Assembly (NCBI GenBank): GCA_905478995.1
Contig: CAJQKT010000038.1
Location: forward strand, 5,935-69,934
Reading direction: 5' to 3'
DNA from: an uncultured Pseudomonadales bacterium
GTDB lineage: Bacteria > Pseudomonadota > Gammaproteobacteria > Pseudomonadales > UBA7434
Length of the DNA stretch: 64,000 nucleotides
Shown here: one piece after another, positions 1-64,000 of the stretch
How positions within the stretch are numbered: the stretch's first letter is position 1
How the letters are laid out: each line of letters opens with the position of its first letter
Notes under the pieces: model-generated
The model's input: only the letters and a program-made list of their open reading frames with translations
Databases searched by the model: none
Told to the model about the DNA's origin: nothing
Translations under genes and position numbers: made by a program

Positions 1-77
1 CTAATAATAATCAGCAATAAAATCGCTTCTTCATCATGAAAACGGCGCTCGTACCACTTTCTAAAAACGCTGGACAT
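1..77 (-). CDS. perM: AI-2E family transporter (PerM/YfgO-like), N-terminal 25 codons only; gene continues past the left window edge
   Basis: The reverse strand from the ATG at 77 reads MSSVFRKWYERRFHDEEAILLLIII. This matches the remembered E. coli PerM N-terminus (..QWYRRRFSDPEAIALLVIL..). The divergent arrangement with bepA is the same as E. coli perM-yfgC. Confidence 0.6.
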   Translation of the reverse strand, partial: MSSVFRKWYERRFHDEEAILLLIII

Positions 78-619
78 AAGACTCACTCTCAACTAATAAT
101 TACTGCGATTGGCCGGTGCTATAAAAGCTGCCCGAAGCTTTGATCGACTACTACTTAGACATCACAAGTGTTAACGCAGACCTTTGCTTCAACACTGCTG
201 ACACACGTCTTTAGCTTAGCACGTGGGCGTTGGTGCGATACCTTAAGTATAGAGCGCTGCACCCATTCAAAAAATGGGGCTAACGCCCTAAAAGTGTAAC
301 AATTGACGGAACTTGATGGCACCGTAAACGATCAAAAAAAATGCTAATGGCAATTATAATGGTTTAAACATGTTCTTCGCCGGGGCCAGTCATCACCTTA
401 GCTTATAATGCTGACACCCACGACCGCCAATAACCAGTAAATACTGGGGTGATTTTTCGCCACCACTATCCAATTTACAGGCAAATTTATTGGGTATAAC
501 TCGAAGTGATTCCTCATTCATGCCAGCTTAGCGCAACACAATGAGTCGCCACGATGTAATGAAAAGCACTCACAAAACCTAAGATCGTAAAATCTAAAAC
601 CCTGGAAATTGAGATCCTG

Positions 620-649
620 AATTCTAAGAACCTAAATTCTAAGAACCTA
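620..649. repeat. Perfect 15-nt tandem direct repeat (AATTCTAAGAACCTA x2) in the perM-bepA intergenic region
   Basis: The repeat was read directly. In addition, the 11-mer AACCTAAGATC occurs at 576-586 and 644-654. Confidence 0.9.
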
Positions 650-743
650 AGATCTGAAAAGCTAGAGCCTGCACCCACTTCGCAGCGCTCATACAATATA
701 ACCGGCGTACTACTCACTGCGTGGCTTCATCTCTGGAAATTGA

Positions 744-2357
744 ATGACTAAGACACTCAAGACAAGCAACCACTCGCGCCCCAAGGCTAGGCTCAGTAAA
801 ATCCGCTGCTCCCTTTGGCTACGAGGCGCACGCCACATGTTTTATGGTGTGCTTTTAACGATCATACTGAACTGCTCACTCGCACTGGCAGTTGAAGACA
901 TTGCGCTACCCGTGCTGGGTGATAGTGGCGCAGGGCTAATGTCCTCGGCCGAGGAGCGCGCACTTGGGCAAGCATGGTTGCGCTCGTTTCGTGCAGGCGT
1001 TCCTCTCAATAGCGATCCGTTGATATTTGAATATCTTGAACATTTGCTCTTCCAACTCGCAAGCCAGAGTGAAATAGACAACCCCCGACTTGATCTGGTG
1101 CTAGTTGATAACCCGACTATTAACGCATTCGCAGTACCCGGCGGAGTAGTGGGAGTGCACACAGGGCTGATCACCAGCGCCCAAACAGAAGCACAGCTTG
1201 CCTCGGTACTTGCTCATGAGCTTGCGCATTTATCTCAGCGGCATTTTGCGCGTAGTGTGGAGGCAGCCAAACGAGCTAATGTTGCTAGCATTGCCGGCAT
1301 GCTAGCCGGGATTATATTGGCCGCCACTGCAGGCGGCGATGCAGCCACCGCAGCCATAGCCACCTCTCAAGCCGTGGCCATTGATTCACGCCTGCGCTAC
1401 AGCCGCATCCATGAGCGCGAAGCTGATCGGATTGGTATGCAAACTCTCGTCAACGGTGGTTACCCCGCCAACGCGGCCGCTAATATGTTTAGGCAGATGC
1501 AGGACGCGTCGCGTCTGTATGGCGAAGGCATACCCGAATTCTTACGCACGCATCCGGTGACTGAATCGCGTATTGCCGACGCTGAAAATCGTGCCCGCAC
1601 CGCTGGGGCAGTTAACCCTATCAGTGATATTGATTATCAAATAATACGCGCGCGCGTTACGGTTTTAAGCGGCAAGGAACCCAAGCAACTCATCAAAAAA
1701 TTTAAATTTGCACTAGAACAGTCGGTGACACATCAGTCCAATAGCGGCATAAATAAAACCACTAACAGTACCAAGCCTTTCGCTGACTCTCATAAAAATA
1801 GAGCAACTGTGCAAGCACGCCTGAATGCCGACCGTTACGGGCTGGCTATGGCTTACAACAAAAATGGCCAATGGAAAAAAGCCCGAGCCACACTTCAGCC
1901 CTTGTTACAACAATTGCCTGGACGGATAGCCTATTCGCTGATGGACATAGAAATTGACTTAACCGCAGGTAAACTTGAATTAGCCGAGAAACGTCTGCGT
2001 GACCTGTATGCAATAACACCCAATAATTACGCCATTAGCATGCTGCTAGCCGACACACTATTAAAAAACAAGAATTATGTGACCGCCCAGCAAGTGCTGG
2101 AAAAACTCAGTAAAGTGAGGCACAAGCAGGCCGATGTTTGGTATTTACTAGCGGAAACTCAGGGACTCGCGGGTGACATTCTCAATCTGCATTTATCACG
2201 AGCTGAGTTTTTTTTACTGCGAGGAAATTTTTTGCAGGCGCGCAAACAACTCAATTATGCATTAAAAATTGCCGGTAACGATTTTAAAGTTTCCGCTCGC
2301 ATCAAACAGCGCTTACTCGACACGGAGCGCATCCGACAAATCACCGAACAGCTTTAA
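744..2357 (+). CDS. bepA: Beta-barrel assembly-enhancing protease, M48 peptidase with C-terminal TPR domain (BepA/YfgC). The likely true start is the ATG at 837 (MFYGVLLTIILNCSLALA signal peptide).
   Basis: It has the HELAHLSQRH zinc motif (HExxH), the downstream EREADRIG motif and TPR-like C-terminal repeats. Size and N-terminal signal peptide match BepA. Confidence 0.85.
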   Translation: MTKTLKTSNHSRPKARLSKIRCSLWLRGARHMFYGVLLTIILNCSLALAVEDIALPVLGDSGAGLMSSAEERALGQAWLRSFRAGVPLNSDPLIFEYLEHLLFQLASQSEIDNPRLDLVLVDNPTINAFAVPGGVVGVHTGLITSAQTEAQLASVLAHELAHLSQRHFARSVEAAKRANVASIAGMLAGIILAATAGGDAATAAIATSQAVAIDSRLRYSRIHEREADRIGMQTLVNGGYPANAAANMFRQMQDASRLYGEGIPEFLRTHPVTESRIADAENRARTAGAVNPISDIDYQIIRARVTVLSGKEPKQLIKKFKFALEQSVTHQSNSGINKTTNSTKPFADSHKNRATVQARLNADRYGLAMAYNKNGQWKKARATLQPLLQQLPGRIAYSLMDIEIDLTAGKLELAEKRLRDLYAITPNNYAISMLLADTLLKNKNYVTAQQVLEKLSKVRHKQADVWYLLAETQGLAGDILNLHLSRAEFFLLRGNFLQARKQLNYALKIAGNDFKVSARIKQRLLDTERIRQITEQL

Positions 2358-2362
2358 TTGTT

Positions 2363-3529
2363 TTACGCGCCCGCTGAATTTTTAAAGTCGAGCATGCGCT
2401 GCAAAGGAAGCAATGCGCGATTAGCTAAAGTCGGGTTGACCATCACTTCGTTACTACCTTGCTCAAGTGCCTGGGCTAAGTTATCTAGAGCATTCATGGC
2501 CATCCAAGGGCAGTTTGCACAACTGCGGCACGTTGCTCCGGAGCCGCCAGTAGGCGCTATAAAGATTTCTTTGTCAGGGACCGCTTGGCAAAGCTTATAA
2601 AAAATTCCCTGATCGGTAGCAACAATGAAACGCTGCTGCGGCAATTCGCGTGCGGCCTGTATGATTTGCGAGGTTGAGCCCACGTGATCGGCCAGAGCCA
2701 ATACAGATGCAGGAGACTCTGGGTGAGCCAGCACGGCTGCGTCTGGATAAACCGACTTCATCTCCAGAATGCCTTTGGCCTTAAACTCGTCATGTACGAT
2801 ACAAGCGCCATCCCACAACAACATGTCGGCACCCGTTTGCTTCTGGACATAACTACCTAAATGTTTATCTGGCGCCCATAAAATTTTCTTGCCCTGCGCA
2901 TCGAGATGCTCAACTACATCCAACGCAATACTAGAAGTCACCACCCAATCGGCTCGCGCTTTCACTGCCGCCGAGGTATTAGCGTAAACCACTACCGTAC
3001 GCTCGGGGTGAGCATCACAAAACGCCGCAAACTCATCAATGGGGCAGCCCAGATCGAGTGAACAGGTAGCTTCGAGTGTAGGCATTAACACTCGTTTTTC
3101 TGGGCTGAGAATTTTCGCCGTCTCGCCCATAAACTTTACTCCAGCCACAACGAGCGTTTGAGCCTCGTTGTGAGCGCCGTAGCGCGCCATTTCCAGCGAG
3201 TCTGAAACAATGCCGCCGGTAGCTTCAGCCAAATGTTGAATGGCCGGATCAGTATAATAATGCGCCACAATAATCGCATTGTGCCGCTCAAGCAGCGGTT
3301 GAATTTTTTTTAGTGCTGCATCATATTCAGCCTGATTAAAGGCCGTAACAGGCGGTTCATATAAATGGCGCTTAACAATATCTTCCGGCGAACCGGTATA
3401 CCCTTCAGGCAAATGAGCGGTACTGGCGATGGCATCAAAACTACAGCTGCTATTGCTAGGGCTTTGATTTTTTTCGATAATTGGGTGGCTAGATTCGGTC
3501 ATGGGGTCATCAAAAAGATTATCGGTCAA
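2363..3529 (-). CDS. nadA: Quinolinate synthase A
   Basis: It is near-collinear with E. coli NadA: [64 protein letters not shown]. It carries a roughly 40-aa N-terminal extension. Confidence 0.95.
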
Positions 3530-3716
3530 GGCTTGTAGTTTCGCTCACCAGCGGAACTTACTATCAACAAAGCCCCTGAGAGTCTATAAAAGAGCACTAT
3601 TTTAGCATAGCGCCATACATAATTAGCACCAAACTACTAAAGAATGCGCGATAGTAATGGGCCTGATAGGCAATAAAATAAAGCCTGTTCGGAGCGCCGA
3701 CTCGGCTATAAAGACC

Positions 3717-4418
3717 CTATAGCTTGGCAAAAAAATTCGGCACTACCTGGGTCGCCAAACCATAATATGCTTTATCAAATTTTGACCCGTGAGCGCTGGG
3801 CTCAAGATTAAGCTCAACTGTTGTGGCGCCGTTATAATGCGCTACCTGCGCAAAGCCCGCCGCAGGATAAACAACACTCGATGTACCAATCGACACAAAT
3901 AGGTCGCAACGCTCCAAAGCCTCTTCGATACCCGACATATATAACGGCATTTCGCCAAACCAAACAATGTGCGGGCGCAAGCTCGCCCGACAGCCACAAT
4001 GACCACAAGCACTTTCAGCAAGAATATCGTCAGACCACTCACACACAGAATCACAGCTAACACAGCGCGCTTTAAGTAGCTCACCGTGCATAGGAAAAAT
4101 ATTTTTGCTGCCCGCTTGCTGATGCAGGTTGTCTACATTTTGAGTGACAAGCGTAAACTCACCTAGAAAGGATTGTTCAAACGCTGCCAATGCATCGTGC
4201 GCTGCATTGCGAGTAACCGACGGTGTTAATAGTTGCTGTCGACGCAAGTTATAGAATTTTTGTACGAAAGCCGGATTAGCTGCAAATGCCTCTGGCGTTG
4301 CAACGTCCTCAACCCGTTGACCCTCCCATAACCCCCCGTTATCGCGAAACGTTTGCAAACCCGATTCCGCCGAAACACCCGCACCGGTTAACACAACAAT
4401 ATTTTTATAGTCAGTCAT
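3717..4418 (-). CDS. cobB: NAD-dependent protein deacylase, Sir2 family
   Basis: It has the GAGVSAESGLQTFRDNGGLWE motif, QNVDNLH, and Zn-ribbon cysteines (CVSC...CGHCGC). Confidence 0.9.
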   Translation of the reverse strand: MTDYKNIVVLTGAGVSAESGLQTFRDNGGLWEGQRVEDVATPEAFAANPAFVQKFYNLRRQQLLTPSVTRNAAHDALAAFEQSFLGEFTLVTQNVDNLHQQAGSKNIFPMHGELLKARCVSCDSVCEWSDDILAESACGHCGCRASLRPHIVWFGEMPLYMSGIEEALERCDLFVSIGTSSVVYPAAGFAQVAHYNGATTVELNLEPSAHGSKFDKAYYGLATQVVPNFFAKL

Positions 4419-4429
4419 ACAGAATTATT

Positions 4430-4909
4430 TTATACCCAGGCACTAATAGCTAAAAGGCTCAGCCCAGCAAATAAGCCTGCTAATATATCGTCAATCATAA
4501 TGCCAAAGCCACCATGCACTTTTTGATCGAGTAGCTTAATAGGCCACGGCTTCACAATATCAAAAAAACGAAACAGACCAAAGCCCGCTAATAGCCAAAT
4601 CAAACCGGCTGGTGCAAACAACATCGTTAACCAAAAGCCAACAAACTCATCCCAGACAATACTCCCATGATCGTGCACGCCTAAACTATTGCTGGTTTTT
4701 TCGCACAACCAAATACCAATGATAAAGGAAGCAAAAATAATCAATACTTTAGCGAAAAAGGGCAGCGGAGCCATCAACAGCCAAAATGGAATGGCCGCTA
4801 ACGTACCGAATGTACCCGGCGCGCGCGGAGCCAAACCACTGCCTAAACCAAGGGCAAAAATATGCGCCGGATGCTGCAGCATAAAATTAATATCGGGAGA
4901 TTTACTCAT
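4430..4909 (-). CDS. pgpA: Phosphatidylglycerophosphatase A
   Basis: It has PGTFGTLAAIP, the KPWPI motif and a hydrophobic profile. thiL-pgpA synteny is conserved. Confidence 0.85.
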   Translation of the reverse strand: MSKSPDINFMLQHPAHIFALGLGSGLAPRAPGTFGTLAAIPFWLLMAPLPFFAKVLIIFASFIIGIWLCEKTSNSLGVHDHGSIVWDEFVGFWLTMLFAPAGLIWLLAGFGLFRFFDIVKPWPIKLLDQKVHGGFGIMIDDILAGLFAGLSLLAISAWV

Positions 4910-4942
4910 GAAACCAGCTACCTATTGATGACAAAGTGTCTA

Positions 4943-6013
4943 CTAGAAATGCTTAAATCCTGAAGCGCTTGGTTTTTCCCAGCCATCGCCATTCAATATA
5001 ACGCTCTCGCCATGTTTTTCATCATACTCAGCACAATCGACAACCTTACCAATTAAGGTACATGCTACTCCGGCTGTCCTAGCTAACATAACAACTTTGT
5101 CATGGTCTTTTTTTGGTACGGTAAAAAGTAATTCGTAGTCATCACCGCCAGATAACATCCATTCTCTAGCCAGCGCAACATCAGACAACGACGCCAGCGC
5201 CGGATGCATCGGCAGCGCATCGCCATTAAGCTCGAGCATGACCTTACTTTGGGATGCAAGGTGACCGGCATCGGCCAAGAGGCCATCAGACACGTCAATA
5301 GCTGCATTAGCCACACCCACTAATGCCTTGCCCAATCCCAGTTGTGGGACAGGCGCATAGAATGCAGCATGCAGATTTTCACGCTGGCGGTCGGTTAATG
5401 GCCAGGCGGCCCGTGCAGAATGATTTTGTGTAATCATTTGCAATGCCGCTGCGCCCTTACCAAGCGACCCGCTGACCCAAACCTCATCACCTGTTTGTGC
5501 ACCGCTGCGGCACAAACAATGCGCACCATCTAAGGACGGCACAGTAAAAGACGGATCATCACTGGCTACTGAAGTGCGCGCGGTTGCCGGAACACCCATC
5601 ACCGTAAATGTCACAGTAAGTGGCCCTCGCGTGGTATCGCCACCAACTAAGGAGACGCCATATTTGGCGCATCCACGCGCCAAGCTAGCCGAGAATTTAC
5701 TGAGCCACTGCTCATCATTATCGGGCAGAGTTAAGGCCAACGTAAGCCACTGTGGCACTGCCCCCATAGCAGCAAAATCGCTAAGGTTCACGTTAAGCGC
5801 ACGACTGGCAACATCAGCAGGTTCAGCATCAGCAGGAAAATGCACGGCACTAACCAGTGTGTCAGTAGCAACAAGCAAATGCTCACTACCTAATTTCAGC
5901 CACGCAGCGTCGTCACCGACGCCCACGACTATTGAGCTGGCAGGCGCTGAGGCAAGCACATTATTATTAGAAAAAGAAAAATACTGCTCGATAATTTCGA
6001 ACTCAGAAGCCAT
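4943..6013 (-). CDS. thiL: Thiamine-monophosphate kinase
   Basis: It has an EFEII..YF N-terminus, GDDAA, an AIR-synthase-like fold motif (DVSDGL) and nusB-thiL-pgpA synteny. Confidence 0.85.
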   Translation of the reverse strand: MASEFEIIEQYFSFSNNNVLASAPASSIVVGVGDDAAWLKLGSEHLLVATDTLVSAVHFPADAEPADVASRALNVNLSDFAAMGAVPQWLTLALTLPDNDEQWLSKFSASLARGCAKYGVSLVGGDTTRGPLTVTFTVMGVPATARTSVASDDPSFTVPSLDGAHCLCRSGAQTGDEVWVSGSLGKGAAALQMITQNHSARAAWPLTDRQRENLHAAFYAPVPQLGLGKALVGVANAAIDVSDGLLADAGHLASQSKVMLELNGDALPMHPALASLSDVALAREWMLSGGDDYELLFTVPKKDHDKVVMLARTAGVACTLIGKVVDCAEYDEKHGESVILNGDGWEKPSASGFKHF

Positions 6014-6054
6014 GGAATTGATTCCAAATTAGCGCTTAATGTCAGCACTAAAAA

Positions 6055-6549
6055 TCATGACGAGGCCGAATCAGATCGCTGAGCCTTAACCTCAACGGCG
6101 CGTAAACTTTTTGCTGCTCGATCAAGCAAGCCATTAACAAATTTATGCGCATCCTCAGGACCAAATTTCTTAGCCAGACTGACCGCTTCATTGATTGCGA
6201 CTTTATAAGGCACATCAATACGATTTTTTAATTCATAGATACCTATACGCAGAAGTGCCTTGGTAACGGGGTCGCACTCGCTAAGCTCTCTCGCATCAGC
6301 AATGGGTATGAGAAGCTCGTCGATTTCTTCGACCTCACGCTGCACACCGGCAAGTAACTCGCGAAAGTATTCGAAATCCGTACCTTTCATATTAAAATCA
6401 ACGCGAAACTGCGCTTCAATATCGCTTGCCGTAGTCGCATTAAGCTGCCATTGATATAAACCCTGCATAGCAAAATGCCGCGCTTTGTGCCTTTCGCTAG
6501 AAAGCTTGCGCTTGTTGTGCAGCTCATCGCTCACTTTTTTACTACTCAT
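6055..6549 (-). CDS. nusB: Transcription antitermination factor NusB
   Basis: It has RHKARHFAMQGLYQW, and LLRIG.YEL...DVPYKV.INEAV.LAKKFG. It lies downstream of ribH as in most Proteobacteria. Confidence 0.95.
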   Translation of the reverse strand: MSSKKVSDELHNKRKLSSERHKARHFAMQGLYQWQLNATTASDIEAQFRVDFNMKGTDFEYFRELLAGVQREVEEIDELLIPIADARELSECDPVTKALLRIGIYELKNRIDVPYKVAINEAVSLAKKFGPEDAHKFVNGLLDRAAKSLRAVEVKAQRSDSASS

Positions 6550-6591
6550 TAGTTATCGCTCTTTCGTTCGCTTAGTGTGACTGCCATTAGA

Positions 6592-7065
6592 CTAATCAAA
6601 TGTTTTAAGTAGGCTAGCCACTTCAAGCGCAGCTAGCATTGCCTCACGCCCTTTATTTGCCTCGCCATCAGCTGCTCTAGCCATGGCCTGCTCAACATTG
6701 TTAACCGTTAACACGCCAAACCCAATGGGCAGATCGAAACCGCGCGATACATCGGATAAACCACGCGCGCACTCACCTGCAACAAAATCGAAATGCGGTG
6801 TATCACCCTTGATAATCACACCTAGCGTCACTAACGCACCATAAGTATTGCGTTTAGCAAGTGCCCTGGCCACTAACGGCATCTCATAGGCGCCAGGCGC
6901 CTGAATAACGTCAATATTTGCATCTGCAATACCGCTATTGTTAGCCGTGTCTAAGGCACCCTGTAACAAGCGATCAACAATATAACTGTGCCAACGGCCC
7001 ACAATGATTGCTATTTTGACGCCGCTTAGCTCGCTGCCAGCCGCATTACCTTCAACCGTTGCCAT
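6592..7065 (-). CDS. ribH: 6,7-dimethyl-8-ribityllumazine synthase. The ORF is open up to 7164, but the ATG at 7065 (MATVEGNAAG..VKIAIIVGRWHS) fits the family N-terminus.
   Basis: It has IAIIVGRW(H/N)S..V..LL.GA.D, VPGAYE.P and GVIIKG.TPHFD.V motifs. Confidence 0.9.
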   Translation of the reverse strand: MATVEGNAAGSELSGVKIAIIVGRWHSYIVDRLLQGALDTANNSGIADANIDVIQAPGAYEMPLVARALAKRNTYGALVTLGVIIKGDTPHFDFVAGECARGLSDVSRGFDLPIGFGVLTVNNVEQAMARAADGEANKGREAMLAALEVASLLKTFD

Positions 7066-7167
7066 GCCATCGAGCCGCTGTTGCAACGCAGATGGACGCT
7101 TGTAATTTGCATAGCGTGGATCAATACTTTCTGTGCTCATATCGACTTCATACCTTACTAACAATGC

Positions 7168-8283
7168 TCAAGGGCGACTCACCCATTCAACCACTTCTAA
7201 ATCGAATCCCGAAATCGCGTTGTAATGTTTTTCAGGGCCCAATAGTCGCATTTTAGATACGCCAAGCTGGCGTAATATTTGTGAACCCACACCTACATTC
7301 AATGAACTCGTACCCTTGCTCACTGCAGGCGAAGGTTTTGACTTTTTGCCAAGCGCAATTTGCGCATCCTGCAACCATCCCTCGGATAATTGAAAGCCTG
7401 CCAAAAGCACCAACACACCGCGACCCTCCTCTGCGATGCGCGCCAAGCAACGCTGCATATTCCAATCAGGCGTGTCGCCAATTTGCGCGCCAAATAAGTC
7501 GCGTACAGCAGAACCTGTGTGCACTCGAACTAGCACTGGATCATTATTTGCCACCTCACCTTTAACTAGAGCCAAATGCGTATCGCCAGTAATCATATCG
7601 CCAAACGCATGTATCTCGAATTCACCATGATCAGTATTGATCATTCCTCGATCGAGACGCTCTATAGTTTTGTCGTGTAGTAATCGGTAGTGAATCAAAT
7701 CGGCGATGGTGCCGATTTTTAAATTATGCTTTTGTGCAAACTTATCAAGGTCATCACGCCGTGCCATCTGCCCATCATCATTAATGATTTCGACAATCAC
7801 GGCCGACTCGTCAAACCCTGCTAGCCGAGCCAAATCGACACTAGCCTCCGTATGACCGGCTCTTACAAGTACTCCACCGGGCTGCGCCATTAATGGAAAA
7901 ATATGGCCGGGCTGAACAATATCAGTCGACTGAGCATTTTTTTTAGCTGCTGACAAAACAGTTCGAGCGCGATCAGCGGCCGATATTCCGGTGGTGACGC
8001 CAGTGGCGGCCTCGATGGAAAGTGTAAAATTCGTGCCGTGCGATGCTCTGTTATTATCGACCATTAAAGGTAAGTCGAGCTGTGCACAACGAGCTCTACT
8101 CATAGGCATACAAATTAACCCGCGGCCTTCACGCGCCATAAAATTAATAATTTCTGGCGTTACACATTCAGCAGCGACGACCAAATCGCCTTCATTCTCA
8201 CGATCTTCATCGTCCATGAGAATAACCATTTTACCTTGACGAATATCACTGATCAGCTCTTCTGTAGTATTTAACGTACCCAT
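7168..8283 (-). CDS. ribB: 3,4-dihydroxy-2-butanone-4-phosphate synthase fused to a degenerate GTP cyclohydrolase II-like domain (RibBX-type rather than true RibBA)
   Basis: The N-terminal half has DDEDRENEGDL and GHTEA. The C-terminal half aligns to GCH-II but reads RVHTGSAVRDLFGAQIGD...QRC where canonical enzymes have RVHSEC..GD...RCDCG, so the zinc cysteines are missing. Confidence 0.85.
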   Translation of the reverse strand: MGTLNTTEELISDIRQGKMVILMDDEDRENEGDLVVAAECVTPEIINFMAREGRGLICMPMSRARCAQLDLPLMVDNNRASHGTNFTLSIEAATGVTTGISAADRARTVLSAAKKNAQSTDIVQPGHIFPLMAQPGGVLVRAGHTEASVDLARLAGFDESAVIVEIINDDGQMARRDDLDKFAQKHNLKIGTIADLIHYRLLHDKTIERLDRGMINTDHGEFEIHAFGDMITGDTHLALVKGEVANNDPVLVRVHTGSAVRDLFGAQIGDTPDWNMQRCLARIAEEGRGVLVLLAGFQLSEGWLQDAQIALGKKSKPSPAVSKGTSSLNVGVGSQILRQLGVSKMRLLGPEKHYNAISGFDLEVVEWVSRP

Positions 8284-8463
8284 AGTCCACCTAAATCATT
8301 TACTGTGTATGTACGCTCGAGTATATTGCAACATTTTTTACCATGCTTACACTCAAACACTATTGATAAATCGGTGTAACTAATCCAGCGATACACCCTA
8401 CAAGCGATAGCATTTCCTTCAACATTGCTCACGCTATCTGCGTGTAAAAAACACCTTTGGAAT

Positions 8464-9063
8464 CTAACGTGGCTGATAGGCGCTCATTCGTTCTACATAG
8501 CGAGCAATAACATCCACCTCTAGATTGACGAACCCGCCTTCATAATAATCGCTAAATAGGGTGTTAGTGTATGTGTGAGGGATGATATTGATAGTGAACG
8601 AATTGTCTTGCACATCGTTTACAGTAAGGCTAGTGCCGTCGATGCAGATAGAGCCCTTGATAGCGATAAATTTAGCCAAATCATGCGGCGCTGCAATGGT
8701 GAACCGAACAGACCGCGCATCTTTTTCAATAGATGTAATACTACCAACGCCGTCAACATGCCCGCTCACCAGATGGCCGCCTAACGCTGTTTGAGGGGTT
8801 AAAGACTTCTCTAAATTCACCCTGCTATTTAAGCGCAACTCTCCCAATGTGGTGCAACTCAAAGTTTCAGTCGACACATCCGCCCAGAAGCCTTGGCCAG
8901 TAAGCTCAACAGCAGTCAAACAAACACCATTTACAGCAATACTATCGCCGACCCCTACACTCGTAAAATCTAGCCCAGGAGCCTCAATTAAAAACTTCTG
9001 GTCACCGCCAACACTTTGTATATCAGCGACACCCCCAATAGTTTGGATAATACCTGTAAACAT
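8464..9063 (-). CDS. ribE: Riboflavin synthase (alpha chain)
   Basis: It has the MFTGIIQ.IG N-terminus, a duplicated lumazine-binding repeat (GDSIAVNGVCLT / KGSICIDGTSLTV) and IPHT..NT. Confidence 0.95.
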   Translation of the reverse strand: MFTGIIQTIGGVADIQSVGGDQKFLIEAPGLDFTSVGVGDSIAVNGVCLTAVELTGQGFWADVSTETLSCTTLGELRLNSRVNLEKSLTPQTALGGHLVSGHVDGVGSITSIEKDARSVRFTIAAPHDLAKFIAIKGSICIDGTSLTVNDVQDNSFTINIIPHTYTNTLFSDYYEGGFVNLEVDVIARYVERMSAYQPR

Positions 9064-9185
9064 GATCGCACTCTTACCACTTATCTAATAAATATTTTAG
9101 CCAGGCTGTTTCATCTGGATATGTCGTCTAGCCATACCGCCCAGCCCTGTATTTGAGCTTTCTAATTACTGCCATTTCAGTAGCG

Positions 9186-10340
9186 CTAGTGAGTGAGAGC
9201 TTGCGGCACAAGCTTACAGCGAAATAACCAATCATCGCCTACCGATTCAACTTCAATAACATCCAACGCCTGCGCATCGCTCATAGCTTCAATATGTAAT
9301 TGCGCCAAAGGTTTTGCTGAAGCGCCAATTAATTTTGGCGCAACGAATAGTGAAAGCTCGTCAACCAACTGCTGCTGAATAAAACTACCCAGCAACTCCG
9401 CACCCGCTTCAAGCATGACCTCGTTATATTCACGCTCACCAAGAAAATCTAACAAAGCCGATAAATCAATACGTTTAGGGCTTGCAACGATTCCAGTGAA
9501 TGCTTGCACTTCAACACCCAATTCAACTAATGCTTTTTTTCGCTCTATATCAAAATCTTTCGCACAAGCTATTAGCAAAGCTCGCCCGCTTGAAGTACTT
9601 TCACAAATAACTTTCGAATCTAACGGAATATTCAAGTGTGAGTCTATAACCACCAGCGCCGGCTGCCGATCAATATCCACACCCAACTCTGCTGACCGCA
9701 CAGTGAGTGAGGGGTCATCACTCAAAACTGTTCCGATACCTGTGACCATAACACAGCTTTGCGCACGCATTTTCTGCACGCGGCTTCGCGCTAGGCCGCC
9801 AGTAATCCACTGACTTTCACCTGAAGCCATGGCTGTGCGCCCGTCTAAGCTCATAGCCATCTTGGCATGCACAAAAGGGCGCTGCGTTTGCATTCGAGAA
9901 AAAAAACCACGATTGAGTTGCTGCGCTTCGCAGGCAAGCAAGCCAAAATCAACGACGATACCTGCCGCAAGGAGTGCCTTACGGCCTTGACCAGATACTT
10001 TGGGATTAGCATCATCCAAGGCATAAATTACGCGAGACACGCCGGCCGCAATCAATCTCTGTGTACATGGCCCAGTTCGGCCATGAAAATCACAAGGCTC
10101 TAAGGTGACGTAGACGGTAGCATTGTGAGAGGCGGCCCCGGCTTCTTGCAACGCGAGCACTTCAGCATGAGGCTGTCCCGCATGCAAGTGCGCACCGCGA
10201 CCAACAATGTCATCACCCTTAACAATCACACAGCCAACGCGCGGATTAGGCATACAGGTATAACGCCCCCGCTCAGCTAGCGCTAAGGCTGCCATCATCA
10301 TTTGCCGATCATACTCGGAAAATTCCACGTTAGTCGTCAT
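9186..10340 (-). CDS. ribD: Bifunctional diaminohydroxyphosphoribosylaminopyrimidine deaminase / 5-amino-6-(5-phosphoribosylamino)uracil reductase
   Basis: It has the HAEVLAL and EPC..HGRTGPC deaminase motifs and a C-terminal reductase domain. The ATG at 10340 overlaps the nrdR stop by 11 nt (gATGACGACTAA), which is the usual nrdR-ribD junction. The track ORF start at 10385 was rejected. Confidence 0.9.
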
Positions 10341-10860
10341 CGGCACCGGCTGACACTTCATTGAGTGCATCGGCGAGTCTTGCATCTGACACGTTGCTCA
10401 AGGTCGAAGACTCAGCCGACAACCTATCAATCTCTTGGCGAAACTCTTCGAGGTCTTGAAAGCTTCTGTAGACTGAAGCAAAGCGAACATAAGCAACGTG
10501 ATCAAGCTCACGCAACTGCTGCATAACCGCCTCACCAATTTTTAGTGAACTGACTTCGCGCTCACCCGTTGCCATCAGGCTATGCTTAATATGATGGATC
10601 GACGCTTCAATTTGCTCAACACTCACGGGCCGACGCTCTAGGGCTCGTAAAATACCTGCGCGCATCTTACCTTCATCAAATGGCTCGCGCACATCATTTT
10701 GTTTTATGACTTTAGGCAATAAAAGTTCAGCCGTTTCATAGGTGGTGAAACGCTCCGAACAAGCCTGGCACTCCCGCCTACGACGCACCTGATCACCCTC
10801 GGCAACCAGGCGCGAGTCAATAACTTTGGTATCTTCGATGGCACAAAACGGACAACGCAT
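10330..10860 (-). CDS. nrdR: Transcriptional repressor NrdR (zinc ribbon + ATP-cone)
   Basis: It has MRCPFC....KVIDSR, RRRREC..C..RFTT.E and ATP-cone AYVRFASVY. Confidence 0.95.
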
Positions 10861-10934
10861 ATCGTTTGGCTCTTAGGGTTAGCTAGTTTGCTTGCGAACA
10901 GACCTCTGAAAAAGCGGCCCAAATGACTCCTGCC

Positions 10935-12188
10935 TTAACCATAAACTGGAAAGCGAGCACATAGCTCTGCGACTTGACCACGTACACGATCGATGACCTG
11001 CTGGTTATTAACATCCTCAAGGATGTCACACATCCAACCAGTAAGCTCGATCACCTCGGCTTCTTTAAATCCGCGCGTGGTTATGGCCGGCGTTCCCACT
11101 CGTAAACCACTGGTGATAAATGGTGAGCGAGGATCATTGGGCACTGCATTTTTGTTCACGGTAATGTGCGCCGCTCCCAATGCCGCATCGGCGTCTTTAC
11201 CGGTGTAATCTTTACCAACAAGGTCAACCAGCATTAGATGATTTTCTGTGCCACCAGACACAATATTTATGCCCCGCTGGATAAACGTGTTAGCCATGGC
11301 CTTCGCATTGACAACAACTTGTTTTTGGTACTCTTTAAAATCATCGCCCATTGCTTCTTTAAAGCTGACTGCCTTAGCAGCAATAACATGCATTAAAGGG
11401 CCTCCCTGACCGCCAGGAAAAACTGCTGAATTGAATTTCTTTTCTAGCTCTGGGTTGGCTTTGGCCAAAATAATGCCGCCGCGAGGTCCGCGCAATGTTT
11501 TGTGCGTAGTTGATGTGACCACATCAGCATACGGCACCGGACTAGGGTATGCGCCGCCCGCAACGAGTCCTGCAACGTGGGCCATATCAACCAACAAATA
11601 AGCGCCCACTTTATCGGCTATCTCTCTAAAGCGCGCCCAATCAACTATGCCCGAGTAGGCAGAAAAACCAGCAATGATCATTTTGGGCTTATGCTCAAGC
11701 GCCAGCGCCTCAACCTCTTCATAGTCAATTTCACCGGTTGCAGCATTCAACCCGTACTGTACGGCATTGTATGTTTTACCTGAAAAGTTTGGCTTGGCCC
11801 CATGGGTAAGGTGCCCGCCAGCATCAAGGCTCATACCCAGTACCGTATCGCCGGCATCAAGCAGCGCCATATAAACAGCCGAATTAGCCTGCGAACCTGA
11901 GTGAGGCTGTACGTTGGCATAGTCTGCACCAAACAGCTGCTTAGCGCGCGCGCAAGCGAGGTCTTCGGCTTTGTCCACGTGCTCACAGCCACCGTAGTAG
12001 CGCTTACCCGAATAACCTTCGGCATATTTGTTAGTAAGAGCCGTACCTTGGGCTTCCATAACGCGCGGGCTGCAATAATTCTCTGATGCGATCAGCTCAA
12101 TATGGTCTTCCTGCCGCTGCTCTTCAGCAGCTATAGCATCAGCCAACTCAGGGTCAAAACCGGCGACAGTCATACTTTTGTCGAACAT
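10935..12188 (-). CDS. glyA: Serine hydroxymethyltransferase
   Basis: It has IELIASENY, the [16 protein letters not shown]-lysine motif and full-length collinearity with GlyA. Confidence 0.97.
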
Positions 12189-12290
12189 TTACTTACTCCG
12201 TATGGTCAGCTGCGCAGGTTGGCGCAGCAATGAGAAGATTAACGTGATCAAACGCGCCCCCCCGTGAGCCAAGAACAGGCACGGCGGGTC

Positions 12291-12322
12291 AAAAAAGAGC
12301 GCGCATTTTACCCAAAGCGCTC
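12291..12322 (-). terminator. Probable rho-independent terminator after the small OMP gene
   Basis: On the minus strand, the stem GAGCGC...GCGCTC is followed by TTTTTT. It sits about 120 nt downstream of the stop at 12442. Confidence 0.45.
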
Positions 12323-12441
12323 ACGGAAAACTATGCTAATACTGGGCAGAATTATTACGTTTGGCACCTCCGAAAGGACTACAAAGCTGTGGCAATAAGG
12401 TTTATCGCGCCGTATTAACCTCCAAAGCTGCCTGGGGACGG

Positions 12442-13125
12442 CTAAAAAACAAAAACCAGCCCCGCCATCACCTCATATTGCCACCAAATATCACTATTTA
12501 CCCTAGCTACACATCCATCTGCACAAAAAATACTCGCTTGAGGGCCTAAGAAAGTAGCTAGGGCTCGTGCATCTAGGCGCAAACCCACACTGGAGGTGAT
12601 CGGCCAGCGAAAACCACCCGCAATAGCCATTGAAAACTTATTCAAGGCATCGAGCCCGTCCGGCTCAAATCGAGCCAAGCCAGCGGTGGCGCCGACATAG
12701 GGAGCCAAAGTCGTGCCAGCCTGCGCCAGCTCATAGGTGCCGCCCACGTGTAAATAATAAACGGGCATGTTAACCACAGTGCGCAGGCCCTCTGCAAGCG
12801 TGTGGATTTCGAGCTGCGAGTCTGTTTTAGCCGCATAATATTCATAATGCAGCCGATCATCACCTCGATACTCTTGCAGATGGTTAACGATGAGTGCAAA
12901 ACTCTCACCACTGCTAATGGCGAGATCAAATTCATCCGCCTCAGCGCTGCTAATGTTGCTGCTATTCGCTGCCACTCCGGCCAGCAACGAGACCTCCCAA
13001 ATAGCGAGCTCGCCCCGATCAGCATGAGCCAATGAGACAAGCTGCAGACCAACCAAACCAAACAATCGAGCCACCCGAACACAGTATGCGCGGCGCAAGC
13101 CCATTGAAAACCTTCGACTATGCAT
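12442..13125 (-). CDS. Small outer-membrane beta-barrel protein (OmpW/OprG-like or porin-family hypothetical)
   Basis: It has a signal peptide (..LVSLAHA), alternating amphipathic beta-strand pattern, and the C-terminal aromatic signature ..AGLVFVF. The overlapping 165-aa ORF in another frame was rejected. Confidence 0.55.
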   Translation of the reverse strand: MHSRRFSMGLRRAYCVRVARLFGLVGLQLVSLAHADRGELAIWEVSLLAGVAANSSNISSAEADEFDLAISSGESFALIVNHLQEYRGDDRLHYEYYAAKTDSQLEIHTLAEGLRTVVNMPVYYLHVGGTYELAQAGTTLAPYVGATAGLARFEPDGLDALNKFSMAIAGGFRWPITSSVGLRLDARALATFLGPQASIFCADGCVARVNSDIWWQYEVMAGLVFVF

Positions 13126-13319
13126 AGTATTAACGCCACTTATTGCTCAATATAAATCAACTTCGCCTTGGCCGCGCATGGTCAATTATTTTGCTCCAAT
13201 GACGAGAGGCAACTTCTAGCTTTTTAATCCACTACAACGCTTGAGACTTAGTAAGACATGGCAAGCAATGATAGTATTCATATGACATCATACCCTTGAA
13301 TAACAGCACTGATAAAACT

Positions 13320-14981
13320 ATGGCTCAATACGTATACACCATGAACCGCGTTGGCAAAATAGTGCCGCCTAAGCGTGAAATACTTAAAGATATTTCGCTA
13401 TCTTTTTTCCCTGGCGCAAAAATTGGCGTTCTGGGTCTCAATGGCTCAGGCAAATCCAGCTTGCTTCGCATTATGGCCGGCATTGATACTGACTACCTTG
13501 GTGAAGCGCGGCCTCAACCCGACTTGAATATTGGCTACCTGGCGCAAGAACCAGAGCTGGATCCCAACAAGGATGTGCGCGGCAATGTGGAAGACGGCTT
13601 GGGCGAAATAGCCGAGGCTCAGCAGAAGCTTGATGCTGTGTACTCAGCCTATGCCGAGCCAGACGCTGACTTTGATGCGCTTGCCAAAGAGCAGCAGCGG
13701 CTAGAAAATATTTTGCAGGCCAATGACGCACACAACCTCGAACACAAACTTGAAGTAGCGGCCGATGCACTGCGCTTACCCGCATGGGACGCCGATATCA
13801 GCAATCTCTCAGGAGGTGAGCGACGCCGCGTGGCTTTGTGTCGCCTACTCATGTCAAACCCCGACATGCTATTGCTCGACGAGCCCACCAACCATCTCGA
13901 TGCTGAGAGTGTGCACTGGCTAGAGCACTTTCTGGAAGACTACCCTGGAACCGTCGTAGCGATCACGCACGACCGCTACTTTCTCGACAATGCCGCAGGC
14001 TGGATTCTAGAGCTTGACCGAGGTCGCGGAATCCCATACGAAGGAAATTATTCCGCATGGCTTGAGCAAAAAGAACAGCGCCTAGCCATGGAAGAAAAAC
14101 AAGAAGCATCACGACAGAAGAGTATCAAAGCTGAGCTCGAGTGGGTTCGTGCCAACCCTAAAGGGCGGCATGCAAAAAACAAGGCTCGCCTGCAACGCTT
14201 TGACGAAATGAATTCACAAGAATTCCAACGCCGCAGCGAAACCAATGAAATCTATATTCCACCGGGCGACAGACTCGGAGACAGCGTCATTGAACTTGTC
14301 GACGTTGCCAAAGCCTATGCAGGAAAAGAATTATTTGAGCAGCTTTCTTTTAACGTACCGAAGGGCGCTATCGTTGGAATTATTGGTGGCAATGGTGCAG
14401 GCAAATCAACTTTATTTAGAATGATAACCGGCCAAGAAAAACCCGATAGCGGTGAAATAAAAATCGGCGAGACGGTCAAGATAGCCCACGTTGAGCAAAT
14501 GCGCGATGAACTGCAAAACGATAAAACTGTCTGGGAAGCTGTTTCTAGCGGCCATGAAAATATACAAATTGGCGGCTACGAAGTTTCCTCGCGCGCTTAC
14601 GTGGGTCGCTTTAACTTCAAAGGTAGCGACCAACAAAAACGGGTGGGCGATTTATCTGGCGGTGAGCGTGGGCGACTGCAACTGGCCTGCACGCTCAAAC
14701 AAGGGGGCAATGTTTTACTGCTTGACGAGCCCTCGAACGATCTCGATGTTGAAACGCTCAGGGCACTTGAAGAGGCGCTACTCACCTTTCCTGGCAGCGC
14801 ACTAATCATCTCTCACGATCGCTGGTTTCTTGATAGAGTGTGCACCCATATTTTAGCTTACGAAGGAAATTCCGAAACTATCTTTTTTGAAGGAAACTAC
14901 ACCGAGTACCATGAGGATTTTGTTGCTCGAAAAGGCGCAGATGCGCAACCTACGCGAGTCCGGTATAAGAAACTTGCCTGA
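13320..14981 (+). CDS. ettA: Energy-dependent translational throttle protein EttA (ABC-F ATPase)
   Basis: The ATG at 13320 gives MAQYVYTMNRVGKIVPPKR.ILKDISLSFFPGAKIGVLGLNGSGKSS, almost identical to the remembered E. coli EttA N-terminus. It has two Walker A / LSGGE signature sets. The track start at 13296 is a TTG. Confidence 0.95.
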   Translation: MAQYVYTMNRVGKIVPPKREILKDISLSFFPGAKIGVLGLNGSGKSSLLRIMAGIDTDYLGEARPQPDLNIGYLAQEPELDPNKDVRGNVEDGLGEIAEAQQKLDAVYSAYAEPDADFDALAKEQQRLENILQANDAHNLEHKLEVAADALRLPAWDADISNLSGGERRRVALCRLLMSNPDMLLLDEPTNHLDAESVHWLEHFLEDYPGTVVAITHDRYFLDNAAGWILELDRGRGIPYEGNYSAWLEQKEQRLAMEEKQEASRQKSIKAELEWVRANPKGRHAKNKARLQRFDEMNSQEFQRRSETNEIYIPPGDRLGDSVIELVDVAKAYAGKELFEQLSFNVPKGAIVGIIGGNGAGKSTLFRMITGQEKPDSGEIKIGETVKIAHVEQMRDELQNDKTVWEAVSSGHENIQIGGYEVSSRAYVGRFNFKGSDQQKRVGDLSGGERGRLQLACTLKQGGNVLLLDEPSNDLDVETLRALEEALLTFPGSALIISHDRWFLDRVCTHILAYEGNSETIFFEGNYTEYHEDFVARKGADAQPTRVRYKKLA

Positions 14982-15300
14982 TGAACCGTCTTTTGAAAGA
15001 TAAATAAAATCTTAATTGCACAAACTCTTACGAAAACATGCCGCGCGGCTTTGTGACGCGCATCACAGTTTGCACTTCTTTAAATATGCCGGCTAAACAC
15101 CGGCGCAGCAACAAAGCATTATTTAAGGCAACTAACCACAACTAGCTTGCCTTTTTGACCTATATCCACCTCGACTCCCCGCACTACCGCTACTCAATAT
15201 AATCAGCCTTAAAACTCGCATATAAGCCACTAAGAGCTACTCTTATAGAGCAGCGTCAAAACAAGTATTACATAGCGCTGCGCCACAATGTCAGAAAAAA

Positions 15301-17445
15301 ATGAGCTTAGAGATACTGAAAATGCCACACAACTATGGGAACGAAGCGCTTAACACTCCTAAGCAGACGGACGACGCCCAACTCGCAAAAATGATGCGCA
15401 CTGCTATTGACGCAGTAATAACAGTTAATCGATCACTGGAGTTAGTAGCTCAAGTAAATATTGAGTTGCTGCAATCCGAAGGGGCCGACATCGCACCAAC
15501 TGCCACGGTCGTATTTCGTGAATTTCTGCACAGTTTGAGTGAACAATCGCTCAATGAATTGCAATATCTAGCAAGAAAAACTCGCCTCGGCGGCAAACCC
15601 GCAAACATTCAAGTCCAATGTGAACAAGGCCATCAGCACACACAATATGAAATTTATATTCAGCCACTTGACGGAAGCCAAGTCGCTACTGACGAATGCG
15701 TACTTCACATTCGTCAGTCTGCATCTCCGATAAGAATCAGCGCACCCAAAGATTACGAATACATCTCCAACGCGCAATTGATGTACGACATGATTGAAAT
15801 ATCCAGCGATGCCATTGTGGTCTTTGATGGAAAACAAAAAGTAAAACTTACTAATCCCGCTTTTCAAAAGCTCATTTCTAAAGATATCGAAGAACTGCAT
15901 TGCGCCAGTGATATTGAATTTTTTGATATGCATGAAAAAAGTCTAGACAATCAAATATGGCAGACTCTTTTTTATGAAGGCCATTGGAGCGGTGAAGTTT
16001 ATACTCTAAAAAAAGGCAGGGCGAGAATTCCTTTTTGGCTAACGGTTGACTCACTTAATCATGGTGACAATATCGCCACGCATTATCTTTTCTCTCTGCG
16101 AGATATTTCCGAACTCAAAGACACACAGGCCGCACTAGAGCATCACGCAGCACACGACCAGCTCACCGGCCTACCTAACCGTGGAGTTTTTCTCAACCAT
16201 CTGGAAAAATCCTCCGAGCGCGCCAAGCGACAAAAAACATCGGGGGCATTGCTTTTCATCGACCTCGATAATTTCAAAATGATCAACGACATCCAAGGAC
16301 ACTTGGTTGGTGATGTAGTGCTATTAATGGTTGCCACTCGGCTGAAAAAGATATTTCGAAATGGCGAATTAATTTCTCGAGTTGGCGGCGATGAGTTCAC
16401 CCTCATCGCAGAGGACGTACAAAGCCAAAGTAATGCCGCTCTCATTGCCCAGCGTATTTTGCAAGAACTATCAGTACCTTTTCAAATAGAAGATGACGAA
16501 ATTGAAGTGCAATGTAGTATCGGTATTTGCCTGTTTCCTCATGAAAATGCCAACACCACCCAGCTTATCAAGCAAGCCGATACTGCAATGTACGCTGCGA
16601 AAGCCGGTGGCAAAAACAACTTCCAACTTTTCGACTCCGACTTCACAAAAGAGACCACCCGACTTTTTTTGATTGAAAAGCATTTACGTAGCGCGATTAG
16701 AAATAAAGAATTATCACTGAACTACCAACCACAGTACGACATGCAAACAGGCTTAGTTATTGGAGCCGAAGTGCTTTTGCGCTGGAATAGCAAAGAGCTT
16801 GGACCCATCTCTCCTGCAGTTTTTATCCCTATATGTGAAACGATGGGCTTGATTGAAGAAGTCGGTTACTGGGTACTCGACAATGTCTGCCAACAAATAA
16901 GCGTGTGGAAAAAATTCTCGAGCACCCCATGTATTATGTCCGTGAATGCGTCTCGATTGCAGCTGGAAAAACCTGATTTCGTTAAAAACGTAGTCGCATG
17001 TTTTGACAAACACAAAATCGCCGGATCCCAGATCGAGATTGAAGTCACTGAAAATGCGTTTACTAGCTCTGAAAAAATCATGATAAAGAACTTAGATGCG
17101 CTACGAAAAATGGGTTGTAAAATTGCAATCGACGACTTCGGAACCGGCTACTCATCGCTTTCTAACTTGCAAACGCTACCGCTTGACCGCCTCAAAATAG
17201 ATCGCTCTTTTGTCGAAAAGATTGAGTATGACCAAAATGCCGTTACGATAGCATCGGCGGTAGTATCGTTAGGCAAGAGTCTAGGCCTTGAAATTATTGC
17301 AGAAGGTGTCGAAACTAAAGAGCAAGCTCGTGAGCTTATGAAGATGGGTTGCATTCAGGCACAAGGATACTACTACGGGCGACCTGTTGAAGCCGCGGTT
17401 TTCAATAGCCAGCATTTGAAAAAACAGGCGGCTAAGCACGCTTAG
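15301..17445 (+). CDS. Cyclic-di-GMP signalling protein: unknown N-terminal region, then PAS, GGDEF and EAL domains
   Basis: It has a PAS-like segment (MIEISSDAIVVFD..), RVGGDEFTL (intact GGDEF), an EAL domain with the EVLLRW variant, EVTE, DDFGTGYSSL and QGYYYGRP. Confidence 0.9.
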   Translation: MSLEILKMPHNYGNEALNTPKQTDDAQLAKMMRTAIDAVITVNRSLELVAQVNIELLQSEGADIAPTATVVFREFLHSLSEQSLNELQYLARKTRLGGKPANIQVQCEQGHQHTQYEIYIQPLDGSQVATDECVLHIRQSASPIRISAPKDYEYISNAQLMYDMIEISSDAIVVFDGKQKVKLTNPAFQKLISKDIEELHCASDIEFFDMHEKSLDNQIWQTLFYEGHWSGEVYTLKKGRARIPFWLTVDSLNHGDNIATHYLFSLRDISELKDTQAALEHHAAHDQLTGLPNRGVFLNHLEKSSERAKRQKTSGALLFIDLDNFKMINDIQGHLVGDVVLLMVATRLKKIFRNGELISRVGGDEFTLIAEDVQSQSNAALIAQRILQELSVPFQIEDDEIEVQCSIGICLFPHENANTTQLIKQADTAMYAAKAGGKNNFQLFDSDFTKETTRLFLIEKHLRSAIRNKELSLNYQPQYDMQTGLVIGAEVLLRWNSKELGPISPAVFIPICETMGLIEEVGYWVLDNVCQQISVWKKFSSTPCIMSVNASRLQLEKPDFVKNVVACFDKHKIAGSQIEIEVTENAFTSSEKIMIKNLDALRKMGCKIAIDDFGTGYSSLSNLQTLPLDRLKIDRSFVEKIEYDQNAVTIASAVVSLGKSLGLEIIAEGVETKEQARELMKMGCIQAQGYYYGRPVEAAVFNSQHLKKQAAKHA

Positions 17446-17450
17446 CCGCC
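17419..17450 (-). terminator. Rho-independent terminator for radA, embedded in the 3' end of the convergent GGDEF-EAL gene
   Basis: A perfect 10-bp stem GGCGGCTAAG/CTTAGCCGCC has loop CACG. On the minus strand it is followed by TGTTTTTTC. It starts 17 nt beyond the radA stop and spans the TAG stop (17443-17445) of the plus-strand gene. Confidence 0.6.
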
Positions 17451-17466
17451 TGCAACTCGCAGCGCA

Positions 17467-18825
17467 CTAAATTAATTCAAGCGCCTCGCTCAACCAATTC
17501 ACTCCATGAACCTGCATACCTTCAATAGCCTGCTTAGGCTTGTTTGCCATCGGTACGATCGCGCGGTCGAACCCATGCTTTGCAGCTTCAAAAATTCGTT
17601 CCTGCCCACTCGTCACTGGGCGTATTTCGCCAGACAGACCCACCTCACCAAAAACCACCAAACTTTTAGGAAAGCTTTGATCGCGAAAGCTAGACACTAC
17701 AGCCAGCAACAATGCTAAATCAGCACCAGTTTCTAACACTTTAACTCCACCCACAGCATTAACAAAAACGTCGGACGAACCCACTGCCAAGCCTCCATGC
17801 CTATGCAAAACAGCTAGCAACATAGCCAGCCTATTTTGATCGAGGCCAACGGCCACGCGGCGAGGATTTCCCGCCTGCGTATCATCGACCAGCGCCTGAA
17901 TCTCAACCAGCAGCGGCCGAGTGCCCTCCCACAAAACAACTACCACACTACCGGGCGAGTCAGCTTGGGCTCGGCTGAGAAAAATAGCCGACGGGTTTTT
18001 AACTTCACGCATGCCTTCTTCGGTCATCGCAAAAACACCCAATTCGTTAGCCGCGCCAAAGCGATTTTTTTGGCCTCGCAACATGCGGTAGCGGCTATCC
18101 GCCGAACCCTCTAACAGCACCGAACAGTCAATCATATGCTCTAAAACTTTTGGCCCCGCAAGACTGCCATCCTTTGTGACATGGCCGACTAAAAATACAA
18201 TAGTATTGGATTGCTTGGCAAAGCGCGTAATGGCGGCCGCGCACTCTCTTACTTGCGAAACGCTACCGGGCGCTGCGGGCAGCTCATCGCTATGCATAAC
18301 TTGAATGGAGTCAATGACCATGACCCGAGGCTTTTGCAAGCTAGCCGTAGCTAAAATAGTCTCAATGCTGGTTTCAGTCATCAACTGTAAATTGTCAGCA
18401 ACCAAGCCTAGGCGACGCGCACGCAGAGCGACCTGCTGCAAAGACTCCTCTCCGGTGACATACAAGGCTGCATAATTGCGCGCCAATATGCTCATGACTT
18501 GTAACAACAAAGTACTTTTACCCGCGCCTGGACTACCGCCGATTAAAATAGCAGAGCCGGCGACGAGACCACCGCCCAACACACGATCAAATTCTCCCAA
18601 GCCACTGGTGATACGTGGCACTTCAGCTAAATCGATATTATTCAACGTTTGAATCTGCGCAGCAGCTCCCGCAAAACCTACGGCGCGATGCTGCCCTGCC
18701 GAAGCACTCCCTAAATTCACTTGCGAGAGCGTATTCCAGGCACCGCAGTCGTCACATTGGCCTTGCCACTTGCGGTAATCGGAGCCGCAGTCTCCGCATA
18801 CAAATGCAGTTTTTGTTTTTGCCAT
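17467..18825 (-). CDS. radA: DNA repair protein RadA/Sms
   Basis: It has an N-terminal zinc finger (C.DCG....KW.G.C..C..WNT), Walker A GSPGAGKST, the KNRFG motif and a Lon-like C-terminal domain. Confidence 0.97.
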   Translation of the reverse strand: MAKTKTAFVCGDCGSDYRKWQGQCDDCGAWNTLSQVNLGSASAGQHRAVGFAGAAAQIQTLNNIDLAEVPRITSGLGEFDRVLGGGLVAGSAILIGGSPGAGKSTLLLQVMSILARNYAALYVTGEESLQQVALRARRLGLVADNLQLMTETSIETILATASLQKPRVMVIDSIQVMHSDELPAAPGSVSQVRECAAAITRFAKQSNTIVFLVGHVTKDGSLAGPKVLEHMIDCSVLLEGSADSRYRMLRGQKNRFGAANELGVFAMTEEGMREVKNPSAIFLSRAQADSPGSVVVVLWEGTRPLLVEIQALVDDTQAGNPRRVAVGLDQNRLAMLLAVLHRHGGLAVGSSDVFVNAVGGVKVLETGADLALLLAVVSSFRDQSFPKSLVVFGEVGLSGEIRPVTSGQERIFEAAKHGFDRAIVPMANKPKQAIEGMQVHGVNWLSEALELI

Positions 18826-19262
18826 TAACTACCTCTTAACAATATACATCCCAGGCTGGCCGGTCACTTCTGACAGTGTTTTATCGTGCACTTTCAAGCA
18901 CATAACGAAGCCAACCCGAATAGAAATTTAGCGATCAATATGGCTTTTGACCAGCCGCCCAATTTTGCACGCTATTGTACGCGGCAAAGCAACGGTTGTG
19001 GACGCAACCTGCCGCTAAACCTTTGCTCGCGCTGCGTATTAAAGCGAATTGTTTTTTCTGGCTTTGGTAGAGTTTCGCAGCTTCGTGCTTTAAACTAAGC
19101 CGCGATACGATGCCGTACTCACCGTGCAAGAACCCTTTATCTTATGCAAATATCCATTGATCTGGCTGCGCCGACAACAGCAGCGGTAATCCCTGTAAAA
19201 CCTGCCCAGAACCTACATTCCTGGATGCAATTATTAGCAAACAGCGATGGCCTGGCAAGATC

Positions 19263-20456
19263 ATGAGCCACTCGCTCATCCCTGAAAGACCCGTTCTGGT
19301 ATCGCCCTCATTAGCGGCGTCTATTGGTCTGGAAGAAGCCATTTTGCTTCAGCACCTAGAAGCTTGCTGCCAGTTCAGTAATGGCCATCCTAATAGCACT
19401 TCGGCAACAGCGAATGGCAACAGCCAATCGGCCTATGGGAAAAGTCATTTACCCCAGGGGTATCAATGGGCGCATCTTTCCCTGTCTGCACTTGCCGAGC
19501 AGCTGCCTTTTTGGACTCCCGCATCGGTGCGCCGTATTCTGCAAAGCCTTGTCGATTTAGGCATGCTCATTATCGATACACTACCATCAAGCGAAAGTCA
19601 TTCATTTGCCTTTGCCATCAATCAGCAATCAGCGGCAGAGCCTATAGCAGCGCCAAGGCGCTCAGCTCACCAACCCGGTTTGGGCGGACAAAAAATTGAT
19701 GCTCAGTGGCAACCTGATGCAGCCGTAATTACCCAGCTACAACAACAAGGCGTAGCGCCCTCCTTTATTTTGAGCGCTGTCGACGAATTCGTTTTGTACT
19801 GGCGCGAGCGCAATGAGATCTCACACAGCTGGTCGAGCAAATTTTTACAGCATGTAAACCGGCGCTGGCAACAAGATAAACAACATCAGCATGACCGCAC
19901 TGCGCGCCTAACACAACTATCTGCCAGCAACCCTCAAGGTATGCAGCCTAGCTGGCAACCTAGCATCGATGCAGTTGAAATATTATTGCGGATGGGCATC
20001 CATCAAAACTTTCTGGATGACGCCATAGCCGAGTTCGTGCTGTACTGGCAAGAGCGCGGCGATGCCCAAGCCACCTGGAACTCAAAGTTTGTCACGCATG
20101 TAAAAAGACAGTGGGCGCGCTACACGCACACGCTCAAACACGATACTGAGCCGGTCCCTATGTATGAAAACTGGCAACCGGATCATGAGGTATTTGATGT
20201 ATTAGCCATTGCCAATATTGAAGAACAGTTTGCTAAAGAACTTGTGCCAGAGTTCATGATGTACTGGCGTGACAAAAACGAATTACATCACTCATGGAAT
20301 ACTAAATTTCTACAGTATGTAAAACACCAATGGTCAAGAACCCATCAAGCTAAAGAGCACAATGCTAATGGAAAACATGGACAAACTGACGAAAAACGCC
20401 GCACGCGAGATCGCTCACTCCTCGAAGATCTCACCGACCGAAGCTGGGCAAACTAA
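19263..20456 (+). CDS. Replication-module protein: N-terminal wHTH-like region (lambda-O-like architecture) plus three tandem DnaT C-terminal (ssDNA-binding) domain repeats
   Basis: There are three repeats of about 55 aa (aa 149-203, 231-285, 304-358). Each reads WQP[DS]..... then EF[VM][LM]YW[RQ][ED][RK] then [ST]W[SN][ST]KF[LV].[HY]V[NK][RH][RQ]W. The remembered E. coli DnaT reads MYPDWQPDADF...[26 protein letters not shown]. Confidence 0.7.
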   Translation: MSHSLIPERPVLVSPSLAASIGLEEAILLQHLEACCQFSNGHPNSTSATANGNSQSAYGKSHLPQGYQWAHLSLSALAEQLPFWTPASVRRILQSLVDLGMLIIDTLPSSESHSFAFAINQQSAAEPIAAPRRSAHQPGLGGQKIDAQWQPDAAVITQLQQQGVAPSFILSAVDEFVLYWRERNEISHSWSSKFLQHVNRRWQQDKQHQHDRTARLTQLSASNPQGMQPSWQPSIDAVEILLRMGIHQNFLDDAIAEFVLYWQERGDAQATWNSKFVTHVKRQWARYTHTLKHDTEPVPMYENWQPDHEVFDVLAIANIEEQFAKELVPEFMMYWRDKNELHHSWNTKFLQYVKHQWSRTHQAKEHNANGKHGQTDEKRRTRDRSLLEDLTDRSWAN

Positions 20457-21045
20457 CACCCAGAAAAAAACCGACGCATTACAAGTTGATGCTATTAATC
20501 AGGTATTTTCGCTTTTTAGAATCAACTACCACAATCAGTTTTATGCGGCCTATTCTGATAGTGACACGCTCAACCAAGCCAAGCGATTATGGCTACAATC
20601 ACTCGCGCCCTTTGATGCACAAACCATCTTAAAGGCAGCTAAAACAGTCATTGAAGACTCAGAATATTTACCTACCCTACATCGGTTTTTAGGCTTTTGT
20701 GACCAATTTGCCTTCGCACTACCCACCGTGCGCGATGCTTTTTTGGAAGCCTGTACGGCGCGCGCGCCCTATGAAAATAACAATTGGTCGCACAACTTGG
20801 CTTATCACGCGGGCAAAGCGGCCGGATGGAGTTTTTTGCGCGGACAACCTGAGGCAAAAACCTTCAGCGTTTTTTCTGGACACTACGATCGCCTGGCCAG
20901 GCAGCTACGTGAGGGGCAAGCACTGGCACTGCCGCCCACTAGATCGGAGCAAGCGGCAGAAACCACACCGCCTTCGGAGCCGCTAAACCAACAAGAAAAA
21001 ATTAAAAGGCTAGCAAAACTGCGCGAGCAACTGGCATTAGATTAA
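20362..21045 (+). CDS. Lambda replication protein P-like protein (candidate helicase loader)
   Basis: It is collinear with remembered lambda P: INQVFSLF / INGVFSQL, KRLWLQSL / RRQWVLAF, YLPTLHRFLGFC / FLPSPGQFVAWC, LPTVRDAFLEAC / LPNVSELVDMVYEYC, and C-terminal PLNQQEKIKRLAKLREQLAL / PLNRAQALAKIAEIKAKFGL. It has no Walker A. All in-frame ATGs (20362, 20368, 20377) overlap the upstream gene by 80-95 nt. Confidence 0.65.
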   Translation: MLMENMDKLTKNAAREIAHSSKISPTEAGQTNTQKKTDALQVDAINQVFSLFRINYHNQFYAAYSDSDTLNQAKRLWLQSLAPFDAQTILKAAKTVIEDSEYLPTLHRFLGFCDQFAFALPTVRDAFLEACTARAPYENNNWSHNLAYHAGKAAGWSFLRGQPEAKTFSVFSGHYDRLARQLREGQALALPPTRSEQAAETTPPSEPLNQQEKIKRLAKLREQLALD

Positions 21046-21063
21046 GAGCCAAAATCTAAATCA

Positions 21064-21636
21064 TTGGCCAGCGTGCATAAAAGCTCAATGCTAATTGGCC
21101 AAAAAAATCGCTCAGGCATTTTTACTCTAATCCCAAAATTCGGGACGCAAAAATTCGGAGGCTCTATCAGCGAACTAGACAAACTCTGGGATCACCCCGA
21201 CCCTCATATTATGCGCACCCAAGTAGCGCCCGAAGATATTGACGGGCTCAACCACACCAACAACGCCGTTTATGTAAACTGGTGCCAGCAGCTGGCGTGG
21301 GCGCACTCCAACGCCTTAGGACTAGACCTAATCAGCTACCAGTCGCTTGATCGAGCGATGGCAATCATTCACAGCGAGTTCCACTACCTGCAAGCCTCCG
21401 TCGAGGGCGATAAAATCGTCGCCGCCACTTGGATTACCAGCTGGGACCGAAAACTCACCATGCATCGCGAATTCCAGGTGATTCGCCCTAGTGACGGCAT
21501 AACTTTGCTACGAGCAGCCATGCGCTTTGCCTGTATAGAATTGAGCAGCGGTAAGCCCAGAAGAATGCCGCGCGAGTTTATCGAGGGATACGAACCGGCC
21601 GTTCTGAGCAAAGACCCGACCCATCATTCAAGATAA
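21064..21636 (+). CDS. Hotdog-fold acyl-CoA thioesterase (4HBT family). The start is uncertain: 21064 is TTG, and ATGs lie at 21088 and 21211.
   Basis: It has V.PEDIDGLNH.NNAVYVNW, typical of 4HBT/YbgC-like thioesterases, and the core is about 140 aa. Confidence 0.65.
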   Translation: MASVHKSSMLIGQKNRSGIFTLIPKFGTQKFGGSISELDKLWDHPDPHIMRTQVAPEDIDGLNHTNNAVYVNWCQQLAWAHSNALGLDLISYQSLDRAMAIIHSEFHYLQASVEGDKIVAATWITSWDRKLTMHREFQVIRPSDGITLLRAAMRFACIELSSGKPRRMPREFIEGYEPAVLSKDPTHHSR

Positions 21637-21804
21637 GCAGCACCAAAACGAACACAAGCGAGGCATTGGGGCCTCTATGTTAGATAGACCTGCTCTCAGC
21701 AAGCATGCCCGGGGGATTGCCGCACATAGACAGCTATTGGGTTATAAAACACAGTGGCAGAGGAACGTTAAAAAAGTGCTTTAGACAGCCTTAAATTGAC
21801 CTGA

Positions 21805-23496
21805 TTATTCGCGTGGCGACGAGCCGTGATAATCGCCATGGGCAAGGTTTTCAAAGCGAGTATATTGACCAATAAACGCAAGTCTCGATGTGCCAATTGG
21901 GCCATTACGCTGCTTACCAATAATAATCTCAGCAGTGCCCTTATCGTCGGATTCTTCGTTGTAAACTTCATCACGGTAAATAAACATAATGAGATCTGCG
22001 TCTTGCTCGATGGCACCTGACTCTCGCAGATCGGACATGACCGGCCGTTTATTTGGGCGCTGCTCTAAGCTTCGATTAAGCTGTGAGAGTGCCACCATCG
22101 GGCAATCAAATTCTTTGGCAATACTTTTAAGGTTGCGCGAAATCTCACTGATTTCCTGTGTTCGCCCCTCGTTGCTACCTGCCACTTGCATCAACTGCAG
22201 GTAATCGATCATGATCATACCGATACTGCCGTGCTCGCGCGCTACCCGGCGAGCACGAGATCGCACTTCAGTGGGGGTCAGGGCAGGCGTGTCATCGATT
22301 AGCAAGGGGCGATTTTTAAGTTGCTGCATAGCCGCACTAAGCTTGGTCCAATCTTCATCTTCGAGCTGACCGTTACGCACGCGCGTTTGATCAATTCTGC
22401 CAACCGAGGAAAGCAGGCGCATCATCAATGAACCCGCAGGCATTTCCATACTGAACACCAGCACGGGTTTTTCCGTATGCAATACCGCATTCTCAACCAA
22501 ATTCATCGCAAACGAGGTTTTACCCATTGATGGTCGACCCGCCACAATCACTAAGTCTGCCGGCTGCAAGCCCGAGGTTTTAGCATCAAGGTCAGCGAAT
22601 CCAGTAGAGAGGCCGGTAATTGCGCCTTTTTTGTTAAACAACTCATCAATTTTATTGAGGGCGTCTTTCATTAAGGCATTAACAGCGATAGGCCCGCCTT
22701 GCTTAGGACTGTTTTCACCCACCTGCATAATCAATCGCTCAGCGCTATCAAGCACCTCAGTCGCATCGCGACCCTCAGGGCTAAACGCGGTGTTTTGAAT
22801 ATGCGTGGCTGTAGTAATAATACGGCGCAAGGTTGCACGATCGTGAACGATACTCGCATAAGAGCGAATATTAGCCGCCGAAGGCGTATTTTTCACTAAC
22901 TCAACGAGGTAGCTCAGGCCGCCTGCAGCGTCGAGTAAATCTCTCTTTTCAAGCGCCCCTGACAACGTCACAACATCAAGCGGCTCGGCTGCATCGGACA
23001 AACGCGCCAACTCAGCAAAAATATGCGTATGTTTTTGAAAATAGAAATCCTGCGACGTCACCATATCGGCTATAGCATCCCAAGCCTCATGCGATAACAT
23101 CAGACCACCGAGCAATGATCGCTCGGCCTGCGCAGAATGCGGTAAAGTTTTTAAACTGCCAACATCATTCGCATAACTTGGCGATGTAGCTGGAGATTGC
23201 GCAGCGGCATCAAGGCCCGAAGGCAAGGCGGCGCTAAGGTCATCCTGCCCACCATAGCCTGCCTCATCATAGAAAGCTCCAGCATCGGGAGCCTCAGTAT
23301 CAAAATCAAGCATTGAACTGCTAAGCATGTTCGAGTCGCTGAATTCAGCGGTGCCAGCGTCGCCTTCGCTAGACATACCGAATATCGAATCATCGCGCAC
23401 AGCATCAGATGCATTGCCAGCACCAGACTGGGTACTTGCAGACAGTTCTTTGGAGTTATCGGTATCAGACACGTTTTTAGCAGCCGTTGTGTACAA
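21805..23496 (-). CDS. dnaB: Replicative DNA helicase DnaB with an acidic low-complexity N-terminal extension. The start is uncertain: 23496 is TTG, and the first ATG is codon 41.
   Basis: It has LKTLPHSAQAERSLLGGLML (canonical LKVPPHSIEAEQSVLGGLML), Walker A GRPSMGKTSFA, IMIDYLQLM and GKQRNGP.G. Confidence 0.95.
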   Translation of the reverse strand: MYTTAAKNVSDTDNSKELSASTQSGAGNASDAVRDDSIFGMSSEGDAGTAEFSDSNMLSSSMLDFDTEAPDAGAFYDEAGYGGQDDLSAALPSGLDAAAQSPATSPSYANDVGSLKTLPHSAQAERSLLGGLMLSHEAWDAIADMVTSQDFYFQKHTHIFAELARLSDAAEPLDVVTLSGALEKRDLLDAAGGLSYLVELVKNTPSAANIRSYASIVHDRATLRRIITTATHIQNTAFSPEGRDATEVLDSAERLIMQVGENSPKQGGPIAVNALMKDALNKIDELFNKKGAITGLSTGFADLDAKTSGLQPADLVIVAGRPSMGKTSFAMNLVENAVLHTEKPVLVFSMEMPAGSLMMRLLSSVGRIDQTRVRNGQLEDEDWTKLSAAMQQLKNRPLLIDDTPALTPTEVRSRARRVAREHGSIGMIMIDYLQLMQVAGSNEGRTQEISEISRNLKSIAKEFDCPMVALSQLNRSLEQRPNKRPVMSDLRESGAIEQDADLIMFIYRDEVYNEESDDKGTAEIIIGKQRNGPIGTSRLAFIGQYTRFENLAHGDYHGSSPRE

Positions 23497-23737
23497 CTAT
23501 TTAATCAGCGAAATATACTTGTCGGGTCGTCGCCATACTTGGCTCCATAACCGAACCGCTATGATAGCCCACAATGGCCTTCTGAAATGAAAATGCGCAG
23601 GCTACAGCAAAATAATTGCGCTGCGTTCTAGCAAGCGGCCGAACTCAAAACCCAGCGCCTCATTAATTATTATTCAATGGCTCGCGAAACGAGCCATAAG
23701 CACCAATCCCTTAAACCTCAACTAAAAAGCTGGCTGA

Positions 23738-24187
23738 TTAAGCTTCAGCTTCTACAACCACTTGAACAGTGATTGAAAGGTCGCTGTGTAAACGCAAAGA
23801 CACGTCATAAGTGCCCACTTCGCGAATCACACCCATGGGTAGAGTCACTTCAGATTTTTTCACAGCATGCCCTTTGGCACTCACCGCATCAGCAATATCA
23901 CGAGTACCGATAGAGCCAAACAATTTGCCCTCTTCGCCAGCGTTAGCTTCAATGGTCACTGAAAAGTCTACCAGTTGCTCAGCACGCTGCTGCGCTTCAG
24001 CGAACAACGCGTCAGCCGCCGCCTGCAATTCAACTCGGCGCTCCTCAAAGTTAGCAACATTATTGGCCGTAGCTGGGAGTGCCTTGCCATACGGTATCAA
24101 AAAATTACGCCCAAAACCGGCCTTCACATTGACCTTATCGCCAAGCTCACCCAGTTTGGCCACTTTCTCTAATAAAATAACTTCCAT
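23738..24187 (-). CDS. rplI: 50S ribosomal protein L9
   Basis: It has [27 protein letters not shown]. Confidence 0.97.
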
Positions 24188-24302
24188 CTCACATTCCTCA
24201 ACAAAATATTAATTTCTGCAGCGTCGAAGCCAAACGATGACAACTACCAACTTCCTACCGCTGCTAATTCGCAGCCAATCATTAATTAGCGCCCTAGTGG
24301 GC

Positions 24303-25178
24303 CTAATCCCGATTCTTTTGCCCAACACGCGAGCGAAAATCTAATGCGCTATCGGCAACGGCCACCGCGGCTAATAGTGCCACCAGCGGCCGAAACACAA
24401 ACAATGCCATGTAAAACAACACTAACCAGCGCACAGGCAGCTTACTTTTTGCCACCAGCCCATGAACTAAAGCCATACCGGCCACCAACAAAGGCACAAT
24501 AAACATCCATGACCAAGTACTGTAAGAGTCTTGCGAAGCGACGACAATAAACCCGCCCACCAGAACCAAACCGTGCAACCGATCTAATTTCAATGCATGG
24601 AACTCTTGTTGAAAACCACCGGGGTTATACAACAGAGCCTGCCACCACCGCCCAACCAACAAGCTAAAAATCGTCGTTAAGGCCTGCAATATGGCTAACA
24701 TGCCCATAATCTGCATACCACTCGGGGCATTGATACGATCAAGTACTTCTCGCTCAGTATCACTCGCCGAACTCATCACGCGAGCCTTAAAACCTTGTAA
24801 AACCTGTTCAAAAATCAAACGGATCGTTTCAACGTATTCCGGTGCCAGCAACACAATTAACATGCACCACGTGCCAATAACAAATGGTGTAGCTAACAGA
24901 GCCACCGACCAGCTTTGTGAAACCCGCAAGGCCGCCGCTAAAATAACCGCACAAACTAATGTGGTAAGCGGCCCAATATCTCCCGCAAACATCCAAAACG
25001 CGGCTGGAACAAGCGCTGCCAAAAACACAATGGCTGCACGATTGACCCCGTGCCTCAGCACCATTAATGCAACCGCCGCGGCACCGATCCAAGCCAAAAA
25101 CAAACTTGCCGTAGCCAATGCAGCCACTAAAGCACCTTGCAATGGGCTGCGCATAATAAAGTCGGCGAGTGATTTCAT
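24303..25178 (-). CDS. Polytopic inner-membrane protein (DUF2232-like) inserted between rpsR and rplI
   Basis: It has 7-8 hydrophobic segments and no catalytic motif that I recognise. A membrane protein occupies the same position in Pseudomonas-type rpsF-rpsR-x-rplI-dnaB clusters, as far as I remember. Confidence 0.6.
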   Translation of the reverse strand: MKSLADFIMRSPLQGALVAALATASLFLAWIGAAAVALMVLRHGVNRAAIVFLAALVPAAFWMFAGDIGPLTTLVCAVILAAALRVSQSWSVALLATPFVIGTWCMLIVLLAPEYVETIRLIFEQVLQGFKARVMSSASDTEREVLDRINAPSGMQIMGMLAILQALTTIFSLLVGRWWQALLYNPGGFQQEFHALKLDRLHGLVLVGGFIVVASQDSYSTWSWMFIVPLLVAGMALVHGLVAKSKLPVRWLVLFYMALFVFRPLVALLAAVAVADSALDFRSRVGQKNRD

Positions 25179-25314
25179 AGCTTGCGTCCGAATAAATCGA
25201 CCTGCTTTTCTAGCCTCGAAATAGCAAACCCCGAATCGGCCACATTAGCTGTGAACACCATTTTATAAACAATATCAAATATTTGCGGGGCAAATTCAGC
25301 CCTGCAAACATACT

Positions 25315-25542
25315 CTATTCGTGGCTATCGGTGTAAGGAACCAAAGCCAAAAATCGAGCGCGCTTAATTGCAGTCGCTAACTGGCGCTGATACTTCGCTT
25401 TAGTACCGGTGATTCGGCTAGGCACAATTTTACCTGTTTCCGAAATGTACTCTTTAAGGATATCGAGGTCTTTGTAATCAATGTAGTCGATGCCCTCTGC
25501 GGTGAATTTACAGAACTTACGTCGACGAAAAAAACGAGCCAT
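25315..25542 (-). CDS. rpsR: 30S ribosomal protein S18
   Basis: It has [12 protein letters not shown].........IDYKD...L...[30 protein letters not shown]. Confidence 0.97.
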
Positions 25543-25652
25543 AATGCTCTCCTACTTACTGGGTATTGCTGTTAACAAACAGCTTAATTTGCTGATTTTT
25601 CAAAAAATTCGCACGTCACATAGCCAAACGGAGCTTAATAAACCCCGAGCCG

Positions 25653-26075
25653 CTAGCTTTTAGCTTCAGCGGCGGCTGGCGCGGCAGCAGCTGGAGCCGC
25701 GTTAGCGTTTGAGTCTGAACGGGCGTCGTAGCGTGCTTTGCGGTCGCGTTGTTCTTGCTCGGACTTCATAATCGGCGATTCAGCAGTTTCAGCAGCATTG
25801 GTGCGTATCACAAGATTACGTAACACTGCATCGTTGTACCGGAAGTTGGTAGTCAATTCGTCGACGGCTTCTTGAGTAGCCTCAACGTTCATTAACACAT
25901 AGTGCGCTTTATGGAGTTTATTGATGGGATACGCGAGCTGGCGTCGACCCCAGTCTTCTAGACGATGCATTTTGCCGCCGTCTTTGGTGATTGCCGCGGT
26001 ATAGCGCTCAATCATGCTGGGTACTTGCTCGCTCTGGTCAGGGTGGACCATGAACACAATTTCGTAGTGTCGCAT
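25653..26075 (-). CDS. rpsF: 30S ribosomal protein S6
   Basis: It has [18 protein letters not shown]......[13 protein letters not shown]...AHYVL.N and an acidic/Ala-rich tail. Confidence 0.97.
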
Positions 26076-26345
26076 TGCTGCTCCTTACGGGTTAATGCTT
26101 CTCGCCATACTGACATGTGGCCAGCGGGATGAAGCAAGGAGTGAATGCCCGAACTTGGTGTCGGGCAAAAAAGAGGGCGAAGTCTACGAGAATGTTAGCC
26201 CTGAGGCAAGAACTACTGTGATTTGCAGCCAAAATACTGCCTTTTAACCCTGCGAGGTACACCGTAATAAGGCCAAGATCTTGAAATAGCCCTTGGACGG
26301 CCAGGCAGGATCTCTAATCCACCAACCCGGTAAGGTCGAGGCCGG

Positions 26346-27773
26346 TTAGAGATAAGGGGCAAACAGCGCCGCTATTGAATCGCGCAAACGAGTAGCCACA
26401 CCACGGCGGGCCAGAGCCGACAGCGGCAACTCCTGACTGACCGCTACTATCTGGCTAAAATGGTTGCGCAACTCGCGATTAAACGACTCAGAAAATACCT
26501 CCACACCCAACTCAAAGTTCAGTCTAAGGCTGCGCGGATCAAGATTAGCGGAGCCTATTAATGCATAACTTTTATCAATACAGAGCAGCTTGGAATGGCA
26601 AAAAGGCGCCGGCTGATAAAAAATGTTGACGCCAGCTTGCAACAACTCAAGCAAAATATTGCGATTAGCCCAATGAACAATAGGCATGTTATTTTTTTGC
26701 GGCAAAACCACCGTCACTCTAACACCCCTCAGCGCAGCCGATTCTAAGGCGGCAATTAACTCTCGGCTTGGTAAAAAATAGGGCGTCATAATATACACGG
26801 ACTGAGCGGCTGCACTAATGACGGTTTGAATGGTTAACGCCAGCGCATCCAACTCTTCACTTGGCCCATCAGGAATCAAGCGACATGACATATCGCCTTG
26901 CGATGTGACCACCTTACGCCGCAAAGGCGCGCAGGAGTCCCCTGTTGTGAAATTCCAATCGTAATAAAACAGCTGAACCAAATCATCGACAATGGCGCCA
27001 TCAAATGAAAAATGCATATCAGTAACACTACGACGCCTGCTGGCAAGCTCGGTATGATTGTCGCCAATATTCATACCGCCAGCATAAGCAAAGTTATTAT
27101 CAATAATTAAGAGCTTTCGGTGATTGCGCAAATTCACCAGCAGGCTCGGCGGAAAAATGCGCGGTGGTAAAAATCGCGCCACCGGAACGCCGCGCGCTCT
27201 CAACAAAACAGACGCCTTATGAAAGGAATAATACTCACCAATACCGTCTAGCAAAACCTTCACGTCAACCCCTCTATTGACCGCGCGCTCTAACGCATCG
27301 ATAAAGGCGACGCCTGCCGCATCATCCTTGAAAATATAGGTAGACAAAAAAACCGAGCACTGCGCATTATCAACACTTGCTAGCATCGCCGAATAAGCCC
27401 TGCTCCCACTATAAAACGGAACCACTTTATTAGCCGACGTAAGCAAGTGCCCAGAAATTCGCTGGCCAATATTCCGCAAACCTCTGCCATCATTCGGCGA
27501 ATTTACAGCAGCGCGCTGTTCTTCACGAGAGCCACTTTCAACAGCAACGGAAAATAAATTTCGATCAAGCTTTCGCGCGCGAACCCCGACCCGATTAATC
27601 CCAAACAAAAAATAAACTACCGCCCCCACGTACGGCACAAAAACGCACACCATAATCCAACCCAGTGCCGATTGAGCATCCCGCTTAAAAAGTAATATAT
27701 GATAAACCGCAGCGATAGTTGGTGCCGCGTAGACAAGAATCAGCAAATGGGTGTACAGCCAGGCTTCGATCAC
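26346..27773 (-). CDS. cls: Cardiolipin synthase (phospholipase D superfamily)
   Basis: It has two N-terminal TM helices and two HKD motifs (HRKLLIIDNNFAYAGGMNIGD and HSKLLCIDKSYALIGSANLD). Confidence 0.9.
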   Translation of the reverse strand: MIEAWLYTHLLILVYAAPTIAAVYHILLFKRDAQSALGWIMVCVFVPYVGAVVYFLFGINRVGVRARKLDRNLFSVAVESGSREEQRAAVNSPNDGRGLRNIGQRISGHLLTSANKVVPFYSGSRAYSAMLASVDNAQCSVFLSTYIFKDDAAGVAFIDALERAVNRGVDVKVLLDGIGEYYSFHKASVLLRARGVPVARFLPPRIFPPSLLVNLRNHRKLLIIDNNFAYAGGMNIGDNHTELASRRRSVTDMHFSFDGAIVDDLVQLFYYDWNFTTGDSCAPLRRKVVTSQGDMSCRLIPDGPSEELDALALTIQTVISAAAQSVYIMTPYFLPSRELIAALESAALRGVRVTVVLPQKNNMPIVHWANRNILLELLQAGVNIFYQPAPFCHSKLLCIDKSYALIGSANLDPRSLRLNFELGVEVFSESFNRELRNHFSQIVAVSQELPLSALARRGVATRLRDSIAALFAPYL

Positions 27774-27971
27774 GATAGCACTGCTCGCTAATTATTTATT
27801 GAGTGGACATTATGCCACAGCATATCGTATCGTATAGTATCGTATGTCAGTATAAGCAAGAGATTTTAAGCGGGCTTGGGAGCTGCGCAAGCAGGCTTGA
27901 AAAGGTACTCACAACTCAAACAAGACCCAAGCAACACAACCTTAACAAGCACTTTATGCTCCATTAAAACT

Positions 27972-28781
27972 ATGAATATTGAACTTATTTTATTAGCTCT
28001 AAGCCCGGTTTTTCTTCTTTTTGTTGCCGTCGAATTCGCCCGACGCCGACGCCTTTATGATGTTAAAGACAGTCTCACCAACGGCGTACTAGCTTTAATG
28101 CATCAAGGCGCCGACGCAATCGCCTTATTAATTTTAATGCCTGCTTTTTATTGGCTCTACCAGTATCGTATATTCGATATTCAAATAGGCATTGAAAGCG
28201 TACTGCTTGCATTCGTCTTGCAAGATTTCCTGTACTATTGGTTTCATAAAGCCTCGCACCATATCCATTGGATGTGGGCAGCACATGTTGTGCATCACAG
28301 CTCAACGCGACTCAATTTTTCAACCGCGTTTAGGCAGAGCATTACCTACCCTCTTGCCGGCATGTGGTTATTTTGGATGCCTATGATTATTTTAGGGTTC
28401 GATCCAATAACTGTATTTGCCGTAGTGGCACTAAATCTTGCGTACCAATTTTTCGTTCATACGCAAGCAGTCGGCAAGCTTGGCAAACTTGAGCTAATTT
28501 TTAACACACCATCGCACCATCGCGTACATCACTCAATAAACACCCAGTATATCGACAAAAACTTTGGTGGCGTTCTCATTATCTGGGACCGGCTATTTGG
28601 CAGCTTTGTTGACGAGGACCCAAACGATCCCTGTCGTTACGGTATCCGCGGACAAATTCATACTAATAATGTATTAACCATTAGCTTTCATCAATGGAAA
28701 CATATGCTCACTACCGCTTTTCATACTAAGGGCATTAAAAATAAATTGGCCGTATTATTTTCTTACCCAACCTACAAATAA
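27972..28781 (+). CDS. Fatty acid hydroxylase / sterol desaturase family membrane di-iron oxygenase
   Basis: It has histidine boxes HKASHH, HVVHHS and HHRVHH, plus several TM helices. The ATG at 27972 (MNIELILLAL..) is preferred over the track start at 27876. Confidence 0.8.
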   Translation: MNIELILLALSPVFLLFVAVEFARRRRLYDVKDSLTNGVLALMHQGADAIALLILMPAFYWLYQYRIFDIQIGIESVLLAFVLQDFLYYWFHKASHHIHWMWAAHVVHHSSTRLNFSTAFRQSITYPLAGMWLFWMPMIILGFDPITVFAVVALNLAYQFFVHTQAVGKLGKLELIFNTPSHHRVHHSINTQYIDKNFGGVLIIWDRLFGSFVDEDPNDPCRYGIRGQIHTNNVLTISFHQWKHMLTTAFHTKGIKNKLAVLFSYPTYK

Positions 28782-28823
28782 TTACCTAACGCACTCATGA
28801 TCATCTCACTTTACTGACGGTCA

Positions 28824-28851
28824 CAAAAAAAGGAGCCCTAGGCTCCTTTTC
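28824..28851. terminator. Bidirectional rho-independent terminator between convergent genes
   Basis: AAAAAAA-AGGAGCC-cta-GGCTCCT-TTTT, a palindromic GC stem flanked by A- and T-runs. Confidence 0.7.
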
Positions 28852-28865
28852 TTGCTCGGTAAAAA

Positions 28866-30326
28866 CTATTTTTTTAGCTGCATTTTAATTGTACTTTCGG
28901 TGGCCTTTCCGTAGGGCGGTAACATGCCAGCCAACTTGGCTACGTTTAACTTGGATTGCCTATAAATAGATTTAGCATGACTGAAGGTCTTAAAACCTGT
29001 GTGACCATGATAAGCCCCCATGCCACTAGGGCCCACACCACCAAACGGTAACTCCTCTTGCGCGATATGCATAATCACATCGTTGATACAGACGCCGCCT
29101 GAGGTGGTACGCGTCAACACCGCCGTTTCCTCTTCCTGATCTTTGCCAAAGTAGTAAGCCGCTAGCGGCCGAGGATTAGCATTAACAAAATTAATCGTCT
29201 CATCAAACTGCTTATAAGTCTTGATTGGCAACAGCGGCCCAAATAATTCTTCTTGCATCACTTTGGAGTCATCAGCCGGCTCGATAATGAGCGTAGGCGG
29301 TATTTTTCGAGTGCCTTGCTGCTGGGTAAAGTCCTCACCGGCCGGCTGCAGCGCCATCACCTTATTTCCGCGCTCGACAGCTTCATCTAAATAGCCATTG
29401 AGCCGATCAAAATGGCGATCGTTGATCATAGACGTGTAATCGGCATTAGTTAGCATGGAGGGGTACATCTGAGCAACTGCTTGCTCGCACGCAACGATCA
29501 CCTCAGATAGCTTCTCTTCAGGCACTAACAAGTAATCGGGAGCTAAACATATCTGCCCCGCATTGAGCGTTTTACCCATCATGATGCGGCCAATGCTTTT
29601 TTCAATGTCAGCAGTACGCGAAATAATCACCGGCGACTTGCCGCCCAACTCGAGGGTTACCGGCACTAAATTGCGCGCCGCAGCCGCCATAATATGTCGT
29701 GCCACGGAGGTTGCTCCGGTAAACAGCAAGTGATCGAACGCTAAACCTGAAAACGCCTGACCGACCTCGGGGCCACCATCAAAAATGGCCACTTCTTTTT
29801 CATCCCAGGCCTCCTTAACCATTTCAGCCATAACAGCAGAAGTGGCTGGCGTAAACTCAGACGGTTTAATCATGGCACGGTTACCCGCTGCCAAAATATT
29901 GGCCAAAGGCCCCATGGTGAGGTTGACTGGGAAATTCCACGGTGAAATGACGCCCACCACACCGAGTGGCTGATACTCAATGCTAGAACGTCCACCCAGC
30001 AAGTTGAGCGGAAACATAGTAGGACGCTTTTCTGCCTTCATCCAACTGCGCAAGTGCTTCTTCGCATGCTGCATAGGCAAGACCGATGAGGCAACATCAG
30101 TAAGTAGCGAAACTTCGCGAGAGCGGCAGCTAAAATCGGTGTTGAGCGCCTCTACTAGCTTGTCCTGATACTTGAGAGTGACATCAATACCGCGCTCCAG
30201 CCGGTCAATGCGGACTTCTGCGCTCACTGCGCCTTCTTTTAAATAATCCTCGCGTTGCATACTGAGCACCGCATTCATTGGGCCAGCAATATCTTCCTGC
30301 GATTGGATCTGAGCGGGGGCATTCAT
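28866..30326 (-). CDS. NAD(P)-dependent aldehyde dehydrogenase (class-3 / coniferyl-aldehyde dehydrogenase-like)
   Basis: It has ELGGKSP, the catalytic Cys context AGQICLAPDY, EE.FGP and a length of about 480 aa. Confidence 0.85.
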   Translation of the reverse strand: MNAPAQIQSQEDIAGPMNAVLSMQREDYLKEGAVSAEVRIDRLERGIDVTLKYQDKLVEALNTDFSCRSREVSLLTDVASSVLPMQHAKKHLRSWMKAEKRPTMFPLNLLGGRSSIEYQPLGVVGVISPWNFPVNLTMGPLANILAAGNRAMIKPSEFTPATSAVMAEMVKEAWDEKEVAIFDGGPEVGQAFSGLAFDHLLFTGATSVARHIMAAAARNLVPVTLELGGKSPVIISRTADIEKSIGRIMMGKTLNAGQICLAPDYLLVPEEKLSEVIVACEQAVAQMYPSMLTNADYTSMINDRHFDRLNGYLDEAVERGNKVMALQPAGEDFTQQQGTRKIPPTLIIEPADDSKVMQEELFGPLLPIKTYKQFDETINFVNANPRPLAAYYFGKDQEEETAVLTRTTSGGVCINDVIMHIAQEELPFGGVGPSGMGAYHGHTGFKTFSHAKSIYRQSKLNVAKLAGMLPPYGKATESTIKMQLKK

Positions 30327-30986
30327 ACCATACTCCTGGAGAATTAATTGTTAAATGACTTTTTGGAGGATAACCGCTGTTACTAACCCACTACAAGTTA
30401 ATTATATGTACGGCAAACGAAAACGCGGAGACCCGGAAGATCCAGCAGAAAGTCCGAAAAAGCCTCCCCTATCACACGCCCTAACCGGATGTTTTTTGAT
30501 CAGCCTTAGAGGCATGTAGCGCCGCAAACTGAGGCGAAAACCAGCCCCAATGGATCGAACTGCGGCAGGCCCCTCAATTAACCGGCCTCGCCCCTACTTT
30601 TGCCGCAGTGCTCTAAAAAATCAGCGCTTTAAATCTTGGAAAAAGGCGCCTTGCGCACAGCGCGCCTATATTCTGCGCTTTTTATTATCTGGCGCACCGT
30701 TTATCGCTCTTACAGGCACGTTTGTCTTGCGTGCCATTCAAATTAAGGCCAATCAAGTGCTTAATACCAAGGTTAGATCGCTTGATACCTAAACAGCGAT
30801 TGTCGGCTCTCCCATCGGTTATTAGATAGCCAGTTTCATTGAGCCACAAACCACGCTTCATTCGTTTTGCAAAAAATATAATCTTGAAAACTGATGCCAA
30901 GAAAAACTGTGATCTTGGTAGTCATTTAATCCGTATTGACCAGTTATGAGTTGATTACTGGAAATACCCTAAGGCGGTAAGTCACT

Positions 30987-33900
30987 ATGTATAAGAAGTT
31001 TTTTAAACGTCCCCTTCACCTTTTTGCCACGGCACCAGCATTGATTATGCTGAGCACCCTTTCTAGTTGCGGTGGCGGTGGCGGTGGTAGCGATCCCGTT
31101 ATTGCAGCAGTAGGCGAACCTCAAGCTACGACTAACCGTTGCAAAAATGTCCCCGGACAACCTATTCCCACTCAAGAAGACGGATTTCCCGGCCCAGACC
31201 TAAACATTGCCGGCGAATGGGTTTTGCAGCCACAGTTAAGCGATGAATTTGACGGAACTTCGGTCGACACCAACAAGTGGTCATTCCAAACTGGCCTTGG
31301 CGGTGGTTGGGGTAATTCTGAATTACAAAACTATCGGGCAGAAAATGCCAAGGTGGCTAACGGGCAACTTATCATTACCGGCACTAAAAGCGGCAGCAAT
31401 TATTTTTCAGCGCGCATGCGCAGCATCGAAAAAATGTCGTTCACTTATGGTCGCGTCGAAGCACAAATTCAAGCGCCGGCAGGATTAGGCCTCTGGCCAG
31501 CATTTTGGATGTTGCCTGATGATTCGCCGTACATTGCCGAAGATGCCGAAGGTAATGGCTGGGGCGGCACCGGCGAAATCGATATTTTTGAAGCGTTCAA
31601 CCCTGGCGCGGGCGATAATGTTTTCGCCTCCGACGAGAGTGGCGGCACCATCTGGCATGGCATGCTATTCCCCAGCCAGCAGTCAAGAGGAGCGGTCGTC
31701 AAGAATGATGCCACCCAGCCGCACACTTATGCCATTGAGTGGGAAGCCAATCAAATCCGCTGGTATTTAGATGGCGAGCACTATCAAACCATTGGTGCCG
31801 ATCACTACTACAGCTACTACTGGGGCGGTCAAGATACGGGCTATGTTAGAGCAGCTCCTGGCGCACCTTACGACACAAATTTCCATATTTTATTGAACCT
31901 CGCTATTGGCGGCAACGGTCCGACCTATTCACCGGACAACAGCAATGTATGGCCAGCTGAAATGAAAGTCGACTTCGTGCGCGTATTCAAGTGCATGGTG
32001 AATGGCGAAGAAAGCCCAACGGGCGCTGGCTGTGCAGGTACGCTGGATGCCGGGGGTTTAATGACTGGCTCCAATACAATTAACCCCGATGTTGAAATGC
32101 CCGCAGCCAAAGATGCTTTTGTAGCCTCACAAATGCTGTTTGATAGCGGTGTTAACGATCTCCTTTTTTGTGATGGGCTCAACCCCTTAGCGCATGAAAT
32201 AAACCTAACCGTCATTGACCCTGACGGTGTTGTTTCAGTTAATGCAGCAGCGACTGCCAGCGATAACTCTGACGGTCACGGCAACGTGTTGGATATTGTT
32301 GTTACCGAAACCTCAGAACCTGCCGGCTTTGCTTTTGAGCCTACGCAGCCCGATCAGATCCCTAACTGTGATGACGACGAACTGACAGACAATCCTGATT
32401 GCCTACCCGTCAAGTCACTGACACTTGTGGGCATGGGTGACGACGGCCAGGGTAACGCTGAACTGAAAATGGACATTTATATCGATAGCGCCAACACGGA
32501 GCTTGGGACTGCTGAGAATCCAGCCACTTTCAGTATTTTTATGGAAGATACAGCAGCACTGCTGGCCGAGTCAGCTCCTTCGGATGATCGATGCGCTGCA
32601 ACCGGTATTAGCTCAAAAGAAATCGCGTTTGACGAGCTTCCGCATGACCAATGGACCACCTTGAGCGTGCAGCTCAATGAAATTGCTCCAGGTCTTAAAG
32701 CCGATGAGGTCACCAAGCTTTTTGGCCTAATGGTAGAGGGCAAGGCTCACATTCAACTGGATAACGTAGAGATCATTTGTGCCAACCCATCAGAAGATGG
32801 TTGTGGTATAGCACCACCGGCGGCCAATGATTTTGGCGATGCTTTCGTTGTTTTTGGCCCCTACGAGGCAACCGCTAAATATGAGGCAGGCGATGGCGTA
32901 CCGCCTATCTGGACCAATGGAATCCGCGCTTGGGATACAACCATTCAAACGGATTACATTGACGGCGAGACCGACAACCATGTGCGCTGGAGAGAGGTAT
33001 TCGCAGACGGTTTAGATGCCGACGGCGCACCTCGAGCCAAAGTGCTAGAGGTTGAGTTTGCCGATGACGGCAAAAACACTGATGGCCTTTTCTATATTCA
33101 GTCGAATGTCACCAACGATTTGAGGAGCTACATTGCTGGTAAACTAGTCTTTGATATGCGCGTGACAGAAGGCGATACCACCGACTTCACTTGGAAAATA
33201 GACTGCCGCTATCCGTGTGGCACGGGTGATCAAACTCTGCTGGGTGTAGAGCCCGATGGTGAATGGCAAACCTTTGAAATTTTAGTTTCCGAGGCGATTC
33301 TCAAAGGGCTAGACATCGGCAAGGTCAACACGCCATTAGTCTTATTCCCATCATTTGGCACACCTGGCCAACAAGGCACAACGATACAGCTGGATAACAT
33401 TAAGTGGACGATAGACGGTGGCGAACCACCACCACCGCCACCACCGCTTGGTAGTCAGCCACCAACCTTTGCGCCTGCAGGCACTGAAATAGTCTACGAA
33501 AGCACACCTGCTGCTCCGTGGACCTTCTTTAACTGCTGTGGCGGCGGCGCCATACAAGAAGATGTAGTCGCTAATGACCCTGACTACCCAGGCTATGGCG
33601 ATGTGTTGCAGCTTAGCTACACTACCAACCAAGGTACAGTCACTGGCTTGAACACACTACCTTTGAATGTTGGCATTGACATCAGCAGCTATGCAGGCGG
33701 TTCGCTGGAGTTTGATGCCAAGATAGTGTCAAACCCCGACTCCTGTGCGCCATGGTTAATGAAAGTTGAAGGCCCAGGCGTAGAGCTTCCATTGTCAGCA
33801 GGCCTAGGCGGCGTGAACAAGCCAGAAGGGCAATGGGCCCATTATTCGTTCAAACTTGAAGGGCCGCTCGCCGGCCTAAATAAAACCCGCTGGGACAAGC

Positions 33901-33992
33901 TCATGATCTTCCCACGCTGGCAGTCGGCTCAGGGCGGGGTAATTCAGATCGATAATATCCATATCGCTCCGGCTCCACCCCCAGCTCCTTAG
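30987..33992 (+). CDS. Surface lipoprotein GH16 beta-1,3-glucanase (laminarinase-like) with three C-terminal carbohydrate-binding-like modules
   Basis: It has a lipobox LSSC followed by GGGGGGS, WGN.ELQ.Y, GLWPAFWMLP and the catalytic GEIDIFE (ExDxxE). It has about 650 aa of C-terminal beta-sandwich-like sequence in three segments, ending HIQLDNVEI, TIQLDNIKW and VIQIDNIHI. There is a PPPPPPP linker and a Pro-rich C-terminus. Confidence 0.8.
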   Translation: MYKKFFKRPLHLFATAPALIMLSTLSSCGGGGGGSDPVIAAVGEPQATTNRCKNVPGQPIPTQEDGFPGPDLNIAGEWVLQPQLSDEFDGTSVDTNKWSFQTGLGGGWGNSELQNYRAENAKVANGQLIITGTKSGSNYFSARMRSIEKMSFTYGRVEAQIQAPAGLGLWPAFWMLPDDSPYIAEDAEGNGWGGTGEIDIFEAFNPGAGDNVFASDESGGTIWHGMLFPSQQSRGAVVKNDATQPHTYAIEWEANQIRWYLDGEHYQTIGADHYYSYYWGGQDTGYVRAAPGAPYDTNFHILLNLAIGGNGPTYSPDNSNVWPAEMKVDFVRVFKCMVNGEESPTGAGCAGTLDAGGLMTGSNTINPDVEMPAAKDAFVASQMLFDSGVNDLLFCDGLNPLAHEINLTVIDPDGVVSVNAAATASDNSDGHGNVLDIVVTETSEPAGFAFEPTQPDQIPNCDDDELTDNPDCLPVKSLTLVGMGDDGQGNAELKMDIYIDSANTELGTAENPATFSIFMEDTAALLAESAPSDDRCAATGISSKEIAFDELPHDQWTTLSVQLNEIAPGLKADEVTKLFGLMVEGKAHIQLDNVEIICANPSEDGCGIAPPAANDFGDAFVVFGPYEATAKYEAGDGVPPIWTNGIRAWDTTIQTDYIDGETDNHVRWREVFADGLDADGAPRAKVLEVEFADDGKNTDGLFYIQSNVTNDLRSYIAGKLVFDMRVTEGDTTDFTWKIDCRYPCGTGDQTLLGVEPDGEWQTFEILVSEAILKGLDIGKVNTPLVLFPSFGTPGQQGTTIQLDNIKWTIDGGEPPPPPPPLGSQPPTFAPAGTEIVYESTPAAPWTFFNCCGGGAIQEDVVANDPDYPGYGDVLQLSYTTNQGTVTGLNTLPLNVGIDISSYAGGSLEFDAKIVSNPDSCAPWLMKVEGPGVELPLSAGLGGVNKPEGQWAHYSFKLEGPLAGLNKTRWDKLMIFPRWQSAQGGVIQIDNIHIAPAPPPAP

Positions 33993-34035
33993 TAAGCGGA
34001 GATAAACCATAAGGTTACTGCCTAGTAACCTACAA

Positions 34036-34066
34036 CAAAAAAGCCAAGCATTAGCTTGGCTTTTTT
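34036..34066. terminator. Bidirectional rho-independent terminator between the GH16 lipoprotein gene and the TBDR operon
   Basis: AAAAAA-GCCAAGC-atta-GCTTGGC-TTTTTT. Confidence 0.75.
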
Positions 34067-34298
34067 GTTGTTATAGAAAACACCCTTAGCACTATTTGCA
34101 GGCTAAGCGTGATAATAAAGCGCAAATGAAGCCCTAGTAGTAGTAGTCGTAGTCGTCAATAAACCTGCCCAGCAGAGGACAAAATGAAAGCAAACATCGG
34201 TCTACGGCGCTAAAACCAATAAGCGCAATGACCCACCGTAAGCAACCGCGCCTCGCCGACGCCTCTTGCCGAGCTCTCTTGCTCAGCCTTATGACACT

Positions 34299-35786
34299 TT
34301 AGGACGCGCCACGACAATAATGATTAATGAAGTCGCTGTGGCTAGGCAACTGACCCACCTTCGCTTTTACATTGCGTTTAATTTCGCTTAAAAAACCTTC
34401 TAACTCGCGATCACTCATCATATTAACAATCGGGTGGTATTGTTCCGGCGTAATGCCCTGCCCCAACATCACTTGCACCCAGGAATTCTCAGAAAATAAC
34501 TCGTCCGGCATTTGAAATACTCGCCCGGTCTGCTTAAATAAATCTATCCGATGCTCTAGTGAGTCTGGTAATGACATACTGCTAACATATCGCCAAAAGT
34601 CGGTGTCTCTGCGATTAGTCACATGATAATGAAGAATAATAAAGTCACGAATATGCTCTGTCTCTTGCTTCATTTGACGGTTAAACTCAGCAACATCGGG
34701 ATCGCGAATGCCATCGTAGGGGAACATTTGCATAAGCCGTATAACCGCACGCTGAATCAAATGAATACTGGTTGACTCTAACGGCTCAATAAACCCGCCC
34801 GACAAACCTATAGCCACACAGTTTTTATTCCAATGCAGAGCGCGCTGGCCTGTAGTGAACTTAATGGGGTTAGGCTCGGTGCGAACGGGGCCTTCGATAT
34901 TACCCAGTAACGTTTGCAATGCGTTGTCATCCGACTGATATTGGCTGCTATAGACCAAACCGTTACCCACTCTTGACTGCAACGGAATGCGCCACTGCCA
35001 GCCGCTGTCTCGCGCAATGGAGCGCGTATAAGGCACTGGTGCGCGCACCGACTCTGTTTGAATGGCAATTGCGCTATCGCAAGGCAACCAATGTGTCCAA
35101 TCTTCGTAGCCTGTTTTTAATGTCTGTTCCATCAGTAACGCCCGGAAGCCACTGCAATCAATGAATAAGTCGCCGCTCACCACCTCACCTGACTCAAGCT
35201 TTACGCTCTCGATAAAACCTGAAGTGGCGTTCGTAGCCACATGATTGATTTTTCCCTCAATACGCTTACAACCGCCCTTCTCGGCTAGGCCTCGCAAAAA
35301 CTTAGCGTACAACCCCGAGTCAATATGGTATGCATAATTAAGCCCCTCACCTTTCGTGATCGCAAACTTATTAAGCTTGGCCGCAATAAGCTCAGGGCAG
35401 TAATCGCCATAATCGGTGCTTAGTCCGCGCTCCTTCCCCTTAAGCCAAAAGTGTTGAAAACCTGCGGCCCAACAATCTTTACCTGTCCAGCCAAATGAAT
35501 GAATGTAATCCTCACTAACATTACGCCAGTTTTCAAACGATATGCCCAACTTAAAAGTCGCGTTTACGGCCGTCAAAAAATCCTGCTCATTGATTTTTAG
35601 CAGTTGATGCAAAGTAAATAGCGTTGGAATAGTCGCTTCACCCACCCCCACCGTACCTATTTGTTCCGATTCGACTAAGCAAAGTTCAAAGTTTTTTCCT
35701 AGCAACGTTGCCAGCGACGCAGCGGTTATCCAGCCTGCCGTGCCGCCTCCAACAACCACTACTTTTTTCACTTTATTCATCATCAA
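34299..35786 (-). CDS. Flavin-dependent tryptophan-halogenase-family protein (canonical WxWxIP)
   Basis: It has N-terminal VVVGGGTAGW (GxGxxG), FKLGISFENW, GWQWRIPL (WxWxIP) and GFIEPLESTSIHL. Confidence 0.8.
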   Translation of the reverse strand: MMMNKVKKVVVVGGGTAGWITAASLATLLGKNFELCLVESEQIGTVGVGEATIPTLFTLHQLLKINEQDFLTAVNATFKLGISFENWRNVSEDYIHSFGWTGKDCWAAGFQHFWLKGKERGLSTDYGDYCPELIAAKLNKFAITKGEGLNYAYHIDSGLYAKFLRGLAEKGGCKRIEGKINHVATNATSGFIESVKLESGEVVSGDLFIDCSGFRALLMEQTLKTGYEDWTHWLPCDSAIAIQTESVRAPVPYTRSIARDSGWQWRIPLQSRVGNGLVYSSQYQSDDNALQTLLGNIEGPVRTEPNPIKFTTGQRALHWNKNCVAIGLSGGFIEPLESTSIHLIQRAVIRLMQMFPYDGIRDPDVAEFNRQMKQETEHIRDFIILHYHVTNRRDTDFWRYVSSMSLPDSLEHRIDLFKQTGRVFQMPDELFSENSWVQVMLGQGITPEQYHPIVNMMSDRELEGFLSEIKRNVKAKVGQLPSHSDFINHYCRGAS

Positions 35787-35807
35787 ACCTTTTAATTGGC
35801 AGGCCGC

Positions 35808-36842
35808 TTAATCTTTTAAATTATTGCTTAACTGCTGGCGAATAGACTGAGCCAGCTTTTCATTCAACGGACCCAGCACGCCACGCCGCGCCTTAGGTAT
35901 ATGCGCAACACTTTCTTCGTCACTATCAAACACATAAAAATTGAGCATGTTCTGCCAAATGACTCGCTGCTCTTCGGGCAACGATTTAAACGCCAACAAA
36001 GCATGCAGCAATGCATCAGACGGAGCACCGGTATACTCTGGCGTAGAACGCCACCAATAGTTGACCAAAATATTAAATGCATCGAAAGACTCAACATGGT
36101 GCCACCACATGCTGGGTAGATATAGTGCATCGCCAGGCTCAAGCTCGGCCACTTGAGCCGCTTTTATAGCGTCGCGAAACTTAGGGTATTTTTCATAATC
36201 AGGATGATCAAAATCAACCAAACTAATCGCCTGCCCTGCTGGCGTAAAATCGATTGGACCCACATATAAATTGCCCAACTGCTCAGGTGGAAATAACGTA
36301 AAACGCCGATGACCGGCAACGCAGCAAGCAATATTACTCGGGAAATCATAGTGTGCCGCAATTTTACTTTGATTACCCAGCCAAATACTGGCCAGCGGAT
36401 CATACGCCTCAAGCGCAAGATCATTATGCTGCCTAAATGCTGGAAACCAATGATCAATATTGGTTGAGCCAACATAACAGGTGGGGACTTTAGCATCACC
36501 TAGAGCATGAGACTCGCTGCCAACATATTTAAGCAGCTCCGCTAAAATCTCATCGAGCTTACCCCGCACCGCTTTAAAATTAAAGCCGCTCATGTCTTCG
36601 TTATAAAACAAACGGCCTTCGCTCTCGGGTGCTGCTAAGAATGCAACGACCGGTTTGCTATCATAAAACTGCAATAGGTACTCAATCGCTTTTTCTTTGG
36701 AATGCTGCCCGGCGCTCACCACCGGCCAATCTTTAACAAGGCCTTTTAATAAAATAGGCTGCGTCGACTGCATCACTTCGATAGGCAGATTAGATGAGTC
36801 ACATCCCTCTAAGACTTTAACGCTTTTTTCAATGTTCAACAT
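35808..36842 (-). CDS. JmjC/cupin-8-like Fe(II)/2-oxoglutarate oxygenase-fold protein ('Pass1-related')
   Basis: It has the HxD...H facial triad candidates AAHYDFP and WWHHVESF and a length of about 340 aa. Its start overlaps the SapC stop (ATGTTGA). Confidence 0.65.
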   Translation of the reverse strand: MLNIEKSVKVLEGCDSSNLPIEVMQSTQPILLKGLVKDWPVVSAGQHSKEKAIEYLLQFYDSKPVVAFLAAPESEGRLFYNEDMSGFNFKAVRGKLDEILAELLKYVGSESHALGDAKVPTCYVGSTNIDHWFPAFRQHNDLALEAYDPLASIWLGNQSKIAAHYDFPSNIACCVAGHRRFTLFPPEQLGNLYVGPIDFTPAGQAISLVDFDHPDYEKYPKFRDAIKAAQVAELEPGDALYLPSMWWHHVESFDAFNILVNYWWRSTPEYTGAPSDALLHALLAFKSLPEEQRVIWQNMLNFYVFDSDEESVAHIPKARRGVLGPLNEKLAQSIRQQLSNNLKD

Positions 36843-37540
36843 ACAAGGAGCTTATTTTTTTTGTCGACCAAATTGGCTAAACGTGAAAGCGATGCTACTG
36901 CCATAAAAAGCGGCTGCAAAAAATTCTGGTTATGCAGTTTGCCTAAAGCGTCTGCACTGAGCTCCCGTAATTTATCTTCATTAATCGTATAAAACCCTGT
37001 CAATTCATGCTCAACACCATCGGCCAACATAAGCTTCAAAGCTAACGACTCAAGCAATTCCAACTCCAGCAATTGCTCGATGAATACTTCGGTATCTTGA
37101 TAGGCGCCATGCAGCTCATTAAGCATTGCTGTGACATTTTTTAAAAAATCGGTACCTTCACCCATCTCATCAAATAATGCTTCGCCCTCTACTTTATTAA
37201 CGCGCGGGCTATCCATATCTATTGTGACAATTGGCTTTTCACCTTGAAAACCCACCATAAACGGTTGACGCAAGATGCTAGCGGGGATGTACGAGGCATC
37301 CCAACCTTCCTCATTCAAAAAAAGATTTTCTTTAGCCTTTAAACCGAGTAACGCCACCGGAAACAATTTACCAGTATTGCTATCTTTTTGAAAAAGAATG
37401 GGATAATCCGATTGGACATTTCTAAACTCAAATGGAAATGCAAGCGTTGCTATAACACAATCGCCATAGAGCTCCGAACGCTGGGTAACAATTTTTATAT
37501 CTTTGTGATCAACTGGGTTGAGTACAGCATGATTTTGCAT
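36836..37540 (-). CDS. SapC family protein
   Basis: The family resemblance is remembered: about 235 aa, N-terminal ..L.P..H.D.KI.....Y...., PI.F........P.ALLG. The conserved position is between TBDR-linked halogenase and cupin genes. The ATG at 37540 sits 7 nt after AGGTGG. Confidence 0.6.
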   Translation of the reverse strand: MQNHAVLNPVDHKDIKIVTQRSELYGDCVIATLAFPFEFRNVQSDYPILFQKDSNTGKLFPVALLGLKAKENLFLNEEGWDASYIPASILRQPFMVGFQGEKPIVTIDMDSPRVNKVEGEALFDEMGEGTDFLKNVTAMLNELHGAYQDTEVFIEQLLELELLESLALKLMLADGVEHELTGFYTINEDKLRELSADALGKLHNQNFLQPLFMAVASLSRLANLVDKKNKLLVC

Positions 37541-37604
37541 TGGCATTCCACCTATCAGTTCGCTTATGGTGACAGCAATGCCGCACAACCACACTTCACA
37601 TTAA

Positions 37605-39173
37605 TTAAATTTTTGGCAAGCCATATTGCATTATTTTATTGATCAGCTCACGATTGCTGGGCAAAGAGCCTAACAGCTGCTCGATTTTACGCCTGTTGTT
37701 TTGAAACTCGCCCATCGCTTTCGCAGCGGCATCTTTGGGCTGGCTTCGGTTAGCAGCCAGATGAGTTTTGCCCCCCATACCATAATAAACATATTGAAAG
37801 CTGGCCGGAGGAAACATGTCATCAATGAAGCGTCCATCCTGATGCCACGGACATTGGTGGCGCCAAAGGGTCACTAGCTCCTGCAGCCGCTCAGGAATGG
37901 TACCTTGATCACAATGATCGCGCCAATAGTCGGAGTCGTTACGCTGTGTCAAAATATAATGCAATTTTAAAAACTCAACAATACGCTGCCATTGAGTTAA
38001 GAATCTTTCGTTAAAGCGCCTGGCTAGTATATCCATTGCCTCGCGGTTAACAGGGAGTTGGTCGCTCAACATGGTGGCAGATAACTCAACCAACACAAGC
38101 GCCGAGGCTTCCAACGGTTCAATGAAACCAGCCGCAATACCGATGGCCACACAGTTTTTGTGCCAAAGTTTTTGTCGATACCCGGGGTTAATATTGAGCT
38201 CACGAACGTCTAGCGCACTGGCTTGCTGTACACCCAAGCCAATGGCAATGTATTCGCGCAGCTGCTGCTCAGCTTTTTCACGGGTAGTGTGCGCACTAGA
38301 GTATACGTAGCCCACGCCACGACGATGAGGTAAGCCAATATCCCAAATCCAGCCGGCCGTTTGAGCAGTGGCCAATGTTGCTGAGGCTACTGGATCGTCG
38401 GCTCGAGCGTAAGGCACCTGTGCGGCCAGCGCTGTATCGTTAAATAAAATATCTTGCTGGCTGACTAACGGAATTTGATAGTGCTGGCCTAGTAATAGTG
38501 AAGCAAAGCCCGTGCAATCGATAAATAAGTCGCCTTGAATAGGCTCACCCGAATGCAGGCTAAGTGAAGCGATATCGCCATTGGGGTGTGAATTTATTTC
38601 ACTAATGTTGGCCAGCACATGAGTGACACCCAGTTTTTCTACGCAATGCTTTTGCAAAAAACTTGAAAACTTAGCCGAATCAAGATGGTAACCATAGTTT
38701 GCCACTGGGGCATATTCAGGCGTAGCAATTTGTTTAGGCGCCAGACCATGCTCACACAAGCTACTTTGGGCGCTTACCGCATCGGCAAAGCTAACCTGCT
38801 CGCTAAATGCCTGCCAAGCGGCCGCCAAATTAACATCATCGTAGCCCTGAGGCAGTGAGAAAGGGTGATAGTAGGTCTCTGATTTGCCATGCGTCCATCC
38901 GACAAACTTCGAACCCTGCTTAAAACTGGCAGAACACTCACGAATAAAGTCGGTTTCGGAAACACCAATGCGCTTCAAGGTCGCGCGCATTGAAGGCCAA
39001 GTACCCTCTCCCACGCCAATGGGCGCAATATCAGGCGACTCAATCAATGTAATATGAAAATCAGCTGAGGCTACTGCAGCGCGATCAGCGGCTAAAATGG
39101 CGGCAGACAGCCATCCCGCCGTGCCACCACCCGCAATGACAACCTGCTTAACGTTTGGATTCATTTTTGACAT
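37605..39173 (-). CDS. Flavin-dependent tryptophan-halogenase-family protein (divergent WxWxIG)
   Basis: It has VVIAGGGTAGW, FKQGSKFVGW, GWIWDIGL (Pro of WxWxIP replaced by Gly) and GFIEPLEASALVL. Confidence 0.8.
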   Translation of the reverse strand: MSKMNPNVKQVVIAGGGTAGWLSAAILAADRAAVASADFHITLIESPDIAPIGVGEGTWPSMRATLKRIGVSETDFIRECSASFKQGSKFVGWTHGKSETYYHPFSLPQGYDDVNLAAAWQAFSEQVSFADAVSAQSSLCEHGLAPKQIATPEYAPVANYGYHLDSAKFSSFLQKHCVEKLGVTHVLANISEINSHPNGDIASLSLHSGEPIQGDLFIDCTGFASLLLGQHYQIPLVSQQDILFNDTALAAQVPYARADDPVASATLATAQTAGWIWDIGLPHRRGVGYVYSSAHTTREKAEQQLREYIAIGLGVQQASALDVRELNINPGYRQKLWHKNCVAIGIAAGFIEPLEASALVLVELSATMLSDQLPVNREAMDILARRFNERFLTQWQRIVEFLKLHYILTQRNDSDYWRDHCDQGTIPERLQELVTLWRHQCPWHQDGRFIDDMFPPASFQYVYYGMGGKTHLAANRSQPKDAAAKAMGEFQNNRRKIEQLLGSLPSNRELINKIMQYGLPKI

Positions 39174-39224
39174 ATAAAAAAAAAGCCTTTTCTAATGAAA
39201 AGGCTTTTTGCAACCTTTCACTAA

Positions 39225-42200
39225 CTAGTACTTAATACGTGCGCCAAAGTTATAGCGAGCACCTGTTTGCGCCGCGTTCAACACCTGCATTTTAGTACGA
39301 CCATGCGCGCGTGTTGTTTCATCGGTAATGTTAATACCTTCAACAAATACGGTCAGAAACTCACTGACGTCATAGCTGGCCGAAAAATCCCACTGACCGT
39401 ACTCTTCTGTGTAAGTTGGCTCAGTAGTGCCTGCACTATGACCAATGCCCGCCAAAAACGAGTCACGCCAGTTATAAGCTATCCGTGCTTGCAAACCTTC
39501 TTTGTCGTAATAAGCGATTAAATTCGCCGAATCGCTCAAACCGGTAACCACAAACTGTGTATCTCTTACATCAGCGCGGTTATCGTAACCCACATTAGCA
39601 TCTACAAACGTTATATTAGTGATCATGCCAAATCCAGAGTCACCAAAGGGATGCTGTAAAGCGATTTCCCAACCATCAATGGTGGCCTCACCCGTATTCA
39701 CCCGAGTAGCAATATCGAACAGAAGCTCTTCTTCACCCGGAACACCTTGAATAGTCCCTGCATCAGCATTAACTTCGTCTCGCCCAAAATAGTTGGCCAA
39801 TATTTCTGTGCGAATACTTAACGAGTCACTAGGTTTTCCTTCAGCCTCAAGTGCACTCTTCACCTCATTGTAAAGATCCCCGCCTATCGGGGTTCCTGGA
39901 GCCACAGGCAGATCTAGTGATTGATTTTGCTCTGTAAACGAGCCGATATAGTTTTCTACATTTTTAGTGAAATAGGTGACCGAAAAATAACTCTCATCGG
40001 TAAAGTACCATTCTACCGAAAAATCCCAGTTAGTTGAGGTGTAAGGCAGCAAGGCAGGATTACCACGCGAGCCTGCACCACCGCTTTCCTGAGCCGGTGT
40101 GGCTATACTCAAGCCACCCTGAATTTCGCTATAACTGGGGCGAGTAACTGTTTTACTAAATGAGACGCGAGTTTTTATATTCTCGATAGGCTCAACATTA
40201 ATATCAATATTGGGCAGCAGGTGGTCGTAGCTACCGGTTTGACGCCCCTCGAGCGCATCGCCAAACGTAACCGCAAAGTCACCCCCATCGGTCACCCACG
40301 TTGAATACAGCGGAGTGAGCGTAGAAAACGGCGAGTCTACTTCGGTTTCCTCGTAGCGCAAGCCCGCATAAAGATTAACCGGCATGGCCGTATCGAAAGA
40401 AATATTGTACTGAACATAAGCTGAAATAGTGTCTTCTTGCGCCTCTAGCCTATTAGCAAACTCTCCATTGAAATCAGAGTTTGCACAAAATGCCGTCCCG
40501 CAATCACCATACCCACCAGACAACGCCGCACTCGGCTCCGATGATATGGCAACAAGGCCATCTCTCTCGATTAAGATGTTAGCTCGCTCTACAATGGCGT
40601 CGAGTGAACTGGTAAAAAAATCTGTTTGCATGCGCGGATCATCACCACCTGAAATCTGGTCGAATGCACCGGCAATAGAGCCAGGGTAAAGAATATCGGT
40701 AAGATCAGCCTCGTCACCTACACCTGCCCAAGTACCGCGCTGCACGTTAGTGCTCGCCGATTTATTGTTCACCTTAGTTAACTGCACACCAAAATCGATG
40801 CTCGAAATGTCATCTATTTGAAATTCAGCCGACACCGTGGCCTGATTAATTTCCATTTTGTTTTGTGTGTTAGAAAAGACGCTTCCGCCTATTGAGTAAG
40901 CATCTGGATCTAGCGACTCGCCATTGCGGTTAAGTGTTGGATCAAGATCGAGCTCTAGCACGGGCAAATCACCCGCATTAAAGTAGGTGGTGGTGCCTCG
41001 CCTGTTATTTTGTAGTAAACCGACATTAGCCGAGGTACCGTATTCACTGTTAGGGCCAAAGGTGGCGGTCGACTCATGATAGTCGAGGCCAATAGAGAGT
41101 CGATCGTTAGGCTGCCAACTTAAATTAAAACCGAGTGATTTATTTTCGCTGGTGCCGCCATCTTCACCGATACTGGTTACAAAGTCGGTCGCGGCATTTT
41201 GTTCAGAATAAAATAGAGCGGATTCGTTTGAATTATCCGGCCCATTGGTCCAACTGCTTCTAGCTTCTGCGGGGAACTGATACCAGCCACCAATATTAGT
41301 GTAGCGGCGCGTTAGATCGAGCTCGGCATAGGTATAATCGATGGTGCCTCGCAAGCTATCAATAGGCTGCCACTGCAAGGTCAGCTGGCCATTAATACGC
41401 TCTCGCTCAAACTCGGCGATGTTATAAGTGGTGTTTCTTGGCACAGCATAAAAATCACCACCTGACGGCCTATTAATATGCTGTGTTGGGTCATTAATCT
41501 GTTGATCGAGCCGGTCATTAAGTGCAAAACCGTCATCGGCATAAATCTGGCCGCCTTTAACAGCCGTGGCAGGAAACTGAAACCAACCTGCGGTGCCGCC
41601 GGAGTTTTCACCGCTGTCGCGACGCTGGAAACTGGCGCTTACGGCAATGCCCAACGTGTCGTCTAACAAAGTTGTACTAAAGAGCCCTGAATACTCAGGC
41701 GTGACCGAATCACCTTCTTCTGTTGACGTATCGTGCACCAATTTAACGCCCGCTGTAGCTCGTAAACCCGGGTTGTCTAAAGGCTTGGTGGTGATGACGT
41801 TAACCGTGGCGCCAATACCGCCTGTGGGCAATGTTGCATTGCCTGATTTGAAAACCTCTACACCGGCAATACCTTCAGATGCGATGTTGGCAAAGTCAAA
41901 AGAACGCCCAGCACCACTTTGCGTGGGCAGCTGACGGCCATTAAATGTCACTAGGTTAAAATCAGGCCCTAGGCCTCGCACTGTAATACGGCTACCTTCA
42001 CCGCGAGAGCGATCAATTGACACGCCCGTTATGCGCTGAAGAGATTCTGCTAAGTTAGTGTCAGGGAACTTACCAATATCATCGGCACTAATGGCATCCA
42101 CAATACCTTTCGCATCGCGCTTAGTGTCCATTGCGCGCTTCAAGCTCGCACGAATACCCATTACGGTGACTTCTTCAATCGCTTCTGATTGCGCCATTAT

Positions 42201-42374
42201 GACTGGAGAACCCAGCATCGCACCGCCAACAACCGCACCTAAAGCAACGGAATAAGCACTGCTACGCAGCCCCTCATTAACAGATTTTATCGCACTGGCG
42301 AGCGTACTTTTACACGGCGCTTGCACCCCAACACTTACTCGGGCCGATACATTTTTTTGAATGCGAGATCCCAT
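39225..42374 (-). CDS. TonB-dependent outer-membrane receptor (oligosaccharide/CUT-locus type)
   Basis: It has a long signal peptide, a TonB-box-like EEVTVMG, plug motifs (DAISADDIGKFPD.NLAESLQRI.GV, ITVRGLGP.FN...NGR) and the C-terminal ..GARYNFGARIKY aromatic terminus. The track start at 42431 is TTG; the ATG at 42374 is preferred. Confidence 0.9.
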   Translation of the reverse strand: MGSRIQKNVSARVSVGVQAPCKSTLASAIKSVNEGLRSSAYSVALGAVVGGAMLGSPVIMAQSEAIEEVTVMGIRASLKRAMDTKRDAKGIVDAISADDIGKFPDTNLAESLQRITGVSIDRSRGEGSRITVRGLGPDFNLVTFNGRQLPTQSGAGRSFDFANIASEGIAGVEVFKSGNATLPTGGIGATVNVITTKPLDNPGLRATAGVKLVHDTSTEEGDSVTPEYSGLFSTTLLDDTLGIAVSASFQRRDSGENSGGTAGWFQFPATAVKGGQIYADDGFALNDRLDQQINDPTQHINRPSGGDFYAVPRNTTYNIAEFERERINGQLTLQWQPIDSLRGTIDYTYAELDLTRRYTNIGGWYQFPAEARSSWTNGPDNSNESALFYSEQNAATDFVTSIGEDGGTSENKSLGFNLSWQPNDRLSIGLDYHESTATFGPNSEYGTSANVGLLQNNRRGTTTYFNAGDLPVLELDLDPTLNRNGESLDPDAYSIGGSVFSNTQNKMEINQATVSAEFQIDDISSIDFGVQLTKVNNKSASTNVQRGTWAGVGDEADLTDILYPGSIAGAFDQISGGDDPRMQTDFFTSSLDAIVERANILIERDGLVAISSEPSAALSGGYGDCGTAFCANSDFNGEFANRLEAQEDTISAYVQYNISFDTAMPVNLYAGLRYEETEVDSPFSTLTPLYSTWVTDGGDFAVTFGDALEGRQTGSYDHLLPNIDINVEPIENIKTRVSFSKTVTRPSYSEIQGGLSIATPAQESGGAGSRGNPALLPYTSTNWDFSVEWYFTDESYFSVTYFTKNVENYIGSFTEQNQSLDLPVAPGTPIGGDLYNEVKSALEAEGKPSDSLSIRTEILANYFGRDEVNADAGTIQGVPGEEELLFDIATRVNTGEATIDGWEIALQHPFGDSGFGMITNITFVDANVGYDNRADVRDTQFVVTGLSDSANLIAYYDKEGLQARIAYNWRDSFLAGIGHSAGTTEPTYTEEYGQWDFSASYDVSEFLTVFVEGINITDETTRAHGRTKMQVLNAAQTGARYNFGARIKY

Positions 42375-42711
42375 AATGGACAAAACCTTATCGTTATCAA
42401 TTGGAAGCAGCAGCCGAACTATGCACTGCAAGGCCGCTTCTTATATGTGTTATTCGACTAACTTTAACCCGTAACTTTATCATGTTAGAGCCGTAGAAAA
42501 CCACGAGGATGGGGGGCGCTTATCTCACAATCGAGTCGGTTCATCAGAAACAATGCTGGCTATTATTTGCACCTGCTAGATTGAACAAAACACAAGCAGG
42601 GCAACCACCACAAAAAGCCTATACTTTGCGGCTAACTGCGCAAGTAAGCAAGGTGCTAGTGCTGGCTTGTGGGGAGATTATTTGGTAAGGAGAGTTTTGT
42701 TCGATTCGCAA

Positions 42712-42750
42712 CCAAAAGCGGCGATAAATTTTATCGCCGCTTTTGGTTTT
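42712..42750 (-). terminator. Rho-independent (bidirectional-looking) terminator separating the GH16/TSP3 pair from the TBDR operon
   Basis: CCAAAAGCGGCGATA-aatt-TATCGCCGCTTTTGG, followed by T-runs on both strands. It lies 32 nt past the GH16 stop. Confidence 0.75.
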
Positions 42751-42781
42751 GATCACTTAAATTTCAATTGCTTTCAAGTCG

Positions 42782-44170
42782 TTATTGATACACGCGCACA
42801 TAGTCGACAAGCATTCTCTGCGGAAAGTAGTTGGGATTAGAGGGAGGATTAGGTAAAAAATTCCCTCCAACGGCCACATTTAGCAGAAGGAAAAAACTAG
42901 ACCGAAGCTCGCTTAACTGATTCGGTGTAATATCGATAACATGAAAAGGAGTTGACGCCCCGTCCAGGTACCACTTTATTTCCGAAGCATTCCAGACGAT
43001 GCTGAACACATGCCAATTGTCAGCAAAAGTACCCGACGACAATACAGGCGAGGTGCCCGCTTGATCACTACTGTAATAGCTGCTGTAACCATCACCAGGA
43101 TTCTGCTGCCAGTGCGCAGTACCTGAGACGGTTTCAGGCTCATTCCCTCTGAGTTCCATCATGTCAATTTCACCACACGCCGGCCAGCTAACAGAGCTTA
43201 TAGAATCACCCAACAGCCATATCGCAGGCCATAATCCCTGACCTTCGGGCAACACAGCGCGCACATCTATTCGACCGTATTGGAAAGACTGCTTACCCTG
43301 CGTTTTGAGCCTAGAGGATGTGTACTGCTTTCCGCCAAAATTCTCTTTTCTCGCCTCAATTGTGAGGAAGCCATTACCAACCGTGGTGTTCTGAGAGCGA
43401 TAATATTGCAGTTCATTATTGCCCCACCCCCCACTACCGGTGCCAATTTCACTCGTCCAATCCGAGGTATTAAGCGAGGTGCCATTAAACTCGTCGCTCC
43501 AAACCAGCGAGTACCCTGGATAGGAAGTGGGGGCATCATAGCCTCCATATTGCCCAATCGGACAACCATCGCTTTCCACTGCTGTATTAGCCGGAGTTGC
43601 CGGGCATTGATCAACGCTATCGGCGACGCCATCGTTGTCCGCGTCATTGGTTAGTGTACCTTCGCCATATACGGCCACTTCCCAAATAGAAAAGCCATAC
43701 TGACTACTGCGATTAATACCGTACATGCGCAAGTAACGATAAGTCCCACTCAAAGAAACCGTATCAGTTCGATCGCCAAAACTTCCGCCGCTCTCGGCAG
43801 CCAATGTCACCCAGGTATTGTTGTCATTAGAGCCACGCATCTCATAGGACTCGGCATTCGCCGCCTCCCAATCAATAACGATACTACTGAGCGCGTAAGC
43901 AGCACCCAGATCGAATGTTATCCATTCAGGCTGATCGAATGCCGAGCCCCAGCGGGTTGTACCATCACCATCTATTGCTTTATCGGCACCGTACTCCCCC
44001 GATTGACCAGAGCTTGCCGATGCTGAAACAACCGAAATAGGCTGCACACCTTGCACCGGCACAATAGAGCCGACTAACTGGATGTTCGTGGGCGGGCCGG
44101 CCCAAGTTGCAACTGATGAAACCAGCAACAGGCCAGCTGCAGCAATACGTATCAAGGTAAAAGCCTTCAT
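42782..44170 (-). CDS. Secreted GH16 beta-1,3-glucanase (laminarinase-like) with an N-terminal F5/8-type-C (CBM32-like) module and a thrombospondin-type-3 linker
   Basis: It has a signal peptide, KAIDGDGTTRWGS (discoidin/CBM32 signature), DADNDGVADSVDQCP (TSP3), WGNNELQYY, GLWPAIWLLG and the catalytic GEIDMME. Confidence 0.85.
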   Translation of the reverse strand: MKAFTLIRIAAAGLLLVSSVATWAGPPTNIQLVGSIVPVQGVQPISVVSASASSGQSGEYGADKAIDGDGTTRWGSAFDQPEWITFDLGAAYALSSIVIDWEAANAESYEMRGSNDNNTWVTLAAESGGSFGDRTDTVSLSGTYRYLRMYGINRSSQYGFSIWEVAVYGEGTLTNDADNDGVADSVDQCPATPANTAVESDGCPIGQYGGYDAPTSYPGYSLVWSDEFNGTSLNTSDWTSEIGTGSGGWGNNELQYYRSQNTTVGNGFLTIEARKENFGGKQYTSSRLKTQGKQSFQYGRIDVRAVLPEGQGLWPAIWLLGDSISSVSWPACGEIDMMELRGNEPETVSGTAHWQQNPGDGYSSYYSSDQAGTSPVLSSGTFADNWHVFSIVWNASEIKWYLDGASTPFHVIDITPNQLSELRSSFFLLLNVAVGGNFLPNPPSNPNYFPQRMLVDYVRVYQ

Positions 44171-45459
44171 TACTCAACGCCTTCTTGTGAACGGCGCTGA
44201 ACTTGCACAACACCAAAAATTGCTAATAAAGCTGCCAGGAGCAATGATGCCGACAACCCAAAGAGGGGAACGTCTGCCTCGGGCACGCTACAGCCGGGAG
44301 CTAGTGGATCAGGGTTACACGGATCACCATTGGCCGGATCCAGCTCATCGGCTACACCGTCGCTGTCGGAGTCAATAAGAGAAGATTCTTGATAATCGTA
44401 AATGCCATCACTGTCCGTATCAGTGAACTCGCCCTCGGCAGCGTCGCTTGCCCCGTCGCCATCTGTATCCACTGTGCAGTTTGTGCCAAACGTAGAGGGG
44501 ATACATGGATCGCTGTTGTTGGCATCGAGCTCATTAGAAACACCATCGCCGTCATCGTCCAACAGGGCAGATTCGGTGTAATCGGGAGCACCATCGCTGT
44601 CGGTATCGGTAAATTCACCCTCCACAGCATCGCTCACTCCATCGCCATCTGTATCCACCGTGCAGTTTGTGCCAAACGGAGAGGGGATACATGGATCGCT
44701 GTTGTTGGCATCGAGCTCATTAGAAACACCATCGCCGTCATCATCTATCAAAGAGGATTCAATGTAGTCAGCTGCTCCGTCGCTGTCTGTATCTGTCGAC
44801 TGACCCTCGATACGGTCAAATTTGCCGTCACTATCGGTGTCAAAATCACAGACGGTGACAAATGTGGAGGGGTTACATGGGTCACTAGGCGCTGGATCAC
44901 TGCCGTCCTCTATGCCGTCACCGTCGCTATCAATTTGCCCTGGTATGGAGCTTGCTAAGCTAGGATCGCTTCCATAAGCCACCTCCAACGAATCCGGGAC
45001 GCCATCACCATCGGTGTCTGTACCCCCTGGATTAGGCGAGGGCTCGCCGGTGCCCACAAATCCTTGGGCCGGAGGAGCCGAAAACCAAACACGCAGGGGG
45101 ACTGTAAAATCTACACTCACGGCATTGCCCGCGACCATTCCCGATACGGTCACTATCAAGTCGCCACTGGTATTAAACGCCGCATTACCAACATCGAACT
45201 GCAAAACTACTAAGTCGCTGCCGCCGCCATTTATTGCACCCGGGGTGTTTGTTACCTCGATGGTGTTGCTTATAAACGCAGGGGCGTCCACGTTGACAGA
45301 AATAGAGTGGAAAACCCCACCTGGGTTTTCATTGAGCAGCAATAAAAAAACCTCGTTATCAGCACTATTAGCAGTTAAATCAAAGGCTTGGACCTGCGAG
45401 ACACTGCCGGCGACAAGGGCCAGAAGCAGCATTCCGATCATTTTTATTTTTGCAACCAT
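44170..45459 (-). CDS. Cell-surface calcium-binding repeat protein: signal peptide, Ig-like N-domain, about 10 thrombospondin-type-3 repeats and a C-terminal hydrophobic anchor or sorting signal
   Basis: It has repeated DTDGDG..D / DTDSDG..D / DDDGDGVSNELD motifs with paired Cys (DPC.PS.F...C). The C-terminus reads VPEADVPLFGLSASLLLAALLAIFGVVQVQRRSQ. Its stop overlaps the GH16 start by 1 nt (TAATG). Confidence 0.75.
   Translation of the reverse strand: MVAKIKMIGMLLLALVAGSVSQVQAFDLTANSADNEVFLLLLNENPGGVFHSISVNVDAPAFISNTIEVTNTPGAINGGGSDLVVLQFDVGNAAFNTSGDLIVTVSGMVAGNAVSVDFTVPLRVWFSAPPAQGFVGTGEPSPNPGGTDTDGDGVPDSLEVAYGSDPSLASSIPGQIDSDGDGIEDGSDPAPSDPCNPSTFVTVCDFDTDSDGKFDRIEGQSTDTDSDGAADYIESSLIDDDGDGVSNELDANNSDPCIPSPFGTNCTVDTDGDGVSDAVEGEFTDTDSDGAPDYTESALLDDDGDGVSNELDANNSDPCIPSTFGTNCTVDTDGDGASDAAEGEFTDTDSDGIYDYQESSLIDSDSDGVADELDPANGDPCNPDPLAPGCSVPEADVPLFGLSASLLLAALLAIFGVVQVQRRSQEGVE
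44461..44742. repeat. Intragenic tandem duplication, 186-bp period (62-aa unit) inside the TSP3-repeat gene
   Basis: The 96-nt segment 44461-44556 recurs at 44647-44742 with 2 mismatches (atctgtatccac[t/c]gtgcagtttgtgccaaacg[t/g]agaggggatacatggatcgctgttgttggcatcgagctcattagaaacaccatcgccgtcatc). Confidence 0.9.
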
Positions 45460-46014
45460 TAGCTAATTATCCTATTTAATGCAGCCTGACAAAGGCTTTT
45501 ATTCGACGCTATTATTCTATAAGGTCTGTCAATAGCGCTGCAACTAGTACAAAAAATGCACACCGAAGAATTATGCCTTACTCGGCATAGGTAAGTCTTT
45601 ACGCTTGCGATGAGCCGGTGGCTCTCTGAGGCAGCCAACCGCCGTAATCTTATCAAATCACTCTGCACCTAGTAATCTCAGGACTCCGGTAAAAGCAGTC
45701 CATACAAACCCCAAGCTATGCGAGCCAATCAAAACATTAAACAAACAAAAACGCAGTAGGCCAGCCTCTCTTTTTAATGGCTACAGGAGCGACAAGCAAA
45801 GCAGTAATAATGATTCTAGCAGTAGAAATGAAGGCTAGGGGCTCAGGCCCATATGCGAATCAAACACTTGCGCGAAAATTGGCCTAAATAAGTTCTGATA
45901 TGACACGACTAAAGTTCTAATGATAGCCACTTTAATCAATAACGCTTGGCTAGCAAATTTTCAGACGTTGGCTCACCCTACTGGCTGTTAGATTTACCTT
46001 TTAACAACACCAAT

Positions 46015-46046
46015 AAAAAAGGCCACCCTCATGGGTGGCCTTTTTT
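46015..46046 (-). terminator. Rho-independent terminator immediately 3' of tRNA-Lys
   Basis: AAAAAA-GGCCACCC-tcat-GGGTGGCC-TTTTTT, which starts 2 nt beyond the tRNA CCA end. Confidence 0.85.
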
Positions 46047-46048
46047 AT

Positions 46049-46124
46049 TGGTGGGTCGTGCGCGATTCGAACGCGCGACCAATTGGTTAAAAGCCAACTG
46101 CTCTACCAACTGAGCTAACGACCC
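46049..46124 (-). tRNA. lysT: tRNA-Lys (anticodon UUU), CCA encoded
   Basis: The reverse complement reads GGGTCGTTAGCTCAGTTGGTAGAGCAGTTGGCTTTTAACCAATTGGTCGCGCGTTCGAATCGCGCACGACCCACCA. It folds as a cloverleaf with anticodon loop CTTTTAA and is nearly identical to E. coli tRNA-Lys. Confidence 0.97.
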
Positions 46125-46310
46125 TAAACTGAACTTACTCGTAATGCCTTGGCTTGCATCGCGGTGCTTTTCAGTCACACCTACTCAAAGCTTTGCCAGA
46201 GCATCCTTATGGCATTGCGCCATTTCCGGAGCGCGTATAGTACTTCCCAAACTTCAAAATACAAGCGTTTTCGCTCCTGCGAACCAACAATTCCCACATA
46301 CAACTCACAG

Positions 46311-46991
46311 CTATACATAACGTGTAGGATCATTCAGCCCGGCTTGAGCAAATCCTTCCTTGCGCAGTCGGCAACTATCGCACCTGCCGCAAGCCCTGCC
46401 GAGCTCGTCGGCCTGATAACACGAGACTGTTTGGCTGTAATCAACACCCAGCGCACTGCCCGCTCGAATAATATCCGCCTTAGTCAGGTGCAGCAGCGGC
46501 GCGACAATTTTAGAACCGTGACCCTCCACCCCTGCCTTAGTAGCTTGATTAGCCATAGCTTGAAAAGCCTCTATGTAATCTGGCCGGCAATCTGGGTATC
46601 CGGAATAATCGACTGCATTAACACCGACAAAGATCGCCTCGGCCTGCAATACCTCGGCATAACCCAGCGCAAAACTCAAAAAAATGGTGTTGCGAGCGGG
46701 CACATAAGTCACAGGAATGCCTTCGGTAGGCATTTCAGGAACAGCAATCGCTGCATCTGTGAGAGCCGAGCCACCAATGCCACTCATATCAAAGCGAATG
46801 ACCTGGTGATCGCTAGCGCCACTAGCCTGAGCAATCGCTTGAGCCGCCTTCAACTCAGCTATGTGACGCTGGCCATAGTCAAAACTTAACGTATGACAGT
46901 TGTAGCCTTCGGCGGCGGCCATAGCCAAAACCGTTGCTGAATCAAGCCCACCCGACAACAAGACCACAGCCGTTTTGTTTTTGTTTGACAT
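46311..46991 (-). CDS. queC: 7-cyano-7-deazaguanine synthase
   Basis: It has the [12 protein letters not shown]-loop and the C-terminal zinc cluster C....CG.CDSC..R. Confidence 0.95.
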
Positions 46992-46994
46992 AAA

Positions 46995-47669
46995 TTAGTA
47001 ACCCGGTTGATCGCCCCATATCAGCTTATGTTGTTGCAACTGCATTCTCACTGGCAAGTTATCGGCAACAATCCAATCGGCCAAATCGCGATAATTAAAC
47101 GCCTTGGCATTAGGCTCAAGAGGAAAAACAGGCGAAAACAAAACGTGAGCGACTGTGTCTTGCAATGAATATTGCGCCAGTGTCGCCTTGGACCAATCGT
47201 AATCTTGACGATCACCAATAACAAATTTAACTTCATCCCTAGCAGTTAAGTGCTGCATATTTGCCATCAGATTTTTTTGTTGCTCACCTGATGAAGGTGT
47301 TTTCAAATCGACAATCCGTTTAACGCGCGAATCAACCGACGCAATATCAATAGCACCGCTAGTTTCCAGTGAAACGTTGAACCCCATGTCACATAAATGC
47401 CGCAACAAGTGCACGCAGTTTGGCTGCGCTAGCGGCTCACCACCGGTCACACAAACATACTTAGCCGCATGTTTTTTTACTTGCCCAAGGACCTCATCGA
47501 TCGCCACTATATCGCCGCCATGAAACGCATACGCCGTATCGCAGTATGTGCAACGCAACGGACAACCGGTTAAACGAACAAACACGGTGCGCTCGCCCAC
47601 CCAAGATGATTCACCCTGTAACGAGCAAAACACTTCAGTTAAGCGCAGCGTACTATCACTGGCAAGCAT
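46995..47669 (-). CDS. queE: 7-carboxy-7-deazaguanine synthase (radical SAM)
   Basis: It has E.F.SLQGE....G...VF.RL.GC.L.C.YCDT.YA (CxxxCxxC-type cluster). Confidence 0.93.
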   Translation of the reverse strand: MLASDSTLRLTEVFCSLQGESSWVGERTVFVRLTGCPLRCTYCDTAYAFHGGDIVAIDEVLGQVKKHAAKYVCVTGGEPLAQPNCVHLLRHLCDMGFNVSLETSGAIDIASVDSRVKRIVDLKTPSSGEQQKNLMANMQHLTARDEVKFVIGDRQDYDWSKATLAQYSLQDTVAHVLFSPVFPLEPNAKAFNYRDLADWIVADNLPVRMQLQQHKLIWGDQPGY

Positions 47670-47752
47670 AGGCTTTAATCAAATCAATTAACGGATTTTT
47701 AGAAGAGTACATGAAGAAAAAATTTAATAAAATAGAAAGAATTTATGCGAGT

Positions 47753-48697
47753 TTATAAACTATTTTTCAAATACTCGCGCGCAGGATTCACCGCTTTACT
47801 CTTGGGGTGATCAACAAGCACCGACTCAAGCATCGCTTTAGCATCAGCATCGTTACCCAGTTGATGGTAAATTTTGCCCAGCTTAAACTTTGCCTCAGCC
47901 ACCTTACGATGATCGCCATACTGAGTTACCAGCGCAAGAAAAGCATCGCGCGACTTTTTCAAACTAGACTCTAAATAATACAGTTCACCCAACCAAAAAT
48001 AAGCGTTAGGCACGTAGCGACTAGTCGGATAATTGCTGATGAAGGCGCTTAGTGACACTTTAGCCTCAGAAAAATCACGATCTTTAACTTGCTGGTAAGC
48101 AGCACTATAGACACTGCGCGCCTCATCCGTATCAACAACGCCCTGTACACTAGGCACCAACTGCATAGCTGATGCTTCAGCAGTGGAGCTGCCATTGGCG
48201 CCCCCCTTATTAGTGTTCTGCGCAACAGCTACTGCGCCTACTTTTTTTGACGACTTAGGCGTTGAGCGCGCCGTCGGGGGCTGACCTGCTGCAGAATCAG
48301 CTTTATTGACCGCCACCGAACCAGTGGTCTGCAATCCGCTTATTCTCTGATCTAAATCGAGGTAATCGTCCATACGACGCTGACTGATTTGTTCAATTAA
48401 ATAAGATTGCTGCTCCAACATGCCGCGCAACTCACTCATCTCAACCTGCAAAGCCTGCAGCTGCACATACAGCTCTGCCGAAACCGACTCATTGCGCTGA
48501 GCTGCCGTTGCATAGGTAGCTGTCGGCCCACGAGCATCAGCTTGCTGCATGGAATTATCGTTAGACGCGCCCGCAGCAGAGCCGGCTGAAACAGTGGGCA
48601 ACCCCTCAACCACTTCAACGGCAACCACCTGGGCGGAGGCAAAAAAGATAGCCACCAGGCAATAACCTGCCAACACCCCGCCTACTAGGTTACGCAT
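47753..48697 (-). CDS. cpoB: Cell-division coordinator CpoB (YbgF), coiled-coil plus TPR. The start is uncertain (ATGs at 48736, 48712, 48697).
   Basis: It has a signal peptide, a coiled-coil (LQALQVEMSELRGMLEQQ) and C-terminal TPR repeats (NAYFWLGELYY, KFKLGKIY). It is the last gene of the tol-pal cluster. Confidence 0.85.
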   Translation of the reverse strand: MRNLVGGVLAGYCLVAIFFASAQVVAVEVVEGLPTVSAGSAAGASNDNSMQQADARGPTATYATAAQRNESVSAELYVQLQALQVEMSELRGMLEQQSYLIEQISQRRMDDYLDLDQRISGLQTTGSVAVNKADSAAGQPPTARSTPKSSKKVGAVAVAQNTNKGGANGSSTAEASAMQLVPSVQGVVDTDEARSVYSAAYQQVKDRDFSEAKVSLSAFISNYPTSRYVPNAYFWLGELYYLESSLKKSRDAFLALVTQYGDHRKVAEAKFKLGKIYHQLGNDADAKAMLESVLVDHPKSKAVNPAREYLKNSL

Positions 48698-48786
48698 AGA
48701 GCCACCTGACATAAATTTAAAGATGCGGTAAAGCATCGCCCATAAAAACCACCTTACAGGCGACGCTGTTCATGCAAAAAGTATAG

Positions 48787-49296
48787 TTACTTCAATTCTA
48801 CGCGACGATTCAAAGACCAGCCATTGTCATCGCTACGCAATGAAATCGGACGTTCTTCGCCATAGCTAACCACTTCCATGCGTGCGCGAGAGACGCCTTG
48901 AATCGCAAGGTAATCAGCGACTGCTTTAGCACGGCGCTCACCTAATGCAAGGTTGTACTCGCGAGTGCCGCGCTCATCGGCATGACCTTCGAGGCGAACA
49001 CTACTATCTGTTGTGCGCAACCGCGCGGCCTGTGCATCTAGCGCTGCACGTGTAGCTGCTTTCAACGTTGATTGATCAAAATCAAAGTAAAACACCGTTT
49101 CTAGCAAATCGGCAATCGGCTCGTCAACCACTTCAGTTGGCGCCTGATCAATAGGCGTAGCAACAACAGTTGGCTCTTGAATATCGGTATCTTGATCCTG
49201 AGTTGAATTTGACGCACAGGCGGTCAGTAAGCTGCCGAAAAGCGCCAGAAAAATAATGCTTTTGAGTGAAGATGCTATAGCGTGTGAAGTAATCAT
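48787..49296 (-). CDS. pal: Peptidoglycan-associated lipoprotein Pal (OmpA-like)
   Basis: It has the lipobox LLTAC and the OmpA-like domain (VYFDFD.S.L, RLEGH.DERGTREYNLALGERRA, NRRVEL). The ATG at 49296 is preferred over the upstream GTG at 49401. Confidence 0.93.
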   Translation of the reverse strand: MITSHAIASSLKSIIFLALFGSLLTACASNSTQDQDTDIQEPTVVATPIDQAPTEVVDEPIADLLETVFYFDFDQSTLKAATRAALDAQAARLRTTDSSVRLEGHADERGTREYNLALGERRAKAVADYLAIQGVSRARMEVVSYGEERPISLRSDDNGWSLNRRVELK

Positions 49297-49479
49297 GTCT
49301 ATCGTACTCTCTAGTGATGGTGGGAAGTCGTGCGGTAATCGTACTGCATACGTTCCGTAGTTTAATGACAATGCGAACACAATACTACGGCTGCGCACCA
49401 CTAAAATGCGGCAAAATCAACACCCGCAAATTAAACATCTAACTTTGCCTGAGGCAGCAGTTTTGAGCGCTGAGCGAAA

Positions 49480-50778
49480 TTACATTTTTGGCGACCAGGC
49501 AGGCTCTTGAACATCACTATTGGGCGAGGGCAGACGATACTTAAAACCACCATCAAGAGCCACTGCGGCCAACACGCCCCGCTGCTTATATTTAGTAGCA
49601 AACAGCAACATGCTGCCGTTTGGTGCAATGCTTGGCGACTCATCGAGATCGGAGCGAGTCAGCACAATAAGACGCTCAGTAGCAAATTCCTGCCATGCGA
49701 TATGGTAGGCACCATTATCGCGATGCACCATAACCATGCTCTTGCCGTCGGCGAGCACCTGCGCCGCGGCATTGTAACTGCCTCTGTGAGTAAGCCTTTT
49801 AACCGCGCCCGAATCTAAGGCAACTTGATAAATTTGAGGCTTACCGCCACGATCGGAGGTAAATACCAATGACAGACCATCGGGCGTCCAATCAGGCTCG
49901 GTGTCGATGGCATAGTGGTTCGTAATACGAGTGAGCTTTTTAGTGGCCAAATCCATTACGTAAATCTCAGGGTTGCCATCGCGAGACAATACCATTGCCA
50001 TGCGCCGACCATCGGGAGACCAAGCTGGCGCGCCGTTAAGCCCGCGAAATGCGGTGAGCTGCTGCCGAATACCGCTGGCAATTTCCTGCCTATAAATAGC
50101 CGGCCGGTTGGTCTCAAATGAAACGTAGGCAATGTGTCGACCATCGGGAGACCAGTCGGGCGACAAAATAGGCTCATCACTTTTCAATATTTCACGCGGA
50201 CGAGCGCCATCCGCATCCGCCACAATAAGACGATGTGAGCGCCCACTTGCTGGATCACCATTGACCGACACATACGCCATGCGCGTAGCAAAGACGCCTT
50301 CGATACCGGTCAATTTCTCGTAAACACTATCACTCACGCCATGCGCCAAGGCGCGCAATTCCAAAACCGTATTGGCATGTCGCTGACCCAAGACACGCTG
50401 CTGCCGATGCACATCAAAAAGGTCGAACGCCAGCTCTAAGCGCTGATTTTGCAGCGAGGTGCGGCCAATTAATAAATATTCAACACCCAACGAGCGCCAG
50501 TCACGATAAAAAACCTCCTCCTCCGAACGCGGCAACCCCAACATACCGGCACGCGGCAGCACTTCAAATTGACCGGTACGTGCCAAGTCTGCGGCAATAA
50601 TGCCAGCAAGATCGGCCCCCAGAGGTTTGCCGCGATGCTCAAACGGAACGATTGCAATTTTAGTAGGGTTATCAACGCCCTCAGTAATTTCAATGGTTAA
50701 GTCGGCATAACTTGATACAGCTAACATAACTGCACTGATAAAAAGAACAACGCGACGCAACACTACAGCCAATCTCAC
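49480..50778 (-). CDS. tolB: Tol-Pal system periplasmic beta-propeller protein TolB
   Basis: It has a signal peptide, repeated P.WSPDG propeller motifs, and a 4-nt overlap with tolA. Confidence 0.95.
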   Translation of the reverse strand: MRLAVVLRRVVLFISAVMLAVSSYADLTIEITEGVDNPTKIAIVPFEHRGKPLGADLAGIIAADLARTGQFEVLPRAGMLGLPRSEEEVFYRDWRSLGVEYLLIGRTSLQNQRLELAFDLFDVHRQQRVLGQRHANTVLELRALAHGVSDSVYEKLTGIEGVFATRMAYVSVNGDPASGRSHRLIVADADGARPREILKSDEPILSPDWSPDGRHIAYVSFETNRPAIYRQEIASGIRQQLTAFRGLNGAPAWSPDGRRMAMVLSRDGNPEIYVMDLATKKLTRITNHYAIDTEPDWTPDGLSLVFTSDRGGKPQIYQVALDSGAVKRLTHRGSYNAAAQVLADGKSMVMVHRDNGAYHIAWQEFATERLIVLTRSDLDESPSIAPNGSMLLFATKYKQRGVLAAVALDGGFKYRLPSPNSDVQEPAWSPKM

Positions 50779-51479
50779 AATCTTAAATCCTCGGGTCTAA
50801 AAGCAATTTCAATATTACGGAAGTGTTTTTCGAACAACTGACGGGGCATGCCTTGCAACATGTCAAAACGACCCACTTTTTGAACGGCCAGCGAGGCCGA
50901 ACGATCGAGCGCCGCATTGCCGCTGCCCTCTTTGATATTGACACTCACCACATCACCATTGGGTACTAACTTAATCGAAAGCAGCACCTGCATATGGTTA
51001 CGCGCCGAAGGCGGCCGATTCCAGCGCCCAATGATTTCAGTACTCATGGCGGCTACATAACGCGCCACTTCATCTTGCTCTCGGTCTTGTGCTAATTGCC
51101 GATCTTCATCATCTAGCAATGCATCGAGTAACTGGCGCTCGACCACAGCTGGCGCGCTATTTAGTGGCGCTTTTTTAGGAGGATTCACCGCTGCTAACTT
51201 TTCTTTAGTCACCGCTTTCTTTGGCTTGACCACCGACACAGGTTTTTTTTGCGCGATGGGCGCCGACTTTTTCGGTTTGATTTTTTGTCGAGGTTTAACG
51301 GCGGGTTTAACTTTTTTTAGCTCAACAAGCGAGGCGCTAATGACTTTTTGTGGCTTTACCCGCTGCTTGGGTTCAGGGCTTCCAGCAAAGCCCCCCATGA
51401 CAAAAAAAGCCAGCAATAAATGGATAAAAAAAGCAGCTAAACACGGCACAACATAGCTCTGCCAATGCCCACCTGTCAT
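50775..51479 (-). CDS. tolA: Tol-Pal system protein TolA
   Basis: It has an N-terminal TM helix, a Lys/Pro/Ala-rich central region (KPKKSAPIAQKKPVSVVKPKK) and a TonB-C-like C-terminal domain. The track start at 51497 is TTG. Confidence 0.85.
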   Translation of the reverse strand: MTGGHWQSYVVPCLAAFFIHLLLAFFVMGGFAGSPEPKQRVKPQKVISASLVELKKVKPAVKPRQKIKPKKSAPIAQKKPVSVVKPKKAVTKEKLAAVNPPKKAPLNSAPAVVERQLLDALLDDEDRQLAQDREQDEVARYVAAMSTEIIGRWNRPPSARNHMQVLLSIKLVPNGDVVSVNIKEGSGNAALDRSASLAVQKVGRFDMLQGMPRQLFEKHFRNIEIAFRPEDLRL

Positions 51480-51540
51480 CGCCACTCTACTCAACAAGTT
51501 TTATGTCCTACTGCGGCTGTCGCCGACATACTAATCACTT

Positions 51541-51969
51541 TTATGGCGTCTCGGTAACCAAACCTACGGCAGGCGCGCCCGCACCCTGCAAAGATGTCAT
51601 CAAGCTGACCACCTCGCCATAAGGAATATTTTTATCGCCCCAAACAAGTACAGCTGTTTCAGGCTTCTGCACAAGGACCTTAGCCACTCTATCGGTCACG
51701 CTAGCCAGTGTTACCGGGCTATCTGGCTTGGCACCTAAATTAAGATATAGACTGCCGTCCGCCTTGATCGAAACAATTAACGGCTCATCTTTAACCGCAT
51801 CGATAGGCGTCGACGGGGCCTGCGGCAACTCCACCTCAACACCTTGCATCAGCAACGGTGCAGTCACCATAAATACGATCAGCAGCACCAATGTCACATC
51901 GATATACGGCACCACATTGATTTCAGCAATCAACTTGCGTCGTTTTTTATACCGACTTTGACCCTGCAT
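51541..51969 (-). CDS. tolR: Tol-Pal system protein TolR (ExbD family)
   Basis: It has INVVPYIDV.LVLL.IFM.T and is about 140 aa long. Confidence 0.92.
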   Translation of the reverse strand: MQGQSRYKKRRKLIAEINVVPYIDVTLVLLIVFMVTAPLLMQGVEVELPQAPSTPIDAVKDEPLIVSIKADGSLYLNLGAKPDSPVTLASVTDRVAKVLVQKPETAVLVWGDKNIPYGEVVSLMTSLQGAGAPAVGLVTETP

Positions 51970-52022
51970 ACCTTCTCACTGCCTCAATACTTTTAATTGG
52001 TGCTGCCACTGGTGGCTCGCCA

Positions 52023-52712
52023 TTAGCGATCGTTGTTATGTGCCTGACGATGCAATATGCCAGAAAACTCCTCGGCAAAGGTTTCATAACGAGACATCAG
52101 CATATCGACTCGCGCCGAGAAGCGATTGTAAGCAATGACCGCCGGGATCGCTGCAAAAAGCCCCATAGCGGTTGCAATTAACGCTTCAGATATACCCGGC
52201 GCCACTGAGGCTAACGTTGCCTGATGCGTATTAGCCAGACCTCTAAACGAATTCATAATACCCCAGACAGTACCTAACAAGCCTACATAGGGGCTAGCTG
52301 AACCGACATTAGCAAGAAACGGAAGATGCCGCCCTAGCTCTTCATCTTCGCGGGCTAATGCCACGCGCATAGCGCGCTCGGAACCGGCCATAACGGCCTC
52401 AAACTCCATTCCACTTTGCTGCCTCAGTCGTGAAAACTCCTTAAAGCCTGCGCGAAAAATAGATTCAACACCGGTAATGGTCTCTTGCTCTGCACGAACA
52501 CTTCCGGAGCGGTATAACTGGCCTAAATCGATGCCCGACCAGAATTCATCTTCAAAATCCAACAACTGCTTGCGCGCTCGGCGATAGACTGCCGCACGCT
52601 GAAAAATCATCACCCATGAAATAATGGATGCCAACATCAACAGCAACATGACGGCTTGCACTAATATAGTGGCTTCACTAATTAGCTGCCAAATAGGTAA
52701 TTGTTCGTTCAC
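52023..52712 (-). CDS. tolQ: Tol-Pal system protein TolQ (MotA/ExbB family)
   Basis: It has three TM segments and L..V.S.SPY.GLLGTVWGIM.SF. Confidence 0.93.
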   Translation of the reverse strand: MNEQLPIWQLISEATILVQAVMLLLMLASIISWVMIFQRAAVYRRARKQLLDFEDEFWSGIDLGQLYRSGSVRAEQETITGVESIFRAGFKEFSRLRQQSGMEFEAVMAGSERAMRVALAREDEELGRHLPFLANVGSASPYVGLLGTVWGIMNSFRGLANTHQATLASVAPGISEALIATAMGLFAAIPAVIAYNRFSARVDMLMSRYETFAEEFSGILHRQAHNNDR

Positions 52713-52789
52713 TTGTGCTCCCGCCTAAAAAAATCGCCAATACTGCGGCCATCAATACTGTTTACTCGTTCGTCGCCGCCAAACCCTGC

Positions 52790-53203
52790 TTAATGATGCT
52801 GCGCCGCTACAATCTTATCGATCATTTCGCTCGGCATTGCCGCCGGCTTGCCCGTACTCTTCAACACGCAGGCAACTTTGACCTCGCCTTTGCAAAGCAG
52901 TTCATCGCCACGCTCCACACGCTGCTCAAACAAAACGTAGGTGCGGCCGAATTTTTTAATGCTAGCCGTGATGGTAAGCGCATCATCTAAATTTGCTGAT
53001 GCCAGATAATCACACGACAAAGAATGCACAACAAACATTTTTTCAGCAGCAAATAGAGCCGGCTTTGAATAACCCATGGCACGGAACATATCGGTGCGAG
53101 CCCGCTCCATATATTTTAAATAATTCACGTAATACACAATGCCGCCGGCGTCAGTATCTTCTATGTAGACCCGCACGGGTATGTGAAACAATTCTATCGG
53201 CAT
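52790..53203 (-). CDS. ybgC: Tol-pal-associated acyl-CoA thioesterase YbgC
   Basis: It has the VRVYIEDTDAGGIVYYVNYLKYMERAR hotdog motif and sits upstream of tolQ. Confidence 0.9.
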   Translation of the reverse strand: MPIELFHIPVRVYIEDTDAGGIVYYVNYLKYMERARTDMFRAMGYSKPALFAAEKMFVVHSLSCDYLASANLDDALTITASIKKFGRTYVLFEQRVERGDELLCKGEVKVACVLKSTGKPAAMPSEMIDKIVAAQHH

Positions 53204-53315
53204 GGTTACAATTCACAAGTATGGGCACACATCAACTCACATCGCAGCAGGTAGCCCTGCACACACTTAATGAGTCACTGCGAGAAAAATGAAACCGACA
53301 AGACCCTCACTCCAA

Positions 53316-54353
53316 CTAATCAAAATAACCGTTGTCGGGCGGGATAATGCCAAAATGCTCATAGGCTCTTTTAGTGGCGACGCGGCCGCGCTGCGTGCGC
53401 TGTACAAAGCCCTGCTGAATTAAAAAAGGCTCTAACACTTCTTCAATCGTGCCTCGCTCTTCACTGATGGCCGTGGCAAGGTTATCAACTCCTACCGGGC
53501 CACCATCAAACTTTTCTATAATAGCCAATAACAGTCGACGATCCATATGATCAAAACCCTGCGGATCGATATTTAGGGTATTTAATGCGCCATCAGCCAC
53601 GTCTTTGCTAACCACACCGGCGTGTTTAACCTCAGCAAAATCGCGCACCCGGCGCAGCAATCGGTTAGCAATGCGAGGTGTACCTCGAGAGCGACGCGCT
53701 ATTTCGGTAGCACCCGCAGGCTCGATGTCGACGCCCAACAACTTAGCTGCACGCGTAATGATGCTGGTTAGATCGATCAGTGAATAAAACTCTAAGCGTT
53801 GCACAATGCCAAATCGATCACGCAGAGGTGATGTTAACGAGCCGGCTCGAGTGGTGGCGCCAACTAGCGTAAACGGCGGTAAGTCTAACTTTATCGAGCG
53901 CGCCGACGGACCTTCACCAATAATAATATCTAGTTGGTAATCCTCCATCGCTGGATACAGCACCTCTTCAACCACGGGAGAGAGGCGATGAATCTCGTCG
54001 ATAAAAAGCACATCACCACTTTGCATATTGGTTAGCAATGCAGCCAAGTCGCCTGCTTTTTCTAATACAGGCCCCGACGTCGAGTGCAGCTCGACACCCA
54101 ATTCATTAGCAATAATATGTGCCAACGTTGTTTTACCCAAGCCAGGCGGGCCGAATACCAGCGTATGATCCAGCGCCTCTTTGCGATTGCGCGCTGCAGC
54201 AATAAAAACGTCCATTTGCTCACGTACTGCCGGCTGCCCGCAATAATCGACCAGCTTTTTAGGGCGCAGGGCTCGATCTTGATCGACCTCTACGCCACTA
54301 TCGCGTGGTACTTGGCCTTCCTTAATTGAGACGAGTTTATCGGGTTCTATCAT
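53316..54353 (-). CDS. ruvB: Holliday junction branch-migration ATPase RuvB
   Basis: It has LRP..L.DY.GQ, Walker [18 protein letters not shown] and [15 protein letters not shown]. The track start at 54374 is TTG. Confidence 0.97.
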
Positions 54354-54507
54354 AAAATTTAATCTGCCGTACAACGGACTTAGTCGAACTCAGTTCAGTG
54401 CTTCTACCTATCATCGCTATCTAACGCCAACGATTAATGCTCAAAATTTCTGCCTACGTTTTTTGTACTAGGCCATACAGCTTTTGCGCCTCTGCACAAT
54501 AACACCA

Positions 54508-55131
54508 CTAACGCCTCAGCGTGGCTTGTAATGCTGCCCTTATCGCGTCTTCCGCCGTATTAAGCTGATCAAAATCGAGTTGCGCGATGGCTTTGCTCGC
54601 CTCAACGGGTTTATAACCCAGTGCAATCAATGCGGTTTCAGCTTCAGCCACCAATATATTGTGCCCGCCGCCTGAGCGATTGTCATCTGCTGTGTCAAGC
54701 TCATGGTCGCTCACATCACCAGCCTGCCAATCGTGCATACGGTCTTTCATTTCAATCACCAACCGCTCAGCCGTTTTTTTACCAACGCCAGGCAAGCAGG
54801 TGAGAGACTTGAGATCGTTAGCAAGGATACAACGCGCAAAGCCCCTAACATCCATGCCCGAAAGAATAGCTAACGCCAACTTAGGGCCAACACCATTGAC
54901 TTTAATCAGCGCACAAAATAATTTTCGCTCAGCGTGGTCGGCAAAGCCATAGAGCAGCTGGGCATCTTCTCGCACCACAAAATGAGTTAAGAGTTTAACG
55001 CGTGCGCCTAGCGCAGGAAGGGTGGCAAACGTAGTGAGCGACGCCTGAACTTCATAGCCAACGCCGTTGACATCTAACACTAATGCAGGGGCCGACTTAA
55101 CAACCAACTCACCCACTAGAAAACTTATCAT
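54508..55131 (-). CDS. ruvA: Holliday junction DNA-binding protein RuvA
   Basis: It has MI..L.G......P..V.LDVNGVGYEV, HhH motifs (L..V.GVGPK.ALAILS, LP.GVGKKTAERL) and domain III. Confidence 0.95.
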   Translation of the reverse strand: MISFLVGELVVKSAPALVLDVNGVGYEVQASLTTFATLPALGARVKLLTHFVVREDAQLLYGFADHAERKLFCALIKVNGVGPKLALAILSGMDVRGFARCILANDLKSLTCLPGVGKKTAERLVIEMKDRMHDWQAGDVSDHELDTADDNRSGGGHNILVAEAETALIALGYKPVEASKAIAQLDFDQLNTAEDAIRAALQATLRR

Positions 55132-55637
55132 GATGCTGTCTCGACTGTAGTCTGCACAAGCCTGCTCAATTTAACACTGTACATATGACAAAGAGCCACA
55201 GCTAGTGCATCGGCGGCATCCTCTGTAGGTGTGGCATTTAGCTTGAGGAGTCGAACCACCATACTTTGTACTTGAGCCTTATCGGCCGCGCCAGTGCCTG
55301 CTACGGCTTGTTTGACCGATCGAGCAGCATATTCAAAGACTTCAAGCCCAGCCATGCTAGGCACTAATAGCGCCACACCGCGGGCATGACCCAAGGTTAA
55401 CGCCGAGCCCGCACTCTTGCCCACAAACACTTGCTCAACAGCCGCATCGGTTGGCTGATAATCATCGATGAGTGTTTGTAAACTGGTAAATAAGCGCGTC
55501 AGCCGCGCTGGCAAACCCGTTTCGCTAGTTAACCGAATACAACCGCTGGCAATATAATGTGGCTTGCCACGGACCGATTCAATAATGCCATAACCCGTCT
55601 TACGCGACCCCGGATCGATACCAAGAATAATACTCAT
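55128..55637 (-). CDS. ruvC: Crossover junction endodeoxyribonuclease RuvC
   Basis: It has the MSIILGIDPGSR.TGYG N-terminus (E. coli MAIILGIDPGS) and the catalytic D/E/D/D pattern. It overlaps ruvA by 4 nt. Confidence 0.95.
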   Translation of the reverse strand: MSIILGIDPGSRKTGYGIIESVRGKPHYIASGCIRLTSETGLPARLTRLFTSLQTLIDDYQPTDAAVEQVFVGKSAGSALTLGHARGVALLVPSMAGLEVFEYAARSVKQAVAGTGAADKAQVQSMVVRLLKLNATPTEDAADALAVALCHMYSVKLSRLVQTTVETAS

Positions 55638-55714
55638 AAGGACCAAAACATAGTGGTTCGTATCCATTGGCGAAAGCCGCAACAAGGCGGCCGTAGCGTA
55701 CTATTGCGCAACGC

Positions 55715-55755
55715 AAAAAAGACATTGCAGCAAGCTATTGCTCGCTGCTTTTTTT
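55715..55755 (-). terminator. Possible terminator after aspS (palindrome with flanking A/T runs)
   Basis: AAAAAA-gacatt-GCAGCAAGC-tatt-GCTCGCTGC-TTTTTTT, with one mismatch in the stem. On the minus strand the T-run begins 6 nt after the stem. Confidence 0.4.
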
Positions 55756-55779
55756 ACGCGCGCCAAGCAAGCTGCTTTG

Positions 55780-57561
55780 CTAGGCAGCCGGATCTTTTTT
55801 CTCGTTGTTGCGCAATTTAATATGCAGTTCACGCAGTTGCTTTGCATCGACCTCACCAGGTGCCTCGGTCAACACACAAGCCGCTGTTTGCGTTTTAGGA
55901 AATGCAATAACGTCGCGAATTGAACTAGCACCTGTCATTAGCATGATCAGGCGATCTAAACCAAATGCCAAGCCGCCATGCGGTGGTGCACCATACTTGA
56001 GCGCGTCGAGCAAGAAGCCAAATTTTTCGTTGGCCTCAACCTCGCTAATATCCAACAAGCGAAATACCGCTGACTGCATGTCAGCGTTGTGAATACGCAA
56101 AGAACCACCACCTAACTCGGTGCCGTTTAACACCATGTCATAGGCTTGCGACAGCGCCGCACCGGGATCGGCCTGCAATTCTTGTAGCGAACAAGACGGG
56201 GCTGTGAACGGATGATGTAAGGCCGTCCAACCGCCTCGATCGTCCTTTTCGAACATTGGGAAATCAACCACCCACAATGGCGCCCACTGGCAGGTGTATA
56301 AATCTAAATCTTGACCTAACTTACAGCGCAGTGCACCAAGCGCTTCGTTCACGATAGGCGATTTGTCGGCGCCAAAGAATACAATATCGCCATCGGCCAC
56401 TTCGAGGCGCTTCATGAGCGCCAATACGGTATCGTCGGGCATAAACTTTAGGATGGGCGATTGTAAACCGGCCAACCCCTGCCCAATATCGTTGACCTTC
56501 ACCCAAGCCAATCCTTTGGCGCCATAAATGCTTACAAATTTAGTGTAACCATCAATTTCTTTGCGGCTAATGCTAGCCCCGCCTGGCACTTTGAGCGCAG
56601 CGACTCGCCCATCAGGATCATTGGCTGGACCGTTGAATACTTTAAAGTCGACACTGGCCATAAGATCGTTCACATCAACTAGCGTCAATGGAATACGCAA
56701 GTCCGGCTTATCACTGCCATAATCGCGCATAGCCGTGGCGTAATCGATACGAGGAAATTGAGTCAGCTCAACATCTAAGCTGTTGCTAAAAACCTCACAA
56801 ATAAGTCGCTCTGCCGAGGCCATGATTTCATCTTGCCCCATAAACGAAGTTTCAATATCTACTTGGGTAAATTCAGGCTGCCGGTCGGCACGTAAATCTT
56901 CATCGCGAAAACATTTAGCTATTTGATAATAGCGATCAAAGCCCGCCACCATCAATAGCTGCTTAAATAGTTGTGGCGATTGCGGCAGAGCAAAAAAGCT
57001 GCCATCGTGAGTGCGACTAGGCACCAGATAGTCGCGAGCGCCCTCTGGCGTAGCACGTGTGAGGATAGGCGTTTCAATATCTAAAAAGCCTTCGCGATCG
57101 AGAAAACTTCGTATGGCTGATGTAACCCGGCCACGCAATAGCAACTTAGCCTGCATTTCCTGTCGACGTAAATCTAAGTAACGATACTTCAGGCGAATAT
57201 CTTCGCCCACCTCGGTATGATTATCGAGCTGAAATGGCGGCGTCTCTGACTGATTGAGCACCTGGAGCGCCTGCGCATACACTTCAATTTCGCCTGTTGC
57301 CATGTCGGAGTTTATCGTAGCCTCGCTGCGTGCACGCACCACACCTTTAACCTGTAGCACGTATTCACCGCGTACTTTATCGGCCAGTGTGAAATGCTCA
57401 CCGGCATCGGGATCGAAAACCACTTGAACAATACCGCTGCGGTCACGCAAATCGATAAAAATAACACCACCGTGATCACGGCGACGATCAACCCAGCCAC
57501 ATAAAGTGATCGGTTTGTCGATATGGGTACGAGCAACATCACCGCAGTAACTATCACGCAT
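55780..57561 (-). CDS. aspS: Aspartate--tRNA ligase
   Basis: It has the MRDSYCG N-terminus (E. coli MRTEYCG), class II motifs ([32 protein letters not shown]) and the GAD insertion domain. The track start at 57588 is TTG. Confidence 0.97.
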
Positions 57562-57702
57562 GGGAATAGAATTTGTTAAGTTGGCCAAAAATACCTCTGC
57601 TTTATTGACTTATTGGCACGCCCCGTAGCCATATCACATAGCATCTAGGTCGCAATTATTACCTGGTCGCGACTAACCAAAGTAGCCTCTTGACCCTGCA
57701 TT

Positions 57703-57744
57703 GTATCTAATTAAGCGTATCTAACTAAGCGCATCTAACTGCAT
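57703..57744. repeat. Three tandem 14-nt imperfect repeats upstream of aspS
   Basis: GTATCTAATTAAGC / GTATCTAACTAAGC / GCATCTAACTGCAT, read directly. Confidence 0.85.
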
Positions 57745-57894
57745 ATATTTAACGATGCTCGCTCCAACACTACCCGCCTTGTGCAGATAGCTTTTGAACA
57801 AAAAGCCATTCCAGACAGTGCTGCTTATATCGAAAGCATAAACCTAAATTGCCGCACACTATTGGAATAACAACACCTCAAGGGTTAGCTCTGC

Positions 57895-58221
57895 TCAGCT
57901 ACCAACCGACTTATTTGCAGTGGCTGGCTTAGCAGGAGCTTTATCAGCCGCGCTTGTGGCCCCCTTGCTATCTGCTCGGCCGCCCTTGTCCGCCGTATCG
58001 CGCTTTGCTTGTGCCCCGCTATCAGCAGGGGCACGCCCGTTATTTTTAAAGTCTGTTTCGTACCAGCCACTGCCTTTCAATTTGAAGGAAGCCGCCGAAA
58101 CGAGCTTAGTTAACTCTGGCTTGCTGCATTGCGGGCAATCCAGCAAAGGTGCATCAGCCATTTTTTGCAGCGCATCAAAATAATGCTCGCAGGCTTTGCA
58201 CTGATACTCATAAATAGGCAT
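57895..58221 (-). CDS. FmdB-family putative regulatory zinc-ribbon protein
   Basis: It has MPIYEYQC..C.H.F......M.D.....CP.C (CxxC...CxxC) followed by a low-complexity tail. Confidence 0.8.
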   Translation of the reverse strand: MPIYEYQCKACEHYFDALQKMADAPLLDCPQCSKPELTKLVSAASFKLKGSGWYETDFKNNGRAPADSGAQAKRDTADKGGRADSKGATSAADKAPAKPATANKSVGS

Positions 58222-58694
58222 AAAACGTTGCCACCCTCTCAAATAACCTCAATTCAATCGCCAGGCCTGAAGACACCGCCTAAACCAATCGGGTGCGCGG
58301 CTCTTGCCAACCCGTTTACTACCCACAAGCCCTTTTGGCCTATGAACAACCGGGAAATCTCAATGCACTGCGCATAATGGCGGCGATTATAAACTAATTT
58401 AACTGCCTGCTTCATACTGGGCATGCAATAAAAGCACACAATTAAGCAGCCCGACAAAGGAATTACGCATTAGCGGCTACTAGCTATCTAGTCAAATTGA
58501 CCCACACTTTCAAGCCTCACCCACTCTACCCAAGCCAGTTCAGATCACCGCTACCTAAAGAACCAAGTGCTTTATAAATCTAACGGCAGCAAAGATAAAC
58601 TAACAGCAATCGTTAAATTAGCTTATTTATTTTCATCAAACAGACAAAAAATCATTTAATTCGCATAAAAGCCGTAAAAATAAGTGTTTTTTTG

Positions 58695-58723
58695 ATTGCT
58701 TGCGCCCAATCTTTTCGCTATAT
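58695..58723 (+). promoter_or_regulatory. Candidate sigma-70 promoter for the tailed HU gene
   Basis: TTGCTT (58695-58700), a 17-nt spacer, then TATATA (58718-58723). This would give a leader of about 165 nt. It is pattern match only. Confidence 0.3.
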
Positions 58724-58893
58724 ATACATCTGCTGAATGCGCTGACCGATGAGCAACGCCGCACTGAAGGTAAAATGGCTCTGTAATACTAGAGTTCTTT
58801 ACTAAGGGGCGCTGAAAAAAAACCAATTGGCATTGCACAAGCAGGAATCGATTTAAAAACTACTGTTTTCTAACCTCACGAGGAATTATCACC

Positions 58894-59301
58894 ATGGCTG
58901 CTAAAAAATCTGCAAAAAAAGCACCCGCTAAAAAGAAAGCTGCAAAAAAAGCACCAGCTAAAAAAGCACCAGCAACTAAAAAATTAACCGCTGTAAAAGC
59001 ACGCTTTAGCAAAACTCAAATTCTCACTGAGCTTGCAGAGAGCAATGACCTAACTCGGAAGCAAGTTAGCAGCATTATCGATGATCTTTCAGATATTATC
59101 GAAAGACACGTTAAAAAAGGCGCTTGTGGTGAATTCGTTCTGCCTGGCTTACTTAAAGTCAACACAGTGAAAAAGCCTGCTAAAAAAGCACGTAAAGGCA
59201 TTAACCCATTCACTGGCGAAGAAACTGTCTTTAAAGCGAAGCCTGCGAGCATTGCAGTTAAAGTACGTCCGCTGAAAAAGCTCAAAGAAATGGCTGGCTA
59301 A
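58894..59301 (+). CDS. HU/IHF-fold DNA-binding protein with an N-terminal Lys/Ala/Pro-rich histone-H1-like tail
   Basis: Residues 1-30 read AAKKSAKKAPAKKKAAKKAPAKKAPATKK. The rest is an HU fold (..K.QI...LAE...L..KQV....D.L...I..H.KKG..G.F.LPGLLK......PA...R.G.NPFTGEE..F.AKPAS..VK.RPLK.LK). Confidence 0.85.
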   Translation: MAAKKSAKKAPAKKKAAKKAPAKKAPATKKLTAVKARFSKTQILTELAESNDLTRKQVSSIIDDLSDIIERHVKKGACGEFVLPGLLKVNTVKKPAKKARKGINPFTGEETVFKAKPASIAVKVRPLKKLKEMAG

Positions 59302-59330
59302 GTTATACCGCACGCTTTTAAAGCACAAAG

Positions 59331-59367
59331 AGCCGGGGCCGAAGTTATTCAGCCTCGGCTTTTATTT
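59331..59367 (+). terminator. Probable rho-independent terminator after the HU-like gene
   Basis: An imperfect stem (GCCGAAG...CCTCGGC) is followed by TTTTATTTAT. Confidence 0.45.
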
Positions 59368-59412
59368 ATCTGAAGTACCCCTTATTTAGAACCATTGCCG
59401 GATGTACCGAAT

Positions 59413-61143
59413 ATGCGTACCAGTAAGATGCTGCTCTCCACGCTCAAAGAAGTCCCTGCCGACGCTGAAGTTGTCAGCCATCAACTCATGCTGCGCGCTG
59501 GGATGATTAGAAAGCTAGCCTCTGGCCTGTATACATGGCTACCCATGGGGCTGAGAGTACTGCGTAAAATTGAGGCTATCGTACGTGAAGAAATGAATCG
59601 TAGCGGAGCACAAGAAGTTCTAATGCCCGTGGTTCAGCCCGCCGAACTATGGGAAGAATCGGGGCGCTGGAACCAATACGGCGCCGAGTTGCTTCGTATC
59701 AATGATCGGCACCAGCGAGCATTTTGTTTAGGCCCCACCCATGAAGAAGTCGTCACTGATCTCGTGCGTAATGAAGTTCAAAGTTATAAGCAACTTCCAT
59801 TGAACCTCTATCAAATACAAACCAAATTTCGCGATGAAATAAGACCTCGATTCGGCGTGATGCGGGCGCGCGAATTCACTATGAAAGATGCTTATTCATT
59901 TCATGCCAGTCAAGCTTGCCTGGAACAAAGCTATACCTCAATGTACGACGCCTACAGCACTATCTTTTCTAGGATTGGCTTAAACTTTCGCGCAGTACTC
60001 GCCGATACTGGCTCTATTGGTGGCAGCGCCAGCCATGAGTTTCATGTGCTAGCGGACTCAGGCGAAGATGATATTGCGTTTAGTGACAGCAGCAATTACG
60101 CAGCAAACGTCGAGCTGGCTGAGGCGCTGGCTCCTCCGGTTCAAGCTGCCGACAAGCCCGAGACGCTGAAAACACTGAATAAAGTGGCTACTCCGAATGC
60201 AAAAACTATTACAGAAATTGCCGCTCAACTTAAAATAGAACCATCAGATACGCTAAAAACACTCATTGTCAAAGCCGATCCTGCGACCTGTGAGTCGCCA
60301 TTTGTTGGTCTGGTTGTGCGCGGAGACCACCAACTCAATGCGGTTAAAGCAGAAAAACTCGACTGGGTATTAGCGCCTTTGGAGATGGCCGGCGAGCAAG
60401 ATATAGAACAACAGCTGCATTGCACGGCAGGTTCTATTGGCCCGGTGGAATTAGGCATGCCCATTATTGCCGACCGAACGGCAGCGGTTCAAACTAACTT
60501 TGTTTGCGGTGCCAACAAAGAGGGCTGGCACTTAACGGGCGTTAATTGGCAGCGCGACACAAGCCCCGATCAAATTGCTGATATTCGCTCGGTAATAGCA
60601 GGCGATGCCAGCCCCGATGGACAAGGCACGCTGGCGATTAAACGCGGCATTGAAGTGGGCCATATTTTTCAGCTAGGCGATAAGTACAGCGAGGCCATGC
60701 AGGCAACCGTATTGAATGAGCAAGGCAAAACGCAAACCCTCTTAATGGGCTGCTATGGCATTGGCGTATCGCGCGTAATGGCCGCCACCATTGAGCAAAA
60801 TCATGACGATAGAGGAATTATCTGGCCCGCCTCTATCGCTCCGTTTGCCTTGGTGCTGATCCCGGTCAACATGCAAAAGTCAGAGCTCGTAAAACAGGTT
60901 ACCGAACAACTGTACGACGACCTCCTAAAAGCCGGAATCGATGTCTTACTCGACGACCGCAAAGACAGACCCGGCGTAAAATTTGCCGATATGGAATTAA
61001 TTGGTATTCCGCATCGGATTGTCGTGGGTGAAAAAAGCTTACAGCGAGGCATCTTAGAATACCGTGCTCGCAACCAACCCGAGGCGGCCGAAATACCACT
61101 TGATAATGCGCTAAAAGACATCCTTCAACTTGTTGCGCAATAA
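59413..61143 (+). CDS. proS: Proline--tRNA ligase (bacterial type with INS editing domain)
   Basis: It has the [14 protein letters not shown]-terminus (E. coli MRTSQYLLSTLKE), class II motifs ([22 protein letters not shown]; GCYGIGVSR) and a C-terminal anticodon-binding domain. The track start at 59395 is TTG. Confidence 0.97.
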
Positions 61144-61283
61144 GGCAGGTCCAAGTACAACTCGCCAAAGAGCTATGCCCTACTTGCAAATTGGCCACTG
61201 CGCGCCGCTCAAACTGGGCTAAAATTGTAATGCCAAAGAGCCAGTATTTGCTGGCTCGCAACCATGTAGCTAACATATCTGCC

Positions 61284-61922
61284 ATGTATCATTTCTTCGT
61301 TGCTCTTGCCACATATTTAGCGCTGAGCATGAGCTGCTCAGCTCATGCCAACAATCCCCCCATCAACGACAATCAACCAACCAGTCAAGCAAGCAACCGC
61401 AGCGCACAAATCAACGATATCGAGCTCAAACAATTCTTACAGCACAGCTTGCGCGAGCAACAAATTACTTTAGATAAATACGATGCAGAAGTTTGGCTGG
61501 AAAGCATGCTAAGCCGCATGCAACGATACAAGATTGAACGCGATGAAGCGATGAGCATTCTGAGAGCTGTTTATCAAGAAGCTAAACTCAGTGACATCGA
61601 ACCCGACCTAGTGCTAGCTGTTATTGCTATTGAAAGTTCCTTCGACCGCTTTGCCATCTCGCCGGTAGGCGCACAAGGGCTGATGCAAGTGATGCCTTTC
61701 TGGAAAAAAGAAATTGGCCGCAACAGTGACAACCTCACGGATATAGCGGTAAACATTCGTTATGGCTGCAAAATTTTGCAATTTTACCTGCAAAAATCCA
61801 AGGGCGATTTAAGTGAGGCATTAGCGCGCTACAACGGCAGCCTTGGCCGTACGATTTACTCAGAAAAAGTATTAGTAGCCTGGCAGCGTCGCTGGCAAAG
61901 TGGTCGCCTTTCAATTCACTAA
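61284..61922 (+). CDS. Soluble lytic transglycosylase-domain protein (SLT family)
   Basis: It has a signal peptide (MYHFFVALATYLALSMSCSAHA), the catalytic ES motif (AIESSF), GAQGLMQVMP and RYN.G. Confidence 0.8.
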   Translation: MYHFFVALATYLALSMSCSAHANNPPINDNQPTSQASNRSAQINDIELKQFLQHSLREQQITLDKYDAEVWLESMLSRMQRYKIERDEAMSILRAVYQEAKLSDIEPDLVLAVIAIESSFDRFAISPVGAQGLMQVMPFWKKEIGRNSDNLTDIAVNIRYGCKILQFYLQKSKGDLSEALARYNGSLGRTIYSEKVLVAWQRRWQSGRLSIH

Positions 61923-62017
61923 AACTGCAGCATAAGCTAGAACAAACACTGACGCGGTATACTACCGAATATTAATTTACCAATCGATGGCTTACTCAAT
62001 GCCTAGGCACATCCACC

Positions 62018-63478
62018 ATGCTTTTTTTTGATAATAGTTTTGCACGCCTAGACAGTAATTTTTATACGCACAATGTGACCACGTCACTGCACAGCCCTAG
62101 CTGGATTATAAAAAATCATGCCCTTGCCTCCGATCTAGCAATCAGCCTAAACGATGACCCTGAAAAAAAATTACTGCACGCATTTAGTGGCGGGCAACCA
62201 CTGCCCGGCAGCCAACCACTAGCAATGGTTTATGCGGGGCATCAATTTGGTCAATATGTCTCTCAGCTCGGCGACGGACGCGGCGTACTACTGGGCGAGT
62301 TAAAAACTTCAGCAAGCCAATGGGATCTGCATCTTAAAGGTGCCGGACTCACTCCATACTCAAGAGGCGGTGACGGCCGCGCAGTGCTGCGCTCAAGCCT
62401 GCGCGAATACATTGCCAGTGAGGCGCTCGCTGCGCTTGACGTACCCGGCACTCGGGCACTGTGCGTCACTAGTGGCACTGATACCGTTTGGCGTGAAACA
62501 CTCGAACCTGCAGCCATGCTTGTGCGCGTAGCGAAAAGTCACGTACGCTTTGGTAGCTTCGAATTTTTTCATTACTCGGGCCAACATGAGCGAGTAAAAG
62601 AATTAGCCGATTACTGCATCGAAAAGTATTATCCTGAAATAACCGTTGAAAAACCCTGCCAACGTTATATCAGTTTTTTTAAATCTGTTATCGAGCGCAC
62701 TGCAATCTTAATCGCTAAGTGGCAAGCCGTTGGTTTTGCCCATGGCGTGATGAATACCGACAATATGTCTATTGTGGGCGATACCTTTGATTTTGGCCCT
62801 TATGGTTTCATGGATCGGTACGACGAAGCCTACGTGTGTAATCATTCTGATCACCAAGGGCGCTATGCATTTAATGCCCAGCCTGGCATTGGCTTATGGA
62901 ATCTCAATGCGTTGGGCCACGCGCTATCATCACTGATTGAAACAGCCGACCTGCAGGCGGCACTCGCCGAATATGAACCGAAGTTAATTAATCGTTACAG
63001 CGCGCTCATGCTGAGCAAGTTAGGGCTTGTAGAGCAGCAGCCTGATGACGCGCTGCTCATCAATAGCTTATTAAGCTTAATGCAAGCTAATGATGCCGAC
63101 TATACGCTCACTTTCAGAGGGTTAGCCCATATAGACACCACTATAGACACCAATATTGAAAGAAGCGCCTTGATAGAACACTTTACCGATCAAGCCGGCC
63201 TGCAAGCATGGCTTGGCACCTACCGCACCCGCCTGCAAAATAACAACCTCAGTAAAGCGCAAAGGCAGCAGCACATGAATGGCGTGAACCCACTCTACAT
63301 TGCACGTAACCATCTGGCCCAAGAAGCAATTGAATGCGCAGAAAATGGCGATTACACAGAGTTGCACAACCTCATGCAATTATTGGCCGCGCCCTATACC
63401 GAGCAGCCCAATCAAGAAAAATACGCTGCTGCAGCCCCTGCATGGAGTCATGCGCTACAAATTAGCTGCTCTTCCTAG
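62018..63478 (+). CDS. selO: Protein adenylyltransferase SelO (YdiU/UPF0061)
   Basis: It has Y.GHQFG.....LGDGR...LGE, LKG.G.TPYSR..DGRAVLRSS.REY..SEA, HGVMNTDNMSI.G.T.D.GP..F and the size is about 485 aa. Confidence 0.9.
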   Translation: MLFFDNSFARLDSNFYTHNVTTSLHSPSWIIKNHALASDLAISLNDDPEKKLLHAFSGGQPLPGSQPLAMVYAGHQFGQYVSQLGDGRGVLLGELKTSASQWDLHLKGAGLTPYSRGGDGRAVLRSSLREYIASEALAALDVPGTRALCVTSGTDTVWRETLEPAAMLVRVAKSHVRFGSFEFFHYSGQHERVKELADYCIEKYYPEITVEKPCQRYISFFKSVIERTAILIAKWQAVGFAHGVMNTDNMSIVGDTFDFGPYGFMDRYDEAYVCNHSDHQGRYAFNAQPGIGLWNLNALGHALSSLIETADLQAALAEYEPKLINRYSALMLSKLGLVEQQPDDALLINSLLSLMQANDADYTLTFRGLAHIDTTIDTNIERSALIEHFTDQAGLQAWLGTYRTRLQNNNLSKAQRQQHMNGVNPLYIARNHLAQEAIECAENGDYTELHNLMQLLAAPYTEQPNQEKYAAAAPAWSHALQISCSS

Positions 63479-63621
63479 AATTTCTCCGCCCGCCAACATT
63501 GCCCCACACTCCAAAATTTTTTTAGGCAAAGGAATAAGCTGGACAGAACAACCGCAGCCTTAACGGCAACTTTTTTTACAGCGCGCTTGTGATTTGCTGA
63601 AAGTCAATTTAAGTAAAAAAA

Positions 63622-64000
63622 TCAATGCTCTCGCGTTGATCTAAAGCGAATATCGGGCCAGCGCTCTTGAGTTAGACTCAAATTAACTCGAGTAGGCGCC
63701 AAGTAGCTTAGGTGCCCGCCACCATCTAAGGCTAAATTATCGGCTTGTTTTTTGCGAAAATCGGCCAGCATTTTCTCATCTTCACAATCGACCCAGTGCG
63801 CCGTATAAACATTAATAGGCTCGTATATTGCCTCCACCTTATACTCATCCTTCAGTCGATAAGAAACCACTTCAAACTGCAAGTTACCCACTGCACCTAC
63901 AATTAAATCGTTATTGTTGAGCGGCATAAATACCTGAGTAGAGCCCTCTTCAGCTAGCTGCTTTAAACCTTTCTGAAGCTGTTTTGTTTTTAGCGGATCT
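63622..64000 (-). CDS. prfC: Peptide chain release factor 3, C-terminal part; gene continues past the right window edge
   Basis: It has GAVG.LQFEVV..RL..EY.V.......NV..A.WV.C.D...L..F, typical of the RF3 C-terminus. The frame stays open to position 64000. Confidence 0.85.

Follow-up and report, generated by a model that had tools for sequence, protein, structure and literature searches.

A dopC-dopE operon resident in a marine member of the Cellvibrionales, a probable phage-derived helicase-loading pair with a triplicated DnaT domain

DciA or DnaC/DnaI was considered necessary for bacteria to place the replicative helicase on DNA. In the 64-kb stretch of DNA analyzed here (the window), the annotated parts contain neither dciA nor dnaC/dnaI, and two adjacent phage-like genes stand between radA and dnaB, raising the question of what such a pair does beside the gene for the replicative helicase. 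The original prediction had proposed a resident, phage-derived module for helicase loading or replication restart, a proposal that profile, structural and comparative evidence now supports, with the function itself assigned by analogy. Our analysis identifies the locus, with a probability of about 0.7, as the resident dopC-dopE operon of a marine member of the Cellvibrionales, a captured lambdoid module in which DopE would load DnaB and DopC would serve as its adaptor. The genes concerned are:

17467..18825, minus strand: radA, from the Pfam families of the called gene; divergent upstream neighbor of dopC and part of a conserved context
19263..20456, plus strand: dopC coding sequence, 397 aa plus stop, from the ORF listing; its start, MSHSLIPERP, is conserved in homologs
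20368..21045, plus strand: dopE coding sequence, 225 aa plus stop; predicted helicase loader of the lambda P family
21805..23496, minus strand: dnaB (PF00772 and PF03796), the replicative helicase, convergent with dopE; DnaB is the presumed client of DopE

The feature had been predicted to begin at 19144, a position that proves to be intergenic, dopC starting at 19263. The pair is flanked by radA, a thioesterase gene, dnaB, rplI, rpsR and rpsF. The position between rpsF and rpsR is the usual place of priB, and it is empty in the window. The annotated parts of the window hold housekeeping genes only, with no phage structural, integrase or lysis genes, in agreement with the earlier claim that no integrase, repressor, structural or lysis gene lies nearby, and the base composition of dopC-dopE equals that of its flanks.

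The second gene, dopE, encodes a protein of the lambda P family. Pfam Phage_lambda_P (PF06992) matches DopE with 32.1 bits against a cut-off of 26, aligning residues 44-188 with positions 2-159 of the 162 in the model, and phrog_109, annotated as a "P-like helicase loader", matches with an E-value of 3.7e-16. Alignment by hhalign makes DopE collinear with lambda P, beginning at residue 38 and running through to the C-terminus (E 6e-6); thus the predicted collinearity holds over this part, whereas the predicted length of 227 aa does not, the start being probably at 20368 (225 aa). A phmmer search of DopE against PDB sequences returned no match, and lambda P is reached by structure and profile comparison only. 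The AlphaFold2 (AF2) model of DopE has a pLDDT of 86, and its sole significant Foldseek matches in the PDB are the DnaB-bound lambda P chains of 9oa1 (E 6e-6 to 4e-4, probability 1.00). The model shows the layout described for lambda P, namely an N-terminal helix, two helical domains, a linker and a C-terminal helix (PMC12661323). The last of these elements is:

20989..21030, plus strand: C-terminal helix of DopE on a flexible linker, residues 210-223, after a linker of lower confidence

In the hhalign alignment this helix is matched with the lambda P C-terminus, ...PLNRAQALAKIAEIKAKFGL, and its role is read from that of the lambda P lasso (PMC12661323). A motif check found no Walker A in DopE or DopC, and neither protein matches the IstB/AAA families of Pfam, bearing out the view that the loader is not DnaC/DnaI-like.

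The first gene, dopC, combines a phage-type N-terminus with three copies of the domain that Pfam names "DnaT DNA-binding domain" (PF17948), which is matched with a whole-protein E-value of 1.4e-71 and 236.6 bits against a cut-off of 25. Hence both families named by the original prediction, DnaT and lambda P, score above their Pfam cut-offs, and the three repeats lie where it had placed them:

19263..19628, plus strand: N-terminal winged helix-turn-helix of DopC, aa 1 to about 122, from the AF2 model, PHROG and tblastn
19380-19460, plus strand: disordered, lineage-variable insert of DopC, aa 40-66
19707..19871, plus strand: DnaT-type three-helix domain, repeat 1, aa 149-203, from Pfam and the model
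19953..20117, plus strand: DnaT-type domain, repeat 2, aa 231-285, from Pfam and phmmer
20172..20336, plus strand: DnaT-type domain, repeat 3, aa 304-358, from Pfam and the alignment

The repeats translate as WQP...EF..YW......W..KF...V...W units. In the model, the helices of repeat 1 span residues 153-161, 166-183 and 190-221. Repeat 2 gives the best Pfam stretch, with residues 225-290 covering positions 1-67 of the 69 in PF17948, and it is directly followed by a conserved linker, ...HDTEPxP.... By phmmer, repeat 2 also aligns with structures of the E. coli DnaT C-terminal domain (4ou6/4ou7/2ru8/9zbt), where it retains Y127/W128, W140 and K143 of the E. coli protein; all three repeats conserve this Y-W pair and these W..K positions. 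In E. coli DnaT, Y127, W128 and K143 are required for binding of single-stranded DNA (ssDNA), as are K133, F135 and R146 (PMC4132743), for which the DopC alignment offers no clear counterparts. The three domains are non-equivalent, anciently diverged and held at fixed positions; the triplication is ancient and nearly universal, with four domains found rarely.

The N-terminal region of DopC, which the prediction had taken as winged-helix-like, is modeled by AF2 as a winged helix-turn-helix with helices at 15-39, 74-80 and 86-99 and strands at 69-73, 102-104 and 114-119, interrupted by residues 42-62 with pLDDT below 50. P82-F83-W84 of this domain are invariant in the homolog alignment. Since the pTM of the model is only 0.33, the packing of the DopC domains against each other is uninterpretable. 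Against PHROG, the N-terminus matches replication-initiator families with E-values of 2e-7 to 1e-3, and in a tblastn search of 50,697 phage genomes the N-terminal 100-150 residues match initiator genes at the lambda O position, while the DnaT repeats were never matched. The predicted resemblance to lambda O is thus indirect: it links DopC with initiators that other phages have at the O position, and not detectably with lambda O itself, to which the DopC profile shows no similarity by hhalign. One of the matched O-position initiators carries Phg_2220_C, a domain that lambda O is reported to carry (PMC5509034) and that has no Pfam match in DopC. Pfam HTH_36 (PF13730) was found in DopC by HHpred in Brézellec et al. 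2017 (PMC5509034); our hmmscan gave no match to it at E-values up to 1, the weak HTH_IclR match (E 0.029) being the only helix-turn-helix hit. Foldseek with the whole DopC model found nothing in the PDB at E 0.001 or better, the top matches being generic winged-helix proteins and plasmid RepA_N initiators with probabilities of about 0.85.

The two genes share more than adjacency, as the end of dopC is read in two frames:

20368..20456, plus strand: dual-coding overlap of 89 nt, read in one frame as the DopC tail and in the +1 frame as the N-terminal helix of DopE
20403..20453, plus strand: DopC C-terminal tail, TRDRSLLEDLTDRSWAN, aa 381-397; a short helix, then the invariant L-x-D-R-S-W-A

Of the 77 related loci analyzed, about 70 have an ATG 89 or 92 nt ahead of the last base of the dopC stop codon, and in about 20 of the 77 no other start codon is available to dopE; a conserved N-terminus of DopE follows this ATG. 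The +1-frame overlap, 86-92 nt long, is conserved and recurs in a divergent branch. Diversity across the three codon phases is flat within the overlap (0.71/0.84/0.89), whereas the single-coding parts show a wobble peak of 1.3. Given this conserved ATG inside dopC and the dual-coding signature, dopE of the window most probably starts at 20368 rather than at 20362, the start of the mechanical ORF, and, as this start lies 89 nt inside dopC, translation of the two genes is probably coupled.

In the DopC tail, L390, D392, R393, S394, W395 and A396 are invariant among 27 aligned homologs; the ...LTDRSWA tail is found in many further DopC-like proteins, with related variants in more distant members. 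It is also kept in one lineage (L039) whose dopC and dopE are fully separate genes that each retain their own termini. From this sequence pattern we infer that the tail, possibly together with the N-terminal winged-helix domain, is the protein contact of DopC; DopE, DnaB, PriA and SSB-interacting proteins are possible partners. An S-x-T-x-A-G-Q motif near the DopE N-terminus was considered as a functional motif and rejected, being the other-frame reading of the DopC LTDRSWA and gone in L039.

The same tail occurs on phage-encoded DnaT-domain proteins: Mu-like phages carry stand-alone proteins with two DnaT domains and this tail, and with no adjoining P-like gene. The "Primosomal protein I" of phage mEp460 has no Pfam DnaT domain and was set aside. 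Among 2.9 million viral contigs (IMG/VR), no relative of DopE was found.

The pair is found in hundreds of Cellvibrionales genomes and is tightly constrained. Among species-representative genomes, 427 matches were confirmed, and the top 80 all come from Cellvibrionales or uncultured gammaproteobacterial metagenome-assembled genomes (MAGs); the nearest species genome is an uncultured "Pseudomonadales" MAG, AK_MB162, with 96% DopE identity. DopC has about 2,000 homologs, the named ones from Cellvibrionales, and the public assembly collection lists the exact DopC sequence of the window in 347 blocks. Directly upstream of dopE and on the same strand, dopC is present in the window and in 77 of the 80 loci of the best matches, the three others (L048, L051 and L073) being contigs that end just upstream of dopE. 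The radA and dnaB-rplI-rpsR-rpsF surroundings are conserved, and synteny with radA and/or dnaB-rplI is kept in most of these 80 loci: radA lies upstream of dopC in 56 of them, also in the divergent branch, and in 32 of them dnaB follows dopE at a distance of a few kb at most, mostly in Halieaceae and the lineage of the window. With dN/dS values of 0.081 for dopC and 0.045 for dopE, the pair is under strong purifying selection. A survey of its conservation and radA-dnaB context, called for by the original prediction, therefore finds it syntenic and selectively maintained across Cellvibrionales. An acidic N-terminal extension of DnaB was considered as a hallmark of dopCE-bearing clades and discarded, the DnaB N-terminus of Halieaceae being normal.

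Aligned over 99% of its length, DopE shares 46% identity with "replication protein P" of Cellvibrio japonicus, encoded on a 4.58-Mb chromosome, but only 23-25% with phage P-like proteins. Judged by sequence, DopE is orthologous to the resident P-like genes of Cellvibrionales, for which C. japonicus and Saccharophagus degradans serve as reference, and not to prophage P genes. CJA_3124 of C. japonicus anchors the dopE family (Brézellec et al. 2017, PMC5509034). This identity and the published domain make-up confirm that the suspected relation to DopC/DopE was well placed.

We propose that an ancestor of the clade captured the replication module of a lambdoid phage and kept it as a cellular function. 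By analogy with lambda P, DopE would act as a DnaB loader, several copies of which may sit on the DnaB hexamer and open its ring into a spiral able to admit ssDNA; because DopE has no Walker motif, loading would proceed without ATP. DopC would be the adaptor that brings DopE-DnaB to DNA. The C-terminal domain of E. coli DnaT forms a filament on ssDNA in the preprimosome, and by analogy the three fused DnaT-type domains of DopC may provide a ready-made short DnaT filament that would grip ssDNA with about 2 nucleotides per domain interface. The DNA bound in the cell could be the DnaA-opened origin, abandoned forks, or both.

A bolder version, which we consider rather unlikely, holds that DopC is a covalently trimerized DnaT analog and the sole helicase recruiter at both the DnaA-opened origin and abandoned forks, its tail docking on the N-terminal "lasso" helix or domain of DopE through a contact that Mu-like phages of these hosts exploit as well. 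In lambda, a contact between the C-terminal region of O and the N-terminal region of P has been suggested. If such docking is true, the co-evolution of the two interacting segments would be locked, since one stretch of 89 nucleotides would encode both, each in its own frame. The phage protein that combines two DnaT domains with the tail would then draw host DopE-DnaB onto transposition forks.

Several other readings compete with a loader-adaptor pair serving the chromosome. It is quite unlikely that the pair is a replication-restart module only, a DnaT/DnaC-like arm working after PriA at abandoned forks, with loading at oriC left to another factor or to DnaA alone. Such a restriction would suit E. 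coli DnaT, the sole characterized relative of the DopC repeats, which acts in PriA-dependent restart, and the conserved neighbor radA, a recombination-repair gene. The gene order also mirrors that of E. coli, where dnaT is followed by dnaC, and the stand-alone two-DnaT-plus-tail proteins belong to transposable phages of the Mu type, Mu replication in E. coli depending on the PriA-DnaT-DnaBC restart route. However, one E. coli loader covers both initiation and restart, so the two roles are compatible, and the empty priB position misfits a PriA-PriB-DnaT route of the E. coli type. Moreover, in the survey of the order by Brézellec et al., no gene other than dopE follows the loss of dciA across the clade, and dnaC/dnaI is absent (PMC5509034). 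It is very improbable that the pair is a prophage remnant, whether decaying or selfish, or a decoy that keeps DnaB from incoming phages, with no role in chromosome replication: identical architecture across hundreds of species genomes, dN/dS of 0.05-0.08, a stable housekeeping neighborhood whose annotated parts are free of phage genes, a base composition like that of the flanks and the lack of any DopE relative in the viral contigs all speak against it, even though both proteins are clearly of phage ancestry and phage protection may, according to the 2017 authors, have favored the capture of the pair (PMC5509034).

Two further ideas are hardly plausible. DopC could still be an initiator, firing a second origin within or beside dopC in the manner of lambda O at ori-lambda, and its winged-helix N-terminus is indeed related to phage and plasmid initiators; yet the locus has no iterons or other significant direct repeats except those encoding the three protein repeats, no cluster or enrichment of DnaA boxes and no local shift in cumulative GC skew, and no inverted repeats, LexA boxes, promoters, terminators or Rfam families around it exceed what chance would give. 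GC-skew analysis by Brézellec et al. 2017 instead puts the origin of 13 genomes at gidA-dnaA (PMC5509034). Equally far-fetched is a programmed +1/-2 ribosomal frameshift in the overlap that would yield a DopC-DopE fusion. The conserved 86-92-nt overlap in the +1 frame would allow it, and a few database proteins (P0378 and P0398) begin in the frame of DopC and continue in that of DopE, although these are most simply assembly frameshifts; the ATG at a fixed distance and the conserved DopE N-terminus behind it point to independent initiation, no conserved slippery motif is evident in the overlap consensus, and the lineage with two fully separate genes (L039) keeps a terminus of its own for each.

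The pair proposed here as loader and adaptor is no new kind of system, but an abundant marine lineage has it fixed and under strong constraint. It offers several experimental handles, including the dopE start codon, the DopC tail as a candidate interaction site, a mutable Y-W pair in each DnaT domain, the naturally uncoupled variant L039 and the phage proteins that carry the DnaT-plus-tail module. DopE is a proposed third solution to helicase loading beside DciA and DnaC/DnaI. Should DopE prove to load DnaB, none of the free-living bacterial clades examined would be left without a dedicated loader, and DopE would be, after DnaC, the second independent phage loader to replace the ancestral one. 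The literature to 2026 contains no experimental work on any DopC or DopE that we could find, as had been surmised, and papers of 2024-2026 cite the 2017 proposal only.

In that proposal, dopC-dopE, acquired from a lambda-like phage, was put forward as the helicase loader pair of bacteria without the usual loaders, namely Cellvibrionales and some Oceanospirillales, DopC being described with a helix-turn-helix N-terminus, a C-terminal DnaT motif, no Phg_2220_C and no iterons (Brézellec et al., Genome Biol Evol, PMC5509034). The pair in the window has the same order, domain make-up, non-prophage context and clade; it is an ortholog, with no essential difference, in a lineage that the 2017 paper did not sample, and the original finding is correct but not new. 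Beyond the 2017 text are the triple DnaT domains at fixed positions, the 89-nt overlap, the LTDRSWA tail and the phage proteins that combine DnaT domains with this tail.

Compared with lambda, the pair shares the order of an initiator-like gene followed by a loader gene, and the DopC N-terminus is predicted to be of the winged-helix initiator type that lambdoid phages have at the O position. DopE shares the fold and layout of lambda P, including the C-terminal lasso helix, at only 18% identity. In contrast to lambda O, DopC has neither Phg_2220_C nor iterons and bears DnaT domains in their place; O and P overlap by 4 nt, dopC and dopE by 89 nt; and whereas O and P are phage genes, dopC-dopE is chromosomal, resident and outside any prophage.

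With E. coli DnaT-DnaC, the pair shares the order of a DnaT-type, predicted ssDNA-binding protein followed by a helicase loader, and DopC shares with DnaT the three-helix domain with its key aromatic and lysine residues. However, E. coli DnaT has one such domain and oligomerizes via a separate N-terminal domain, whereas DopC has three fused domains, and its N-terminus and C-terminal tail differ from those of DnaT. The NCBIfam DnaT equivalog NF002770, which describes the E. coli type with an N-terminal oligomerization domain, a PriB-binding linker and a single C-terminal domain, scores DopC at 26.8 bits against a cut-off of 201 and aligns in the C-terminal domain region alone; by sequence, DopC shares a domain with DnaT but is no DnaT ortholog. 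While E. coli DnaC is an AAA+ loader, DopE belongs to the lambda P family and has no ATPase motif, so the expected dnaT-dnaC-like order with a different loader family holds true. DciA, finally, has the same proposed cellular job as DopE and neither is an ATPase, although the two are unrelated in fold and sequence. Helical "lasso" elements are found at the termini of lambda P and of some DciA proteins (PMC12661323), and DopE has been proposed as the replacement of DciA in the clade (PMC5509034).

The dopC and dopE genes lie on the same strand between radA and a thioesterase–dnaB–rplI–rpsR–rpsF block:

17467–18825, minus strand: radA, from the Pfam family of the called gene
19263–20456, plus strand: ORF1 (dopC), 397 aa

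Brézellec et al. 2017 sought genes found in all Cellvibrionales and also in the Oceanospirillales lacking both dciA and dnaC/dnaI, and a single gene emerged, a resident lambda-P-like gene named dopE, with dopC as its invariable upstream neighbour and the Cellvibrio japonicus gene CJA_3124 as the reference of the family (PMC5509034). As described there, DopC combines an N-terminal HTH with a DnaT motif at the C-terminus, where lambda O has a domain of its own; iterons are lacking, and GC skew assigns the origin to gidA-dnaA, not to dopC (PMC5509034). The HTH, DnaT and P-like elements of the window match this description, and DopE shares 46% identity with the C. japonicus "replication protein P" over 99% of its length. 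The named homologues of DopC belong to Simiduia, Gilvimarinus, Porticoccus, Cellvibrio and Exilibacterium. When a single genome was scanned for each species, there were at least 427 confirmed DopE matches, the best 80 of which all belong to Porticoccaceae, Halieaceae, Cellvibrionaceae or unclassified relatives; among the matches listed, the nearest DopE is that of the uncultured "Pseudomonadales" MAG AK_MB162 (CALSRU01; 96% identity). We found no experimental study of DopE in open-access papers and bioRxiv, where mentions from 2024–2026 just cite the 2017 proposal. Thus, as the original prediction suspected, the pair is by sequence an orthologue of the published dopC-dopE, itself still a proposal, and a specialist would recognise it at once. 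New here are only the dopC/dopE overlap, the DopC tail, the finding that the triplication is ancient and fixed, and the counterparts in phages; the triple repeat, the overlap, the tail and a phage DnaT-plus-tail module all go beyond what the 2017 text describes (PMC5509034). The system bears on the possible existence of a third kind of helicase loader.

Profile searches returned significant similarity to both DnaT and lambda P. In ORF1, Pfam recognises three stretches of the "DnaT DNA-binding domain" (PF17948, E = 1.4e-71), and the three predicted repeats (19707–19871, 19953–20117 and 20172–20336) proved exact, translating to three WQP...EF..YW......W..KF...V...W units; repeat 1 shares 36% identity with repeat 2 and 37% with repeat 3. 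By phmmer, the E. coli DnaT C-terminal domain (4ou6, 4ou7, 2ru8 and 9zbt) aligned to DopC repeat 2; E. coli DnaT residues Y127/W128, W140 and K143 match the Y-W pair, the later W and the K, which are kept in all three DopC repeats, and clear counterparts of K133, F135 and R146 are absent from DopC in this alignment. Mutation of Y127, W128 and K143, among others, reduces or abolishes ssDNA binding by E. coli DnaT (PMC4132743). The AlphaFold2 model of DopC (pLDDT 80) predicts a winged helix-turn-helix at residues 15–119 with a disordered, lineage-variable insert, followed by three bundles of three helices each and, at the end, a short helix; with a pTM of 0.33, domain packing is not reliably readable from it. 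PHROG replication-initiator families match the DopC N-terminus (E = 2e-7 to 1e-3), and tblastn matches it to phage genes that occupy the place of lambda O; one of these, from a Klebsiella phage, carries a Phg_2220_C domain, assigned to the lambda O C-terminus by Brézellec et al. 2017 (PMC5509034). However, profile comparison of DopC with lambda O itself gave no similarity. The proposed likeness to the lambda O N-terminus therefore comes from the modelled winged HTH and the O-position phage matches and does not detectably reach lambda O proper; DopC would be "O-like" by protein class.

The second ORF matches Phage_lambda_P (PF06992) at 32.1 bits against a gathering score of 26, with nearly the whole model covered, and phrog_109, "P-like helicase loader" (E = 3.7e-16). 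Its hhalign alignment with lambda P (E = 6e-6, 18% identity) runs from residue 38 to the C-terminus, so that the predicted collinearity is supported over this part, last helix included. The AlphaFold2 model of DopE, built from 20 homologues, is confident (mean pLDDT 86) and predicts a helix at 3–20, a disordered stretch, helical domains at about 30–118 and 123–183, a flexible linker and a helix at 210–223; its alignment with full-length lambda P, chain Z of the DnaB-bound structure 9oa1, spans 241 columns, and the modelled order of elements is common to both proteins. Neither DopC nor DopE contains a Walker A motif, in agreement with what had been noted for the lambda-P-like protein. With three PF17948 domains in place, the PF06992 and phrog_109 matches and no Walker A, the observation is confirmed and its interpretation as a domesticated phage replication pair is supported.

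The pair does not sit in a prophage, as predicted. In the annotated parts of the 64-kb window, the Pfam families of the called genes are all housekeeping (the riboflavin operon, nusB, thiL, glyA, nrdR, ettA, radA, dnaB and ribosomal proteins, together with a laminarin-utilisation cluster, queCE, tol-pal, ruvCAB, aspS and proS). Genes for integrase, capsid, tail or lysis functions are absent from these parts, as are dciA, dnaC and priA/B/C, and neither GC content nor skew breaks across the locus. The neighbourhood is conserved: radA lies upstream of dopC in 56 of 80 related loci, and about 30 of the 80, mainly Halieaceae and the window's lineage, have dnaB-rplI-(membrane protein)-rpsR-rpsF downstream. 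In comparison with the 96%-identical relative, dopC has a dN/dS of 0.081 and dopE one of 0.045. Searches of the locus for iterons, DnaA-box clusters, LexA boxes and Rfam elements were negative, and the 437-bp radA-dopC intergenic region (18826–19262) holds no known RNA family, LexA box, DnaA box or convincing plus-strand match to a dopC promoter.

Several neighbouring features deserve mention in their own right. A 4HBT_2 thioesterase gene (21064–21636) occupies the dopE/dnaB gap only in the window's lineage (1 of 80 related loci). At 24303–26075 the order is rpsF-rpsR-(291-aa membrane protein)-rplI; about 30 related loci keep the membrane protein in this place, and priB is absent from the rpsF/rpsR gap of the window, its place in E. 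coli. The dnaB gene (21805–23496, minus strand) has, from its predicted start, an acidic low-complexity N-terminal extension (first ~117 codons, 23146–23496), with 14 D/E against 1 K/R in the 78 residues preceding the conserved N-domain motif. This extension is common to the window and the 96%-identical MAG (L006), but was rejected as a general trait of the clades that carry dopC-dopE, since Halieaceae DnaB has the usual ~27-residue lead. A polysaccharide-utilisation cluster, with which a marine heterotroph probably uses laminarin or beta-glucan, comprises:

30987–45459: two GH16 glucanases, of which one has F5/8 type C modules, a TonB-dependent receptor, two tryptophan-halogenase-like proteins, SapC and a cupin-8 protein

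Nearly all dopC ORFs in the loci of 80 related species encode three DnaT domains. Fewer were found in four loci, two truncated by their contigs (L048 and L073) and two probably frameshifted (L080 and L085), and a few homologues (P0047 and P0049) have four. Among 150 representatives from a library-wide DopC search examined for repeat number, proteins of 340–450 aa mostly carry three repeats, some carry four, and many shorter ones carry two. Repeats at the same position are 54–62% identical between species, versus 35–40% for repeats inside one protein, which argues that the triplication is older than the radiation of these families and that the three positions are conserved separately.

The two genes overlap. 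A +1-frame ATG lies 89 or 92 nt upstream of the dopC stop-codon end in about 70 of 77 loci analysed and is the sole possible dopE start in about 20 of the 77; in a divergent metagenome branch, the ATG lies at −86 or −92 relative to the same point. Nucleotide diversity in the overlap is flat over codon phases (0.71, 0.84 and 0.89), whereas single-coding stretches show a wobble peak (0.60/0.43/1.32 in dopE and 0.83/0.64/1.36 in dopC). Given the conserved ATG and the phase-flat diversity, dopE of the window most probably starts at 20368 and encodes 225 aa; the predicted second ORF is real, its length of 227 aa probably is not. Lambda O and P overlap by 4 nt, in contrast to 89 nt here. The gene calls of four metagenome assemblies of the window's organism miss dopE (L001–L004, 11194–11826), probably owing to this overlap, and automated annotation may therefore under-report dopE.

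Such an arrangement could also serve a programmed frameshift that makes a DopC–DopE fusion rather than separate proteins, and the DopC frame does run on into the DopE frame in a few database proteins (P0378 and P0398, with tails ending ...TSPTPPGQTE); these read-throughs are most likely assembly frameshifts, and we consider a fusion highly improbable compared with two separate proteins from overlapping genes. The only clear non-overlapping pair among 80 loci, in the Cellvibrionales MAG JBGTQK01 (L039, 4816–6661), has an ATG 15 nt past the dopC stop; this naturally uncoupled pair can serve as a control for the dual-coding stretch.

The DopC tail (aa 381–397) has the consensus ...TRDRSLxEDLTDRSWA, with L390, D392, R393, S394, W395 and A396 invariant in 27 homologues; more distant members have variant tails, e.g., ...FIEKHTDKSWREGL. 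In L039, without overlap, DopC retains the tail and DopE retains its N-terminal helix pattern. A DopE "S-x-T-x-A-G-Q" pattern was rejected as a functional motif, as it is the DopC tail read in the other frame and is lost where the genes do not overlap (L039).

The tail recurs in phages. Three Mu-like contigs (L089, 8052–8552; L091, 10001–10489; L092, 10001–10543) encode two-DnaT-domain proteins of 160–180 aa that end in ...L(T/S/V)DRSWA and match C-terminal parts of PHROG "replication initiation protein" families. All three also carry an rve transposase, a MuB-like AAA ATPase, DUF3164, GemA and Mor, with no P-like gene near the two-DnaT gene. These proteins suggest that phages bring their own DnaT-like adaptor. 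Since viral proteins carry the DnaT-plus-tail module, phages may have possessed initiators with a DnaT-type C-terminus before the capture, so that a later origin of this combination is not required. In an IMG/VR contig (L088, 2862–3659), a 265-aa viral protein has another N-terminus, matching C-terminal parts of PHROG replication-initiator and primosomal families, two DnaT domains joined by an HDTxP linker as in DopC repeats 2-3, and an LTDRSWA tail; its gene is flanked by DNA methyltransferase and cytosine methyltransferase genes.

Judging from homology and fold, DopE most likely binds DnaB in the manner of lambda P, and its C-terminal lasso helices at the DH-LH interfaces would open the DnaB ring independently of ATP. 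The C-terminal domains of E. coli DnaT wind around lagging-strand ssDNA as a left-handed filament that takes up two bases at each domain interface; one of these domains is docked on PriA, and oligomerisation needs a separate N-terminal domain (PMC13377028). Whereas E. coli DnaT has a single C-terminal domain of this type per chain, DopC joins three in one chain, so a single DopC molecule could present a short pre-formed filament. DopC would be an ssDNA-holding adaptor recruiting DopE–DnaB, and the peptide most likely to make the protein contact would be its tail. In lambda, older genetic work placed the O–P contact between the C-terminal portion of O and the N-terminal portion of P. Binding of the DopC tail to the N-terminus of DopE would agree with this lambda O–P picture. 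The N-terminal lassos of lambda P have been speculated to engage O (PMC12661323). The radA neighbour and the Mu-like phage proteins point rather to a function of the restart type, and the 2017 phylogenomic argument (PMC5509034) points rather to initiation; the pair could serve oriC and stalled forks alike, as DnaC does in E. coli.
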